Assembly (NCBI GenBank): GCA_964449015.1
Contig: CAYVBH010000002.1
Coordinates: 1 to 46,946 of the forward strand
Direction of reading: 5' to 3'
DNA from: an uncultured Bacteroidales bacterium
GTDB lineage: Bacteria > Bacteroidota > Bacteroidia > Bacteroidales > UBA10428
DNA: 46,946 nt
Of the stretch, positions 1 to 46,946 are shown in pieces. The position numbers and the translations under genes were made by a program. Position 1 is the first letter of the stretch. Each line of letters opens with the position of its first letter. The notes beneath the pieces were generated by a model. That model worked only from the letters and a program-made list of their open reading frames with translations, was not told where the DNA came from and searched no databases.

Positions 1-355
1 AGTCAATAAACACCCTGCTGATCCAGTGCAGGTATTCACGGTAATCCACATTCCGGACTTCAGTCTGGTCCATATAGAATGAACTCACGGTTACCCTTCT
101 GGGAGCATTGTTCCAGTCGTAAGTAACATCCTGTTCTACACGGCCCATGGAGAAGGTACCCCCTTCAATTAAAACGAGCCCCGGGCCAGTTTCCTGTTCG
201 CTACCGCTAATTACTTCAAATCCCCCGTTTTCGGGTTCGTTATAGTCCCAGCCGGTTGTAGAAGAAACAGATCCTCCGCCACCACCTTTAGAACAGCCAG
301 CAAGCAAAACCGCAAGTGCGGGAACAGCCAGAAATGCAGAAAACTTAACTTTCAT
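1..355 (-). CDS. gldJ: Partial (5' end only) GldJ-like / FGE-sulfatase-family gliding-motility lipoprotein
   Basis: The ATG is the reverse complement of 'cat' at 353-355, and the frame stays open to the window edge. My own translation is MKVKFSAFLAVPALAVLLAGCSKGGGG..TGWDYNEPENGGF..ETGPGLVLIEGGTFSMGRVEQDVTYDWNNAPRRVTVSSFYMDQTEV. It has a lipobox (LAGC) and the GxFxMG / WNNxPRRVxV pattern typical of GldJ/SUMF1-like proteins. gldJ sits next to porU/porV in Flavobacterium johnsoniae. Confidence 0.6.
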   Translation of the reverse strand, partial: MKVKFSAFLAVPALAVLLAGCSKGGGGGSVSSTTGWDYNEPENGGFEVISGSEQETGPGLVLIEGGTFSMGRVEQDVTYDWNNAPRRVTVSSFYMDQTEVRNVDYREYLHWISRVFID

Positions 356-419
356 TTTTTTAATTTTTGTATTCAAAAATATAAAATTATTTTCTTTCTT
401 TTTCAGTAATTATCAACTC

Positions 420-1403
420 TTAATAGGCCGGACAGATATTTTTTCTGTTTACCCTCGACTGATGTTCTTCCTTATACTTAAAGCGATATAAAAAGGTTAC
501 TTCGTGTGCTGCCATTTTTGTTGACAAAAAATTTATTTTTTTCATATTAACGTCATAGCTGTAAATAATATTGTATTTGTCCCATGAAAGACCGGCGCTT
601 AAAATAAAGGCATCTATGTTCATTTTGAGGTTTTGCCGGAACCAGGCTCCGGTCATTAAAACCGGGGTAATGTTCACCCTGGTTCCCCAGATCAATTCAT
701 GATTCCGGGATTGTACGGAATAAAATAACGAAGGTTCAACTGAAATGCCATTCTTACCACTCGCTTCAAATCGCCTGCTCACAAATGCCGTATACTTCAT
801 CGGCAGGCGCGATGTTTCCGCATTGCTGAATGAATCATAAGGCCGGGTCAAATGGCTCACCGAAATACCAAACGAGAATTGTTCTTTGTTGCGGGCTATA
901 ACCCCGGCCGAAAAATCCGGGTAGTTTTTGGCATAATTATCAAAAGCGACCGTACCGTAGCTGTATCCCAGCTCATTCAGAATGTCACTTCTAAAAACCA
1001 GCTCATCTGCATTGAACCGTTTCATTACCCAGGATGCACTTATTCCGGCACCAACCTGCCAGTTTCTTCCCAAATTCAAATTATATCCGTAAAGAATACC
1101 CGCCGAGGTGCGGTTGATAATGCCTCCGCCCTGAACATCATTCGTGCAAGTAATCCCCAGTCCGCTGTTTAATGATTTCACAGGTACAATCAATGCAGCC
1201 CCGTATGTTATGAATGTTGCCGGAATTCCGGGCCACTGGTTTCGGTAAGTCAGACCAATTTCTCCGGAAGAAGGAAGAGCTGCATAAGCGGGATTCACAT
1301 AAGGTATGTTGTACATGAAGCCAGAGAAATGGTAATCCTGCCCGAGGCTCAATGCACAAACGGAGAAAGCAATAAGAAGGATATTTATTCTTTTAATGGT
1401 CAA
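420..1403 (-). CDS. PorP/SprF-family type IX secretion system membrane protein
   Basis: 327 aa with a signal peptide followed by 'QDYHFSGFMYNIPYVNPAYAA', which matches the family's N-terminal signature (QD..FSQ....NPA.AG). The composition is beta-barrel-like, and the gene neighbours gldJ/porU/porV. Confidence 0.8.
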   Translation of the reverse strand: MTIKRINILLIAFSVCALSLGQDYHFSGFMYNIPYVNPAYAALPSSGEIGLTYRNQWPGIPATFITYGAALIVPVKSLNSGLGITCTNDVQGGGIINRTSAGILYGYNLNLGRNWQVGAGISASWVMKRFNADELVFRSDILNELGYSYGTVAFDNYAKNYPDFSAGVIARNKEQFSFGISVSHLTRPYDSFSNAETSRLPMKYTAFVSRRFEASGKNGISVEPSLFYSVQSRNHELIWGTRVNITPVLMTGAWFRQNLKMNIDAFILSAGLSWDKYNIIYSYDVNMKKINFLSTKMAAHEVTFLYRFKYKEEHQSRVNRKNICPAY

Positions 1404-1472
1404 AAGGTCAGATTATGTGGCTGTAAAACTATAATAATCTTTGTTTGTTTTATCATGAAGTAATAATAATTG

Positions 1473-1480
1473 TATTTTTG
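1473..1480 (+). promoter_or_regulatory. Candidate Bacteroidota -7 promoter element (TAnnTTTG) upstream of porU
   Basis: Exact 'tatttttg' lies about 69 nt upstream of the porU ATG, in the divergent intergenic region 1404-1548. Confidence 0.3.
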
Positions 1481-1548
1481 AAACGTTCAATAATTCATAT
1501 TATTTCCCGGGGTCCAGACTTTTTATATTCGTTGCAGTAAGAGCAGGC

Positions 1549-4500
1549 ATGATCAGGTACAACATATTCATATTGTCACTTCTTTTCTCCTTTCATCAGC
1601 TCAATTCCCGGGATTTCACTGTACAAAGCAGTTTTTCTGTTACTGAACCGGTAGAAACTTCAGTGCTGGCATCCGGCACATGGTATAAAATAAAGGTGTA
1701 CCAGGAAGGTGTTTACAAGCTCTCTTTCGAAGATATTTCAAATATGGGATTTTCAGATCCGTCTGCAATCCGGATCTTTGGTAACGGCGGTAAAATGGTT
1801 CCCCTGATGAATTCTGAACCGCGATACGATGATCTGATTGAAAACAGTATTTATATGGACAAGGGATCAGACGACTTGTTTAATGCCGGTGATTTCATTT
1901 TATTCTATGCAAAAGGCCCGGTGACATGGACCTACAATAATACCACCAACGCATACGAACAACAGGTAAATCTATATAGTAATGCTGCCTATTACTATCT
2001 TACCACTGAAGCAGGAATAGGAAAAAAGATCAATACAAGATCCGCAGTTCAGGGAAGTCCGCAGTTTTATATTACGTCATTTGACGATTATGCCTGTTAT
2101 GAAAAAAACAAATACAACCTGCTAAAATCAGGCCGCCAGTGGTTCGGTAAAAAGATACATCTTGAGGATTTTGACACGACCTTTATTTTCAGCAACCTGG
2201 AAACCACATCACCGGTAAAGTTAAAGATTAATGTGGCCAGCCGGTCAGCCGGTTCGCGGTTTTTTTCACTTATTGTGAATGACCAGACCATTGGAAATAT
2301 CATCTTACCCGCAATAGATCTGGATAATTTTACAGGTGTACATGCTACCCAGAAGTCGGACATGTACACATTTCCTGCAAGCAACAGCAGTTTAAACCTG
2401 AAATTGACCTACAACAGTTATGAAGGCAGCGATGAAGGATACCTGGATTATATCACCATCAATGCACGCAGGAAAATCAGCATGACAGGTGATTTCTTGC
2501 TGTTCAGTGACCGCACCCATACCGGTAACAGCTCTGTTGCAAGATACACCGTGGAAAACTGCAATGAGCAGACCGAAATATGGGATATCTCAAACCCATT
2601 CAATATTAACAAGTTAACTGTTCAACTTAATGGCGGTGTGATCAATTTTACCGACAGCACATTTTCTCAAAAGGAATATCTTGCAGTGAATACCAAAGCT
2701 GCTTTCGGGAAACCCGAAATAAGCAGTGACCTGCCTGACCTGGGTGTGATTCCCAACCAAAATCTGCACGCTTCTTTAGCGCACCAAATGATTATAGTAA
2801 GCCATCCCCTGTTTATGGAGGCTGCTGACAGTATAGCTGAACTGCACAGGGTTAAAGACAACCTGAGTGTTCTGGTGGTTAATGTTGATCAGATATACAA
2901 CGAATTCTCCTCAGGCATTGCTGATATCGGCGCTATACGCGATTTTTCGAGAATGATCTACAGCCGGTCAACCGATGAGGCCAACAGGCTGAAGTATTTG
3001 TTGCTGCTGGGAGACGGTTCCTTCAACAACATGTCAGGTATTTCAGGAAATTCAAATTTCATTCCCACATACCAGTCGGAGAATTCACTCGATGCGAGTT
3101 TTTCCTATGTGTCCGATGATTTCTACGGATTTCTGGAGACCGGTGAAGGAGGCTCTGAAAGCATGGGCAGTTACTCCCTGGACATTGGAACAGGCAGGCT
3201 TCCTGCCAAATCGGCGGAAGAAGCCATGGCATTATTCCGCAAGATCAAACATTATGCTGATAACAAAACGATGAAGGATTGGCGGAATAATATTCTGTTT
3301 GTCGGTGATGATGAGGATGGGAACATACACATGGCACAGGCAAACGGACTGGCGGATTTAGTCGGTTCAAACTTCCCCCGGTTTGCAATCAGGAAGATCA
3401 TGTTAGATGCCTTCCCTCAGGTTACCACTTCGTCTGGGGCAACATATCCTGAGGCAAGCCGCATCATACTCAATAACCTCATGAAAGGCCTGCTTATTTT
3501 TAACTATACCGGGCATGGAAGTGAATCGGGACTTGCTCATGAACATATCCTGATGGCAGAAGATCTGAAAAAGCTTGAAAACATCGATAATCTTCCCTTA
3601 TTTATAACTGCCACCTGTGAGTTCAGCCGGTTTGACGATCTGAAAGATGTTGAGGGAACATTCTACGAAAATACCTCGGCTGGAGAATTATCCCTGGTTA
3701 ATCCCGATGGTGGCAGCATTGCACTGATCACCACCACGCGGATTGTTTATTCAAATGATAATCATACACTTAACGCCATGTTGTATGATGTGATTTTCGA
3801 AAAGGACAGCAATGGCAATTTTTTTAAGCTTGGGGAGGTGTTGAAAACAGCAAAAAATACAATGGGCACCAACAGGAACAAGCTCAACTTCATTCTGCTG
3901 GGTGATCCGGCACTGACTCTGGCCATACCAAGTTATCATATTGTCACAGACTCACTCAACGGCATACCGGTTAATGAACCCCTCGACACACTGAAGGCAT
4001 TCTCAAAAATCAGAATATCCGGCCATGTTGAGGATGGCAGTGGTAATTTACTGGAGACATATACCGGAACCGTGCATCCTTCAGTATTCGACAAAACCAA
4101 GAAAATCACCACACTGGCTAATGACGTTAATGCCATGCCCATGCAGTTCAATGCACGGGAAGATTTGCTTTATAAAGGTAAGGCCAGTATCACTAACGGA
4201 AAATTCACATTCGAGTTCATGGTACCAAAAGATATTACTTACAGCTATGGATCGGGGAAGATTGTTTATTATTCAACTGACCAGCAGGTTGATGCCAATG
4301 GCTATTTCAACAATTGTGTGATAGGCGGAACCTATGAAGCGAGTACCTTTGATGAAAGCGGGCCCGATATCTCGCTGTATCTGAATGATGAATACTTTAA
4401 CGATGAAGGAATCACCAATCCAGACCCGGTCATTTATGCCATCATTAATGATGAAAGCGGAATCAACACTATTGGCAACGGAATCGGGCATGACATTACC

Positions 4501-5016
4501 GGTGTAATTGACGGAGATGTAAGCAAACCCATCATAATGAATGATTATTTTGAGGCGGACCTGGATAATTACACCTCCGGAATCTTGAAATACCCGATGC
4601 AGAACCTTGAAACGGGTTGGCACTCGCTCCGGCTAAAAGTATGGGATGTCTTTAACAATTCCAGTGAAGAAACCATTGAATTCAAGGTAATATCGGGTAA
4701 CAGCATCATTATCGCAAATGCAGGTAATTTCCCCAATCCGGCCAGTGATTACACGCATTTCACCTTCGAGCATAACCAGGCCGGAGAGATCCTCACCGTC
4801 AATATCAGTGTCTATGATATGGCCGGCAGGCATGTTGCCGGTTTCATTGAGAATGTCATTACATCTGGTTTCAACACCAGATTACCCGCATGGGACCTCA
4901 CTGATCAAAACGGCAATAAATTAAAACAGGGTATTTACCCTTACCGAATTATCATAACCGATGAAAATGGCCGACAGACCTGCAGCAACCAAAAACTTGT
5001 TGTGATCAGACAATAA
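1549..5016 (+). CDS. porU: Type IX secretion system sortase PorU (peptidase C25 family)
   Basis: 1155 aa with a signal peptide and a gingipain-like C25 core (..FNYTGHGSESGLAHE.., ..LFITATCEFSRFDD..). The C-terminal T9SS CTD-like segment reads NFPNPASDYTHFTFE...GIYPYRIII. It sits directly upstream of porV. Confidence 0.85.
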   Translation: MIRYNIFILSLLFSFHQLNSRDFTVQSSFSVTEPVETSVLASGTWYKIKVYQEGVYKLSFEDISNMGFSDPSAIRIFGNGGKMVPLMNSEPRYDDLIENSIYMDKGSDDLFNAGDFILFYAKGPVTWTYNNTTNAYEQQVNLYSNAAYYYLTTEAGIGKKINTRSAVQGSPQFYITSFDDYACYEKNKYNLLKSGRQWFGKKIHLEDFDTTFIFSNLETTSPVKLKINVASRSAGSRFFSLIVNDQTIGNIILPAIDLDNFTGVHATQKSDMYTFPASNSSLNLKLTYNSYEGSDEGYLDYITINARRKISMTGDFLLFSDRTHTGNSSVARYTVENCNEQTEIWDISNPFNINKLTVQLNGGVINFTDSTFSQKEYLAVNTKAAFGKPEISSDLPDLGVIPNQNLHASLAHQMIIVSHPLFMEAADSIAELHRVKDNLSVLVVNVDQIYNEFSSGIADIGAIRDFSRMIYSRSTDEANRLKYLLLLGDGSFNNMSGISGNSNFIPTYQSENSLDASFSYVSDDFYGFLETGEGGSESMGSYSLDIGTGRLPAKSAEEAMALFRKIKHYADNKTMKDWRNNILFVGDDEDGNIHMAQANGLADLVGSNFPRFAIRKIMLDAFPQVTTSSGATYPEASRIILNNLMKGLLIFNYTGHGSESGLAHEHILMAEDLKKLENIDNLPLFITATCEFSRFDDLKDVEGTFYENTSAGELSLVNPDGGSIALITTTRIVYSNDNHTLNAMLYDVIFEKDSNGNFFKLGEVLKTAKNTMGTNRNKLNFILLGDPALTLAIPSYHIVTDSLNGIPVNEPLDTLKAFSKIRISGHVEDGSGNLLETYTGTVHPSVFDKTKKITTLANDVNAMPMQFNAREDLLYKGKASITNGKFTFEFMVPKDITYSYGSGKIVYYSTDQQVDANGYFNNCVIGGTYEASTFDESGPDISLYLNDEYFNDEGITNPDPVIYAIINDESGINTIGNGIGHDITGVIDGDVSKPIIMNDYFEADLDNYTSGILKYPMQNLETGWHSLRLKVWDVFNNSSEETIEFKVISGNSIIIANAGNFPNPASDYTHFTFEHNQAGEILTVNISVYDMAGRHVAGFIENVITSGFNTRLPAWDLTDQNGNKLKQGIYPYRIIITDENGRQTCSNQKLVVIRQ

Positions 5017-5118
5017 AAACTCTTATTATGGGTTATTATGTCAGCAATCTGAACCTAGTGCAAAAATCCCGATAACAACCAGACAATTCAAATTGAAAAT
5101 AAATTTCAATTATTATTA

Positions 5119-5126
5119 TAACTTTG
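5119..5126 (+). promoter_or_regulatory. Candidate -7 promoter element (TAnnTTTG) upstream of porV
   Basis: Exact 'taactttg' ends 25 nt upstream of the porV ATG at 5151. Confidence 0.3.
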
Positions 5127-5150
5127 TGCCACTAAAATAATTTTAGAATA

Positions 5151-6338
5151 ATGATTTTAAGACGATTAACGGCAATATTGGCGTGCTTAACCGGTTTAAT
5201 AACAGGAGTAGTTGCCCAGGGATCCGGAGGAATAACCAAAGACCTGCTAGGTAGTGAATTAAATTCTATTCAAACCACTGTCCCGTTCACCACCATCTCA
5301 CCTGATTCACGAGCCGGAGCCATGGGAGATCTTGGCGTAGCCAGCTCACCTGATGTGAATTCCCAGCACTGGAATGCTGCTAAATATGTTTTTAGCAGGG
5401 ACAAAGCCGGAATATCACTTGCCTATACACCCTGGTTGAGAAACCTGGTGAACGATATCAACCTGGCCTACCTTTCTGCTTTTTATCGTTTTGATGACAG
5501 TCAGGCCATCAGCGCATCGCTTAAGTATTTCTCCATGGGCGAGATCATTTTCCGAGATATGGAGGGTGTAGAAACGGGCGAATATACGCCGAATGAATTT
5601 GCCATTGATGTCGCTTATTCCAGGCGGCTTTCAGAATATATGTCTGCTGCTCTTGCCTTGCGGTTCATTCGCAGCGACATTACCGGTGGCGGTAGTGTTG
5701 ACGGGCAGCAATACAATGCAGGTTATTCCTTTGCCGCCGATTTGGGACTGTATTACCAGCGTGAGGCAGGTTTGGGCGGAATGGATGGTGAATTTGCCTG
5801 GGGGTTGAATTTTTCGAACCTGGGTACAAAAATATCTTACACCGAAGGATCAGATAAGCAGTTCATCCCTGCCAACCTGCGCCTGGGAGCCAGATATACC
5901 CTTGATATTGATGAATACAATTCATTCACCCTGGCAGCAGATCTGAACAAATTGCTTGTGCCCACACCACCAAAGATGTCAACCAGCGGCGATACAGTGC
6001 TTTTTGGTAAAAAAATACCCAACTCCCTTCCGCTCAGTTGGATTCAGTCGTTTTATGATGCACCGGGCGGATTTAAAGAAGAAATGAAGGAAATCATGAT
6101 CTCAGCCGGAGTTGAATACTGGTATCACGATCAGTTTGCCATGCGCCTGGGATACTTCAACGAAAGTGACACCAAGGGAAACAGAAAATTTTTTACTGCC
6201 GGTATCGGATTGAAATTCAATGTGTTTTTTCTTGATTTTTCTTACCTGATATCCACCAAAGGGAAAAACAACCCGCTGGCCAACACCATGCGCTTTACAC
6301 TGGGTATGACATTTCCTGAAGGTCAAAAACGAAGATAA
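5151..6338 (+). CDS. porV: Type IX secretion outer-membrane protein PorV (LptO)
   Basis: 395 aa with a signal peptide. The motif 'TTVPFTTISPDSRAGAMGDLGVASSPDVNSQHWNAAKYVF' matches the conserved PorV N-terminal block. The C-terminal part is beta-barrel-like. Confidence 0.85.
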   Translation: MILRRLTAILACLTGLITGVVAQGSGGITKDLLGSELNSIQTTVPFTTISPDSRAGAMGDLGVASSPDVNSQHWNAAKYVFSRDKAGISLAYTPWLRNLVNDINLAYLSAFYRFDDSQAISASLKYFSMGEIIFRDMEGVETGEYTPNEFAIDVAYSRRLSEYMSAALALRFIRSDITGGGSVDGQQYNAGYSFAADLGLYYQREAGLGGMDGEFAWGLNFSNLGTKISYTEGSDKQFIPANLRLGARYTLDIDEYNSFTLAADLNKLLVPTPPKMSTSGDTVLFGKKIPNSLPLSWIQSFYDAPGGFKEEMKEIMISAGVEYWYHDQFAMRLGYFNESDTKGNRKFFTAGIGLKFNVFFLDFSYLISTKGKNNPLANTMRFTLGMTFPEGQKRR

Positions 6339-6349
6339 CTTCCAGGGTA

Positions 6350-6832
6350 ATGTTGATCAGGGTTGGTATCGGATATGATGTCCATCAGCTTGCCGAAGGC
6401 CGGAAACTCATACTGGGAGGCATAGAAATACCGCATGAAAAAGGAATAGTGGCTCATTCCGACGGTGATGTGCTTATTCATGCCATTTGTGATGCCCTCT
6501 TGGGAGCTGCCAACTTAAGAGATATCGGTTTTCATTTTCCCGATAATTCTGCTGCCTATAAAAATATCAGCAGTGTCATATTGCTTGAGAAAACCATTAG
6601 TATCCTTAAAGAAAAGGGATACCGGGTGGGTAATATTGACAGCACGATTTGCCTGCAACGTCCAAAGATTAAAGACATCATACCCCAAATGATTGAATGC
6701 CTTTCAAGGGCTATGGAAACAGACCCCGAAAATGTTTCGGTTAAAGCTACAACAACTGAAAAATTAGGTTTTGTAGGTGAGGAAAAAGGAATTTCTGTAT
6801 ACGCAGTTGCATTAATTTATAAAGAACTATGA
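6350..6832 (+). CDS. ispF: 2-C-methyl-D-erythritol 2,4-cyclodiphosphate synthase
   Basis: 160 aa. The motifs 'RVGIGYDVHQL..GR.L.LGG..IPH..G..AHSDGDVLIHAICDALLGA' are canonical for IspF. Confidence 0.95.
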   Translation: MLIRVGIGYDVHQLAEGRKLILGGIEIPHEKGIVAHSDGDVLIHAICDALLGAANLRDIGFHFPDNSAAYKNISSVILLEKTISILKEKGYRVGNIDSTICLQRPKIKDIIPQMIECLSRAMETDPENVSVKATTTEKLGFVGEEKGISVYAVALIYKEL

Positions 6833-7188
6833 GCCTGGTGGTTGTACTTGGCGCCAGTCCGAATCCTGAAAGGTACTCAAATAAAGCAGTCCGACGGCTG
6901 ATCAGCAATAATTACCAGGTGGTTGCCATTGGCAAACGTGAAGGAAGTATTGGCAACATACCTATAGTAACAGGACAACCTCCGCTATCTGATGTGCATA
7001 CTGTACTTATTTATCTTTCACCCGACCATCAGGGCGAAATATTTGATTATGTATTGACTCTCCGTCCCAAAAGAGTGGTGTTCAATCCGGGTACCGAAAG
7101 CCCCGAATTTGAAGAATGGCTTGAAAGTTACAACATCAGGGCAGTGCGTGACTGCTCCCTTGTAATGATGGCAACCGGAAGGTTCTGA
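6829..7188 (+). CDS. CoA-binding domain protein (YccU-like)
   Basis: 119 aa. 'VVVLGASPNPERYSNKAVRRLISNNYQVVAIG' matches the CoA_binding_2 N-terminal Rossmann motif. There is a 4-nt ATGA overlap with ispF. Confidence 0.7.
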   Translation: MSLVVVLGASPNPERYSNKAVRRLISNNYQVVAIGKREGSIGNIPIVTGQPPLSDVHTVLIYLSPDHQGEIFDYVLTLRPKRVVFNPGTESPEFEEWLESYNIRAVRDCSLVMMATGRF

Positions 7189-7300
7189 CCGGCAAATTCT
7201 TCCCGTTCGCCCAAATTCAATCCATCCATATCCTTCATCGTATTAATCGTTTTTTAATATAAAAATCATCATTTTACTTGATGTATTATTCTGTTGAATC

Positions 7301-7308
7301 TATTTTTG
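7301..7308 (+). promoter_or_regulatory. Candidate -7 promoter element (TAnnTTTG) upstream of the HmuY-like gene
   Basis: Exact 'tatttttg' ends 13 nt upstream of the ATG at 7322. Confidence 0.3.
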
Positions 7309-7321
7309 CAGTTCACTAAAA

Positions 7322-7924
7322 ATGCGTAAAATGAATTTCAGACTTTCAATTTTATTTGCCTCAGCCTTACTTTTTGTTGCATGTGAGGAAAAAGACAACA
7401 ACACGGCAAGTGAGGCAGCTACCGTGGTAATAAACGCTACCAGTTCAAACGCCTGGATATACTTCAGTTTTGATATAAATGATACACTTACAGTTAACGA
7501 TCCGTCGACTTCAAATGCATGGGATCTTGCCTTTCAGCGATACCGGGTTCGCACCAATGGCGGCTTATCGGGAAGCGGACAGGGATGTGCTGCCAATTCA
7601 GGCCTTACGGGACAGCAGGGATTCAACAACCTTACCCAGGCAGAAGACACACTTCAATTCATTCAGGATAATGAGATTACTATTGCCGTTCAGCAGGGAT
7701 ACGCAACCTATCTGGTTAATCCGCAATTGTATACCTGGTTCACTATGGAAATGGCCACTCAGGGTACCCAGATTGTGCCTACCGACAGCATTTATGTGAT
7801 AAGAACCGCCAGGGGCAAGTATGCAAAAATTTGGTTTAAGAGCTATTACAGCACCTCCAATGAGTCGGGTCACATCACCATGCAGTATCTTTACCAACCC
7901 AATGGTTCCGGGCAACTCGAATAG
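7322..7924 (+). CDS. HmuY-like lipoprotein
   Basis: 200 aa with a lipobox (LLFVAC). 'NAWDLAFQRYRVRTNGGLSGSGQG' resembles the HmuY-family core. It lies immediately upstream of a TonB-dependent receptor, as in hmuY-hmuR pairs. Confidence 0.5.
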   Translation: MRKMNFRLSILFASALLFVACEEKDNNTASEAATVVINATSSNAWIYFSFDINDTLTVNDPSTSNAWDLAFQRYRVRTNGGLSGSGQGCAANSGLTGQQGFNNLTQAEDTLQFIQDNEITIAVQQGYATYLVNPQLYTWFTMEMATQGTQIVPTDSIYVIRTARGKYAKIWFKSYYSTSNESGHITMQYLYQPNGSGQLE

Positions 7925-7988
7925 GTGCTCCTGCCAAGTTATACCAAATTGCGGAAATTAGAACAGATCATTTTATTAGTTTATTTCG

Positions 7989-10079
7989 ATGCTGATGAGA
8001 CAGTTCCTTGTCATATTATTCCTGTCACTGGATTTAGCCTTTTACGCTCAGGAAGCTGAACTATCAGGCTGCATATTGTTGCCCGACAGTTTGGGCGCTA
8101 CAGGTGCTATAGTGTATTTGGAAAATTCAACAGCCGGAACAGTTGCTGACAAAAGCGGCAATTACAGGATCAGCAAACTGAATACGGGCAATCACCTGGT
8201 GCGTGTTGCTCTTATCGGTTATGAAACCATCGAAAAAAACCTGACACTGGTTCCGGGAGAAAACCGGTTTGATTTTTCATTGGTTGCCTCACAGATCAAC
8301 CTGAATGAAGTTGTGGTAACCGGAACCCGAACCGAAAAAACCCTGAAAACGGTTCCCGTGATCACACAAACGATCAGTGCCCGAAAGATGCTCGATCTGG
8401 GCATTCACAATGTTGCCGAGGCCTTGCAGGAAGTGGTTCCCGGTTTCAGCATGAGTCGCCTGGGTACGAAAACGTCAGTAACCATGCAGGGGATGGATGC
8501 CAAATACGTATTGTTCCTGATTGATGGTGAAAGGATTGCCGGCGAAGTAAATGGCGATATCGACTATTCCATGCTGAATCTCGAGCAGATTGAAAGGATC
8601 GAGGTGATCAAAGGTGCATCCTCATCACTATATGGCTCCAATGCTATCGGCGGTGTAATCAACATCATCACACGAAAAATCGGCAGACCTTTTGAGGGCC
8701 GGCTATATTCGAAATATGCACGCAACAACGAGCTCAACACCGGCAGTTCTGTTGCCTGGAAAAAAGGGATTGTGGGAGGCAGAACCGGTTTCAATTATAA
8801 CCGAACTGACGGGTACGACCTTACACCCGAAACACCGCACGACTGGACTCAGAACCCCTATCAATCATTGAGCTTTAACCAACGGTTTGAGTTTACTCCC
8901 GGCAACTCGCTGACGCTTGCCCCAAATTTAAGTTATTACCAGTTCGAGCGGAAGAATGTAAGCGTTAGGCCTACCCACGATTTTTACCAGCAATACAATA
9001 TCGGGTTAAAAGGTAAATATTATATGAATAACAGCAACCTCGAGTTTTCCCTTTATCGCGATCGTTACAATACCTTCAACGTGCTGGAACTGCTTGATGA
9101 CAAACTCGAAAAGGAAGCATATGACATCATTCAAACTGTCAAAGTTCAGGGTAACTTTAAAATTAATGAAAAACACAATTTCATAACCGGGTTGGAATAC
9201 GGCCACGAGACCCTCTTTTCGATCAGAAATCAGGGTGGAGTGAAAGACGAAGGAGAGCTGGTTGTTTATGTTCAGGATGATTTGGAAGTAGGTGGAAAAT
9301 GGAATTTTGTAGCAGGCATCAGGGGCAGCCATCACAGCAGCTACGGATTTCATATCGCGCCTAAAGTATCGGCCATGTTCAGGCACAAATCGGTCAACCT
9401 GCGTGCATCGGCAGGGACAGGTTTCCGATCACCTTCCCTGAAGGAATTATATATGTATTTTGATCACTTTGGCGAATGGTATGTAATAGGAAACAAAGAC
9501 CTGAAACCCGAATCATCGGTTTATGTCGCGGCATCCATAGAGTATTCCAAGCCCTGGAATAATTCTTCAATTACAGTATACCGGAATGCATTAACTGATA
9601 TGATCACGGACCGCTGGCTGCCCGACTCAGTACAGCCCACACGTCAGTACCAGAATATAGCAAGTGCACATGTCAGTGGAGTGGATCTTTTAACAAGGCA
9701 GAAGATACTATCCAACCTGTGGCTGTCTGTTGGTTACAGCTATGTATATTCACATGACAATCAGAGTGGCGAACAGCTTTATGGCACCACCCGGCATTCA
9801 GGTAACGCCTCGGCGGACTATTTTTTCAGAAAGAAGCAATACTCTTTGGTTGCCCAGCTACATTGTAGGTTTAGCGGTGAGAAATTCTATGAAAAAGGTA
9901 CCGAAGGCCTTGAAAATGACAAGCCATATGCCAACCTGAAATGTACCATCACACAGGGTTATAAATGGATGAAGATTACATGTGGTGTTGACAATTTACT
10001 GAACACTATTCATCCCGATAACCTGAACTTTATTTCTCCCGGGAGAAGTTACTTTATCGGTTTGAACATCAATATCTGA
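7989..10079 (+). CDS. TonB-dependent outer-membrane receptor with N-terminal carboxypeptidase-regulatory-like domain
   Basis: 696 aa with a signal peptide. Plug-domain motifs are present (VVVTGTRTEK, IERIEVIKGASSSLYGSNAIGGVINIIT). A long beta-barrel ends in an aromatic-rich terminal strand (SYFIGLNINI). Confidence 0.85.
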   Translation: MLMRQFLVILFLSLDLAFYAQEAELSGCILLPDSLGATGAIVYLENSTAGTVADKSGNYRISKLNTGNHLVRVALIGYETIEKNLTLVPGENRFDFSLVASQINLNEVVVTGTRTEKTLKTVPVITQTISARKMLDLGIHNVAEALQEVVPGFSMSRLGTKTSVTMQGMDAKYVLFLIDGERIAGEVNGDIDYSMLNLEQIERIEVIKGASSSLYGSNAIGGVINIITRKIGRPFEGRLYSKYARNNELNTGSSVAWKKGIVGGRTGFNYNRTDGYDLTPETPHDWTQNPYQSLSFNQRFEFTPGNSLTLAPNLSYYQFERKNVSVRPTHDFYQQYNIGLKGKYYMNNSNLEFSLYRDRYNTFNVLELLDDKLEKEAYDIIQTVKVQGNFKINEKHNFITGLEYGHETLFSIRNQGGVKDEGELVVYVQDDLEVGGKWNFVAGIRGSHHSSYGFHIAPKVSAMFRHKSVNLRASAGTGFRSPSLKELYMYFDHFGEWYVIGNKDLKPESSVYVAASIEYSKPWNNSSITVYRNALTDMITDRWLPDSVQPTRQYQNIASAHVSGVDLLTRQKILSNLWLSVGYSYVYSHDNQSGEQLYGTTRHSGNASADYFFRKKQYSLVAQLHCRFSGEKFYEKGTEGLENDKPYANLKCTITQGYKWMKITCGVDNLLNTIHPDNLNFISPGRSYFIGLNINI

Positions 10080-10237
10080 AACAGAACACCGGAGTATATT
10101 CATATTTCCTTTTTGGACCATGCCAGGAACCTTTTTTTATTATAACATTTGGTCAAACTACGCTTGACTTCGGGTAAATAAAGTCGTAAATTAGTAGTAA
10201 TCATCTCATAGAGGTATTAAATCAAATTTATACAGCT

Positions 10238-12763
10238 ATGAAACTTTACCTAAAGCCCCCTCTGTTGGAGTTACTTGCAGTCTATCTCCTAACATCTTTG
10301 GTTTCCTGTGAAAAACCCACAATACCTGATGTATCAACTGCACAAGTTACAAGCATTACACAAACAGGTGCCATATCCGGAGGCAATGTAAAAAACAATG
10401 GAGGTGAGGAGGTTACTTCACGTGGTGTTTGCTGGAGCACTACTCAAGAGCCATCTGTCAATTCAGAAAAAACTAGCGATGGTACAGGTAATGGTAGTTT
10501 TATAAGTAATATTGACGATCTGATAGCGAATACTACTTACTATGTTTGTGCATATGCTATCAACAGTGAGGGTATCGGATATGGAAAGATAGTTCAGTTT
10601 GCCACAAAATCTCCCCTTCTACCCACTTTGACAACAACGGCAATTAGTTCAGTCACTGATACAACAGCGGTGTCAGGTGGAAATATAACTGATGATGGAG
10701 GCAGCGCAATTACTGCAAGAGGAGTTTGTTGGAATACTACTCCAGATCCGACGATTTCAAATAATAAAACACTGGATGGTGAAGGTAAGGGTATTTTTGT
10801 TAGTAAAATTAGCGGCTTATCAGCAAATACTACCTACTACGTACGTGCCTATGCCAGGAACAGCGAGGGTATCGGATATGGAAATGAAGTTAGTTTTGAA
10901 ACTCAAAAAGTTCCTCCGGAGGCAAACTTTACCGCTTCACCAACAACCATTACCGAAGGCCAGAGTGTGCAGTTTACTGACCAGTCCAAGAATAATCCGA
11001 CAAGCTGGAGTTGGAGTTTTGGCGACGATAGCACAGGTACATTACAAAGTCCCTCGCATATATACGCAACAGCCGGAACCTACACGGTCATCCTTACAGT
11101 GACCAATAGCGCAGGTTCCGATACGGAAACAAAAACCGGTTATATAACGGTAAGCGTAGGTGTTGTTAAACCGGTAGCTGCCTTCACTGCCTCTCCGACA
11201 ACCATTGCAACTGGACAGAATGTGCAGTTTACTGACCAATCCAAGAACAATCCCACAAGCTGGAGCTGGAATTTTGGCGACGAAGGCACAAGCACATCAC
11301 AAAATCCTTCACATACATACACCACACCAGGAACATATACAGTAAGCCTTACTTCTACCAACAGTGCTGGATCAGACGCTGAAACGAAAACCAATTTCAT
11401 TGTTGTTGTTGCTCCTCCGGAAGCAAACTTTACTGCTTCTCCGACAAGCATTACAGCTGGCCAGAGTGTGCAGTTTACTGACCAATCCAAGAACAATCCC
11501 ACAAGCTGGAGCTGGAATTTTGGTGACGGGGGCACAAGCACATCACAAAATCCTTCACATACATACACAACATTAGGAACATATACAGTAAGCCTTACTT
11601 CCACCAACAGTGCCGGATCAGATACTGAAACGAAAACCAATTTCATTGTTATTGGTGCTCCTCCGGTAACAGCTTTCACAGCCTCTCCGACAACTATTAC
11701 TGCTGGCCAGAGTGTGCAGTTTACTGACCAATCCACGAATAATCCCACAAGCTGGAGCTGGAATTTTGGCGACGGTGGTACGAGCACATCAAAAAGTCCC
11801 TCCCATACTTACGTAACTCCAGGAAAATATACAGTTATTTTGACAGTTACTAATGGTTCTGGATCGGACACTGAAACTAAATCCGACTTAATTAATGTTA
11901 ATCCAGTTCCTATAGCTCCAATTGCTTACTTTAGTGCTTCAACAAGAATAGTTACGGTAGGCGAAAGTGTACAGTTTACAGATAACTCAGCAAATATTCC
12001 AACAAGTTGGAGTTGGGATTTTGGAAATGGAGTTACCAGTACTTTAAAAAATCCCTCACATATATATTCACTGGCCGGAACATATACAGTAACTTTAATA
12101 GTAACTAATAGTGCCGGATCAGACACTGAATTAAAATCTAACTATATTAAAGTAGTTTTATGTCCTACTACCCTCACAGTCACCCATAGTGCAGGATTAG
12201 TAGCACCTGTTACAAAAACTGTAACTTATGGAATTGCTGAGACTGTTTTATCAGGCGCAAACAAATGCTGGATAACCAGCAATCTAGGGGCCGATAACCA
12301 GGCGGGCTCATCAACCGATGCTACTGACGCAGCAGCAGGGTGGTATTGGCAGTTTAACAAGAAGAGAGGTTACAAGCACGATGGAACAACTCGCACACCC
12401 AGTTCAACATGGATATCCTCCATTAACGAGGTAAGCAACTGGATAGCTGCAAACGATCCCTGTGCCATTCTCCTTGGCACAGGGTGGCGTATCCCGACTT
12501 CAACAGAATGGACTAATTTTGATAATAACGACGGATGGAATAATTATAACGACACATATGCATCTGTAATAAAGCTTCATGCGGCCGGTCGTTTAGATAG
12601 CAGAAACGGATCGCTCGACTATCGCGGCTCACATGGCATCTTTTGGAGCAGTACACAATTCAGTGATACTCCTGGCTGGTACTTGGTCATCACCAGTGGG
12701 GTAAGCTATATAGAGAATGGATCTAAGTCTTTCGGCTTCTCAATACGCTGTATTAAAGACTGA
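10238..12763 (+). CDS. Lipoprotein paralog 1: two Fn3-like N-domains, five PKD repeats, and a C-terminal FISUMP/DUF1566-like lectin-fold domain
   Basis: 841 aa with a lipobox (LVSC). PKD signatures 'FTASPT..GQSVQFTDQS.NNPTSWSWNFGDG.TS...NPSHTY...GTYTV.L' occur five times. The C-terminus carries 'GWRIPTSTEW...FWSST...SIRCIKD'. Confidence 0.8.
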   Translation: MKLYLKPPLLELLAVYLLTSLVSCEKPTIPDVSTAQVTSITQTGAISGGNVKNNGGEEVTSRGVCWSTTQEPSVNSEKTSDGTGNGSFISNIDDLIANTTYYVCAYAINSEGIGYGKIVQFATKSPLLPTLTTTAISSVTDTTAVSGGNITDDGGSAITARGVCWNTTPDPTISNNKTLDGEGKGIFVSKISGLSANTTYYVRAYARNSEGIGYGNEVSFETQKVPPEANFTASPTTITEGQSVQFTDQSKNNPTSWSWSFGDDSTGTLQSPSHIYATAGTYTVILTVTNSAGSDTETKTGYITVSVGVVKPVAAFTASPTTIATGQNVQFTDQSKNNPTSWSWNFGDEGTSTSQNPSHTYTTPGTYTVSLTSTNSAGSDAETKTNFIVVVAPPEANFTASPTSITAGQSVQFTDQSKNNPTSWSWNFGDGGTSTSQNPSHTYTTLGTYTVSLTSTNSAGSDTETKTNFIVIGAPPVTAFTASPTTITAGQSVQFTDQSTNNPTSWSWNFGDGGTSTSKSPSHTYVTPGKYTVILTVTNGSGSDTETKSDLINVNPVPIAPIAYFSASTRIVTVGESVQFTDNSANIPTSWSWDFGNGVTSTLKNPSHIYSLAGTYTVTLIVTNSAGSDTELKSNYIKVVLCPTTLTVTHSAGLVAPVTKTVTYGIAETVLSGANKCWITSNLGADNQAGSSTDATDAAAGWYWQFNKKRGYKHDGTTRTPSSTWISSINEVSNWIAANDPCAILLGTGWRIPTSTEWTNFDNNDGWNNYNDTYASVIKLHAAGRLDSRNGSLDYRGSHGIFWSSTQFSDTPGWYLVITSGVSYIENGSKSFGFSIRCIKD
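10910..12155 (+). repeat. Intragenic tandem array of 5 PKD-domain coding units (about 245-bp period), paralog 1
   Basis: The translated units recur with roughly 70-90% identity. Confidence 0.85.
11221..11789 (+). repeat. 569-bp block almost identical to 16200-16768 (copy A)
   Basis: Base-by-base comparison by eye found a single mismatch (11738 a vs 16717 c), with a constant offset of 4979 bp. Confidence 0.9.
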
Positions 12764-12905
12764 ACCTATTTATGCTTGTAGAATAACCATTGCCCTATTC
12801 TGATCGTTTCCAGCGGATTAAACGGAGTATAATTTGGTATTAGTTAATTAAGTAATTATTCCCTAGTAATCATTTCATAGAGGTAGTAATCAAATTTTTG
12901 CAGCT

Positions 12906-13600
12906 ATGAAACCTTACCTAAAGCCCCCCCTGTTGGAGTTACTTGCAGTCTATCTCCTAACATCCTTGGTTTCCTGTGAGAAACCTACAATACCTGATGT
13001 ATCAACTGCACAAGTTACAGACATTACACAAACAGGTGCCATATCAGGAGGTAATGTAAAAAACAATGGAGGCGAGGAGGTTACTGCACGTGGCGCCTGC
13101 TGGAGCATTGCCAGAAATCCAACCATAGGCTCAAGTAAAACAACTGATGGTACTGGCAATGGTAATTTTGTCAGTAAAATTACCGGCTTATCAGCAAATA
13201 CTACCTACTATGTGCGTGCCTATGCTATAAACAGTGAGGGTATCGGATATGGAAATGAAGTAAGTTTTGAAACTCAAAAAGGTCCTCCGGAAGCAAACTT
13301 TACAGCTTCACCAACAACCATTACTGCTGGCCAGAGTGTGCAGTTTACTGACCAGTCCACGAATAATCCCACAAGCTGGAGCTGGAATTTCGGTGACGGA
13401 AGCACAGGCACATCACAAAATCCCTCACATACATACACCACAGTCGGAACTTTTACGGTCATCCTTACGGTAAACAACGATGCCGGATCGGACACGGAAA
13501 CGAAATCAAGCTATATTACCGTAAATGAGGCTATTGTTAAACCGGTAGCTGACTTCACAGCCTCTCCAACAACCATTACCGAAGGCCAGAGTGTGCAGTT
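12906..13600 (+). repeat. About 0.7-kb 5' block shared with paralog 3 (15259-15953)
   Basis: Constant offset of 2353 bp. By eye there are roughly 25 mismatches in about 700 bp. The similarity begins at the ATG and is absent from the upstream leader. Confidence 0.75.
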
Positions 13601-15188
13601 TACTGACCACTCTATGAATAATCCCACAAGCTGGAGCTGGAATTTCGGTGACGATAGCACAAGCACATCACAAAATCCTTCACATACATACACAAAAGCC
13701 GGAACCTACACGGTCATCCTTACAGTGACGAATAGTGCAGGTTCCGATACGGAAACAAAAACCGGTTATATAACGGTAAGCGTAGGTGTTGTTAAACCGG
13801 TAGCTGCCTTCACTGCCTCTCCGACAACCATTACTTCTGGCCAGAGTGTGCAGTTTACTGACCAATCCAAGAACAATCCAACAAGCTGGAGTTGGAGTTT
13901 TGGCGACGGGAGCACAAGCACATTACAAAATCCTTCACATACATACACTACACCAGGAACATATACAGTAAGCCTTACTTCTACCAACAGTGCCGGATCA
14001 GATACTAAAACGAAAACCAATTTCATTGCTTTAGTTGCTCCTCCGATAGCAGATTTCACAGTATCACAAACGAATATTAAAACAGGTCAGAGTGTACAGT
14101 TTACTGATCAATCCAAGAATAATCCCACAAGTTGGAGCTGGAATTTTGGCGACGGGGGTACAAGCACATCACAAAATCCTTCACATACATACACAGCATT
14201 AGGAACATATACAGTAAGCCTTACTTCCACCAACAGTGCCGGATCAGATACTGAAACGAAAACCAATTTCATTGTTGTTATAGCTCCTCCGGAAGCAGCT
14301 TTCACGGTATCACAAATGAATATTTCAGCAGGTCAGAGTATACAGTTTACTGACCAATCCAAGAATAATCCCACAAGCTGGAGCTGGAATTTTGGAGATG
14401 GAGTTACCAGTACTTTAAAAAGTCCCTCGCATATATATTCAGTGGCCGGAACATATACAGTAACATTAATAGCAACTAATAGTGCCGGATCAGACACTGA
14501 AACCAAAACGAAATATATAACTGTTAATCCGGAAACAACAGTTACAGATCGCGATGGTAATGTTTATAAAACAGTGAAAATCGGTAATCAGGTTTGGATG
14601 CAAGAGAATCTGAAAACAACCCATCTAAATGATGGAGTTGTGATTGAAAAAACTACTGAACAACGTGCATGGGATGATTTATCCTATAGCTCATATTGCT
14701 GGTACCGTAACGACGAAGCGGCTTACAAAAATATATACGGTGCGTTGTACAATTGGTATGCAGTGAATACTAATAGATTGTGTCCATCGGGTTGGCATGT
14801 ACCTACGGATGCTGAGTGGACAGTATTAGAAAATTTCCTCATTCAAAATGGTTATAATTATGATGGAACTACAACTGGAAACAAAATTGCGAAATCCTTG
14901 GCATCTGCCACTGGTTGGACTTCATCTACTGATCCCGGTACAGTTGGCAATAATGATTATCCTAATAAGAGAAATGCTTCTGGCTTTACAGGTCTTCCGG
15001 GAGGTTTACGGGTAGGAAGTGGAGATTCCGGTTTTGGCTATGTTGGTACTGAAGGAGAATGGTGGTCGTCTACGTCGTACTCAACAACAACTGCCTGGAA
15101 TCGAAGTCTATTCTACCTCAATAGCAAAGTTGGCAGATATTCTCCAAATAAGAAGAATGGATATTCTATTCGTTGTTTAAAAAATTAA
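12906..15188 (+). CDS. Lipoprotein paralog 2: one Fn3-like N-domain, five PKD repeats, and a canonical Fibrobacter-succinogenes-major-paralogous (FISUMP) C-terminal domain
   Basis: 760 aa with the same lipobox. The C-terminus 'VTDRDGNVYKTVKIGNQVWMQENL...YGALYNWYAV...CPSGWHVPTDAEW...SGFTGLPGG...WWSST...SIRCLKN' is the classic FISUMP pattern. Confidence 0.85.
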   Translation: MKPYLKPPLLELLAVYLLTSLVSCEKPTIPDVSTAQVTDITQTGAISGGNVKNNGGEEVTARGACWSIARNPTIGSSKTTDGTGNGNFVSKITGLSANTTYYVRAYAINSEGIGYGNEVSFETQKGPPEANFTASPTTITAGQSVQFTDQSTNNPTSWSWNFGDGSTGTSQNPSHTYTTVGTFTVILTVNNDAGSDTETKSSYITVNEAIVKPVADFTASPTTITEGQSVQFTDHSMNNPTSWSWNFGDDSTSTSQNPSHTYTKAGTYTVILTVTNSAGSDTETKTGYITVSVGVVKPVAAFTASPTTITSGQSVQFTDQSKNNPTSWSWSFGDGSTSTLQNPSHTYTTPGTYTVSLTSTNSAGSDTKTKTNFIALVAPPIADFTVSQTNIKTGQSVQFTDQSKNNPTSWSWNFGDGGTSTSQNPSHTYTALGTYTVSLTSTNSAGSDTETKTNFIVVIAPPEAAFTVSQMNISAGQSIQFTDQSKNNPTSWSWNFGDGVTSTLKSPSHIYSVAGTYTVTLIATNSAGSDTETKTKYITVNPETTVTDRDGNVYKTVKIGNQVWMQENLKTTHLNDGVVIEKTTEQRAWDDLSYSSYCWYRNDEAAYKNIYGALYNWYAVNTNRLCPSGWHVPTDAEWTVLENFLIQNGYNYDGTTTGNKIAKSLASATGWTSSTDPGTVGNNDYPNKRNASGFTGLPGGLRVGSGDSGFGYVGTEGEWWSSTSYSTTTAWNRSLFYLNSKVGRYSPNKKNGYSIRCLKN
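13275..14526 (+). repeat. Intragenic tandem array of 5 PKD-domain coding units, paralog 2
   Basis: Five FT(A/V)S..GQS(V/I)QFTD..WSW.FGD units. Confidence 0.85.
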
Positions 15189-15258
15189 AAAATAAATCTC
15201 AAACAAACAGGAACCTTTGAAAATGATAGTTATAAAAGTCTAAAGTATACTAACACTC

Positions 15259-17490
15259 ATGAAACCTTACCTAAAGATTCCCCTGTTGGAGTTACTTGCA
15301 GTCTATCTCCTAACATCCTTGGTTTCCTGTGAAAAACCGACAATACCTGATGTATCAACTGCACAAGTTACCGACATTACACAAACAGGTGCCATATCAG
15401 GAGGCAATGTAAAAAACAATGGAGGCGAGGAGGTTACTGCACGTGGTGCCTGCTGGAGCATTGCCAGAAATCCAACCATAGGCTCAAGTAAAACAACCGA
15501 TGGTACTGGCAATGGTATTTTTGTCAGTAAAATTACCGGCTTATCAGCAAATACTACCTACTATGTACGTGCCTATGCTATGAACAGTGAGGGTATCGGA
15601 TATGGAAATGAAGTAAGTTTTGAAACTCAAAAAGGTCCTCCAGAAGCAAACTTTACTGCTTCTCCAACAACCATTATTGCTGGCCAGAGTGTGCAGTTTA
15701 CTGACCAATCCACGAATAATCCCACAAGCTGGAGTTGGAATTTCGGTGACGAAAGCACAGGCACATCACAAAATCCCTCACATACATACACCACAGCAGG
15801 AACTTTTACGGTCAGCCTTACGGTAAACAACGATGCCGGATCGGACACGGAAACGAAATCAAGCTATATTACCGTAAATGAGGCTATTGTTAAACCGGTA
15901 GCTGACTTCACAGCCTCTCCGACAACCATTACAACTGGCCAGAGTGTGCAGTTTACTGACCAATCCACGAATAATCCCACAAGCTGGAGCTGGAATTTCG
16001 GTGACGGGGGCACAAGCACATCACAAAATCCTTCACATACATACACCATAGCAGGAACATTTACAGTAAGCCTTACGGTAAACAACGATGCCGGATCGGA
16101 CACGGAAACGAAATCAAACTATATTGCCATGGGTGGGCCTATTGCTAAACCGGTAGCTGCCTTCACAGCCTCTCCGACAACCATTACAGCTGGCCAGAGT
16201 GTGCAGTTTACTGACCAATCCAAGAACAATCCCACAAGCTGGAGCTGGAATTTTGGCGACGAAGGCACAAGCACATCACAAAATCCTTCACATACATACA
16301 CCACACCAGGAACATATACAGTAAGCCTTACTTCTACCAACAGTGCTGGATCAGACGCTGAAACGAAAACCAATTTCATTGTTGTTGTTGCTCCTCCGGA
16401 AGCAAACTTTACTGCTTCTCCGACAAGCATTACAGCTGGCCAGAGTGTGCAGTTTACTGACCAATCCAAGAACAATCCCACAAGCTGGAGCTGGAATTTT
16501 GGTGACGGGGGCACAAGCACATCACAAAATCCTTCACATACATACACAACATTAGGAACATATACAGTAAGCCTTACTTCCACCAACAGTGCCGGATCAG
16601 ATACTGAAACGAAAACCAATTTCATTGTTATTGGTGCTCCTCCGGTAACAGCTTTCACAGCCTCTCCGACAACTATTACTGCTGGCCAGAGTGTGCAGTT
16701 TACTGACCAATCCACGCATAATCCCACAAGCTGGAGCTGGAATTTTGGCGACGGTGGTACGAGCACATTAAGAAATCCTTCACATTTGTATTCAATAGCG
16801 GGATCTTATGCAGTTAGCCTTATGGTAACCAATAGTTTCGGATCAGATACTGAAATTAAATCTAATTATATTACTGTAGAAAAAATATGTCCAACTTCCA
16901 TAGTTGTAACCCACTTGACTGGATTAGTTGCGCCTGTGACCAAAACAGTAACATACGTAATAGCTGAAACAAACTTGTCTGGCGAAAATAAATGTTGGAT
17001 AACCAGTAATCTGGGTGCCGATAGACAGGCAAGTTCGGCTACTGATGCTAGTGAGGCGGCATCAGGCTGGTACTGGCAATTTAATCGGAAACAGGGCTAC
17101 AAACATGATGGGGCCACTCGCACACCAAATTCAGTCTGGATCACTCCTATAGATGAGAACAGTAATTGGACAATTGCCAACGACCCTTGCAATATTCTTC
17201 TTGGCACTGGTTGGCGTATCCCTACATATACGGAATGGAGTAATGTTGATAACAATGACAAATGGGAGGATTACAATGATACTTATGCATCAGTATTGAA
17301 GCTCCATGTTAACGGAGATTTAAACAATTCTGGTGAACTACATAGTAGAGGTTCTTATGGTTTCCGCTGGAGCAGTACACAATTCAGCAGCGTATACGGT
17401 TGGTACCTATCTTTCGCCAGTACTTACAGTGGTTTAGGCAACAATGGTTATAAGGCTTATGCACGCTCAATCCGCTGCATTAGAGACTGA
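15259..17490 (+). CDS. Lipoprotein paralog 3: one Fn3-like N-domain, five PKD repeats, and a C-terminal lectin-fold domain of the paralog-1 type
   Basis: 743 aa. The 5' third is close to paralog 2, PKD units 3-5 are essentially identical to paralog 1, and the C-terminal domain is a diverged copy of paralog 1's ('GWRIPTYTEW...RWSST...SIRCIRD'). Confidence 0.8.
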   Translation: MKPYLKIPLLELLAVYLLTSLVSCEKPTIPDVSTAQVTDITQTGAISGGNVKNNGGEEVTARGACWSIARNPTIGSSKTTDGTGNGIFVSKITGLSANTTYYVRAYAMNSEGIGYGNEVSFETQKGPPEANFTASPTTIIAGQSVQFTDQSTNNPTSWSWNFGDESTGTSQNPSHTYTTAGTFTVSLTVNNDAGSDTETKSSYITVNEAIVKPVADFTASPTTITTGQSVQFTDQSTNNPTSWSWNFGDGGTSTSQNPSHTYTIAGTFTVSLTVNNDAGSDTETKSNYIAMGGPIAKPVAAFTASPTTITAGQSVQFTDQSKNNPTSWSWNFGDEGTSTSQNPSHTYTTPGTYTVSLTSTNSAGSDAETKTNFIVVVAPPEANFTASPTSITAGQSVQFTDQSKNNPTSWSWNFGDGGTSTSQNPSHTYTTLGTYTVSLTSTNSAGSDTETKTNFIVIGAPPVTAFTASPTTITAGQSVQFTDQSTHNPTSWSWNFGDGGTSTLRNPSHLYSIAGSYAVSLMVTNSFGSDTEIKSNYITVEKICPTSIVVTHLTGLVAPVTKTVTYVIAETNLSGENKCWITSNLGADRQASSATDASEAASGWYWQFNRKQGYKHDGATRTPNSVWITPIDENSNWTIANDPCNILLGTGWRIPTYTEWSNVDNNDKWEDYNDTYASVLKLHVNGDLNNSGELHSRGSYGFRWSSTQFSSVYGWYLSFASTYSGLGNNGYKAYARSIRCIRD
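15628..16880 (+). repeat. Intragenic tandem array of 5 PKD-domain coding units, paralog 3
   Basis: Five PKD signatures in the translation. Confidence 0.85.
16200..16768 (+). repeat. 569-bp block almost identical to 11221-11789 (copy B)
   Basis: See copy A. The flanking sequence on both sides is much more diverged. Confidence 0.9.
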
Positions 17491-17542
17491 CCTTGTTAAG
17501 ATTCCATGGGATCGACATTACTTGAATAATAAAAATTACAGA

Positions 17543-18970
17543 ATGACAACTCGAATAATAACTATTTTTTGGTTGAATGTGTTGCTTTTTGGATCAGTTC
17601 AGGCCAAGGATAAATCATTAACAATTTATTTGCGTGGCGTTTATGAAAGTAAAATAAGCTTGCTGTCATTGACTGGACCAAATGCCCTAAAATCAATCGC
17701 AATAGTTGAAAGTGTAAAAAATGGAGAAGCAACAATACTTCAAGTATCCATGGATAATTTACCCGGTGAGTTTGTTTTGCGATTCGATTATAAAGAAAAT
17801 GCGGCAAGTACGCCTTACCCTTCTGAAAAGAGAATTGTAATATATAACCAGGATCTGAAACTATGGGTACATCCGATATACTGTAATAATACTGACAGTA
17901 CCTGGTTCCAGAATGATGAAAGAGAAAACACTACCTATGACCGGTTTCTTCAGGAAAATGGAAGGAATAAGCAGATGCTGGGTTTAATTCAAAATTTTTT
18001 GTTGAACTATGATAATCCTAATTCATCATTTTACCATGAGGGTATTACCGAGTACGAGAAAAGACGTGTAACCTATAATCAGTGGATTGCTGAACAAACC
18101 AATCAGTATAAAGCGCTGTTTGTAAGTAACTTGTTTGGATTCGAACTTGTACCGCAAATTGATTGGAAAGGAAACGAAGGCGATAGAAAACGAAGTTTAA
18201 GGGACAATTATTTTGATGGGATGGAATTCAGCGATTCACTTTTAATAAAAACCTCTATCTTGAAGGAATGGATGGATGGATATGTGAACCTGTATGGTGA
18301 ACTGGCCACTACCGTAGCCTTGCGTGATTCGCTTTTCACCCTTGCGGGAAAAATTGCTATTGAAAAGGCCCATACCGGGAATCCAAAGGTTTATGGATGG
18401 ATGGTTGATTATTTCTTCAACGGCTTTGAAAGTTATAATATTGAAAAAGGTATAAAAATGCTACAACAATACCTCGACGACCCCAATTGCTTAACAACCA
18501 AGCGTCAGGAAATAAACAAAAGGTTACAGGGAATAGAAACAATGGTTCCGGGGGCGATCGCTCCAAATATTATAATGTCGGACGCTCAAAACAAACCATT
18601 TGAGCTCAATGCTTATCAGACGGATGATATATACATACTTCTCCTTTTCTGGTCAGCAGACTGTAATCATTGCACAGAAACTGCCGGAGAATTGAATTCC
18701 TGGTATCACAATACGGAAGTGCAGGCTTTGTTGGATATTGTGGCCATCAGCCTTGACGAGACCGAAAATGAGATCCGGGCATGGCAACAAAAGAAAGAGG
18801 AACTCAGGGATTGGATACACCTGCGGGCAGAGGAAGGCGTGCGCAGCAAAGTTGCCGGTGACTATTATATACTGGGCATTCCCGTGATGATACTGGTAGA
18901 TGCCAGAACCAAAGAGATCATTGCCCTACCGGAAAATACAGAGCAATTAGATGATCTTTTAAATTTGTAA
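17543..18970 (+). CDS. Secreted protein with C-terminal TlpA/ResA-like thioredoxin-fold domain
   Basis: The ORF is open from 17444, but that start overlaps the preceding gene. The ATG at 17543 gives 'MTTRIITIFWLNVLLFGSVQA', a clean signal peptide. The C-terminus 'ILLLFWSADCNHCTE' carries the CxxC motif of thiol-disulfide oxidoreductases. Confidence 0.6.
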   Translation: MTTRIITIFWLNVLLFGSVQAKDKSLTIYLRGVYESKISLLSLTGPNALKSIAIVESVKNGEATILQVSMDNLPGEFVLRFDYKENAASTPYPSEKRIVIYNQDLKLWVHPIYCNNTDSTWFQNDERENTTYDRFLQENGRNKQMLGLIQNFLLNYDNPNSSFYHEGITEYEKRRVTYNQWIAEQTNQYKALFVSNLFGFELVPQIDWKGNEGDRKRSLRDNYFDGMEFSDSLLIKTSILKEWMDGYVNLYGELATTVALRDSLFTLAGKIAIEKAHTGNPKVYGWMVDYFFNGFESYNIEKGIKMLQQYLDDPNCLTTKRQEINKRLQGIETMVPGAIAPNIIMSDAQNKPFELNAYQTDDIYILLLFWSADCNHCTETAGELNSWYHNTEVQALLDIVAISLDETENEIRAWQQKKEELRDWIHLRAEEGVRSKVAGDYYILGIPVMILVDARTKEIIALPENTEQLDDLLNL

Positions 18971-19041
18971 TATAGATTTTCTATTAGCTATACCCGCACT
19001 GTTGGTCAAGAGAAGGGAGCAGTAAAAGAAGATATGGAGTT

Positions 19042-19980
19042 TCACTGCGTTCCATTGGCAATAACTTCCCTGTATTCTTTTCTCGTCAACCCTTCAAAAA
19101 TAAAGTAGGAAGGATTCAGCGGTTTTCCATTTTTCCTGACTTCGTAATGCAAGTGGGGTCCGGAGCTTAAGCCTGTATCACCGACACGACCAATGATATC
19201 ACCTTTTTGTACTAGTTTATTATCGTATACTTCCAATCGGACGAGGTGACCATAGAAGGTCTGGTATCCAAATTTATGTTCAATCAGGCATGGCCGACCA
19301 TAACCAGCGCTAATGTGTTCCTCAATCATTTTTACTTTCCCGTTGGCCGGAGCCACCACAATCGTGCCTACAGGTGCTTGAATATCAATCCCGGTGTGCA
19401 TCCTGGGCTCATTTAGAATAGGATGATCACGCATGCCAAATCCGGAAACTATCCGGGCATCTTTTTTTGCAATGGGATATGCAGCCGGGATGGACCTAAA
19501 AATCTTCTTCTTGTTCTCAATGGATTTTATTAAGTCATTTATGCTGCTCTCCAACAGCTTCTGCTGACGATCGGACCTCATTGTTGTGGAATCATAATCC
19601 TTTGAAGACACGGCTGTTGCTTCAAACTCATTCATGTTTTCTGCGTATTGCCTGGCATAGTTCTTATATTGGCTGACAAATTCGTGGATTCGATCTATTT
19701 CAGGTGACTCCGTGTATATTAATTCATCATAGAGTTCATCAAAGAGGCGAATTTCATTGGTTAAGTTGTTGATTCTCTGGATTGATGCATCTATTGCCTC
19801 AGTTTGTTCTTTGGGAGTATTTTTTACCTCACGTTCTATTGAATTGAAATCATTCGCTTCTGGTTTAAACTTATAGATTAGAATAAAAACTATCGCAAGA
19901 ATTACGATAAGTACGACAATCATAATAACCAGGTTACCGGATCTATTTTCGCCGTCAGATGAGTCCTTGTTTGGATTCAT
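19042..19980 (-). CDS. Membrane-anchored M23 family metallopeptidase
   Basis: 312 aa with an N-terminal TM segment (LVIMIVVLIVILAIVFILI), a coiled-coil-like linker, and M23 motifs 'HTGIDIQAPVGT', 'GDTGLSSGPHLHYEV'. The gap to the upstream co-oriented gene is only 32 nt. Confidence 0.9.
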   Translation of the reverse strand: MNPNKDSSDGENRSGNLVIMIVVLIVILAIVFILIYKFKPEANDFNSIEREVKNTPKEQTEAIDASIQRINNLTNEIRLFDELYDELIYTESPEIDRIHEFVSQYKNYARQYAENMNEFEATAVSSKDYDSTTMRSDRQQKLLESSINDLIKSIENKKKIFRSIPAAYPIAKKDARIVSGFGMRDHPILNEPRMHTGIDIQAPVGTIVVAPANGKVKMIEEHISAGYGRPCLIEHKFGYQTFYGHLVRLEVYDNKLVQKGDIIGRVGDTGLSSGPHLHYEVRKNGKPLNPSYFIFEGLTRKEYREVIANGTQ

Positions 19981-20012
19981 GACAGAAATCTAAAAGAAGT
20001 TATTTTAGGCAA

Positions 20013-20672
20013 CTATTTTCTTTGCTGTTTATAGCCCTTATTTTCAACCAAACAAATCTTTAGTGAATCCCGACATTTTGTTAATTGGTATTGCAGCTTC
20101 TGAGCCTGGCTTTGAAATTTTTCAACATTTGAACTTAACAGATCAACTTGGGATTTCAATGTATTGTTCTCTTTCTCGAGATCACTTCTTCTATATAACT
20201 CCCGCTGTAAATCACCTGATCCGGTTACCACAACATTCTCCTTTGCCTGAAGTTGCTCTTCAAGCTTAAATTTATCAATATAAGCGGTTTTTAAAGCAAA
20301 ATAGGTTTCTACAATATTCTTGTACATTAAATATTGTTGATCTTCCTCATTAACCTTCCATGCTTTCTTAATATTTTCAAGTGATACGTTGATACTTGTT
20401 TCAACATCCCCCAGAATTAAGCCTTTTGCATTAAAGTTTGGTAAATCCTTTAATTTGCTTGTTGCTTCGTTAATATTGGGTTGAAAAAACTTCTGTTGGA
20501 ACATCAAATCATTCTTTAAATCATCAAGCTGTTTTCTTGATGCATAATCCATCATTTGATTTACATTCATTGTAGAAAAGCCCAATAACATAGCCAGAAC
20601 AAAGCTGAGTATAAATAAGCCAGTTACTTTATAAAAGGCTTTGGCCCTTTCTTTACTATTAATTGGTTTCAT
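20013..20672 (-). CDS. Single-pass membrane, coiled-coil protein; possible TssO-like T6SS(iii) membrane-complex component
   Basis: I chose the start at the internal Met (MKPINSK...) so the gene does not overlap the upstream one. It has one TM segment (VTGLFILSFVLAMLLGF) followed by a heptad-rich, Q/L/E/K-rich C-terminus. The assignment rests on position and architecture only. Confidence 0.35.
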   Translation of the reverse strand: MKPINSKERAKAFYKVTGLFILSFVLAMLLGFSTMNVNQMMDYASRKQLDDLKNDLMFQQKFFQPNINEATSKLKDLPNFNAKGLILGDVETSINVSLENIKKAWKVNEEDQQYLMYKNIVETYFALKTAYIDKFKLEEQLQAKENVVVTGSGDLQRELYRRSDLEKENNTLKSQVDLLSSNVEKFQSQAQKLQYQLTKCRDSLKICLVENKGYKQQRK

Positions 20673-20682
20673 TGAAGTTGGA

Positions 20683-21537
20683 TTAGTCGTTTTTACTAAT
20701 GCGTTGACAATAAAGCAGATCGTTCTCTCTAATTTCGCTGGCGTAAACAGAACTGTCAGGATCAATAGTTACTTTCAAACCAAGAAACCTGTTCTTTACT
20801 TTTCTAAAAATCCAACCACACGGTTCGTGATTTTCATTTAAATAGGAAATGGTTCCTTCGGGATGTCTGTCGTTGTAATCGTTGATAAAAAAATAAAACA
20901 AACGTCCCACTTTCATCCCGACAGGCGCCTTTGCTCTGAAAGTCGTTAATTTATAACTGCTTTCATTCTTTTCAAAAATAAAACTAATAATGATTGGATT
21001 TTCCAATTCTTCATCGGATGGATCGTCAATATTTTGACCAACAGGATAATACCATAGTTTATAAATCTTTGGAGGAACTTTAACTAATTCCTCAATTGTT
21101 TTATTAAGCAGTAAAGGAATCAGAAACCAGAGCAATGATATATACCATGTGAATGGAAGCTGGTGTTTCTGCAAGTCAGATAATGACAGGTTACTGAAAA
21201 AGAAAGCCAGAATAAGTATGCAAATGACAAAAAGCAATTGCATGTTAAATGGTTGTGCTTTGTACCAGGGCAATGTTGTTGGAATTAAAACAACATGCAA
21301 AACACCCATGAATAAAATAAATACCTGGGCACAAACCAGAACAAGTATTTGGCTGAGATTGAACTTAAACAGGTTAAATAAGGTAGGAAAAGCAAGTAAC
21401 AGAGAAATCAACAGAATATATATGACAGAAGCCAATCCGTATTTTTTCAACACTTTTATCCTTTTGAACAAGACCATCAGAATACCGCCCGAAAATACCA
21501 GACTGGCAACTTTCAATGCAATACTTGCGGAATTCAT
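20683..21537 (-). CDS. Polytopic membrane protein with soluble C-terminal domain; possible TssN-like T6SS(iii) component
   Basis: 284 aa with about five hydrophobic helices in the first ~150 aa and a ~130-aa soluble domain. The size and architecture fit what I recall of TssN, and the gene lies inside the T6SS locus. Confidence 0.45.
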   Translation of the reverse strand: MNSASIALKVASLVFSGGILMVLFKRIKVLKKYGLASVIYILLISLLLAFPTLFNLFKFNLSQILVLVCAQVFILFMGVLHVVLIPTTLPWYKAQPFNMQLLFVICILILAFFFSNLSLSDLQKHQLPFTWYISLLWFLIPLLLNKTIEELVKVPPKIYKLWYYPVGQNIDDPSDEELENPIIISFIFEKNESSYKLTTFRAKAPVGMKVGRLFYFFINDYNDRHPEGTISYLNENHEPCGWIFRKVKNRFLGLKVTIDPDSSVYASEIRENDLLYCQRISKND

Positions 21538-21725
21538 TCCTACGAGGGTTTGTTGGTTAAATATAACAAAGAATTATTACAATTCCTATATGTAAATTAC
21601 TGATTTTGTGGAGCATTATCTGTTAATACAATCTTCCCATCCGATCACCATTGAGACAACAGACTTTGATATCTTCCCATGTTTGACAGCCTGCATTCTC
21701 GGGTTGTTATAAAAAGAATAATCCT

Positions 21726-22664
21726 CTAAAAATTCCAAACCAATTCAACAGCGCCACCCTCGTTGAGTGGGACAAAATTCATACTCATGGTTCGCTTAGC
21801 TTTTTGGAGCTTTTTCGTTTGAATAATAACCTGGGAAATACAAACCCCCGAAACAATCGCCGAGGCTATTCCCACTTTCCTGTAATTGGTATATTTTTTT
21901 TCCAGTTCATCAGTTCCTTCATTTTTCCAATCACCATAGGTACTATTATATTTAAGAAAGCAATATGCACTTATGCCAGCGGATGCAAGGGTTGCACCCA
22001 ACCAAATGTTCTTAAGATTTTTGTGTTTCTGCAGATCTTGCTCATTTCCTGTATTAATGGTAACTTCCTTTACAATCGTATTGAATGCATTGTTTTTACT
22101 ACTGCGCGCCATTAGTTCCACTTTGTAGGTGCCTCCTGACTTATATTTATGAGCAGGACTTTCCAGGGTTGATAAATTATTACCTGGTGATTTTAAATCC
22201 CCAAAGTTCCATGAATATAAATCAGCATTTCTTGATTTGTTTTCGAATTTTACTTCAAAGGGCGATTCTTTAGTCATAATCCTATACTCAAAACCCGCCA
22301 ATGGGTCACTTATTGGTTTGGCAACAACTTCAATGGTTACCCTATTGATATCACCCCTGAATTCATTTGGGAAGTCCCATAGTATTACTTTCTCGATGCC
22401 TGGCGCTACTTTACTACCCCAGGAACCAGTAAGCGTACTATCCTGAGGCTGAATTACCTGATTATTGTAATAAATCTTCAGGATTATATCAAAAAGCTGG
22501 GTTGAATCCGAAGAGGGCAGGTCATATTTTATTGCCAGCTGTTTGCCATCCAATGTAAGGTATCTGTTTACGTTGGAAACGTAAGTTGATTCCTGGCCAA
22601 TGAGGTAATTAAATGAAAAGGCCGTGAGGAATAACATATTGAAAAACCTGATTAAATATCTCAT
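21726..22664 (-). CDS. Signal-peptide protein with PKD domain and two C-terminal TM segments
   Basis: 312 aa. The PKD signature is 'FEVKFENKSRNADLYSWNFGD....SPAHKYKSGGTYKVEL'. The hydrophobic segments are IWLGATLASAGISAYCFL and VGIASAIVSGVCISQVII. It is the first gene of the co-oriented array ending in the M23 peptidase. Confidence 0.6.
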   Translation of the reverse strand: MRYLIRFFNMLFLTAFSFNYLIGQESTYVSNVNRYLTLDGKQLAIKYDLPSSDSTQLFDIILKIYYNNQVIQPQDSTLTGSWGSKVAPGIEKVILWDFPNEFRGDINRVTIEVVAKPISDPLAGFEYRIMTKESPFEVKFENKSRNADLYSWNFGDLKSPGNNLSTLESPAHKYKSGGTYKVELMARSSKNNAFNTIVKEVTINTGNEQDLQKHKNLKNIWLGATLASAGISAYCFLKYNSTYGDWKNEGTDELEKKYTNYRKVGIASAIVSGVCISQVIIQTKKLQKAKRTMSMNFVPLNEGGAVELVWNF

Positions 22665-22955
22665 ATCAATACATTATTATAAATTACACGTATCCCTTTG
22701 TTCGAAGTAATAAACAGATCAAGATTTCACCTATAAAATTTACAATAAAAATGCGTGAAAATCAAGAAATTCAATAACTAAATACATACCCGCATTGAAA
22801 AGCACCAAATTGAATAACAATCTCTTGTAGAAAAACCTGGTTTTAACCTGAAATCCAATAAATTCCGTATCAAATAATTGATTATAAGTATTGACTTGGC
22901 TAAATGAATTTAGTAACTTTATATAAGTTAATTCCCTATTCTTAATTCGCCTAAC

Positions 22956-23435
22956 ATGGGTAAACCCGCTGCACGCGTTGGTGATATGCATGTTTGCCCG
23001 ATGGTAACACCGGGAGTTCCTCCCATACCGCATGTTGGGGGGCCGATCCTGCCTCCGGGATGTCCTACCGTTCTTATCGGTGGCATGCCTGCAGCGGGAA
23101 TGGGAGATATGTGCACTTGTGTTGGCCCGCCTGATGTCATTGTGTTAGGTTCAACTGGTGTTTTTATTGGTGGCAAGCCGGCAGCACGCATGGGGGATCA
23201 AACATCACATGGCGGAGCCATTACATTGGGATGTCCTACTGTATTGATCGGAGAAACAGGCAGTGGTGGTTCAGGCGGAGGGGCCGCAGGCGGAGCCGGG
23301 GGAGGTGCAGGTAACGGCACAGGAGGCGGAGCAGTATCTGCTTCGGAGCCACCTCAGGTGCAAACCTTTAAAGCTGCAGCAAAAGATGGAACTCCATTCT
23401 GTGCCGAATGTGAGGCAGCCAAAAATAAGAAATAA
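22956..23435 (+). CDS. PAAR-domain T6SS spike-tip protein with Gly-rich linker and short C-terminal CxxC tail
   Basis: 159 aa with three PAAR-type motifs (KPAARVGD, MPAAGMGD, KPAARMGD). A Gly-rich linker spans residues about 101-127. The tail ends '...AAKDGTPFCAECEAAKNKK'. Confidence 0.9.
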   Translation: MGKPAARVGDMHVCPMVTPGVPPIPHVGGPILPPGCPTVLIGGMPAAGMGDMCTCVGPPDVIVLGSTGVFIGGKPAARMGDQTSHGGAITLGCPTVLIGETGSGGSGGGAAGGAGGGAGNGTGGGAVSASEPPQVQTFKAAAKDGTPFCAECEAAKNKK

Positions 23436-23460
23436 AGTTCGTTTTTAATATTTTACTGTG

Positions 23461-24000
23461 ATGGCACTTAACACTGATCAGGTCTCTGTTGAAATTGCAA
23501 AGGATAAAACAGTCCCTGATTTCTTATGGAATCGGGCCGAGGACAAAACCTGCAATTTATACGCTATTGTTGATTCAGCACGAAATGATGAAGTATTTCA
23601 ATATTTCCTTAATGATAAAATCGAATATAAGTCTCTTTTTGAAGGAAAAGCGGATGTAAAATTTTTCAGTGTTTCTGGTTTTTTAGTAGAGTGCAAAAGA
23701 GATTCAACCTTGTTCAACTGGCTTACTACTGAAGCATGGGGTAGCAGCTGTTCCGTATTCTTTTTATCTAAAGCTTCATTTAGTGAAGTTTTAAAGCATT
23801 TGCAGAAGTTTATCCGTGTTTATCTGGAAGACGATGATATAGTCTATTTTAGATTTTATGATCCGAGAGTTTTGCGTGTATATCTACCAACCTGTAATAG
23901 TAAGGAGATCAGGACTTTTTTTGGAGAAATAGAAAGTTTTTTTGTGGAAGGTGAGGATCAGAAGGTTATGATTGAATTTCAAAAAGATTCAATTTCTTAA
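23461..24000 (+). CDS. DUF4123-family protein (T6SS effector adaptor/chaperone family, Tap-1/TEC-like)
   Basis: 'LYAIVDSARNDEVFQYF' and 'VYFRFYDPRVLRVYLPTC' match the two hallmark DUF4123 blocks. I prefer the ATG at 23461 over the GTG at 23458 used by the ORF track. Confidence 0.8.
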   Translation: MALNTDQVSVEIAKDKTVPDFLWNRAEDKTCNLYAIVDSARNDEVFQYFLNDKIEYKSLFEGKADVKFFSVSGFLVECKRDSTLFNWLTTEAWGSSCSVFFLSKASFSEVLKHLQKFIRVYLEDDDIVYFRFYDPRVLRVYLPTCNSKEIRTFFGEIESFFVEGEDQKVMIEFQKDSIS

Positions 24001-24309
24001 ATATATGGATTAAAGATTATTTTGCACAAATTAACCTAATATCTTATTTCAAATGCCAAGTCATCTCTAAAAGATAATATATTACGTAATATGATTTAAT
24101 TTATCTGGTAGAATTAGGATGTTATTAATATTTATATTAAAATAAAATAATTATCATCAGCATTTTATTAAAAATCTGAATCTTGATATTAATGAGGATA
24201 AAGTATTAATATTTTATTTGTTTGGCAAATAGCTAGGCAACTTGAAAAATATAGGGGAAAAATGCATGTATATATTTGGTCATAACTTAACATGTATTCA
24301 GATTCGAAT
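24001..24309. other. Extremely AT-rich convergent spacer between the PAAR/DUF4123 arm and the vgrG cargo arm
   Basis: One 60-nt line I counted contains only 7 G/C. I saw no credible ORF and no clear hairpin. Confidence 0.7.
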
Positions 24310-25740
24310 TCAAATAGACGCTATTATAGGACGCAATCCAAGATTCTTTTTTAAGTACCAGTGTATTTCACATAAATCAGGTACATGTGAATGTCCCATT
24401 ATAAACACTGAAAATTTAGGTTTTTTATCTTTTAACTCTGAATATAATAAATCAATTGCAATGAGTTTCTTATTTATTGTAGTTTGTGAATCACCAATGA
24501 AATTCATAATCCTTTGCCAAACTAATTCTAAAGACCTAAATTCTGGAACTAGATATGCCAAGTCAGCAATAAAAGCACCTTGCCAATTTCCATCTTTGTT
24601 AACGGCTTCAAGTCTATGACCATGTTCTGCAAAAATATTATCTTCATAAAAATAAGCCATGCGGGCTTTCCTAAACCCTAATGCTTCATCCCATTTATTA
24701 TCTTTACTCCTCATTATATCAAGTAGATACGCGTCATGATTACCATGCAAATAAGTGATAATACCAAATTTCTCTAAAACATTAAATCTGCTAATTATTG
24801 AGTAATTTTGAGCCTCAATTCCAGTAATCCGATCCATCAATTTAGTTACCGCATCGTCTTCAAGTATTAGGCCTTCTTTACTATCATCAAAAAAAGTACC
24901 AATAGCGCCTATATTTTGCCATAATTCGTATAAATCACCTATTTGAATTACTTTTACCTTATCAAAATATTTATTCTTTACAATAAAGGAAATGACAAGA
25001 TCTAAAAAGCAAACTAACGATTCTCCAGCATTCTTAAATATATCAGCTTCTATACTTTGAATATATTCTTGGTAACGAATATATTTTTGACTAGAAGGAA
25101 TACCCCTTGCAATATCTTTATTATGACTATCATACATTTGGTTAAGTTCAGTTTGAGTAATATCTTTAAATTCATCTCTATATCTAATTTTAGGTAAGTG
25201 CATGTCTGGAAGAAAAATATAGATAGAATTAGATTGCGGAGGATTTTCAATTATCTCAGCCCATTTAACTATCTCTATAGCTCCTCCAACTTTTTTAGTT
25301 ATTGGTTCTCCTTGATCGCTCCAATCAAAGTGAATATCACTGTAATGGCCAAAATGTGACCAAAACTCATGAAATATTGGATCTGTAATTGAAAAGATAT
25401 CCGATGGTACTATGGGTATATGTGCTTGTTTATAGTTAAACTTGCAAAGTAAAACACATTTCTTATAAACAATACCAAAGTATCTTTTATCACCAGCCCA
25501 AACGCCGACATCTAAATATATAAAATAATTCACGTTGGGACTTAAAGGTGTTTTGTCCGATCTATTTGATGCAATTCGTGATATACTTACTTCCTTTTCT
25601 TTTACCGTAAAATCAATTCTAGGAGTATATTCTTTTAACCAATCAGTAAATGTCAAACCCTCAATAGTATTATAATTTGGATTATATTCAAGCACGATAT
25701 TTTCAATCTTTGCGTTTTCCATGATCAGACTGTTTGACAT
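24310..25740 (-). CDS. Calcineurin-like metallophosphoesterase with a ~170-aa N-terminal domain of unknown function (candidate T6SS cargo)
   Basis: 476 aa. All five MPE motifs are present in order: 'LPDMHLP' (DxH), 'IGDLYELW' (GD), 'LHGNHDAYL' (GNHD), 'AEHGHRLE' (H), 'IMGHSHVP' (GHxH). It is the last gene of the vgrG-downstream array. Confidence 0.8.
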   Translation of the reverse strand: MSNSLIMENAKIENIVLEYNPNYNTIEGLTFTDWLKEYTPRIDFTVKEKEVSISRIASNRSDKTPLSPNVNYFIYLDVGVWAGDKRYFGIVYKKCVLLCKFNYKQAHIPIVPSDIFSITDPIFHEFWSHFGHYSDIHFDWSDQGEPITKKVGGAIEIVKWAEIIENPPQSNSIYIFLPDMHLPKIRYRDEFKDITQTELNQMYDSHNKDIARGIPSSQKYIRYQEYIQSIEADIFKNAGESLVCFLDLVISFIVKNKYFDKVKVIQIGDLYELWQNIGAIGTFFDDSKEGLILEDDAVTKLMDRITGIEAQNYSIISRFNVLEKFGIITYLHGNHDAYLLDIMRSKDNKWDEALGFRKARMAYFYEDNIFAEHGHRLEAVNKDGNWQGAFIADLAYLVPEFRSLELVWQRIMNFIGDSQTTINKKLIAIDLLYSELKDKKPKFSVFIMGHSHVPDLCEIHWYLKKNLGLRPIIASI

Positions 25741-25759
25741 TGGTATGTATTAAACTCCA

Positions 25760-26395
25760 TTATAATCCATGTACTTCTTTAAGTTTATCTTTTGTCTCTT
25801 TATTTATTTTTCCGGTAATCTCAAGATTATGATTTTTTTGAAACTTCTTAAGAGCTTCTCCCATTTTTGAATTAAATTGACCATTAATCATCCCGCAATC
25901 AAATCCAAGATTATTAAGTCGTTCCTGAATTCCAGAAATTGTTTCCAAAGGATCTAGATTTCCTATATTTAAAATATAAGTAATAAGATTAGTATCATCT
26001 TCAACAATTAGCTTAGCTTTTTTTATATTTGGTGGTATTGAGATATTTAATACTCCATTTGAGCTTAATTTTCCTTCAGTAATATTTCCACCAATTTCCA
26101 ACTTATATGATGCATTTTTCATCTCTTCATTATCATAACTAAAAATCTTTAAGCATAATTTAGCTGGTACTCCTTTCATTTTAAAACGATTGCGCTTGTC
26201 GAAAAAGGCAATTTCATTTTTCTGATCTTTTTCTGGTATAAACACTCTATCTCCTTCAAACAATATACTCGGATCCTTTCTTAATTCTTTTAATGAAGCG
26301 TTCTTTGTATGATCCCAAATCGTCTTCGGAAAGAATCCAAATTTGAATGCAATACTATTTATACAGTCACCCTGTTTTACAATGTATTCCAGCAT
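25760..26395 (-). CDS. LysM - beta-rich middle - PG_binding_1 three-part protein
   Basis: 211 aa. The N-terminal LysM is 'YIVKQGDCINSIAFKFGF...GDRVFIP'. The C-terminal 'GIQERLNNLGFDCGMINGQFNSKMGEALKKFQKNHNL' is a typical PG_binding_1 helix bundle. I recognise no catalytic motif. Confidence 0.8.
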   Translation of the reverse strand: MLEYIVKQGDCINSIAFKFGFFPKTIWDHTKNASLKELRKDPSILFEGDRVFIPEKDQKNEIAFFDKRNRFKMKGVPAKLCLKIFSYDNEEMKNASYKLEIGGNITEGKLSSNGVLNISIPPNIKKAKLIVEDDTNLITYILNIGNLDPLETISGIQERLNNLGFDCGMINGQFNSKMGEALKKFQKNHNLEITGKINKETKDKLKEVHGL

Positions 26396-26406
26396 ATTTA
26401 AAATCT

Positions 26407-26706
26407 TTATTCCATAAGTACCTCCCAGGCATCTTTATCCAATTTTGGAAAAGTTATTTGACAATTTCCAGCATCAATGCCATCAATCCTAATCAAACCT
26501 AAAGAATTAGTAAAGCCACTGACTTCAGCACCATCAGGTAAGGTAAGTAAATACTCAACTCCGACAATTCCTTTCCCATCCTCGCCCACCATCTCAATTT
26601 CAACGAAATGAAAATCACATGATTGTTTTGAACTACCGGTATTTGGACTACTGTTGTTTGCAGCATCTCCACTGCTTTTCAGGTTGCTATTGGATTTTAT
26701 GGCCAT
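26407..26706 (-). CDS. Small hypothetical protein (disordered N-terminus + beta-sandwich-like core)
   Basis: 99 aa. The core 'FVEIEMVGEDGKGIVGVEYLLTLPDGAEVSGFTNSLGLIRIDGIDAGNCQITFP' resembles small Big/carboxypeptidase-regulatory-like sandwiches. It is tightly packed, with gaps of 11-12 nt on both sides. Confidence 0.5.
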   Translation of the reverse strand: MAIKSNSNLKSSGDAANNSSPNTGSSKQSCDFHFVEIEMVGEDGKGIVGVEYLLTLPDGAEVSGFTNSLGLIRIDGIDAGNCQITFPKLDKDAWEVLME

Positions 26707-26718
26707 GTTTTAATTCAT

Positions 26719-27090
26719 TTACGATAACTTTTTGTTTTCATCAGAACGTTTTAGTACCTCTTGGTATAGTTTGCCAATCCTGATACTTGGATTAGGCTCT
26801 TTCTTATCCATTAATATCGCTAGCATCCATGCATTTTCAGGCTTTTTATCGAAATCCATTCCAAAAAATATCGATATGTTGAGAAATTTGCATATATCCC
26901 GTTCAGTAATTAATTCATATTCTCCAGCCCGTTGAATTATTTCCAGTATGTTTTTTCTTAATTGGCCATCATCCATTGCCTTGCTTTCTATTGGGAAATA
27001 CTTCCTGACATGAATCATCATGTTTTCAATAAATTGTTTCATTGCCAGTTCATCAAATACCTGGACTTGTTCTTTTCGGATCGTTAGCAT
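26719..27090 (-). CDS. Small hypothetical cytoplasmic protein (candidate immunity or accessory protein)
   Basis: 123 aa, predicted helical, with no signal peptide. It lies directly downstream of the 432-aa gene. Confidence 0.5.
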   Translation of the reverse strand: MLTIRKEQVQVFDELAMKQFIENMMIHVRKYFPIESKAMDDGQLRKNILEIIQRAGEYELITERDICKFLNISIFFGMDFDKKPENAWMLAILMDKKEPNPSIRIGKLYQEVLKRSDENKKLS

Positions 27091-27158
27091 GATTTATTTG
27101 ATATAAGCATTATACCTAATATCATAGTAATTATTACTTTCATTTTACAATTTTAGAT

Positions 27159-28457
27159 CTATTGATAATCGTTTATAAAATTATAATATATGTAAGTTTT
27201 GTTGGATAGCAGCTTATTGAAAGCATCATTTTTAGGAAATATAGGGCTTTCATCAGGCAAAAAATAAACTGGGATTTCACGTCTTATAGGTCTAGTTGCT
27301 TTACCGAAACAATTTTGTGCAAAAATTTCGACTATTTGAATATTTTCGGCCACTATTCTACCTGTTCCAGTGCTCTGTTCAATATTAACTATCAAAGAAA
27401 TGAATAATTCATTTCTATTTTTTTCTAGATTTAAATCCAAAGGATTATAATATTCTCCGAAACGCATCTGTTTTACTTGTTTTGTTTGTGGACCCGAAAT
27501 TTTCTTGGTGCGGGAAAAACCCTTTGTCCCTCTATCGAACATAGTAGGATCTGGTTTTGTTCCAAATAGATAATTATATTCTGCGGTGACCTTTTGGCGT
27601 AGAATATTTTCGCTACTAAAAATATCAATTTTAAGGATGCCCATAAAAACCTTAACAGTGGGAGCGCTTATTTTTTGGGCATTGAAAAATATACTATATA
27701 TCTCTAATAAGGATTCCGCATTACCGATATTGCAACCCCTTATGGCAATATTATTTAATTTTTTATTCTGGATATCTGAAATAAGCTTAATAAAATTACT
27801 CATCCATGTTTGAGAAGCTTTTGACTCAGGAGGTAACCCAAGCTTTTTTATTATATCTTCTTGATGTTTTAAAATTTTACCATTCCATTTTTTAGTCAAT
27901 TCATTGATCCTTTTCTCATTTGGTTTTTTTTTATATTCTTTTAATTCTCCATTGATTTCATCATTAAATTCCGATTGAGTATTATTGTATAATCCCAAAT
28001 CCTTTAATTCTTGCAATGTTGATTCAGCATTATCTGTATTATAATGTTTTGTTATTATGTTTAAAACATCTAGCCAATCATCAAGGTTTTTCGAAGATTT
28101 AATATTAGAATAAATTCTCTCTACCGCAGCATAACGTAAGATATAGAATAATCCCTCATAAGATTTGACATTTTTTTCCCCTTCTATAAAGGAGAAAGAG
28201 GTCATTCCTGCATCACTATTTCCATGTGAAAATATCAGAATATTTCGCTCTGAAATATTATTAATTCTTTGTAACAAATTGAAATAAGTTGGATGACTTA
28301 TAATTTCAGCGTGCCTAATGGAGATTTTGTGATCAGACCGGAATGTATCATAATATCTTTTTGCATAAGGACACCCCTTCGCTATGAAAGCATAGTAAAT
28401 TGGATAATTACTATTATCAGAAGAACTTTGTTTAGGGTTGACTTTTATTTTAGACAT
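27159..28457 (-). CDS. Hypothetical 432-aa protein with His-Gly ... Cys motif pair (candidate T6SS cargo)
   Basis: A long, uninterrupted, very AT-rich ORF. 'NILIFSHGNSDAG' and 'NNIAIRGCNIGNAESLL' each follow a hydrophobic strand. I recognise no other family motif. Confidence 0.6.
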   Translation of the reverse strand: MSKIKVNPKQSSSDNSNYPIYYAFIAKGCPYAKRYYDTFRSDHKISIRHAEIISHPTYFNLLQRINNISERNILIFSHGNSDAGMTSFSFIEGEKNVKSYEGLFYILRYAAVERIYSNIKSSKNLDDWLDVLNIITKHYNTDNAESTLQELKDLGLYNNTQSEFNDEINGELKEYKKKPNEKRINELTKKWNGKILKHQEDIIKKLGLPPESKASQTWMSNFIKLISDIQNKKLNNIAIRGCNIGNAESLLEIYSIFFNAQKISAPTVKVFMGILKIDIFSSENILRQKVTAEYNYLFGTKPDPTMFDRGTKGFSRTKKISGPQTKQVKQMRFGEYYNPLDLNLEKNRNELFISLIVNIEQSTGTGRIVAENIQIVEIFAQNCFGKATRPIRREIPVYFLPDESPIFPKNDAFNKLLSNKTYIYYNFINDYQ

Positions 28458-28483
28458 ATTATAAAAAAAAGAAAATTATCTAT

Positions 28484-29143
28484 TTAAGGCATGGTAAGTT
28501 TTTGTCCAGGAATAATCAAATCCGGGTGAAAATTCATACCGCTTGCCTTCCAGATGATGTCCCACAGGTTTGCATATCCATAATACTTGAGAGCAATTTT
28601 TGACAATGTATCGCCGCTAATTACGGTATAGGGCTTATTATATAAAAATGTAAACGGAGGAGCAAAACTGGCAGGCATATCTGCACCAACAACATCAATC
28701 ATTTTCCATGTTGCCATCCATCTGAAAAAATTCTGACTTAATGGATGTTTCCTGAACTCTTTTTCGGCATTTTCTGAAATGGTTATTGTCATTACCCGGG
28801 CTTTTTCAACCAACAGCGAAGCAAGCTGAAAAAGCTCAGTTTGGCTTTCAGTCACGGATGGAATGAGATCTGACTGTTTCACCAGTTTTAATAAATTGTC
28901 AATACTTTCTGTTGTGTATGGAGTATTGGTACTATTTAGCGCTTCCAGTATTTTTTGTCTCAGGTCTTCTTCAACGACTTCCAGGTATTTGTCTAATTGT
29001 TCATCATTAAGCGGAAGATGAGCAAATTGCATATGTCCATGACGGACAGGGAATTTCTTAAAAAGAGATTGCACTTTGTAGTCATCAAATCCGCTTAATA
29101 TAAATCTTTGACTTAATGTTATGGCATATGAAGTAAGTTGCAT
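28484..29143 (-). CDS. VgrG-adjacent protein with C-terminal LysM domain
   Basis: 219 aa with a helical N-terminal ~165 aa. The C-terminal LysM is 'YTVISGDTLSKIALKYYGYANLWDIIWKASGMNFHPDLIIPGQKL'. It lies 24 nt downstream of vgrG. Confidence 0.75.
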   Translation of the reverse strand: MQLTSYAITLSQRFILSGFDDYKVQSLFKKFPVRHGHMQFAHLPLNDEQLDKYLEVVEEDLRQKILEALNSTNTPYTTESIDNLLKLVKQSDLIPSVTESQTELFQLASLLVEKARVMTITISENAEKEFRKHPLSQNFFRWMATWKMIDVVGADMPASFAPPFTFLYNKPYTVISGDTLSKIALKYYGYANLWDIIWKASGMNFHPDLIIPGQKLTMP

Positions 29144-29167
29144 TGTATAATGAATTTAAAACATGAA

Positions 29168-31012
29168 TTAGTTGATCATCACCATACTTCCTTTCACGGT
29201 CATCACGCCACTGGAAGAGACCTCTGCAGTGGCGCCTCCGGTGGCTTTTAAAGAAGCATTGGCTTTAATTTCAACCGATGTGGCTTTCGCTTCAAGGCTG
29301 GTTTGAGCTTCATTCTTAATATCCATGGCCTTTTGTTCTAAAGTGGTCTGAGCTTCGGATATAATTTCATTGGCTTTCTGCTCAAGTCCCTGCCCCGCTT
29401 CGATTCTTATACCATTTTGTGCTTTGATCTCAATATCCTTGGCTTCAATTGTCAGTTTTTCAGTAGCCTTGATTTTAATCTCCCCGCTTGCAGCATCGAG
29501 GGTTATTTCATTTTTATTGCTTGTATCATAAATCCTGATCTTTTCCTTGCCTGATTCATCATGCAATTCAATCGTCTGCCCGCTCACTGTGCGGATGGCA
29601 TGAATTTTGGCATCCTTGTCGTTGTAATCGCCCGTCCAGGCTGAATCGGGAGGATAGGTTTCATCGAAAAATGCACCGATGCAATAAGGCCTTTCCACAT
29701 CACTGCCTTCAAAAGCGACCATAACCCTAGTGTTTACCGACAGGACAAAATAAATACCCGAATTTTCCCTTGTATAAGGGGTAACCACATTGATCCATGG
29801 AGTCATCAAACTGTCGCTCTCCATCCAGGGGAAATGAATCCGTACCCTGCCCAGCTTTTTTGGATCCTGGTTGTCTGCAATTGTCCCGACCTGGTTAGGA
29901 GAGAGCTTTATAAAATATGGATTCGTATTCTCAGGAATTTTTATTTTCTCCGGAACAGCATTAAAAGTATTATTATAAGAAAGCAGGTTATCGAAACTAT
30001 GCTGAATTGAAGTAATCAAATAATTCCCATAATCAATTTGAGGATCTGAAGGTTTCTGATTAGGGTAAAAAACCTTGATATATGTTCCGGCTGTCATAAA
30101 AGGATTTATCGAAGAACCAGACAAGTCTGAAAGGTTTGATGCATCACTTTCTTCGTCATGTTCTCCTGCTTTGTCGATCGCTTTTTGATAATCATTTTCA
30201 TTCACATTCAGCGATTTATAATAATGTATCCCTTCAAACTGGAAAAAGTCTTTTGATTTGTCAAGAGCAAATTTCCCATAATCGTTTAAAGTGCCGTCCG
30301 CTTTACCTGTACCTGATTTAAACTTATAGATGTCGGTTTTTAAGGGATCCATCGACATAAGGCTGAATTTTACAGGGCTTACCCTTAGTTGATAATTGAG
30401 ATCTTTAAGGTCATACCCGATTGTCAGTTTTTGTTCTTTCCTGGGTTCAGGCAATTCCCCGAAGATCATCTTGTCCCCGTTGAAAAAAAACCATTCTCCA
30501 TACCTGATGGAGAGCCGTTTCAGAAATTCCAGGTCACTTTCCTCATATTGTACGATATAAGGATAGCGAAATTTGTCACGCGGTTTAACAACGGCTTTGA
30601 ATGGATAAGGTCTAAAAACCTCTTTTACAATTTCCTCAAGGGTTTTATCCATAAACACTCTGTTTGTAGGTTTACCTGTAAGGGAGATTTCTACAGAGCC
30701 TCCGGTAATCAATATTTTGTCACTGTCTTCCATGCCACTCCTTGATCCTTGTATCTCTGTCACATATCCTTTCATAAGCACAACATCCTTCTCATCCTCC
30801 TTGACCTGAACTTTGGTTTGAATGATAATTGGCGAACCCAGAAAATTTTTCGCTTTATTTATCAGAAATTCATCAAGTTTTTCTATTGCATCATACCGGC
30901 AAGTAATTTCAAAACTGTCAATACCATAAATATTATCATTGATGGAAACAGATTCAAAATCTTTCAGCGGTTTCCCATCAATTTCTATGTCAATTTTTAA
31001 AATGGTTCCCAT
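29168..31012 (-). CDS. vgrG: Type VI secretion spike protein VgrG (TssI)
   Basis: 614 aa with a gpD-like N-terminus and a gp5 OB-fold-like middle (GTIADNQDPKKLGRVRIHFPWM). The C-terminal beta-helix repeats read IKIKATEKLTIEAKDIEIKAQNGIRIEAGQ... It is preceded by hcp. Confidence 0.9.
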   Translation of the reverse strand: MGTILKIDIEIDGKPLKDFESVSINDNIYGIDSFEITCRYDAIEKLDEFLINKAKNFLGSPIIIQTKVQVKEDEKDVVLMKGYVTEIQGSRSGMEDSDKILITGGSVEISLTGKPTNRVFMDKTLEEIVKEVFRPYPFKAVVKPRDKFRYPYIVQYEESDLEFLKRLSIRYGEWFFFNGDKMIFGELPEPRKEQKLTIGYDLKDLNYQLRVSPVKFSLMSMDPLKTDIYKFKSGTGKADGTLNDYGKFALDKSKDFFQFEGIHYYKSLNVNENDYQKAIDKAGEHDEESDASNLSDLSGSSINPFMTAGTYIKVFYPNQKPSDPQIDYGNYLITSIQHSFDNLLSYNNTFNAVPEKIKIPENTNPYFIKLSPNQVGTIADNQDPKKLGRVRIHFPWMESDSLMTPWINVVTPYTRENSGIYFVLSVNTRVMVAFEGSDVERPYCIGAFFDETYPPDSAWTGDYNDKDAKIHAIRTVSGQTIELHDESGKEKIRIYDTSNKNEITLDAASGEIKIKATEKLTIEAKDIEIKAQNGIRIEAGQGLEQKANEIISEAQTTLEQKAMDIKNEAQTSLEAKATSVEIKANASLKATGGATAEVSSSGVMTVKGSMVMIN

Positions 31013-31027
31013 TTTATCCGGTATTTT

Positions 31028-31435
31028 TTACTCTCCTGATGGTGCCCAAAGGCTTTCGTGTCTGACACCTGTCACTTTTATAATCCGGGGGGAAATAGTC
31101 AGGCTAATCATGATATCTGACTGATCAGAAAAACTTTCATGGTAACTGACCAAAACTGCATCCTCGAATTCCAATGATTTATGAGGGCCGGTATCAACAA
31201 CACCGGAAAAGGTTATTTTGCCATCTTTTCTAACATCACGCCCCAGCATCCATTCGAGAATTTCAGTATCATTGATTCCCGGAATTGTAATATTAATCAA
31301 ACCTGCCCTGACTTTCGAAGCTACCATACCGCGATTATCCACATCTTGTGAAAAGCTGAAATCACAGGAGAGTATTTTAATCCCCTTTTCTTGCTGGCTG
31401 TGTCCTTCAATATGCAACCTTGCAGTTAATGACAT
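31028..31435 (-). CDS. hcp: Type VI secretion tube protein Hcp (TssD), copy adjacent to vgrG
   Basis: 135 aa. 'ILSCDFSFSQDVDNRGMVASKVRAGLINITIP...ILEWML...KDGKITF' fits the Bacteroidota TssD pattern. Confidence 0.8.
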   Translation of the reverse strand: MSLTARLHIEGHSQQEKGIKILSCDFSFSQDVDNRGMVASKVRAGLINITIPGINDTEILEWMLGRDVRKDGKITFSGVVDTGPHKSLEFEDAVLVSYHESFSDQSDIMISLTISPRIIKVTGVRHESLWAPSGE

Positions 31436-31565
31436 ATAAATATTATTGATTGTTTAAAAGCTTATTTAGGTGTGGTCTTTCTTCTTTGAAGGCCTAAACA
31501 GAATATACTTCAAAAAAGGAATCCCTATTTAAAAGCTGTTACGAATTAAAGCGACCTAATAAGCT

Positions 31566-31955
31566 TTACACAGGCCACTCATTTAACATTTCTCCATCGC
31601 CCAGCTTAATGGATTTCGCTGAAAGGGAAATGGACTCGGTCATGGCAGTTGATCCTATACTGTCAAATGATTCCTGGTAGCCAACCATGTAAGCTTCCTT
31701 GATTTCAAGCTCTTTCAATTTGGAGTTCTCCTCACGTTTGTTAAATACGAGGCTGGCATCTTTTTTCATATAGCTGTCGCACATCCATTCAAACAGTTTG
31801 CTGCTATCTGATGATTCCACCACTATATTGATCACTCCTCCCCGGGCAACCGATGAGGGTCTTCCGGTAACATCATAATCCTGGTGCATGCTGTAGTTGC
31901 AGGAAAGAACATTGTAGTCTTTCCCATCGACTTTGAAAATTGCTTTAAATGACAT
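31566..31955 (-). CDS. hcp: Type VI secretion tube protein Hcp (TssD), second divergent copy
   Basis: 129 aa. 'YNVLSCNYSMHQDYDVTGRPSSVARGGVINIVVES...LFEWMC' shows the same pattern, at roughly 30% identity to the other copy by eye. Confidence 0.8.
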   Translation of the reverse strand: MSFKAIFKVDGKDYNVLSCNYSMHQDYDVTGRPSSVARGGVINIVVESSDSSKLFEWMCDSYMKKDASLVFNKREENSKLKELEIKEAYMVGYQESFDSIGSTAMTESISLSAKSIKLGDGEMLNEWPV

Positions 31956-32072
31956 AATTTCAGATTTTTATAGGTTTAGAGAACTATTGATCAAAAAACG
32001 GTGATCCTGAATTCTTGAAACGTATGAAAATTCTGTCATTGAAATTGATCTTCAGAGCGATATTTTGGTATT

Positions 32073-33470
32073 CTAGTCTTGCTTATATTCTGTTTCCCAT
32101 TCATTTCCTTCATCACCTTTCTGCCCATCCATTTTAATCATAAAGGTCTTGGCCGGAAAATAAGGGGTCATGTGGATATCAAGGTATATTCGGTCTTTCT
32201 GCACCGGATCCTGCTCAAATCGTCTGATCGAGAATTTTTCAATCAGTTTACCGGGGCCGGTAATGCTATCCAGGAACCGGATAATCTGATCTTGTATTTC
32301 TTTTCTTGTCTTGGCATTGAAATTTTCAAAAGCTCTACGGTTTAAAAAATCCATAAGCACTTTGGTCACATAATCGAAAACCCTTACCACAGAATAGGTC
32401 TGTAACCCTAAGTTATCGCCGTTAAACAGGGTTTTCGCAGAAAAAGCCATCACCTTGCCATATTCATTCACCATGGGTATAAGGCCTAGTTTTTCAAGAT
32501 TGGCTATTTCGCTTTTTTTCAAATCAAATTTAACACCATCCACTTCACTCATACTTCCATGCTTTTTGCCTGCAGCCACCTGTGACATTAATGTCTGATA
32601 AATTGTACCGGCCAATGCACTTGAAGGAGGAACATACAGAGCGTCCTTTTCTCCGATTTCGGCCATTTTATCGCGTCCTACGAGCCAGTTGCAGGTCATC
32701 ATAACATTTGACCGGTACAGGTCGCCTCCGGTGAGGTTGCTGGCTTCAAAAAGTTCCATCACATCGTCGGGTGTATCGAGATGCTCAAAGTCGGTGACAA
32801 GCATGACTTTGTTTTCATTGGCAATTTTTGCCCACTTTTCAACTACCTTGTTCGAGCCAAGGTAACCGGGAACAACAAGTATGCTGTAGTTTTCCCTCAG
32901 ATCGAGCCGGTCGTAATTCTGAACCAGTTCTTCACGTATTGCATCAAAAAAGCGCGTGTCGTCCAGGTCTTTCAACTGCTCTAAAGAGGCATTCATAAAA
33001 CTGACATTTTTCACTTTGCTGAGACCTGTATTCTTGAAGAACAGAGCCATGGTGCGATATGATTTTTCAAAATCTCGCGTAGCCTCTATGGCCTTTGACA
33101 TGTTATTATTGAGAGTTCTTTCAACCAACTCGGTATTGGTTTCGCAGGTTTCAATCATTTCTGATATCTCGTTTGACGAATTAATCACTGCTGCCCATAA
33201 TTCAAGCACTTTTTTTACCTTATCCCTTTCGTCTTTACTTGATGCCTCGGTAAGGAAAATTTTTTTCCGGGCTTTCCTCTCAGGGTTCAAACTCTGCGCC
33301 CCGTCAATAACGGTTTCAAGCATATCAAAACCGCCGATTTTTTCCAGTTGTTTTATCGAATTTTCGAGCAATTCCTCAGGTTTGTCAACTTTGCCAACCT
33401 GCTCGGAAACTTTCTCTTTGTATTGCTCTATGCTTTGTTTGGTTTTTTCCTGTACTGCCATGGGATTCAT
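32073..33470 (-). CDS. tssC: Type VI secretion contractile sheath large subunit TssC
   Basis: 465 aa, positioned between tssB and hcp. The size and the conserved C-terminal region are consistent with the Bacteroidota sheath large subunit. Confidence 0.8.
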   Translation of the reverse strand: MNPMAVQEKTKQSIEQYKEKVSEQVGKVDKPEELLENSIKQLEKIGGFDMLETVIDGAQSLNPERKARKKIFLTEASSKDERDKVKKVLELWAAVINSSNEISEMIETCETNTELVERTLNNNMSKAIEATRDFEKSYRTMALFFKNTGLSKVKNVSFMNASLEQLKDLDDTRFFDAIREELVQNYDRLDLRENYSILVVPGYLGSNKVVEKWAKIANENKVMLVTDFEHLDTPDDVMELFEASNLTGGDLYRSNVMMTCNWLVGRDKMAEIGEKDALYVPPSSALAGTIYQTLMSQVAAGKKHGSMSEVDGVKFDLKKSEIANLEKLGLIPMVNEYGKVMAFSAKTLFNGDNLGLQTYSVVRVFDYVTKVLMDFLNRRAFENFNAKTRKEIQDQIIRFLDSITGPGKLIEKFSIRRFEQDPVQKDRIYLDIHMTPYFPAKTFMIKMDGQKGDEGNEWETEYKQD

Positions 33471-33487
33471 TTTTAGGGATTTGAAAA

Positions 33488-33931
33488 CTATGCCTGTTCA
33501 ATCTCTTTGCTCATTGCATAAATTGCGTTGAGAATTGCCTGTCGTGTTTCAGGATTTGAAAGCGCTTTACGAAGCAGAAGGTTGCCCCTTAGCTGCTTGA
33601 TAATTTTAAAATACTGTTCTTTTTGAACGGTAAGATCTTTCAGCATAGTGCTTTGAGCAACGATACCTTTGGGCCCGAAATCAGCAAGGTTGTGGAAAGA
33701 AAGCTTTTCCTGCTTAGATACGCCTCCTGTATCTTCAAATTCAACATCAACGGATGGCCTGAAATGGTTAAAAACATCTTCGATGGAAGTTAATCCTTCA
33801 ACAATTTCAGGTTTTACCGGTACTTCTGAAGTGAATTTTTCAATCATCAGGGTCCGGTTTTGTGGGATTTCCAGGATAGCCTCACTGGCTTCTCCTTGCA
33901 CCGGCGTACCACCTATTCCGTATTGATCCAT
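33488..33931 (-). CDS. tssB: Type VI secretion contractile sheath small subunit TssB
   Basis: 147 aa, immediately upstream of tssC (17-nt gap) and downstream of clpV. The length is typical for TssB. Confidence 0.75.
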   Translation of the reverse strand: MDQYGIGGTPVQGEASEAILEIPQNRTLMIEKFTSEVPVKPEIVEGLTSIEDVFNHFRPSVDVEFEDTGGVSKQEKLSFHNLADFGPKGIVAQSTMLKDLTVQKEQYFKIIKQLRGNLLLRKALSNPETRQAILNAIYAMSKEIEQA

Positions 33932-33979
33932 GATATATTTGTTTTTAGTGGTTAAGAATAGTATTACCTAATTTGAAAA

Positions 33980-36460
33980 TTAAACAATGTTCCAGTTGAC
34001 ATTTTCGTTTTTTCCAAGAGTAAGTTGAACTGTGGAACCTCTTGTGATTTCATCGGCAATGATCATTTTCGAAAGAGGGCGACGCAGCCGGCTTCTGATA
34101 ATTCCAACAATTGGCCTGGCGCCATACTTTGGGGTAAATCCAGCCATGGCAAGCTTTTCTTTGGCATGTGGGTCAATATCAAGACTTATGCCTTTATCTT
34201 TCAGCAATTTGTAAAGACTTTTCATGTGGATATCAAAGATCTTTACCACATTTTCTTTGTTAATTGGAGCAAATGGTACAATTTCAGTTAATCTCCCCAG
34301 AAACTCCGGACGGAAGTATTTGCTCATTATCTCCATCAGATCATCAGATGACGGAATTTTTCCTTTATCAAACGATTCAACGATAAACTGACTTCCTATA
34401 TTGGAGGTGAATAATATGATGGCATTTGAAAAATCACCTTCCTTGCCTAACCGGTCGTGAAGTTTTCCTTCATCAAGAATTTGCAGGAAAATATCGAATA
34501 CCGAAGAATGTGCCTTTTCTATCTCATCGAAAAGAACAACCGAATAGGGTTTTTGCCTGATTTTGTTTACCAGAAGCCCGCCCTCTTCATAACCGACATA
34601 CCCCGGAGGCGCGCCATAAAGTAAGGCGGCTGAATGTTCTTCCTTAAATTCAGACATATCAAAACGGATCAGGAAAGACTCGTCCTGGAACAGGAATTCC
34701 GCAAGAGATTTGGCAAGTTCCGTTTTTCCTGTTCCGGTAGGCCCAAGGAAAAAGAAGGATCCGATAGGCTGCCCGGCTTTATTCAGTCCTGACCTGGATT
34801 CAAGGATAGCCTCGGCAATACTCTTCAATGCGTGGTCCTGGCCTATCACTCTTTTCTTCAGGTGCTCTTCAATATTCAATAACCGATCTCTCTCTTTGCT
34901 CTGAACCTTGCCCAGCGGTATACCGGTACGGGCCGAAACAATAGCCCCGATATCCGATTTATCAAGTGCTTCTACTTTGTTGCCGGCATGTTTCTCAAGA
35001 TCAGTTAAGATTTTATTGCAGTATTTGTAAATTTCAGTCCCGGAATTAAGCTGGGCCGTTTTCTCTTCCTCATTTAATTTTGAAAACAGGATGGGTGAGA
35101 TTTGATTCTTCAGATCAGTATAAAACCATTCCAATTCACCTGTCTTCAGGTTCCCTTCATCTTTTGGTTCAAGGTTTTTAAGTTGATGGTTCAGTTCTTC
35201 AATTTTACCGGATGAGATATCCGTCATCAGCCGTACTCCAGACATAGCATGGTCTATCAGATCGATAGCCGAATCAGGCAGCGATCGCTCTTTCAGATAC
35301 CTTTTTGAAAGTCTTACGGCTTCTGCAATAACTTCTTCACCGGCCTTCAGCTGATGGTGATTTTCATAAGCAGGAATGACCTCTTTCAACATTCTTAAGG
35401 CTAACAAATCGTCAGGTTCCTCAATCTTCACTATTTCGAACTGTCTGTCAAAAGCTTCGTCGGTTTCAATGCATTTAGTGTAATTGTCAATGGATGTTGT
35501 CCCAATGATAGTCAGGTTACCACGTGACAGTTCCGGTTTCAACAGATTGGCAGCACCTGCGGTACCTCCTTGTTGATCAAGGATCATGTGGATCTCATCC
35601 ACAAAAAGTATTGCCTTATCAAACTGTTGAATTTCTTTAATGATGCTTTTCAGGCGGTCTTCGATTTCTCCCTTATAGGAAGCTCCGGCTATCAGTGAAC
35701 CAAAATCAAGTTCAAAAATCCGGATGTTTTTCAGGTTTTCAGGCACTTTACCTTCAACTACCATCTGGGTAAAACCGTTTACCAATGCGGTTTTCCCGAC
35801 TCCGGCATCGCCAAGGATCAAAACATTGGATTTTGATCTGCGTCCAAGTATTTCGGCAATTGCCCTCAATTCGCTGTCGCGGCCTATTACCGGATCCAGC
35901 TTTTTCTGAATAGCCTGTTCATTTTTATCAATACAGAATTTTAAAATGGCGTTGGTTCCAGGCTTTTTCTCTTTACCGGTTGCCGACGCACCTGAATCTC
36001 CTATCACGCTTTTCAGATCGTTTTTGGATGCAATTGCATCCAGTACTTCCTGGGATGTCAGGGTAAATGATTTTAGCTGTTCATAGGTAAAACCGACCCC
36101 CGGAATGCAAATAGCTGCCAAAACGCATATGGGATCTGTTTCGTCTCTTGAAAGTTTAATCCTGACGTTGTCGGCTTCATGCAGGACAGCTTTAAACTGG
36201 TTATCCCCGGAAGGATTCTCAACGGCTTTTGACGATTTCGGACCGGCTTCTATCCTCACTTCAGCCCACTCTTCCATATAATAGATATCCTTGTTGAGCG
36301 AAAGCAGAAAGTCACTAAGCCCAACATCTTTATGAAACAAGGCTTTTAATAAGTGAGAAGGTGAGATTTTATCGTGAGAGTTTTCCCTTGCTAAGGATTG
36401 AGAAATATTAATTGCCCGTTTCAGCTCATCAGAGTACTGAATATGGTTTTCACCTTCCAT
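33980..36460 (-). CDS. clpV: AAA+ ATPase ClpV (TssH)
   Basis: 826 aa with a Clp N-domain. There are two Walker A motifs (GDAGVGKTA; GPTGTGKTE), Walker B motifs (LFVDEIH; VLFDEIEKA), and a ClpB-D2-small C-terminus. Confidence 0.95.
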   Translation of the reverse strand: MEGENHIQYSDELKRAINISQSLARENSHDKISPSHLLKALFHKDVGLSDFLLSLNKDIYYMEEWAEVRIEAGPKSSKAVENPSGDNQFKAVLHEADNVRIKLSRDETDPICVLAAICIPGVGFTYEQLKSFTLTSQEVLDAIASKNDLKSVIGDSGASATGKEKKPGTNAILKFCIDKNEQAIQKKLDPVIGRDSELRAIAEILGRRSKSNVLILGDAGVGKTALVNGFTQMVVEGKVPENLKNIRIFELDFGSLIAGASYKGEIEDRLKSIIKEIQQFDKAILFVDEIHMILDQQGGTAGAANLLKPELSRGNLTIIGTTSIDNYTKCIETDEAFDRQFEIVKIEEPDDLLALRMLKEVIPAYENHHQLKAGEEVIAEAVRLSKRYLKERSLPDSAIDLIDHAMSGVRLMTDISSGKIEELNHQLKNLEPKDEGNLKTGELEWFYTDLKNQISPILFSKLNEEEKTAQLNSGTEIYKYCNKILTDLEKHAGNKVEALDKSDIGAIVSARTGIPLGKVQSKERDRLLNIEEHLKKRVIGQDHALKSIAEAILESRSGLNKAGQPIGSFFFLGPTGTGKTELAKSLAEFLFQDESFLIRFDMSEFKEEHSAALLYGAPPGYVGYEEGGLLVNKIRQKPYSVVLFDEIEKAHSSVFDIFLQILDEGKLHDRLGKEGDFSNAIILFTSNIGSQFIVESFDKGKIPSSDDLMEIMSKYFRPEFLGRLTEIVPFAPINKENVVKIFDIHMKSLYKLLKDKGISLDIDPHAKEKLAMAGFTPKYGARPIVGIIRSRLRRPLSKMIIADEITRGSTVQLTLGKNENVNWNIV

Positions 36461-36635
36461 TCTGGTGAATTAGGGTTTGCTATATAAATTTATGACTTTT
36501 TTAAATAAAGAGCATAATAATAACACACTTTTTTTTCATTTTCAGGAATTTAACGTGCTTTCCCTGACAAAAAAAAGGTCCCTAAATAAGGTTTACATTT
36601 CCAAATTGTATAATTTTATATAGAATTATGCTGAT

Positions 36636-37583
36636 GTGTCAAAACTCGATGAAATATCGCAATATGTCAATCAGCTGTCCTTTGACGTGAGAGCCGAAAT
36701 GCTCGTAGCTTTCCTGTGTGAACAAAGAGTTGACCTGAGTGAAATCATGGCGGCTTTCGACGGTCAGTTAAAGAGAGACTGGTCGCAAGATATAGCCTGG
36801 TCAACAGCGGATCGCCTTGAGACCGGCGACCAACTGCTTACCCTGCACCTAAACCGTGACGGTATTTACGACATCCTTCCTGAGGTACTTTTCCACAGCA
36901 GCATTGAGAATGAAAGCCAATCGGGTAAAGAAATGGCCAAAGATTCTATGAAACTCAGGACTGAGGAAAAGGAAGCAAGGGTATTTTTTCAGCCTTTTGA
37001 AAATGAGATCTTTTTGCAGCGGGTACAATTGGCATTAATGGAAAACAGGCTTTCCAAAAGCGTATTTACCGAATTCCTCATGGGTTGTATCCCATACTTT
37101 TGGAAAATAGATTATGATTTGCCGGAAGATTATGTTGCACGGATGAAAAAGTTCCTGCCTTTTGTACATCGGATAACAGGAAATTTAATCCTGACTGCCC
37201 AATGTCTTGAATATATTCTGAACGAAATGGTTATAATAACCATTTCTGATGAACCTATAGGTGAAACTGCAGTTGAAGATTTCCAGCCTATGGGAATTCT
37301 GGGTAAAAGCATACTAGGGATTGATTCAATTTCAGGGAATCGGGTCGATGCCTTAGCTAAACGTATCCTGTTTTCCATTGGGCCCATAATAAATCATAAA
37401 ACCGATGAACGGGTGAAAGATGGCATAATGACCAGATTCCTTGATTGTTTCTACGGTTATTTTGTTCCTTTTGAATTTGAAACAGCCACGGATTTTATTT
37501 TCAAATCAGAGCAAAGTGAGTTCATTTTAACTGATTATTCAGACACTAAAATATCCTGCCTGGGCTATAATTCTGTAATATAG
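36636..37583 (+). CDS. tssG: Putative baseplate subunit TssG-like protein (GTG start)
   Basis: 315 aa and the first gene of the plus-strand baseplate operon (x-tssK-tssE-tssF). The assignment is by elimination, size and position, not by a recognised motif. Confidence 0.45.
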   Translation: MSKLDEISQYVNQLSFDVRAEMLVAFLCEQRVDLSEIMAAFDGQLKRDWSQDIAWSTADRLETGDQLLTLHLNRDGIYDILPEVLFHSSIENESQSGKEMAKDSMKLRTEEKEARVFFQPFENEIFLQRVQLALMENRLSKSVFTEFLMGCIPYFWKIDYDLPEDYVARMKKFLPFVHRITGNLILTAQCLEYILNEMVIITISDEPIGETAVEDFQPMGILGKSILGIDSISGNRVDALAKRILFSIGPIINHKTDERVKDGIMTRFLDCFYGYFVPFEFETATDFIFKSEQSEFILTDYSDTKISCLGYNSVI

Positions 37584-37609
37584 TATAAATGATTAATATA
37601 TAGAAAATT

Positions 37610-38746
37610 ATGCCTGCTCCAATAAAGTACCCTGATGTTAACTGGATTAATGGAATGAAAATCACAAAGGATCATTTCATCCAGCAGGAAAATGCCTTTG
37701 AAGACAAAATAAAAGATGTATCTGCCTGTTTTCTCAACAACTTCAATTATGGTTTGTTACCGATGTGGGGAAGCAAGGATACTTCATTTAGTGTTGTTTT
37801 GAAAATCAGTAATCAAAAGTTTCTTTCTGTTTCAATATCCCAGATCAGGGCATTAACACAGGGAGGTTCGCGAATTGAGATCCTTGAAAGTAATAATCCA
37901 CTGGCGTTTTCCATTGATCTTTCAGGAGAAATTGAAGCCAGTAAGAAAGAAGACAACAGGGTATTTTACATCATACTGAATATTAATCCGTTTTTGAAAG
38001 AACCCTTTGGAGAATTGATATCTGATGAGGAGCCTCCCCGTTATCCTTTTGCAAAACCTTCCTATTCGGTTAGTCTGATTCCGGAAAAGCAGGCTCCCGG
38101 TGAAGGCATCCTTCCTTTCACTCTGCTTATCGGTAAACTTTTTCTAAAACCCGATAGAATCGAATTGTTTGACGAGTATCTTCCTGCCTGTATGTCAATA
38201 AAAAGCCATAGTACGTTAATTGGATTTTACTCGATGGTTGAAAAGTTTTATAATCAATTGGAATTAAATCTTTTAAGCATAATCGGTAAAATAAAGGAAA
38301 AGGGACAGGACTCAACGCTTGCCTTATCAGTACTGACACTGGCACTGAATCTTCTTAATTTTATAAGCATTAATAATCTTAAAATCCGTTGGCGAATCCC
38401 TGATCAGCCTCCAATAGGCTTATTTGAAAATATTGCCGGTTTTGCCCGTATTATAAAAAATACGATTGATTGTAACACCGCTGCACATAAGGAAGAGCTT
38501 TTGAATTATTTCACCAGCTGGTCTGAGTTGAAACAAGGCGACTTTGAAAAGCTTCTGGTTTATTGCATAAATTTTGAATATAACCACAATGAGATTTCGA
38601 TCAGTATTGATCAGTTTTCTGAGTTTATTCACATTATGACATCTCTTTTTGCAAAGCTTGAATCGCTGGCCTACATTGGCAAGAAGAAAGAGACCAACAT
38701 TTTTGTAAAGGAACAGACCACAAAAAGAAGTTTCCTGGCTGAGTAA
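37610..38746 (+). CDS. tssK: Type VI secretion baseplate subunit TssK
   Basis: 378 aa. The N-terminus 'VNWINGMKITKDHFIQQENAF' parallels the TssK signature (V.W.EGM.L.PQHFQQQDRY). Confidence 0.75.
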   Translation: MPAPIKYPDVNWINGMKITKDHFIQQENAFEDKIKDVSACFLNNFNYGLLPMWGSKDTSFSVVLKISNQKFLSVSISQIRALTQGGSRIEILESNNPLAFSIDLSGEIEASKKEDNRVFYIILNINPFLKEPFGELISDEEPPRYPFAKPSYSVSLIPEKQAPGEGILPFTLLIGKLFLKPDRIELFDEYLPACMSIKSHSTLIGFYSMVEKFYNQLELNLLSIIGKIKEKGQDSTLALSVLTLALNLLNFISINNLKIRWRIPDQPPIGLFENIAGFARIIKNTIDCNTAAHKEELLNYFTSWSELKQGDFEKLLVYCINFEYNHNEISISIDQFSEFIHIMTSLFAKLESLAYIGKKKETNIFVKEQTTKRSFLAE

Positions 38747-38775
38747 TATAAAAGAAAAGAGGTTAATATCCTGCC

Positions 38776-39210
38776 ATGGTTGCAACCTATTTAAACATAC
38801 CAGTCAATTTCATGGACATCAAACGAAAAGGTGAGATCCCAAGAATAAGTGTAAATAACTCTATTCACAATATGATTCATCTGATCGTCACCACAGAATA
38901 TGGTGAGATGAGACACGATCCATCCTTTGGTTGTGATATATGGAGATTTGATTTTGAAAACATATACAACCTGCCTTCATTTAAGGAGGAATTAAAAAAA
39001 TCACTGCAAAATTCTGTTGTTAACAATGAAAAAAGGCTGAAAAACGTAAATATTGACCTTCAGATCGAGCAGGTTGAAATACCAACTAAGGTTAGTAACA
39101 AAAGAATTAAAATACGGGTAATTTTTGCTGTAAAAGGGGTAATAGAAAAAACAAATGAAGCATTCATGCACCAGGACAAATTTTTCATTGGTCCCTTGTC
39201 TTATAGCTAA
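38776..39210 (+). CDS. tssE: Type VI secretion baseplate subunit TssE (gp25/GPW family)
   Basis: 144 aa. 'SIHNMIHLIVTTEYGEMRHDPSFGCDIWRFDFE' fits the gp25-like motif. Confidence 0.85.
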   Translation: MVATYLNIPVNFMDIKRKGEIPRISVNNSIHNMIHLIVTTEYGEMRHDPSFGCDIWRFDFENIYNLPSFKEELKKSLQNSVVNNEKRLKNVNIDLQIEQVEIPTKVSNKRIKIRVIFAVKGVIEKTNEAFMHQDKFFIGPLSYS

Positions 39211-39251
39211 ACAATTAATTGTCAGTTTTAACTGCATTAAACAAAACCAGA

Positions 39252-41117
39252 ATGTTAGCAGATTCCAAAGATGCTATTAAGAGCAGAATGATTAGAAATG
39301 CCTCCGGTTTATGGGGATACACAGACACGCAGGATATTAATTCATTCGATCCGATTGTTGGAATGATAATTGGGGCTTTGGCTGAAGAAATTTATAATAT
39401 ATCAGGAGAGATAAAAAAGACCGATTCACGTATTGTTGAGAAATTGTTCGAACTTCTCATCAACCAGGAAGTAAGGACTCATTTTCCTGCCCATGCCCTG
39501 GCCAGGGCGAAAATCATTCAGCCAAGTGTTATTATCTCTGAATCATACCAGTTCAATTGCATCAAAAAAATCCCTAAATCAGTTAACGGGGAAACTGTCT
39601 ATGACAATAAAACTATTTATTTCACCCCATCGTCTGAACAGAGGCTGTTTAAGGGCGAGGTAATGTATGTTGCAGCAGGAAACCAGCTGTTTGAAGTTTC
39701 AGATCAGGGAAAAGAAACATTAGTGAATGCCGTTACAGGAACTGTCCCTGACTATACCAAATTATACATTGGATTGAAACTGGATAAACAGATAGATAAG
39801 ATTGACGGACTTTCTTTTGTATTTTTAGTTAAAAACAGGCAAAATGAAGAGCGGTTATACAGTTTGATTTCTACTGCAAGATGGAAAATAAATAATACGG
39901 ATGTACATTTCAGACAGGGATTTGATTTACAACAGAATGTTCAAAACAGAAGTCTATTGGAGACCTTCAGAAATGATAGCGACATCTCATTTATGACCTG
40001 TAATTACGTTAATGAGTTTTACAGGTCGAAATTCATGACAATTGAAAACCAAAACTATTTTCTGAAGAATTTTATACAAAAAGAGACATTACCTGACGAA
40101 TTGAAAAGTAGATTTCCTGCAAATGCTTTGAAATCAATTCCTGCGGATATTTTTTGGGTTGAAGCCCAATTATCCCAGCCATTTGCCCCTGAAACAATAA
40201 ACGATTTAACCATTTTGATGAATTGTTTTCCGGTGATTAACCGGGAATTGAATGAGTCCTCTCATATGCTGACATTGGGGACCAATGTTATTCCCCTGAT
40301 TACTGAGGACATGTTCTTCGACATCAGATCAATTACGGACACAAAGGGGACTCAGTACAAACCGCTTAATTCCTTCAACAACGAAAATGCCGATCAGGAG
40401 GGTTATATGGTAAGGCAAGGCGGTGTTGCCCGTTTTGATTCACGCGATGCAAAAGAAACTATCAATCACCTGATTGACCTGATCAGGGATGAACGTGCGG
40501 GTTTTTCAGCACTGGGAACAGACTTGATTTCATCAGAGCTGAAACAACTTGATCAGATCATTTCACGGTTAAAACAACGCCTTGAAGCTAGTAATGTCGG
40601 TGATGATTCAAATTCCTATTTACTGGTTAACTGTAATTCAAATTATAACAGAGTGAATGTTCAGTTTTGGTCAACTTGCGGAGAAATGGCCAATGACATA
40701 AGATCAAATTCAAAACTAACTGTCTATAACGGCATCGATCTTGATATCAATAGCGTATTTCTGTTATCAAATACTTTCGGAGGAAGGCAAAAGTTATCAA
40801 AGGAGGATAAATTGAACCGACTTCGGCGTATGTTGTTGTCAAAGGGCAGGATTGTCACCCGTGAAGATATTAAAGCCCTGTGTTTCGAGCATTTTGGACC
40901 CGTTTTGTCAGAAGTTGAAATTAAAATAGGAGTGCACCATGATTCATCTCCGGGAAAAGGGCTTTTAAGGTCACTCGATATTTACCTGACCATTGACAAA
41001 CAAAGTAAATTTACAAATGAGGAACTGGAACTAAAGACCGATGAATTAAAAGTCAGGTTAAAACAGGAATCCATCAATCTTTTGCCTTTTAGGATTTTCA
41101 TCAGTAAAATGAGCTAA
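39252..41117 (+). CDS. tssF: Type VI secretion baseplate subunit TssF
   Basis: About 621 aa from the ATG at 39252 (the ORF is open from a TTG at 39219). The length and its position after tssE fit TssF. The start codon is uncertain. Confidence 0.7.
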   Translation: MLADSKDAIKSRMIRNASGLWGYTDTQDINSFDPIVGMIIGALAEEIYNISGEIKKTDSRIVEKLFELLINQEVRTHFPAHALARAKIIQPSVIISESYQFNCIKKIPKSVNGETVYDNKTIYFTPSSEQRLFKGEVMYVAAGNQLFEVSDQGKETLVNAVTGTVPDYTKLYIGLKLDKQIDKIDGLSFVFLVKNRQNEERLYSLISTARWKINNTDVHFRQGFDLQQNVQNRSLLETFRNDSDISFMTCNYVNEFYRSKFMTIENQNYFLKNFIQKETLPDELKSRFPANALKSIPADIFWVEAQLSQPFAPETINDLTILMNCFPVINRELNESSHMLTLGTNVIPLITEDMFFDIRSITDTKGTQYKPLNSFNNENADQEGYMVRQGGVARFDSRDAKETINHLIDLIRDERAGFSALGTDLISSELKQLDQIISRLKQRLEASNVGDDSNSYLLVNCNSNYNRVNVQFWSTCGEMANDIRSNSKLTVYNGIDLDINSVFLLSNTFGGRQKLSKEDKLNRLRRMLLSKGRIVTREDIKALCFEHFGPVLSEVEIKIGVHHDSSPGKGLLRSLDIYLTIDKQSKFTNEELELKTDELKVRLKQESINLLPFRIFISKMS

Positions 41118-41161
41118 AAGAAATCTGATTCCCTAAAATTTGCACTTTTCGTTAATCTGAT

Positions 41162-41169
41162 TATTTTTG
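41162..41169 (+). promoter_or_regulatory. Candidate -7 promoter element (TAnnTTTG) upstream of fabD
   Basis: Exact 'tatttttg' ends 24 nt upstream of the ATG at 41194. Confidence 0.3.
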
Positions 41170-41193
41170 TCAGTTACATCAATAATCTTTTTT

Positions 41194-42075
41194 ATGAAGG
41201 CATACGTTTTCCCCGGACAGGGCGCACAATTTGTTGGAATGGGAAAAGACCTCTACGAACGTTTTCCCCAAGCTAAGGAACTATTTGAAAAAGCAAACGA
41301 TATTCTCGGATTCAGGATTACCGACCTGATGTTTGCGGGCACTGATGAAGACTTGAGACAAACTAAGGTTACACAACCTGCAATATTCCTGCATTCTGTG
41401 ATTCTGGCCAAAGTGCTGGGCGGTGATTTCAACCCCGATATGACTGCAGGGCACTCCCTGGGTGAATTCTCGGCATTGGTTGCAGCTGAAGCACTGTCAT
41501 TTGAAAATGGTCTGAAGCTGGTTTCGCAACGTGCCATGGCCATGCAAAAAGCCTGTGAATTGCAGCCTTCAACCATGGCTGCCATACTTGGCCTCGAAGA
41601 CGAAGTAGTTGAAAAGGCCTGCCGCGAAATTGATGCAGTCGTTGTACCTGCAAATTATAACAGCCCAGGCCAGATTGTTATTTCCGGCTCCATTGAAGGA
41701 ATCGACCAGGCCATTGAAAAACTTACCGCTGCCGGTGCAAAAAGAGCTTTGAAGCTTTCAGTTGGCGGAGCCTTTCATTCTCCCATCATGGAACCTGCCC
41801 GGCTCGATCTGGAAAAAGCCATTGACGCAGCTGTAATCAGCAAACCACGCTGCCCGGTTTACCAGAATGTTACTGCCAAACCTACCACCGACCCGGTAGT
41901 TATACGGGAAAACATTAAGAAACAGTTAACTGCACCTGTCAAGTGGACCCAGACTGTAAAAAATATGCTTGCTGACGGAGCTGTGCAATTCTACGAAGTT
42001 GGTCCCGGTACTGTGCTGCAGGGACTTATCAAGAAGGTTGACCGCGCTGTTGCCGCGGAAAGCGTTAAAATATAA
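41194..42075 (+). CDS. fabD: ACP S-malonyltransferase
   Basis: 'MKAYVFPGQGAQFVGMG' and the active-site 'GHSLGEFSAL' are canonical. The ORF track's upstream TTG/ATG extension from 41167 is unlikely. Confidence 0.95.
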   Translation: MKAYVFPGQGAQFVGMGKDLYERFPQAKELFEKANDILGFRITDLMFAGTDEDLRQTKVTQPAIFLHSVILAKVLGGDFNPDMTAGHSLGEFSALVAAEALSFENGLKLVSQRAMAMQKACELQPSTMAAILGLEDEVVEKACREIDAVVVPANYNSPGQIVISGSIEGIDQAIEKLTAAGAKRALKLSVGGAFHSPIMEPARLDLEKAIDAAVISKPRCPVYQNVTAKPTTDPVVIRENIKKQLTAPVKWTQTVKNMLADGAVQFYEVGPGTVLQGLIKKVDRAVAAESVKI

Positions 42076-42100
42076 GGAGCAGCGCATAAAGCGCTACTCC
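42076..42100. terminator. Hairpin between convergent genes (candidate bidirectional terminator)
   Basis: ggagcagcgc-ataaa-gcgctactcc forms a 10-bp stem with one mismatch. It starts 1 nt after the fabD stop codon. There is no clear U-tract. Confidence 0.45.
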
Positions 42101-42128
42101 TTGGAACTATATAGTGAAAAAAAAGAGC

Positions 42129-42788
42129 TCAGACCTGCATGCCTTCTTTTGTCGTTTTGATTTTCCATTCATTAAAATAATAGTACTTCACATCATTGAT
42201 GATCCTGTAAAGGGAGTTGATCCAGTAATTACGCAGGCCAAAACCCTGCGGTTGACCTCTTAACCGCCTCTGGAACAATACCTCCCGGGTATCCATATTG
42301 ATAGCGACAAAATGAAAGTATGCTTCCTCGGCACTCTTGTTCAGGCTTTCTGCAACAAAAACAACCCCAATACCCTGCCTTCCTGCCAGGTCATACTGCG
42401 AAACAATGTGGCTGATATCATCTGGTAACAGCACAACAGCATTATAACTTTCCAGGCTATCGGGATTGGTTCGGGCATTCACCGAGTTGATCATTTCCAG
42501 ATCGTAATAAACATTATATTTCCTTAACATGCCGCGGATATCATATTTTTCACGCTCATCAACAACCACCCTGTTCCACCGCGGAAAATAAAAATCACGT
42601 ATTTCCATCACATTCTTTCTTCCGGCTTCAAAAAATTCTGTGAAATTGCCGATCAGCTTTACATGCGAAAAATCAATTCCGAGATAGGTAATTTTAGTAT
42701 CTGTTGAACCAAACAAATCATCAACACTTTGTGCTTTCAATGATATTGCAGCAAAAAGTACTAGAAAAACAAAGATTAGCTTCCTCAT
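42129..42788 (-). CDS. Secreted hypothetical protein
   Basis: 219 aa with a clean signal peptide (MRKLIFVFLVLFAAISLKAQS). I recognise no family. Confidence 0.6.
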   Translation of the reverse strand: MRKLIFVFLVLFAAISLKAQSVDDLFGSTDTKITYLGIDFSHVKLIGNFTEFFEAGRKNVMEIRDFYFPRWNRVVVDEREKYDIRGMLRKYNVYYDLEMINSVNARTNPDSLESYNAVVLLPDDISHIVSQYDLAGRQGIGVVFVAESLNKSAEEAYFHFVAINMDTREVLFQRRLRGQPQGFGLRNYWINSLYRIINDVKYYYFNEWKIKTTKEGMQV

Positions 42789-42904
42789 ATCGTAGATCTT
42801 TAAAAGTTGTACAATGGTTTAACAGGATTAACATCCTTTATAAACCAAAGACAACATAAATCTATCGGGGTTGCAAAACAGGTTTAGCAAAACAGGATAA
42901 TTAT

Positions 42905-42921
42905 GCCGTTATGTCAACGGC
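42905..42921 (-). terminator. Weak hairpin downstream of the 168-aa gene
   Basis: gccgtt-atgtc-aacggc forms a 6-bp stem about 25 nt past the stop codon on the minus strand. Confidence 0.25.
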
Positions 42922-42945
42922 AACAAATGAGGAAAATCAAAATGA

Positions 42946-43452
42946 TCAGCCGCGTTTTTGAGGCTCGCCGGTTTTCAGTGCGGTAAAGTATAATGATCCG
43001 TTGATCAGGCTCATGTCAATGATGTCAAAGCCGCTTCGGATAAGCTTGCTGCAAGCTCTCACAGAATAGGATACGTGGGTTTTTCCAATGAAAATTCCGG
43101 CATCAGGTAACAAAGTATTTACTGCCCTGAAAACCTTTCCCGGTTTACGTCCCTGACTGGCCGGTTCGAAATTGATAATGGCTCTTATGTTATCAAAATC
43201 AACATGATCGAGGTAGGAACAATTACAGGTAGTTACTATAATGCTGTTTGAATAAGCGCTTAGATCGAGCTGCTCGGCAATGTAAAACAATACCTCCCTG
43301 TCGGATTCACTGAGAATGATTCTTTCAAGAGAATTCAGAGATTCAGGTTTACCATGAAATCTGTTTTGCAAGTCTTCCTTTACCTTTAACCTGTATTGCT
43401 CAAATTCTGTATCTACAAGCATTTCCTGATGGTTATCTACAATTGCTTTCAT
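42946..43452 (-). CDS. Hypothetical cytoplasmic protein
   Basis: A 168-aa ORF with no signal peptide and no recognised motif. Confidence 0.45.
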   Translation of the reverse strand: MKAIVDNHQEMLVDTEFEQYRLKVKEDLQNRFHGKPESLNSLERIILSESDREVLFYIAEQLDLSAYSNSIIVTTCNCSYLDHVDFDNIRAIINFEPASQGRKPGKVFRAVNTLLPDAGIFIGKTHVSYSVRACSKLIRSGFDIIDMSLINGSLYFTALKTGEPQKRG

Positions 43453-43609
43453 GTAGGATTGCGTTTTGGTTTTAGTTAAAAGTTCACTGATAGGTTTTGT
43501 TGCTTACTAAAACGAAAACACGTTGCAAAGAGTGACAAATAGTTTATAAACCCCGATCAAACAATTGACGAATTTACATTTTATGACGATGAATGAAAAA
43601 ATGCCTGAT

Positions 43610-45151
43610 TTATTCTTCGGCTATTACACCTGTGGATTCTGCATGGGTAATACTCAGCGCCGAAACAGCATATTCATGGGTCTTCAGCCTTGTTTCCCGG
43701 CCTTTTCTGATGCGGATTCTGGCTTCAGGAGTTACTTTAAAAATGTTGGCCGTGTTGGAAAAATCACGCTGTCCCTTTTCAAACCGGTAAACAAGAAATA
43801 TTCTGGTATTTGGGCCTTTTTTCCAGGAGAGCCTGTAAAAACATATCCCCCTGCTTATTTTTACTTCGCCCGGTAATCCGGCCTGAATTGGCTTTATCCG
43901 GGGATTTTCCGGGCATAATGACGGATATTTATACCATTCACCGGTGAGTTGTTGCTGAATACCGAGCGGGTTGGTACGAAGATATTTTGCACTGTAAAGC
44001 ACACTGCCTCTAATATATGGATATTCGCGGTTCAGGCTGATTTGTTTGGTAAGCTGATCAGCAGTACGCCATGCCGGGGAAGAAGATTCATCATTGAGCC
44101 GATACAGGGCATGGCCAATATAAACCGGACAGCCGAAACTGTTGTTGTTCCACCATTCGGCCAGTACGGCATAATCAGCTATTTCGAATCCGATATGCCA
44201 GTATAACTGCGGAACCACATAATCGATCCAGCTGTTTTTTTGCCACTTCAAAATATCAGCATACAGGTCGTCGTAATTTGTCTGGCCTGCCCGGGTTGCT
44301 GAACCCGTTGAATCATCAGCTTTATTCCGCCATACCCCGAAAGGTGATATGCCGAACTGAACATGCGGCTTGATGGCTTTGATGCTGTCGTGTAATTGTT
44401 TGATGATGAGGTCCACATTGTTCCTTCGCCAGTCGTCGCGTTGCGCCGGTGAATAACTTCCGCCATAAAGGGCAAACGACTGTTCATCGGGGAAGTCGGC
44501 GCCCGCAATGCGGTAGGGATAAAAATAATCATCCATGTGAATGGCATCCACATCATAACGCCTCACAATATCGCTCACCACCCGGGCAACATGATCGCGA
44601 ACCTGGGGCAGTGCCGGTTCGAAATATGTCAGGGAACCATAGGTGACCAGCCAGTCGGGGTGCGCCCTGCTCGCATGAAGTGTCGAAGTTTTGGTAAATG
44701 CCGTATCTCTGAGAACCCGGTATGGATTCAGCCACACATGAATATCCAACCCTCTCTCCCGGCATTCGTCAATAATAAAAGCCAATGGATCGTATTCAGG
44801 CTTGGGTGCTCTGCCCTGCTCACCGGTAAGCCAGTGTGACCAGGGTTCGAGTGCCGAAGGGTAAAAGGCATCCGCAGCGGGTCTGATTTGAACTATTACG
44901 GTATTCAAATTATACGACTTGGCCAGGTCAAGAAGTTCAATCATTTCACGCTTCTGTACCCTGACCGGCAATCCGGGTTTTGAAGGCCAATCGATATTTT
45001 CCACAGTGGCAATCCATACGGCGCGCATCTCCCTTTTGGGGTGATCGCCGGACAGGGCCGGGAGAGAGGCGGCTATAATGAGTATCAGGATCATCATTGT
45101 TTTCATTACGCCTCTTTTAAGACATATGCAACCACCAGTCAACCTTTTCAT
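43610..45151 (-). CDS. Glycoside-hydrolase-like family 10 (GHL10 / YngK-like) secreted protein
   Basis: 'EMRAVWIATVENIDWPS', 'NTVIVQIRPAADAFYPSALEPWSHWLTGEQG', 'GLDIHVWLNPYR' match the GHL10 (PF02638-type) pattern. The start is either 45151 (ATGA overlap with ampG) or the Met at 45106 (MKTMMILIL...). Confidence 0.8.
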   Translation of the reverse strand: MKRLTGGCICLKRGVMKTMMILILIIAASLPALSGDHPKREMRAVWIATVENIDWPSKPGLPVRVQKREMIELLDLAKSYNLNTVIVQIRPAADAFYPSALEPWSHWLTGEQGRAPKPEYDPLAFIIDECRERGLDIHVWLNPYRVLRDTAFTKTSTLHASRAHPDWLVTYGSLTYFEPALPQVRDHVARVVSDIVRRYDVDAIHMDDYFYPYRIAGADFPDEQSFALYGGSYSPAQRDDWRRNNVDLIIKQLHDSIKAIKPHVQFGISPFGVWRNKADDSTGSATRAGQTNYDDLYADILKWQKNSWIDYVVPQLYWHIGFEIADYAVLAEWWNNNSFGCPVYIGHALYRLNDESSSPAWRTADQLTKQISLNREYPYIRGSVLYSAKYLRTNPLGIQQQLTGEWYKYPSLCPENPRIKPIQAGLPGEVKISRGICFYRLSWKKGPNTRIFLVYRFEKGQRDFSNTANIFKVTPEARIRIRKGRETRLKTHEYAVSALSITHAESTGVIAEE

Positions 45152-46815
45152 TGTCGTTTCTTTTTGCCGAATTCCGGATCAATTTTCAGGAATGGAATCA
45201 AAGCCATCCCCGGTAAGGTGCACAACAACACATATGTAAAGAAATCCTTGTACCCAAGCCATTCCTGCATGTAACCCGACAACATGCCCGGCAGCATCAT
45301 GCCAAAGGCCATGAGCGAGGTGCCAATGGCATATTCGGCAGCCTTATACTTACTTTCGCCTACAAAATGAAGCATAAACAACATATAAGCAGTGAAGCCA
45401 AAGCCATAGCCGAACTGCTCAAGAACAATGGCACCATAAACCAGGGCATCTGAAGGCAATGGTTGCGTAATGGCAATGTAAAGAAGGCCGATATTCGGCA
45501 GGTTCATACTCAGGGCCATCAGCCAAATCAGTTTCTTCAAACCGTAACGGGCAGCACAGACACCTCCCAGTATGCCGCCCACGGTGAGTGCCAGCATACC
45601 AATGGTACCGTATGCCAGGCCGTATTGTGCAGCTGTCAGGCCAATGCCTCCGTTCCCCCTGGCATCAACAAGGAAAGGCGTGGCAATTTTAATGGATTGA
45701 GCCTCTCCAAACCGGTAAAGCATGAAAAACAACAGGGCCGGAATAACGCCCGGCTTCTTGAAAAAGGAAACAAACACATCGATATAGACCTTCAGGTTAA
45801 CAGTATCGGCAGCCTTTTCTTCAACAGGGTAAGGCAACATGAACTTATGAAATACGCCCAGCAATAATAGAAAAATACCCAGTATAGCCAGCGAGACCAT
45901 CCAGCTGAAGGCGATGTTACCCGCGCTTACCGTAAACTCAGCAGTGGCAGGTTGTGTCAGGTTGCGATCAACTGTAAACACCACCGGCACTGGCTTGTTC
46001 CAGTTATCCTTTGTAAATTCAAACCGCTCGGGTTGGCCGGGCATCATTTTGATATTTTTACTGCCACTTTTGTAATCGAGCGCTACCACAATGTTTTCAT
46101 CATCGGCTGGCGGAGATGACAACACAATATAAGAAACAGCTGTATCCGGCTGTTGATCAACTGCCTGTGAAATCGGTATATTGATTTCGCTTGACGACAA
46201 AACAAGAACAGGCGCCGTATCCTTTGTCGGCACGGGTGATTCAGGAACCGGCGTAGGAATTATCGTACCTTTCGGAATTGCATTCACCGTGAGAGAAACC
46301 GGATCAAGACCGGTTCTTTCCTGCACCAAACCGGCTGCAAGTGGTATGGCACCCATGGCCGTAAGCATGGCAATGCGGTAAAAGGTGCTGCGTATGCCCA
46401 CAAAAAATGCCTGTTTATGCTGGTCAAGTGCATGCATGTAAAAACCGTCAGCAGCAATATCGTGACTTGCCGATGCAATGGCTGCAAAGGCAAACAATGC
46501 TATGGATAGCGGGAAGAAAAAATGCAACGGCATGACCATACCGGACAGTATAAACAAGATTCCCAGCAACATCTGTGTGACTACAATCCAGTTGCGCTTG
46601 GTGGATACCACCTCAACATAAGGGCTCCACAATGGCTTGATGGCCCAGGGCAGGTAAAGCAGACTGGTCCAGAAGGCCAGCGCTGATACCGAAATCCCCA
46701 TGGTTTTGTAGATCAATCCCGAAGTGGTCATCACAATGCTGTAGGGTATTCCCTGATACAGATACAGTGTGGGCACCCAAGCCCAGGGATTGCGGTATGT
46801 TGGTTTATTTGACAT
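45148..46815 (-). CDS. ampG: AmpG-family MFS (muropeptide-type) permease with a ~130-aa loop insertion
   Basis: 555 aa. The N-terminus 'NPWAWVPTLYLYQGIPYSIV', 'LPWAIKPLWSPYVE' and 'ASASHDIAADGF' are AmpG-family motifs. There are multiple TM helices, and a non-hydrophobic insert spans residues about 166-300. Confidence 0.8.
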   Translation of the reverse strand: MSNKPTYRNPWAWVPTLYLYQGIPYSIVMTTSGLIYKTMGISVSALAFWTSLLYLPWAIKPLWSPYVEVVSTKRNWIVVTQMLLGILFILSGMVMPLHFFFPLSIALFAFAAIASASHDIAADGFYMHALDQHKQAFFVGIRSTFYRIAMLTAMGAIPLAAGLVQERTGLDPVSLTVNAIPKGTIIPTPVPESPVPTKDTAPVLVLSSSEINIPISQAVDQQPDTAVSYIVLSSPPADDENIVVALDYKSGSKNIKMMPGQPERFEFTKDNWNKPVPVVFTVDRNLTQPATAEFTVSAGNIAFSWMVSLAILGIFLLLLGVFHKFMLPYPVEEKAADTVNLKVYIDVFVSFFKKPGVIPALLFFMLYRFGEAQSIKIATPFLVDARGNGGIGLTAAQYGLAYGTIGMLALTVGGILGGVCAARYGLKKLIWLMALSMNLPNIGLLYIAITQPLPSDALVYGAIVLEQFGYGFGFTAYMLFMLHFVGESKYKAAEYAIGTSLMAFGMMLPGMLSGYMQEWLGYKDFFTYVLLCTLPGMALIPFLKIDPEFGKKKRQ

Positions 46816-46863
46816 AGTACTTGTAATAGTATAAGTGCATATTGGGTGTTTGCTGTTCGATAC

Positions 46864-46905
46864 AGGATACTGGATACTGGATTCTAGATACTAGATGCTT
46901 GATGT
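46864..46905. repeat. Six degenerate tandem heptads (aggatac tggatac tggattc tagatac tagatgc ttgatgt) upstream of ampG
   Basis: Read directly from the sequence. The heptads are followed by a (tg)n run and TTGGG-type G-rich repeats that run to the window edge. Confidence 0.7.
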
Positions 46906-46946
46906 GTGTGTATTGGGGGTTGGGAGTTGGGTTTTGACTGCCGCTG

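Follow-up and report, generated by a model that had tools for sequence, protein, structure and literature searches.

Genes that directly follow vgrG may be cargo of the secretion spike, parts of the machine or unrelated neighbours, and six such genes (g1 to g6) raise this question in the window, the whole 46,946-nt stretch of DNA analysed here. The original prediction took them as the best candidate for an undescribed T6SS cargo system, since genes in this position are classically cargo effectors, adaptors and immunity proteins. Its six co-oriented minus-strand open reading frames agree in coordinates, lengths and 11-68 nt spacing with those recomputed here, the gaps from vgrG through g1 to g6 being 24, 26, 68, 12, 11 and 19 nt.

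On one side the cassette adjoins vgrG and on the other a convergent PAAR-DUF4123 pair; the T6SSiii locus around it includes TssN, TssO, TssC, TssD and TssE and also encodes a TM-anchored M23 peptidase. VgrG (29168-31012, minus strand, 614 aa) is matched by Phage_GPD and Phage_base_V in Pfam and by VgrG NCBIfam models, and lacks a C-terminal effector or TTR extension. Beyond it lie two Bacteroidota-type TssD Hcp proteins (31028-31955, minus strand, 135 and 129 aa; PF17642 TssD, E 1.5e-32 and 1.6e-44), TssC, TssB and ClpV, so that hcp-vgrG directly precedes the cassette as predicted. The convergent pair consists of a PAAR spike-tip protein (22956-23435, plus strand, 159 aa; PAAR_motif, E 1.6e-25), found at the same position in loci L009, L011, L012 and L092, and a DUF4123 adaptor/chaperone (23458-24000, plus strand, 180 aa; DUF4123, E 3.6e-26; Tla1 chaperone model, 1.9e-9), which meets g6 tail to tail, the two stop codons being separated by a 309-nt AT-rich spacer. 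The GC content of g2, g5 and g6 is the lowest (29-31%), compared with 40-42% in the core T6SS genes. Hydropathy over 19 residues peaks below 1.4 in all six products, none of which shows a hydrophobic N-terminus or a TM-like stretch; this bears out the predicted absence of signal peptides. The claim that no recognised toxin family is present was likewise upheld, as comparison with curated families of toxins, defence proteins and phage proteins gave no match and PADLOC and PHROG returned nothing except generic LysM and peptidoglycan-binding domains.

The six genes do not behave as one unit, contrary to what had been supposed. The whole block is kept in three cassette lineages (the window; L012/L002; L011 with L092-94). 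In L009/L010, an orthologous locus, the same framework and g1 are followed by other genes, encoding a 226-aa protein, a g3-like protein, a 327-aa protein and a 214-aa protein with a hydrophobic N-terminus; this same T6SS has no g2, g4, g5 or g6. Moreover, g3-g4-g5-g6 recurs elsewhere as a module of its own, accompanied by neither g1 nor g2. Its members follow a T6SSi-type VgrG and precede FHA-DUF4123 in L104 (g4-g5-g6), lie between PAAR and DUF4123 in L099 (g5-g6), follow a PAAR::g4 fusion in L108 (g5-g6), and in L105 take the form of a VgrG::g4 fusion followed by a g5::g6 fusion. In L001, VgrG is followed by a PAAR protein with two g4-like domains, then g6 and a DcrB/DUF1795-like gene. Overall, g6 homologs adjoin VgrG, PAAR or DUF4123 in L001, L096, L099, L101, L103, L104, L105 and L108, the module being flanked by DUF4123 genes in L096, L099, L101, L103 and L104. 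The neighbourhood survey proposed originally thus finds relatives of g2 and of g3-g6 beside VgrG, PAAR and DUF4123 in other lineages, T6SSi included. In syntenic loci, identity to the window falls to 23-30% for g2 and g6, compared with 64-83% for the small genes and 49-92% for core genes, and the catalytic residues of the g2 and g6 families are invariant at 17-40% identity.

The first gene, g1 (28484-29143, minus strand, 219 aa), carries the predicted C-terminal LysM at 32.4 bits (E 9e-8; Pfam cut-off 20.9), preceded by an N-terminal domain of approximately residues 1-165 that has no family match and, in a sequence search, no match in the PDB. The PDB matches to its LysM include 4b8v (Ecp6, a fungal chitin-binding LysM effector) and, weakly and for LysM only, 9g8s (a tail tube initiator) and 9gtp. 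Close homologs (n=19) are 57-67% identical, and g1 directly follows VgrG in L009, L011, L012 and L092-94, being retained in L009 although the genes downstream are replaced. It behaves as a conserved, lineage-restricted gene linked to vgrG and may serve the gene after it, whatever that is, as a peptidoglycan-binding adaptor or co-effector. Full-length g1 was found in 1 of 185,579 GTDB species representatives, and the g2 and g6 families are very small; these are therefore neither universal structural genes of T6SSiii loci nor housekeeping genes, the two readings that the original prediction had set against its own.

Effector candidate 1, g2 (27159-28457, minus strand, 432 aa), belongs to an uncharacterised family: a search of 5.8 billion sequences gave a single further homolog, and another, of 1.84 billion, gave 27 representatives. 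The His...Cys motif pair noticed earlier proved to be a family feature, for across 17 members (17-58% identical to g2) H78 and R240-G241-C242 never vary and D42 hardly does. The AF2 model (pLDDT 86.5, pTM 0.85) has no structural neighbour in the PDB or BFVD. On this evidence g2 is probably a Cys/His enzyme with the catalytic set Asp42-His78-Cys242 and an uncharacterised fold. Identity across syntenic loci is 30-59%, and a distant member sits between clpV and vgrG of a T6SSi cluster, these being its sole flanking genes. One relative is fused to PG_binding_1, mirroring the g1+g2 gene pair of the window, and another to a Beta-lactamase2 (beta-lactamase/PBP-like) domain. In two members the N-terminal part is an eCIS_core/DUF4157 domain, the arrangement seen in eCIS toxins (Geller et al. 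2021, PMC8213781). Unlike those toxins, g2 of the window lacks DUF4157 and lies in a T6SSiii rather than an eCIS locus, and its domain is absent from the named eCIS toxin domains (PMC8213781).

The two small genes appear to be accessory. The product of g3 (26719-27090, minus strand, 123 aa) is a small cytoplasmic protein without a match in Pfam or the PDB and a conserved accessory of cargo modules. It is 64-66% identical in L011, L012 and L002 regardless of how far g2 has diverged, has a homolog of 29% identity inside the different cassette of L009, and occurs in L103 (E 5e-33; order DUF4123-g3-g4-g5-g6) without g2. It is more probably a chaperone or an adaptor than a specific immunity protein. 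The 99-aa product of g4 (26407-26706, minus strand), with a disordered, Ser/Asn-rich N-terminus, had been called beta-sandwich-like, and its profile does match the prealbumin-like domains SdrD B (E 7.6e-7) and CNA-B (1.2e-5), with weak matches to Pfam SpaA and CarboxypepD_reg and to the VgrG2b C-terminal domain 6h56 (0.075). It is 73-83% identical across syntenic loci. The g4-type domain is fused to PAAR in L001 and L108 and to VgrG in L105. Judged by these profiles and fusions, g4 is a predicted free-standing version of a prealbumin/transthyretin (TTR)-like, spike-attached adaptor domain, and for the same reasons it was rejected as cargo.

The last two genes are a candidate binder and enzyme pair. 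A C-terminal PG_binding_1 in g5 (25760-26395, minus strand, 211 aa) is well above threshold (47.9 bits, E 1.5e-12; cut-off 23) and follows a beta-rich middle region; the LysM assigned to its N-terminus is sub-threshold (14 bits, E 0.049), although this LysM-like stretch is the best conserved of the g5 family. Of the three peptidoglycan-binding modules claimed for the cassette, therefore, two pass curated thresholds and the LysM of g5 does not. The g5 profile also matches PDB 4nso, an 'effector protein'. In L004-L007, L011, L012, L092, L099, L102, L103, L104 and L108 a g5 homolog comes immediately before one of g6, and in L106 it lies downstream of one; in L105 the two are a single 700-aa g5::g6 protein with PG_binding_1. 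These associations make g5 a candidate peptidoglycan-binding partner subunit of g6. Effector candidate 2, g6 (24310-25740, minus strand, 476 aa), is a divergent calcineurin-like metallophosphoesterase. The five motifs reported for it (D-x-H, G-D, G-N-H-D, H-G-H and G-H-x-H) show no variation among 10 members of its family. The window protein itself matches no Pfam or NCBIfam model, and its AF2 model (pLDDT 69) gave no significant fold match; the assignment is made because of its own motifs and the matches of its homologs, 4 of 7 members of the family alignment A2 matching Pfam Metallophos (best E 2.9e-5) and further relatives giving weak matches; in all, several relatives are matched by PF00149 or PF12850. 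A conserved N-terminal domain (approximately residues 1-165) and long insertions lie outside the metallophosphoesterase core. Syntenic counterparts are 23-27% identical to g6, and homologs P0004-P0007 are 36-39% identical; P0007 is from L001, a separate VgrG/PAAR locus, and P0004-P0006 are on short contigs.

Taken together, these observations make it rather likely that the region is a T6SSiii spike-loaded cargo slot with two 'cell-wall binder plus enzyme' effector units. Spike loading is implied by the order after vgrG, the lack of TM segments and the TTR, PAAR and DUF4123 parts. Secretion, periplasmic action, substrates and toxicity are likewise inferred for g2 and g6. The first unit would comprise g1, the LysM partner of VgrG, and then the enzyme g2; the second would be the module g3-g4-g5-g6, in which g4 may dock non-covalently on the spike and g5 and g6 may form a two-subunit effector, as suggested by the single polypeptide of L105, with g6 a putative binuclear metallophosphoesterase. 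The g3 product and the convergent DUF4123 protein would serve as cytoplasmic chaperones or adaptors. Because g1 and g5 have no signal peptides, they can reach peptidoglycan solely after T6SS firing, and they would then hold the enzymes in the target-cell periplasm. There, g6 might cleave some component of the envelope at a phosphoester or pyrophosphate bond. The g2 product might be a hydrolase or transferase that depends on its cysteine and possibly attacks the cell wall.

Several known systems share parts of this design. Cargo effectors that use TTR or DUF4123 (Tap/Tec) components include EAEC VgrG1-TTR/Tle1, P. aeruginosa VgrG2b and V. cholerae Tap-1/TseL. As in these VgrG/PAAR-loaded systems, the genes come directly after vgrG, DUF4123 is adjacent, PAAR is present, the g4 TTR module of relatives is fused to PAAR or VgrG, and cargo varies between orthologous loci. 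In contrast to them, the TTR domain of the window is a free-standing protein, DUF4123 is convergent instead of lying between vgrG and the effector, and there are binder and enzyme pairs with no immunity gene. Peptidoglycan-binding modules in T6SS effectors have precedents in V. cholerae VgrG-3, a peptidoglycan-targeting effector that combines PG_binding_1 with a muramidase, and in the 4nso match of the g5 profile. In g5, too, PG_binding_1 is associated with a candidate T6SS enzyme; however, the partner of g5 is a metallophosphoesterase rather than a glycoside hydrolase or amidase, g5 and g6 are separate polypeptides outside L105, and no periplasmic immunity protein accompanies them. The calcineurin-like superfamily (PF00149) includes LpxH, GpdQ, PlcP, CpdA and lambda phosphatase. 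All g6 relatives share its five signature motifs, but g6 falls below every curated model, has the extra 165-residue N-terminal domain and occurs in a T6SS spike context. In the T6SSiii subtype, the B. fragilis GA3 V1 effectors Bte1, Bfe1 and a 'LysM' effector have been shown or modelled to load via Hcp2-Hcp3 heterohexamers, and Bfe1, BteO and the GA3 LysM effector have predicted transmembrane regions (PMC13035841). They offer a precedent for a variable cargo region and a LysM-bearing secreted protein; the window genes differ in following vgrG, in lacking TM segments and in coming with TTR, PAAR and DUF4123 parts.

The main difficulty for the two-effector cargo reading is immunity. No gene lies downstream of g6, where the spacer has no conserved ORF; around the homologs, no neighbour family recurs beyond g3-g5 and the spike/adaptor genes; and no cognate immunity gene is identifiable in the cassette or these recurrent neighbourhoods. 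This is atypical for antibacterial T6SS effectors and counts against two effectors, as do the independence of g3, which does not co-vary with g2 and is present where g2 is absent, and the T6SSi g2 homolog, which has only clpV and vgrG beside it. The lack of immunity genes would fit an unlikely alternative, namely that the cassette encodes no toxins but lineage-specific additions to the secretion machine. Its products might sit on the spike and help it to grip or penetrate peptidoglycan, or might remodel the producer's wall for assembly. In that case g2 and g6 would be maturation or penetration enzymes and immunity would be unnecessary. The phage T4 spike protein gp5, which has a cell-wall-degrading domain, is an analogy, and LysM proteins are structural in phage/CIS baseplates (9g8s and 9gtp, weak LysM-only matches). 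Conservation of the full block in three lineages of the clade would suit this role too, as would the core-gene rate at which g1 evolves and the place of the T6SSi g2 homolog among core genes. Against it, the L009/L010 T6SS shows that the machine can do without g2, g4, g5 and g6; extreme divergence and low GC, as in g2 and g6, are in keeping with exchangeable cargo; DUF4157, to which g2 relatives are fused, is a toxin marker; and wall remodelling is already fitted by the M23 peptidase. In addition, the known accessory proteins TagL, TagN, TagP and TagW are described as predicted OmpA-type peptidoglycan binders, two of which, TagL and TagP, reside in the inner membrane (PMC13584744), and g1 and g5 differ from such Tag-type binders in having no export signal.

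An explanation that we regard as similarly unlikely is that g2 and g6 act on targets outside the Gram-negative kin (such as Gram-positive bacteria, fungi or protists), so that no self-immunity is needed, with the binders serving other ends such as attachment to Gram-positive walls or chitin-like glycans. The cassette's lack of immunity genes would then be expected, many eCIS toxins lack such genes too (PMC8213781), LysM also binds chitin (as in the Ecp6 match), and metallophosphoesterases include sphingomyelinase-like and phospholipase-C-like enzymes. PG_binding_1, however, is specific for bacterial murein, and the fusions of g2 relatives to it and to a beta-lactamase/PBP-like domain point to the bacterial wall. 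No eukaryote-directed domain is present in the cassette. Finally, chance insertion of an unrelated island, such as one with defence or wall-housekeeping functions, is very improbable and close to refuted, since its low GC relative to the flanks is set against the generic PADLOC/PHROG results, the repeated VgrG/PAAR/DUF4123 association at many independent loci, covalent g4 fusions to PAAR and VgrG, and a vgrG operon continued by such short gaps.

The original interpretation therefore stands in part. Cargo status is supported by the replaceable slot of L009/L010 and by the spike-linked relatives, but no immunity gene was found and g4 appears to be an adaptor. As for novelty, a Neisseria survey (PMC12046857) already lists metallophosphatase-domain proteins encoded after vgrG among possible effectors. 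The families of the two cassette enzymes, g2 and g6, are uncharacterised as T6SS toxins. Since their relatives recur beside secretion-spike genes in unrelated bacteria, these enzymes are probably new injected effectors.

The six open reading frames that the original prediction placed directly after vgrG (29168-31012, minus strand) were recovered with the same coordinates and sizes: g1 (28484-29143, 219 aa), g2 (27159-28457, 432 aa), g3 (26719-27090, 123 aa), g4 (26407-26706, 99 aa), g5 (25760-26395, 211 aa), and g6 (24310-25740, 476 aa), all on the minus strand. Their tight packing is reflected in gaps of 24, 26, 68, 12, 11, and 19 nt from vgrG onward. The surrounding locus is a Bacteroidota-type (subtype iii) T6SS, or T6SSiii, with minus-strand genes for ClpV, TssB, TssC, two TssD-type Hcp proteins, and VgrG on one side of the cassette, and a PKD-domain protein, TssN, TssO, and an M23 peptidase on the other; TssE lies in a divergent arm. 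At its far end, the cassette faces two genes running towards it, for a PAAR protein (22956-23435) and a DUF4123 adaptor (23458-24000); a spacer of 309 nt and 22% GC separates the latter from g6. GC content is 29-31% in g2, g5, and g6 as opposed to 40-42% in the core genes, and a promoter and terminator scan of the DNA gave counts no higher than those in shuffled sequence. The claims that the proteins lack signal peptides and belong to no recognisable toxin family also hold: none of the six features a hydrophobic N-terminus or transmembrane-like segment, whereas the M23 peptidase of the locus has one, and searches of Pfam, NCBIfam, PHROGs, and PADLOC matched only LysM and PG_binding_1 domains.

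Several features of the surrounding locus were recorded along the way. The M23 peptidase (19042-19980, minus strand) carries an N-terminal transmembrane anchor; its gene follows TssO as the last of the T6SSiii locus and is kept at the same position in three comparison loci (L009, L011, L012). The endopeptidase TagX offers an analogy, and the M23 protein may likewise serve this T6SS in wall remodelling. The listed TssO frame (20013-20765, minus strand) starts with TTG and overlaps TssN (20683-21537, minus strand) by 83 nt. Both the Pfam TssO match and the orthologous proteins start only around residue 32-35, which makes an internal Met (MKPINSK...) the probable true start. Three tandem paralogous genes on the plus strand (10238-17490; 841, 760, and 743 aa) encode five PKD repeats each and differ in their C-terminal domains, with Lcl_C in the first and Fib_succ_major in the second; PKD and Fib_succ_major genes of a similar kind flank orthologous T6SS loci (L009, L092). 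The PAAR gene (22956-23435, plus strand) has 55% GC, compared with 34-38% in its neighbours, and in its product a Gly-rich C-terminal tail runs into an end that contains Cys (FCAECEAAKNKK).

The T6SSiii framework of the window is also found in several uncultured Bacteroidales assemblies, and comparison of these loci shows which parts of the cassette are held constant. L011, L012 (together with L002, a short relative of it), and L092-L094 share all six genes in unchanged order, as well as the convergent DUF4123-PAAR end. Relative to the window, core genes are 49-92% identical, g1 57-62%, g3 64-66%, g4 73-83%, and g5 41-54%; g2 is 59% identical in L012 and 30% in L011. For g6, identity to the syntenic counterparts is 23-27% by BLAST or alignment, and the window protein is nearer to four homologs from elsewhere (P0004-P0007, 36-39%), one of which (P0007) lies in a different VgrG/PAAR locus (L001) and the others on short contigs. 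In L012, the g2 ortholog (10662-11905) is split into two frames by a frameshift, either a pseudogene or a MAG assembly error; the many such breaks across all genes of L011 are probably long-read error. The cassette is not a structural set present in every such locus: L009 and L010 keep the whole framework and g1, and g2, g4, g5, and g6 are missing. After g1, these loci instead encode 226-aa, g3-like 121-aa (29% identity), 327-aa, and 214-aa proteins (L009 10785-13650), none of the four with a Pfam match; the 214-aa protein has a hydrophobic N-terminus, and the 327-aa and 214-aa genes look like an ordinary effector-immunity pair. Because L009 and L010 retain g1 with other genes downstream, g1 can be called conserved and VgrG-linked, and what follows it is exchangeable.

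The g1 protein ends in a LysM domain (PF01476, residues 172-219) that scores 32.4 bits against a Pfam gathering threshold of 20.9 and has the LysM of Kbp/YgaU as its best PDB match. PDB matches of the g1 profile run through this domain only, and the 165-residue N-terminal domain found no match in Pfam or PDB sequences. In a scan restricted to two LysM peptide patterns, full-length g1 was found in one of 185,579 GTDB species representatives, the remaining matches being to the LysM domain alone; thus, g1 is no general component of T6SSiii. Short proteins from many phyla (L013-L091) end in a LysM with the g1 motif (NLWDIIW / GDTLSKIAL), and Gemmatimonadota, Anaerolineales, Myxococcota, Bdellovibrio, Dyadobacter, and Streptomyces are among the taxa represented.

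A second peptidoglycan binder is encoded by g5, whose PG_binding_1 domain (PF01471, residues 156-205) reaches 47.9 bits against a gathering threshold of 23, and whose profile matches SleB, CtpB, and other peptidoglycan-binding domains in the PDB. The third module originally predicted, an N-terminal LysM in g5, falls below threshold with both PF01476 (14 bits against 20.9, E 0.049) and the LYK4/5 LysM3 model (18.1 against 29.3). A LysM-like motif is nonetheless kept across the g5 family, and a LysM-like fold of this region is possible. The g4 protein consists of a disordered Ser/Asn-rich N-terminus and a prealbumin/transthyretin-like (TTR) beta-sandwich; a profile of nine copies matched SdrD B (7.6e-7), CNA-B (1.2e-5), and, weakly, the C-terminal domain of VgrG2b, and the Pfam matches to SpaA and CarboxypepD_reg were sub-threshold only. 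As the domain is found fused to PAAR (L001, L108) and to VgrG (L105), g4 can be placed by its sequence among the TTR/prealbumin-like VgrG/PAAR adaptor domains, and spike binding is predicted.

The catalytic partner of g5 appears to be g6, which displays in order the motifs PDMH179-181, GD268-269, GNHD333-336, EHGH372-375, and GHSH449-452, corresponding to the calcineurin-like metallophosphoesterase signature D-x-H, G-D, G-N-H-[DE], H, G-H-x-H. The five motifs proved invariant in seven and then in ten aligned family members, and on this basis g6 is a putative member of the calcineurin-like metallophosphoesterase superfamily. The window protein itself matches neither PF00149 nor PF12850 nor any other model. 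Among the seven members of the family alignment, four match PF00149 (Metallophos; best E 2.9e-5) and two match PF12850, and more distant relatives give weak Pfam matches. Sequence searches of the PDB with g6 and its profile returned nothing relevant. Members of the superfamily fold as a four-layer alpha/beta-beta/alpha sandwich; the AlphaFold2 model of g6 (pLDDT 69, pTM 0.75) has low confidence around motif IV and gave no Foldseek match in the PDB with E <0.2, with PP1 (6g0j) ranking fourth at E 0.5. Ahead of its catalytic core, the protein has a conserved N-terminal domain of 165 residues, and the family has fewer than 25 known members.

To survey where this family occurs, metagenomes were scanned with the g6 alignment, yielding 16 loci whose open reading frames were scored with g1-g6 profiles, spike proteins, and then Pfam. 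Four of these (L107, L109-L111) were excluded as short generic phosphoesterases with weak matches in phage-like regions. On the short contigs L004-L007, g6 homologs adjoin g5 homologs. Elsewhere the order is PAAR followed by g5-g6-DUF4123 (L099), DUF4123-g3-g4-g5-g6 (L103), a T6SS subtype i (T6SSi)-type VgrG followed by g6 and DUF4123 (L096) or by g4-g5-g6 and then FHA-DUF4123 (L104), a PAAR::g4 fusion followed by g5-g6 (L108), and a VgrG with a g4-like C-terminus followed by a single 700-aa g5::g6 fusion containing PG_binding_1 (L105). In L001, VgrG and a PAAR protein with two g4-like domains precede three open reading frames, g6, and a DcrB/DUF1795-like gene. These gene orders show that the g3-g6 module recurs with spike and adaptor genes in both T6SSi and T6SSiii, that the g4 domain may stand free or be joined to PAAR or VgrG, and that g5 and g6 can form one polypeptide. 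Recurrence next to spike or adaptor genes in independent lineages, for which a neighbourhood survey had been proposed, is therefore seen for the g6 module in these seven loci, and g2 has one such neighbourhood, in L095. Three kinds of neighbouring gene are recorded here in their own right. The protein after the g6 homolog of L104 (4930-5913) is an FHA::DUF4123 fusion, and that after the g5::g6 fusion of L105 (7290-8777) is a protein kinase::FGE-sulfatase-like protein. A DcrB/DUF1795-like protein without a signal peptide lies just after the g6 homolog in L001 (8370-8918) and L003 (4659-4997), and a weaker match (L096 13647-14075) lies about 2 kb from the g6 homolog on the opposite strand. DcrB/DUF1795 is the family of Eag-type T6SS effector chaperones; a role as immunity protein for this g6 branch is just as conceivable.

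The other putative enzyme, g2, matched no curated family, and a PDB sequence search returned nothing relevant. Among 5.8 billion proteins, one homolog was found besides the window's own protein, and searching all of 1.84 billion cluster representatives with HMMER gave 27 matches. Across 17 aligned members, 17-58% identical to g2, the residues Y36, L61, H78, R240, G241, C242, G273, and G385 show no variation, and D42 is nearly invariant. A confident AlphaFold2 model (pLDDT 86.5, pTM 0.85) shows an alpha/beta domain, into which a long helical stretch is inserted, and after it a C-terminal domain rich in beta structure; H78 and C242 each terminate a strand of the alpha/beta domain. The motifs ILIFSH78G and IAIRGC242, each after a hydrophobic strand and at a strand end in the model, fit the clan CD pattern of His-Gly and Ala/Gly-Cys, and g2 was considered as a caspase- or gingipain-like cysteine peptidase. 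That assignment was dropped because caspase, gingipain, legumain, and CPD, which would indicate the caspase-hemoglobinase fold, are absent among the top 50 listed PDB Foldseek matches of the confident model. Foldseek searches of the PDB and BFVD gave no significant neighbour (best PDB match E 0.06, TM 0.13), and the C-terminal part gave weak, non-significant NTF2-like matches. The family is without a Pfam model, solved relative, or structural neighbour, and g2 is best described as a putative Cys/His, perhaps Asp-His-Cys, enzyme.

Among g2-family members, P0030 comes from the L092-94 cassette, where it is the g2 protein, and the distant P0044 (L095 10001-11227) is encoded between clpV and vgrG within a canonical T6SSi cluster. 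A PAAR-Gln_amidase effector and an Imm35 immunity gene belong to that cluster too. In other distant members, the whole g2 domain is joined to an N-terminal eCIS_core/DUF4157 domain (P0042, P0047), to PG_binding_1 (P0051), or to a beta-lactamase-like domain (P0052). The DUF4157-g2 order corresponds to the layout described for eCIS-associated toxins, in which DUF4157 is N-terminal and the toxin C-terminal (PMC8213781). The PG_binding_1::g2 fusion parallels the gene pair of g1, with its LysM, and g2, just as g5::g6 parallels g5 and g6.

Taken together, these observations make the T6SS cargo role of the original prediction likely, while its single unit gives way to a composite in which g4 would be an adaptor and g1 is a conserved VgrG partner. 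We favour, with moderate confidence, a spike-linked cargo region comprising two effector units built alike, each with a peptidoglycan binder and then an enzyme. The predicted TTR adaptor g4 and the PAAR and DUF4123 proteins encoded nearby would accompany both units, as would the small protein g3 in an accessory role. Having no export signal, the binders would meet peptidoglycan only after T6SS firing, and they may then retain the enzymes in the target periplasm. There, g6 might cleave a phosphoester or pyrophosphate bond of an envelope molecule, and g2 might act as a cysteine-dependent hydrolase or transferase, the substrate being a guess in both cases.

The main weakness of the effector reading is that no immunity gene was found in any locus compared, and neither g2 nor g5/g6 has an adjacent cognate immunity gene. 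No open reading frame follows g6 in the cassette, the 309-nt spacer (24001-24309) holds no conserved small frame, and a 51-aa frame of L092 is not conserved. All-against-all clustering of neighbour genes revealed no recurrent immunity family, and no immunity-like gene was found next to the g2 homolog of L095. The g3 protein, without a Pfam or PDB match, was set aside as the leading candidate for g2 immunity: it remains 64-66% identical while g2 falls to 30%, and it is found behind unrelated genes in L009 and with nothing but the metallophosphoesterase module in L103.

This lack of immunity genes keeps two alternatives alive. In one, g1-g6 would be lineage-specific spike accessories for handling peptidoglycan, for which no immunity would be needed; the locus L009, which lacks g2 and g4-g6, the very fast evolution of these genes, and the fusion of g2 to a toxin-marker domain all argue otherwise, and we regard it as unlikely. 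In the other, which we likewise consider unlikely, the enzymes would be effectors against non-kin targets and immunity would not be needed, in keeping with the same missing genes. An unrelated island inserted by chance is very improbable given the repeated linkage and fusions. A separate candidate role for g1 and g5, as Tag-type peptidoglycan-anchoring accessory proteins, was discarded: TagL, TagN, TagP, and TagW are predicted OmpA-type binders, TagL and TagP being located in the inner membrane (PMC13584744), whereas g1 and g5 lack a signal peptide or transmembrane segment and carry LysM and PG_binding_1 domains, so neither location nor domain type fits.

Much of the two-unit cargo arrangement is of an already known kind, namely VgrG/PAAR cargo, TTR and DUF4123 adaptors, and a variable region of the locus, and peptidoglycan-binding modules in T6SS effectors have precedents (PMC13035841), as also seen in the match of the g5 profile to the PDB 'effector protein' 4nso. 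In the literature searched, there was no characterised metallophosphoesterase or calcineurin-like T6SS effector, nor any combination of DUF4123 with a phosphoesterase; the sole match for a T6SS metallophosphoesterase was a prediction in Neisseria (PMC12046857). A bolder joint reading, which we hold only tentatively and think somewhat doubtful as a whole, is that g5/g6 would represent a new class of T6SS effector and g2 a new Cys/His toxin fold, with no dedicated immunity protein for either. The former would be a peptidoglycan-tethered binuclear metallophosphoesterase delivered by a free-standing TTR adaptor and directed at a phosphoester- or pyrophosphate-linked envelope target, for example lipid II or undecaprenyl-PP intermediates, phospholipid or LPS phosphates, or teichoic-acid linkages. 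The g2 fold would be common to T6SSi, T6SSiii, and eCIS, and self-protection would come by other means, such as proteins that are inactive until bound to peptidoglycan.

T6SS effectors decide bacterial competition, and their activities have repeatedly revealed vulnerable targets in the envelope. The cassette presents two uncharacterised putative enzyme families with clear catalytic signatures, one a putative metallophosphoesterase, an activity undemonstrated for a T6SS toxin in the literature searched, and one without a structural neighbour. Across phyla, gene order and fused domains link both families to delivery parts of spike, adaptor, and eCIS type. Its binder-plus-enzyme plan, free-standing TTR adaptor, and missing immunity gene depart from the standard effector-immunity model. 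If the cargo reading is true, new toxin chemistry and a cargo module that spans systems would follow; if the proteins are instead accessory parts, they would show how the Bacteroidota spike handles peptidoglycan.

Follow-up and report, generated by a model that had tools for sequence, protein, structure and literature searches.

A divergent LpxH-like metallophosphoesterase family as candidate cargo of type VI secretion spikes

[quoted passage not shown] In the literature searched, no characterised T6SS effector is known to have a calcineurin-like phosphoesterase fold. T6SS effectors with a metallophosphatase domain have been proposed bioinformatically, and their likeness to the enzyme described here is one of domain type by description. 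An architectural parallel is provided by effectors recruited through LysM and PG_binding_1 domains, which occur as stand-alone proteins or as fusions with VgrG or with the toxin (Wang et al. 2023, Commun Biol, PMC10673891). In that work a LysM protein bridges VgrG and the downstream effector, and the toxic effector served by the stand-alone LysM adaptor of Ketobacter alkanivorans has an immunity protein (PMC10673891). The locus analysed here and its relatives share with these systems the gene order vgrG, LysM/PG-binding gene, cargo, as well as the same three forms (stand-alone, VgrG C-terminal fusion, cargo N-terminal fusion). They differ by the addition of a module that we call W99 and of a DUF4123 adaptor, and in the cargo itself: the published cargo is typically a peptidoglycan hydrolase (Lyz-like, NlpD or NlpC/P60) with an immunity protein, whereas here it is a phosphoesterase for which an immunity gene was not detected. 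The colicin M family and the T7SS toxin TelC (PMC5555719) offer a conceptual likeness only, as exported proteins that cut the pyrophosphate of lipid-linked precursors outside the cytoplasm; their folds are unrelated to that of the enzyme and they have dedicated immunity proteins, and we draw the comparison as a hypothesis.

The window, by which we mean the whole 46,946-nucleotide stretch of DNA that was analysed, places the enzyme gene within a Bacteroidota-type T6SS. On the minus strand, clpV, tssB, tssC, two hcp genes, vgrG, five small genes and the enzyme gene form a string with gaps of 11 to 130 bp, and the enzyme gene closes both this string and, as the initial annotation had it, the vgrG cargo array. 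The array is headed by the VgrG spike gene (29168–31012, minus strand; Pfam Phage_base_V and Phage_GPD). Two low-GC genes follow (27159–29143, minus strand), for a 432-aa protein of unknown function and for one of 219 aa with a LysM domain at its C-terminus, neither of which has a counterpart in related loci. Then come W123 (26719–27090, minus strand; 123 aa, function unknown), W99 (26407–26706, minus strand; 99 aa), whose homologues elsewhere form C-terminal extension domains on VgrG and PAAR proteins, and W211 (25760–26395, minus strand; 211 aa), which has a LysM-like N-terminus, a beta middle part and a C-terminal PG_binding_1 domain (Pfam E = 1.5e-12) and lies 19 bp upstream of the enzyme gene. 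The GC content of the array is 29–31%, against 42% in the T6SS core, which fits exchangeable cargo. On the other side, a PAAR gene (22956–23435) and a DUF4123 adaptor gene (23458–24000; Pfam E = 3.6e-26), both on the plus strand, run convergently toward the enzyme gene and end 309 bp from its 3′ end. An inversion was considered as the origin of this orientation and dropped, the repeat search having found short repeats at chance level only.

The enzyme gene itself (24310–25740, minus strand) begins with ATG and encodes 476 aa, and the plus-strand reading of the same interval is riddled with stop codons. Its product carries five metallophosphoesterase motifs in canonical order (DxH / GD / GNH[DE] / H / GHxH), and all five of those listed in the initial annotation (DMH, GDLYELW, GNHD, GH and GHSH) were located. 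We assessed their conservation in 153 family representatives with pairwise identities of at most 50%. Motif I, D179-M-H181 (25198–25206), has its D and H in 148 of 148 aligned representatives; motif II, GDLYELW at residues 268–274 (24919–24939), has D269 in 150 of 152; motif III, GNHD at residues 333–336 (24733–24744), has its N and H in 152 of 152; motif IV, EHGHR at residues 372–376 (24613–24627), has H373 in 152 of 152; and motif V, GHSH at residues 449–452 (24385–24396), has H450 in 152 of 152 and H452 in 151 of 151 (all on the minus strand). The seven canonical metal ligands (D179, H181, D269, N334, H373, H450 and H452), together with H335, are thus essentially invariant. When the protein was shuffled, the ordered five-motif pattern was regained in 0 of 200,000 shuffles.

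Sequence searches with the 476-aa protein returned no metallophosphoesterase match from Pfam, NCBIfam or PDB, even at E = 10, so the family had to be assigned by means of profiles and a structure model. Searches of PADLOC and PHROGs with the same protein gave nothing relevant, nor did the A1 and A2 profiles when run against PDB sequences, and tblastn against plasmids matched nothing. An exhaustive profile search collected about 500 family clusters (about 508) at 50% identity, to which two extra word-indexed homologue searches added almost no new relatives. The Pfam Metallophos model (PF00149) matches 13 of 49 relatives, weakly (E of 0.01 or better, best 2.9e-5). By these comparisons the enzyme belongs to an undescribed, very divergent family that the Pfam and NCBIfam models do not catch. 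An AlphaFold model built from 49 sequences reached a pLDDT of 84.4 and a pTM of 0.86, and its secondary structure, which is compatible with a beta-alpha-beta sandwich, puts every motif at the end of a beta strand; a model from 7 sequences (pLDDT 68.9) gave no fold match, and only the 49-sequence model was informative. The family-wide invariance of the ligands, the Metallophos matches among relatives and the position of the motifs in the model support the earlier prediction that the product is a catalytically competent metallophosphoesterase.

As judged by profile comparison and the structure model, LpxH is the known phosphoesterase closest to the core of the enzyme, which supports the resemblance suggested earlier from motif II. 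Using hhalign, the family profile aligned with E. coli LpxH at P = 1.1e-6 over 158 columns covering motifs II–V, and three different profiles gave P values of 1e-6 to 1e-5. The E. coli proteins ApaH, SbcD, CpdA, YfcE, YaeI, PphA and UshA gave 0.003 or worse, and unrelated controls 0.17–0.62, so that LpxH ranks ahead of SbcD, CpdA and ApaH in the subfamily placement. The best Foldseek match in the PDB is also LpxH (5wly, E = 2.4e-3, probability 0.91), as a weak match with TM-scores of 0.19 on the query and 0.35 on the target and an rmsd of 14 Å. The top Foldseek matches in PDB and BFVD are mostly phosphoesterases, all with E above 1e-3 and low TM-scores. LpxH is likewise the commonest weak NCBIfam match among relatives (4 of 49, E of 0.037 or worse); the 476-aa protein gives no match to the LpxH model NF003743, whose cut-off is not reached.

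The two enzymes share the same seven metal-ligand positions and a nearly identical motif II (GDLFEAW in E. coli LpxH, GDLYELW here). They differ in other respects. LpxH is a single domain of about 240 aa, half the size of the 476-aa enzyme, and lacks the invariant N-terminal beta domain of the latter. The enzyme is longer by about 80 residues between motifs I and II and has a further insertion between II and III, and its motif III is GNHD as opposed to GNRD. A predicted three-helix insertion between motifs IV and V (residues 386–437; 24430–24585, minus strand; from the secondary structure of the model) sits where LpxH has its lipid-binding cap, an analogy of position only; this stretch is covered by the hhalign alignment with LpxH. 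Finally, LpxH genes stand in a lipid A context and the enzyme gene in a T6SS cargo array. On the grounds of size, added domain, insertions, GNHD, T6SS context and the unreached LpxH cut-off, we rejected the enzyme as an LpxH orthologue. A circular permutation, in which the N-terminal beta domain would be the displaced C-terminal sheet of LpxH, found no support in the sequence: moving the N-domain to the C-terminus made the hhalign match neither longer nor better, and the N-domain alone scored at background.

The first ~170 residues had been proposed as a delivery or docking domain, and here the family alignment and the model point elsewhere. Residues 70–165 (25246–25533, minus strand) form a conserved, family-specific beta domain with invariant D77, G79, W81 and F88, modelled at pLDDT 96–97 in a single globule. 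This region is, on alignment and model, an invariant part of the family as opposed to a swappable delivery domain. No Pfam domain was found in the N-terminal extensions of the ten longest relatives, and a convincing Sec signal is missing from all 153 representatives. The separate upstream genes W99 and W211 are better candidates for delivery determinants; in relatives their products form fusions with the VgrG C-terminus or with the enzyme N-terminus. W211 is fused to the enzyme N-terminus in 6 representatives and in locus L008, and to the VgrG C-terminus in 10 of 80 metagenome loci and in L010; the W99 module is likewise found fused to either partner in other lineages.

The search of homologue neighbourhoods for a conserved small partner also led to W211, which lies directly upstream of the enzyme homologue in 49 of 62 dereplicated loci and which we regard as a putative VgrG-cargo adaptor or co-effector. 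All neighbourhoods were read with naive ORF calling and ad hoc HMMs made from 2–8 sequences each. For wider context we used the 28 dereplicated loci whose flanks reach 5 kb or more. Of these 28, 15 have a T6SS marker and 12 have VgrG within 6 kb; the strong enrichment of homologues near vgrG, PAAR and DUF4123 supports the earlier idea of a T6SS effector. In about 13 of the 28 there is no T6SS marker within 6 kb; one homologue lies between TonB-dependent receptor genes (L004) and another next to a histidine kinase gene (L006). Elsewhere the enzyme gene follows evolved VgrG-W99-W211 proteins, and in a T6SSiii locus (L068) the order is vgrG, PAAR, W211, enzyme, DUF4123. The convergent DUF4123 gene was correctly recognised as the next gene in the window, however, it is not a mere boundary of the array: in at least 11 loci the homologue has a DUF4123 gene directly at its 3′ end (L001, L015 and 8 metagenome loci, and convergently in L078). 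W123 recurs beside DUF4123 or W99 (L001, L003, L015, L037, L050 and L104) and may be a co-adaptor. In L011 and L013 the downstream gene belongs to the DcrB family (DUF1795/PF08786), an Eag accessory family.

The initial annotation had also remarked on the missing immunity gene, and this extends beyond the window. The convergent gap (24001–24309; 309 bp, 22% GC) holds a single 34-aa ORF and no plausible immunity ORF. Clustering of neighbours and downstream ORFs from 93 loci showed only DUF4123, PAAR and DcrB/Eag-like genes to be conserved, and across 76 dereplicated loci there is no conserved immunity gene. In a few distant loci small polytopic membrane ORFs lie downstream of the homologue. The lack of an adjacent immunity gene counts against reading the enzyme as a T6SS effector.

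On balance we favour, with moderate confidence, the reading that the ORF encodes a predicted active binuclear metallophosphoesterase of an undescribed family with an LpxH-nearest core, which acts as a cargo effector of the surrounding Bacteroidota-type T6SS; sequence and gene context make an injected enzyme of a new kind probable. In our model, W99 and W211 would lengthen the VgrG spike and fix the enzyme to it, in parallel with the published stand-alone LysM proteins, and DUF4123 would assist its loading. After firing, the PG_binding_1 domain could keep the complex at the prey cell wall. The LpxH reaction is biosynthetic, and a toxin would therefore need a different substrate. We speculate that the enzyme acts on a lipid-linked intermediate of the envelope and cuts a phosphoanhydride or phosphodiester bond in it, with lipid II, undecaprenyl-PP or a related carrier as candidates. 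A lipid-linked pyrophosphate in the envelope is a guess, drawn only from the nearest relative and the domain of the partner. An extracytoplasmic substrate is suggested by the lack of an immunity gene here and elsewhere, by the peptidoglycan-binding partner and by the few loci with downstream polytopic membrane ORFs; a substrate absent from the cytoplasm of the producer would explain the missing immunity gene. The most ambitious form of this proposal is tentative and, taken whole, rather doubtful: that these proteins are the first T6SS toxin family with a metallophosphoesterase fold, in the form of a pyrophosphatase that derives from LpxH, is anchored to the prey wall through a co-effector that binds peptidoglycan, destroys periplasmic lipid-linked cell-wall or envelope precursors (lipid II, undecaprenyl-PP carriers) and has spread over Bacteroidota, Acidobacteriota, Armatimonadota and Myxococcota without a dedicated immunity protein.

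A T6SS toxin could instead act in the prey cytoplasm, on soluble nucleotides, on nucleotide sugars (UDP-GlcNAc, UDP-MurNAc-pentapeptide) or on nucleic acids. LpxH itself acts on the cytoplasmic side, where it cleaves a UDP-linked substrate; nucleases and nucleotide phosphodiesterases belong to the metallophosphoesterases; and ApaH and phage Mre11-like proteins appear among the weak Foldseek matches. We nevertheless consider this unlikely: such a toxin would poison its producer, and an immunity gene is neither adjacent nor conserved in the dereplicated loci; the partner W211 bears a peptidoglycan-binding domain; and the hhalign scores to SbcD, ApaH and CpdA are near background, scores on which we rejected a nuclease reading. 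The immunity gene that was not found would be unnecessary if the target were a eukaryotic or other non-self lipid, and the enzyme could then be a secreted protein that travels with the spike without being a toxin to bacteria, either as such an effector or as a helper that modifies the envelope of prey or host for penetration. Sphingomyelin phosphodiesterase-type lipid enzymes are members of the metallophosphoesterase superfamily, and in L001 and L015 the gene lies between spike or adaptor genes and further adaptor-effector modules. This too is improbable in our judgment, however, as W99-W211 elsewhere stands ahead of toxin-like cargo such as the HExxH protein of Thiodictyon, the stand-alone LysM adaptor of K. 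alkanivorans serves a toxic effector with an immunity protein, and nothing points to an association of these lineages, which come from soil and sediment metagenomes, with eukaryotes.

The loci without T6SS markers, roughly half of those with long flanks, would fit a W211-enzyme pair that serves as a housekeeping module of the envelope, has nothing to do with secretion and is only incidentally placed beside a T6SS. Neither the enzyme nor W211 has a signal peptide, despite the peptidoglycan-binding domain of W211, and the covalent W211-VgrG fusions, the low GC of the array relative to the T6SS core (as for exchangeable cargo) and the frequency of VgrG within 6 kb (12 of 28 loci, against a rough estimate of about 1% for a random gene) make a housekeeping role highly improbable. 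Least of all do we expect a regulatory Ser/Thr protein phosphatase of the T6SS, comparable to the PpkA/PppA/Fha pathway, even though FHA-DUF4123 fusion genes lie directly 3′ of the homologue in several Acidobacteriota loci, Ser/Thr kinase genes lie near it in L003, L007 and L008, and PP1, PP5 and PAPP5 are among the weak Foldseek matches. We rejected this reading on its hhalign scores, since the PPP-type PphA aligns at background (P 0.06–0.1). The PPP motifs (GDxHG / GDxVDRG / GNHE) differ in form from those of the enzyme, whose motif II is the LpxH-like GDxxExW and not GDxVDRG, and the fusions to VgrG and to the peptidoglycan-binding adaptor argue for a secreted protein.

With a T6SS cargo effector as the preferred reading, W99-W211 would be a modular set that links the family of about 500 clusters to the spike and also serves other cargo. 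Should the substrate be an envelope precursor with a pyrophosphate linkage, the enzyme would represent a new T6SS killing mechanism and a natural probe of an antibiotic-relevant step, and it would have to be asked how producers that lack an immunity gene escape self-intoxication. The order VgrG, W99, W211, cargo, taken as a rule of synteny, also gives a practical handle on further unannotated effectors: in Thiodictyon and Eleftheria plasmids, the W99-W211 module precedes cargo unrelated to the enzyme.

The interval 24310..25740 (-) of the window is an ATG-started ORF of 476 codons, and its plus-strand translation contains stop codons throughout. All five motifs listed in the initial annotation are there in canonical metallophosphoesterase order, as DMH (residues 179-181), GDLYELW (268-274), GNHD (333-336), EHGHR (372-376) and GHSH (449-452), and this ordered pattern appeared in 0 of 200,000 shuffles of the sequence. 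No Pfam or NCBIfam family and no PDB sequence matched the enzyme at a threshold as loose as E=10, and a word-indexed search of 5.8 billion proteins returned only six relatives, at 26-40% identity, all with invariant motifs. An exhaustive HMM search from the alignment of these six recovered 508 clusters at E <= 1e-3, including 71 at <= 1e-30. Across 49 diverse full-length members, D179, H181, G268, D269, G333-N-H-D336, E372-H-G374 and H450 are invariant, as are D77, G79, W81 and F88 near the N-terminus, and the ligands are kept in essentially every aligned sequence (153 family representatives). Pfam Metallophos is matched weakly by 13 of the 49 members, no other family recurs, and JGI names one member a calcineurin-like phosphoesterase. 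In an AlphaFold model made from the alignment of these 49 sequences (pLDDT 84.4, pTM 0.86), every motif comes immediately after a beta strand. We conclude that the enzyme truly belongs to the metallophosphoesterase superfamily, in which it is very divergent and under strong constraint.

Within the N-terminal region, disorder in the model is limited to residues 32-66. Residues 70-165 are conserved family-wide and modelled confidently, and are an integral family domain instead of a swappable docking domain; the initial annotation had suggested a delivery or docking role for this part of the protein. We also tested whether the N-terminal domain is a circularly permuted C-terminal LpxH sheet and found no support. 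Some long family members (880-1190 aa; P0125, P0137, P0088, P0146 and others) carry N-terminal extensions of 300-900 residues, which match no Pfam domain and none of the locus proteins W211, W99, PAAR and VgrG.

Judged from its sequence, the enzyme is a constrained, predicted binuclear phosphoesterase with LpxH as its nearest relative, a resemblance that the initial annotation had seen in motif II. When the family profile was aligned by hhalign to single E. coli enzymes, LpxH gave 91% probability (P=1.1e-6) over 158 columns spanning motifs II-V, while YfcE, CpdA, ApaH, SbcD and YaeI gave P 0.003-0.04, PphA 0.06-0.1, UshA 0.3-0.5 and unrelated controls 0.17-0.62; three different profiles had the same outcome. 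Foldseek likewise ranked E. coli LpxH (5wly) first with the AlphaFold model (E=2.4e-3, probability 0.91, low TM-scores), followed at ranks 3-5 by PAPP5 and ApaH (E ~0.2), structure matches that are weak in absolute terms. The best matches in the Foldseek viral library were mostly phosphoesterases and non-significant, and LpxH was the commonest weak NCBIfam match among members (4 of 49). In LpxH the lipid-binding cap is located between motifs IV and V, where the enzyme has three predicted helices (residues 386-437), a likeness that is positional only. As an LpxH orthologue, however, the enzyme was rejected on size, domains, motif III, curated models and gene context: it is twice as large, has an additional N-terminal domain and two large insertions, carries GNHD where LpxH has GNRD, falls below the curated LpxH models, and is encoded outside a lipid A gene context.

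The decisive evidence for a link to the T6SS is synteny. In the window, the enzyme gene closes a co-directional string with intergenic gaps of 11-130 bp, ordered clpV, tssB, tssC, hcp, hcp, vgrG, genes of 219, 432, 123, 99 and 211 aa, and the enzyme gene; it was correctly described as the last gene of the array, the next gene pair being convergent. The locus is a Bacteroidota-type T6SS, marked by nearby TssN, TssO and a gp25-like TssE. Its cargo part is AT-rich, with 31% GC in the enzyme gene and 29% in its upstream neighbour, compared with ~42% in core genes. This neighbour, W211 (211 aa; 25760..26395 (-)), lies 19 bp upstream. Its product has no signal peptide; it starts with a LysM-like part, continues with a beta domain and ends in PG_binding_1 (Pfam E=1.5e-12). 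W99 (99 aa; 26407..26706 (-)) precedes W211.

Enrichment of homologues near vgrG and a small conserved partner gene had both been named as checks in the initial annotation, and both emerge from a neighbourhood sample of 16 loci from genomes or assemblies and 80 metagenome loci, dereplicated at 80% identity. Using ad hoc HMMs built on few sequences and mechanically called ORFs, we found that 49 of the 62 clusters whose upstream sequence measures 700 bp or more have a W211 homologue directly upstream of the enzyme gene or joined to it as a fusion. Of the 28 clusters whose upstream flank extends for 5 kb or more, 15 have a T6SS marker and 12 a VgrG within 6 kb; about half of the long-flank loci have no T6SS marker nearby. 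W211 is fused to the enzyme N-terminus in six representatives and L008, and to the VgrG C-terminus in L010 and ten metagenome loci. Several evolved VgrGs read VgrG (1-690), W99-like (725-840) and W211-like (858-1040), followed by the enzyme gene, the same order as the separate genes in the window. A T6SSiii locus, L068, runs ClpV, TssB, TssC, Hcp, Hcp, VgrG, PAAR, W211, enzyme, DUF4123. L001, L015 and eight metagenome loci also have a DUF4123 gene directly 3' of the homologue, and L078 has a convergent one, as in the window. The enzyme is coupled, physically and genetically, to a peptidoglycan-binding module that extends the spike, as well as to the spike and adaptor genes of the T6SS.

The module also precedes different cargo in annotated plasmids: in Thiodictyon pTs485 (L108 6471-12725), W99-W211 is followed by a 390-aa HExxH protein and then HEAT and DcrB-related genes, and in Eleftheria terrae (L109 8418-12440) by a 924-aa hypothetical protein. 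The position after W211 is thus an exchangeable cargo slot, and the pattern suggests a general rule for spotting unannotated effectors. Six domain families of vgrG loci, LysM and PG_binding_1 among them, occur as genes of their own, fused to the VgrG C-terminus or fused to the toxin N-terminus, and one downstream effector depended on a stand-alone LysM protein for binding to its VgrG (PMC10673891). The enzyme loci match this pattern, with stand-alone, VgrG-fused and cargo-fused forms of the module. The delivery logic, adaptor-assisted VgrG cargo, is already known; the catalytic family, its tight coupling to W99-W211 and the missing immunity gene are new. Full-text literature searches turned up neither a characterised T6SS effector of this fold nor any LpxH-like effector.

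As had been noted, no immunity candidate lies beside the enzyme gene in the window: the 309-bp gap on its 3' side (22% GC) holds a single 34-aa ORF, beyond which a convergent PAAR-DUF4123 pair ends. Across enzyme loci, no conserved neighbour family was found beyond W211, W99, W123, PAAR, VgrG and DUF4123. The downstream gene in L011 and L013 was rejected as an immunity gene because it matches PF08786, which is DUF1795 (Eag accessory family). In five or six distant loci (L032 9345-9683; L059 9597-10016; L040 2232-2597; L041 3109-3615; L091 1392-1778), the enzyme gene is immediately followed by a small ORF of 112-168 aa for a polytopic membrane protein with 2-4 predicted helices. These could be candidate immunity proteins; BLAST detected no relatedness among them.

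W99 and W211 probably serve, with help from DUF4123, to load the enzyme onto VgrG/PAAR, and it would then be fired into prey. Its target there might be a periplasmic, lipid-linked pyrophosphate or phosphodiester, as LpxH cleaves a sugar-pyrophosphate lipid and W211 would bind peptidoglycan. A periplasmic substrate is also suggested because absent immunity would be most tolerable if the producer's cytoplasm lacked the substrate, and the same absence argues against a toxin acting on cytoplasmic nucleotides or nucleotide-sugars. If the enzyme and W211 were instead a housekeeping pair unrelated to the T6SS, a reading that the long-flank loci with no marker might seem to allow, neither the VgrG fusions nor the lack of signal peptides would be expected. 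A regulatory protein phosphatase fits poorly, since the hhalign score against PphA does not rise above background and its motifs have the wrong form. A non-toxic helper enzyme and an anti-eukaryotic effector are further rivals to the proposed periplasmic toxin.

Other genes recur around the enzyme. W123 (123 aa; window 26719-27090 (-)), with no family match, has homologues beside DUF4123 or W99 (L015 5884-6351; L001 15668-16072; L050 1201-1674), and given this recurrence may be a co-adaptor. In Acidobacteriota-type loci, DUF4123 proteins with an N-terminal FHA domain (345-352 aa) are encoded directly downstream of the enzyme gene (L001 11556-12593; L015 4715-5773; L033, L044, L103). Ser/Thr kinase-FGE-sulfatase genes lie close to the enzyme gene in L003, L007 and L008. 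Some loci carry tandem enzyme paralogues (L093 7830-9971 and 12193-14088; L094 4002-6962 and 7992-9089), and others (L025/L026) have W211 a second time on the 3' side of the enzyme gene, behind a PAAR gene.

In the window, vgrG is separated from the conserved cassette by two further genes of low GC (27159-28457 (-) and 28484-29143 (-)). The 432-aa product has no Pfam, PDB or locus homologue and the 219-aa product has a C-terminal LysM domain; the pair could be a second cargo plus its adaptor. At 55% GC, the PAAR gene (22956-23435 (+)) stands above both the window (40%) and the DUF4123 gene that follows it (34%). An M23 peptidase gene (19042-19980 (-)) adjoins tssO and tssN, and the gene between tssN and the PAAR gene (21726-22664 (-)) encodes a 312-aa protein that has a PKD domain and begins like a signal peptide. 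Tandem paralogous proteins with five PKD repeats each are encoded at 12906-15188 and 15259-17490 (+), the first ending in a Fib_succ_major domain, and are followed at 17444-18970 by a 508-aa thioredoxin-like/AhpC-TSA protein.
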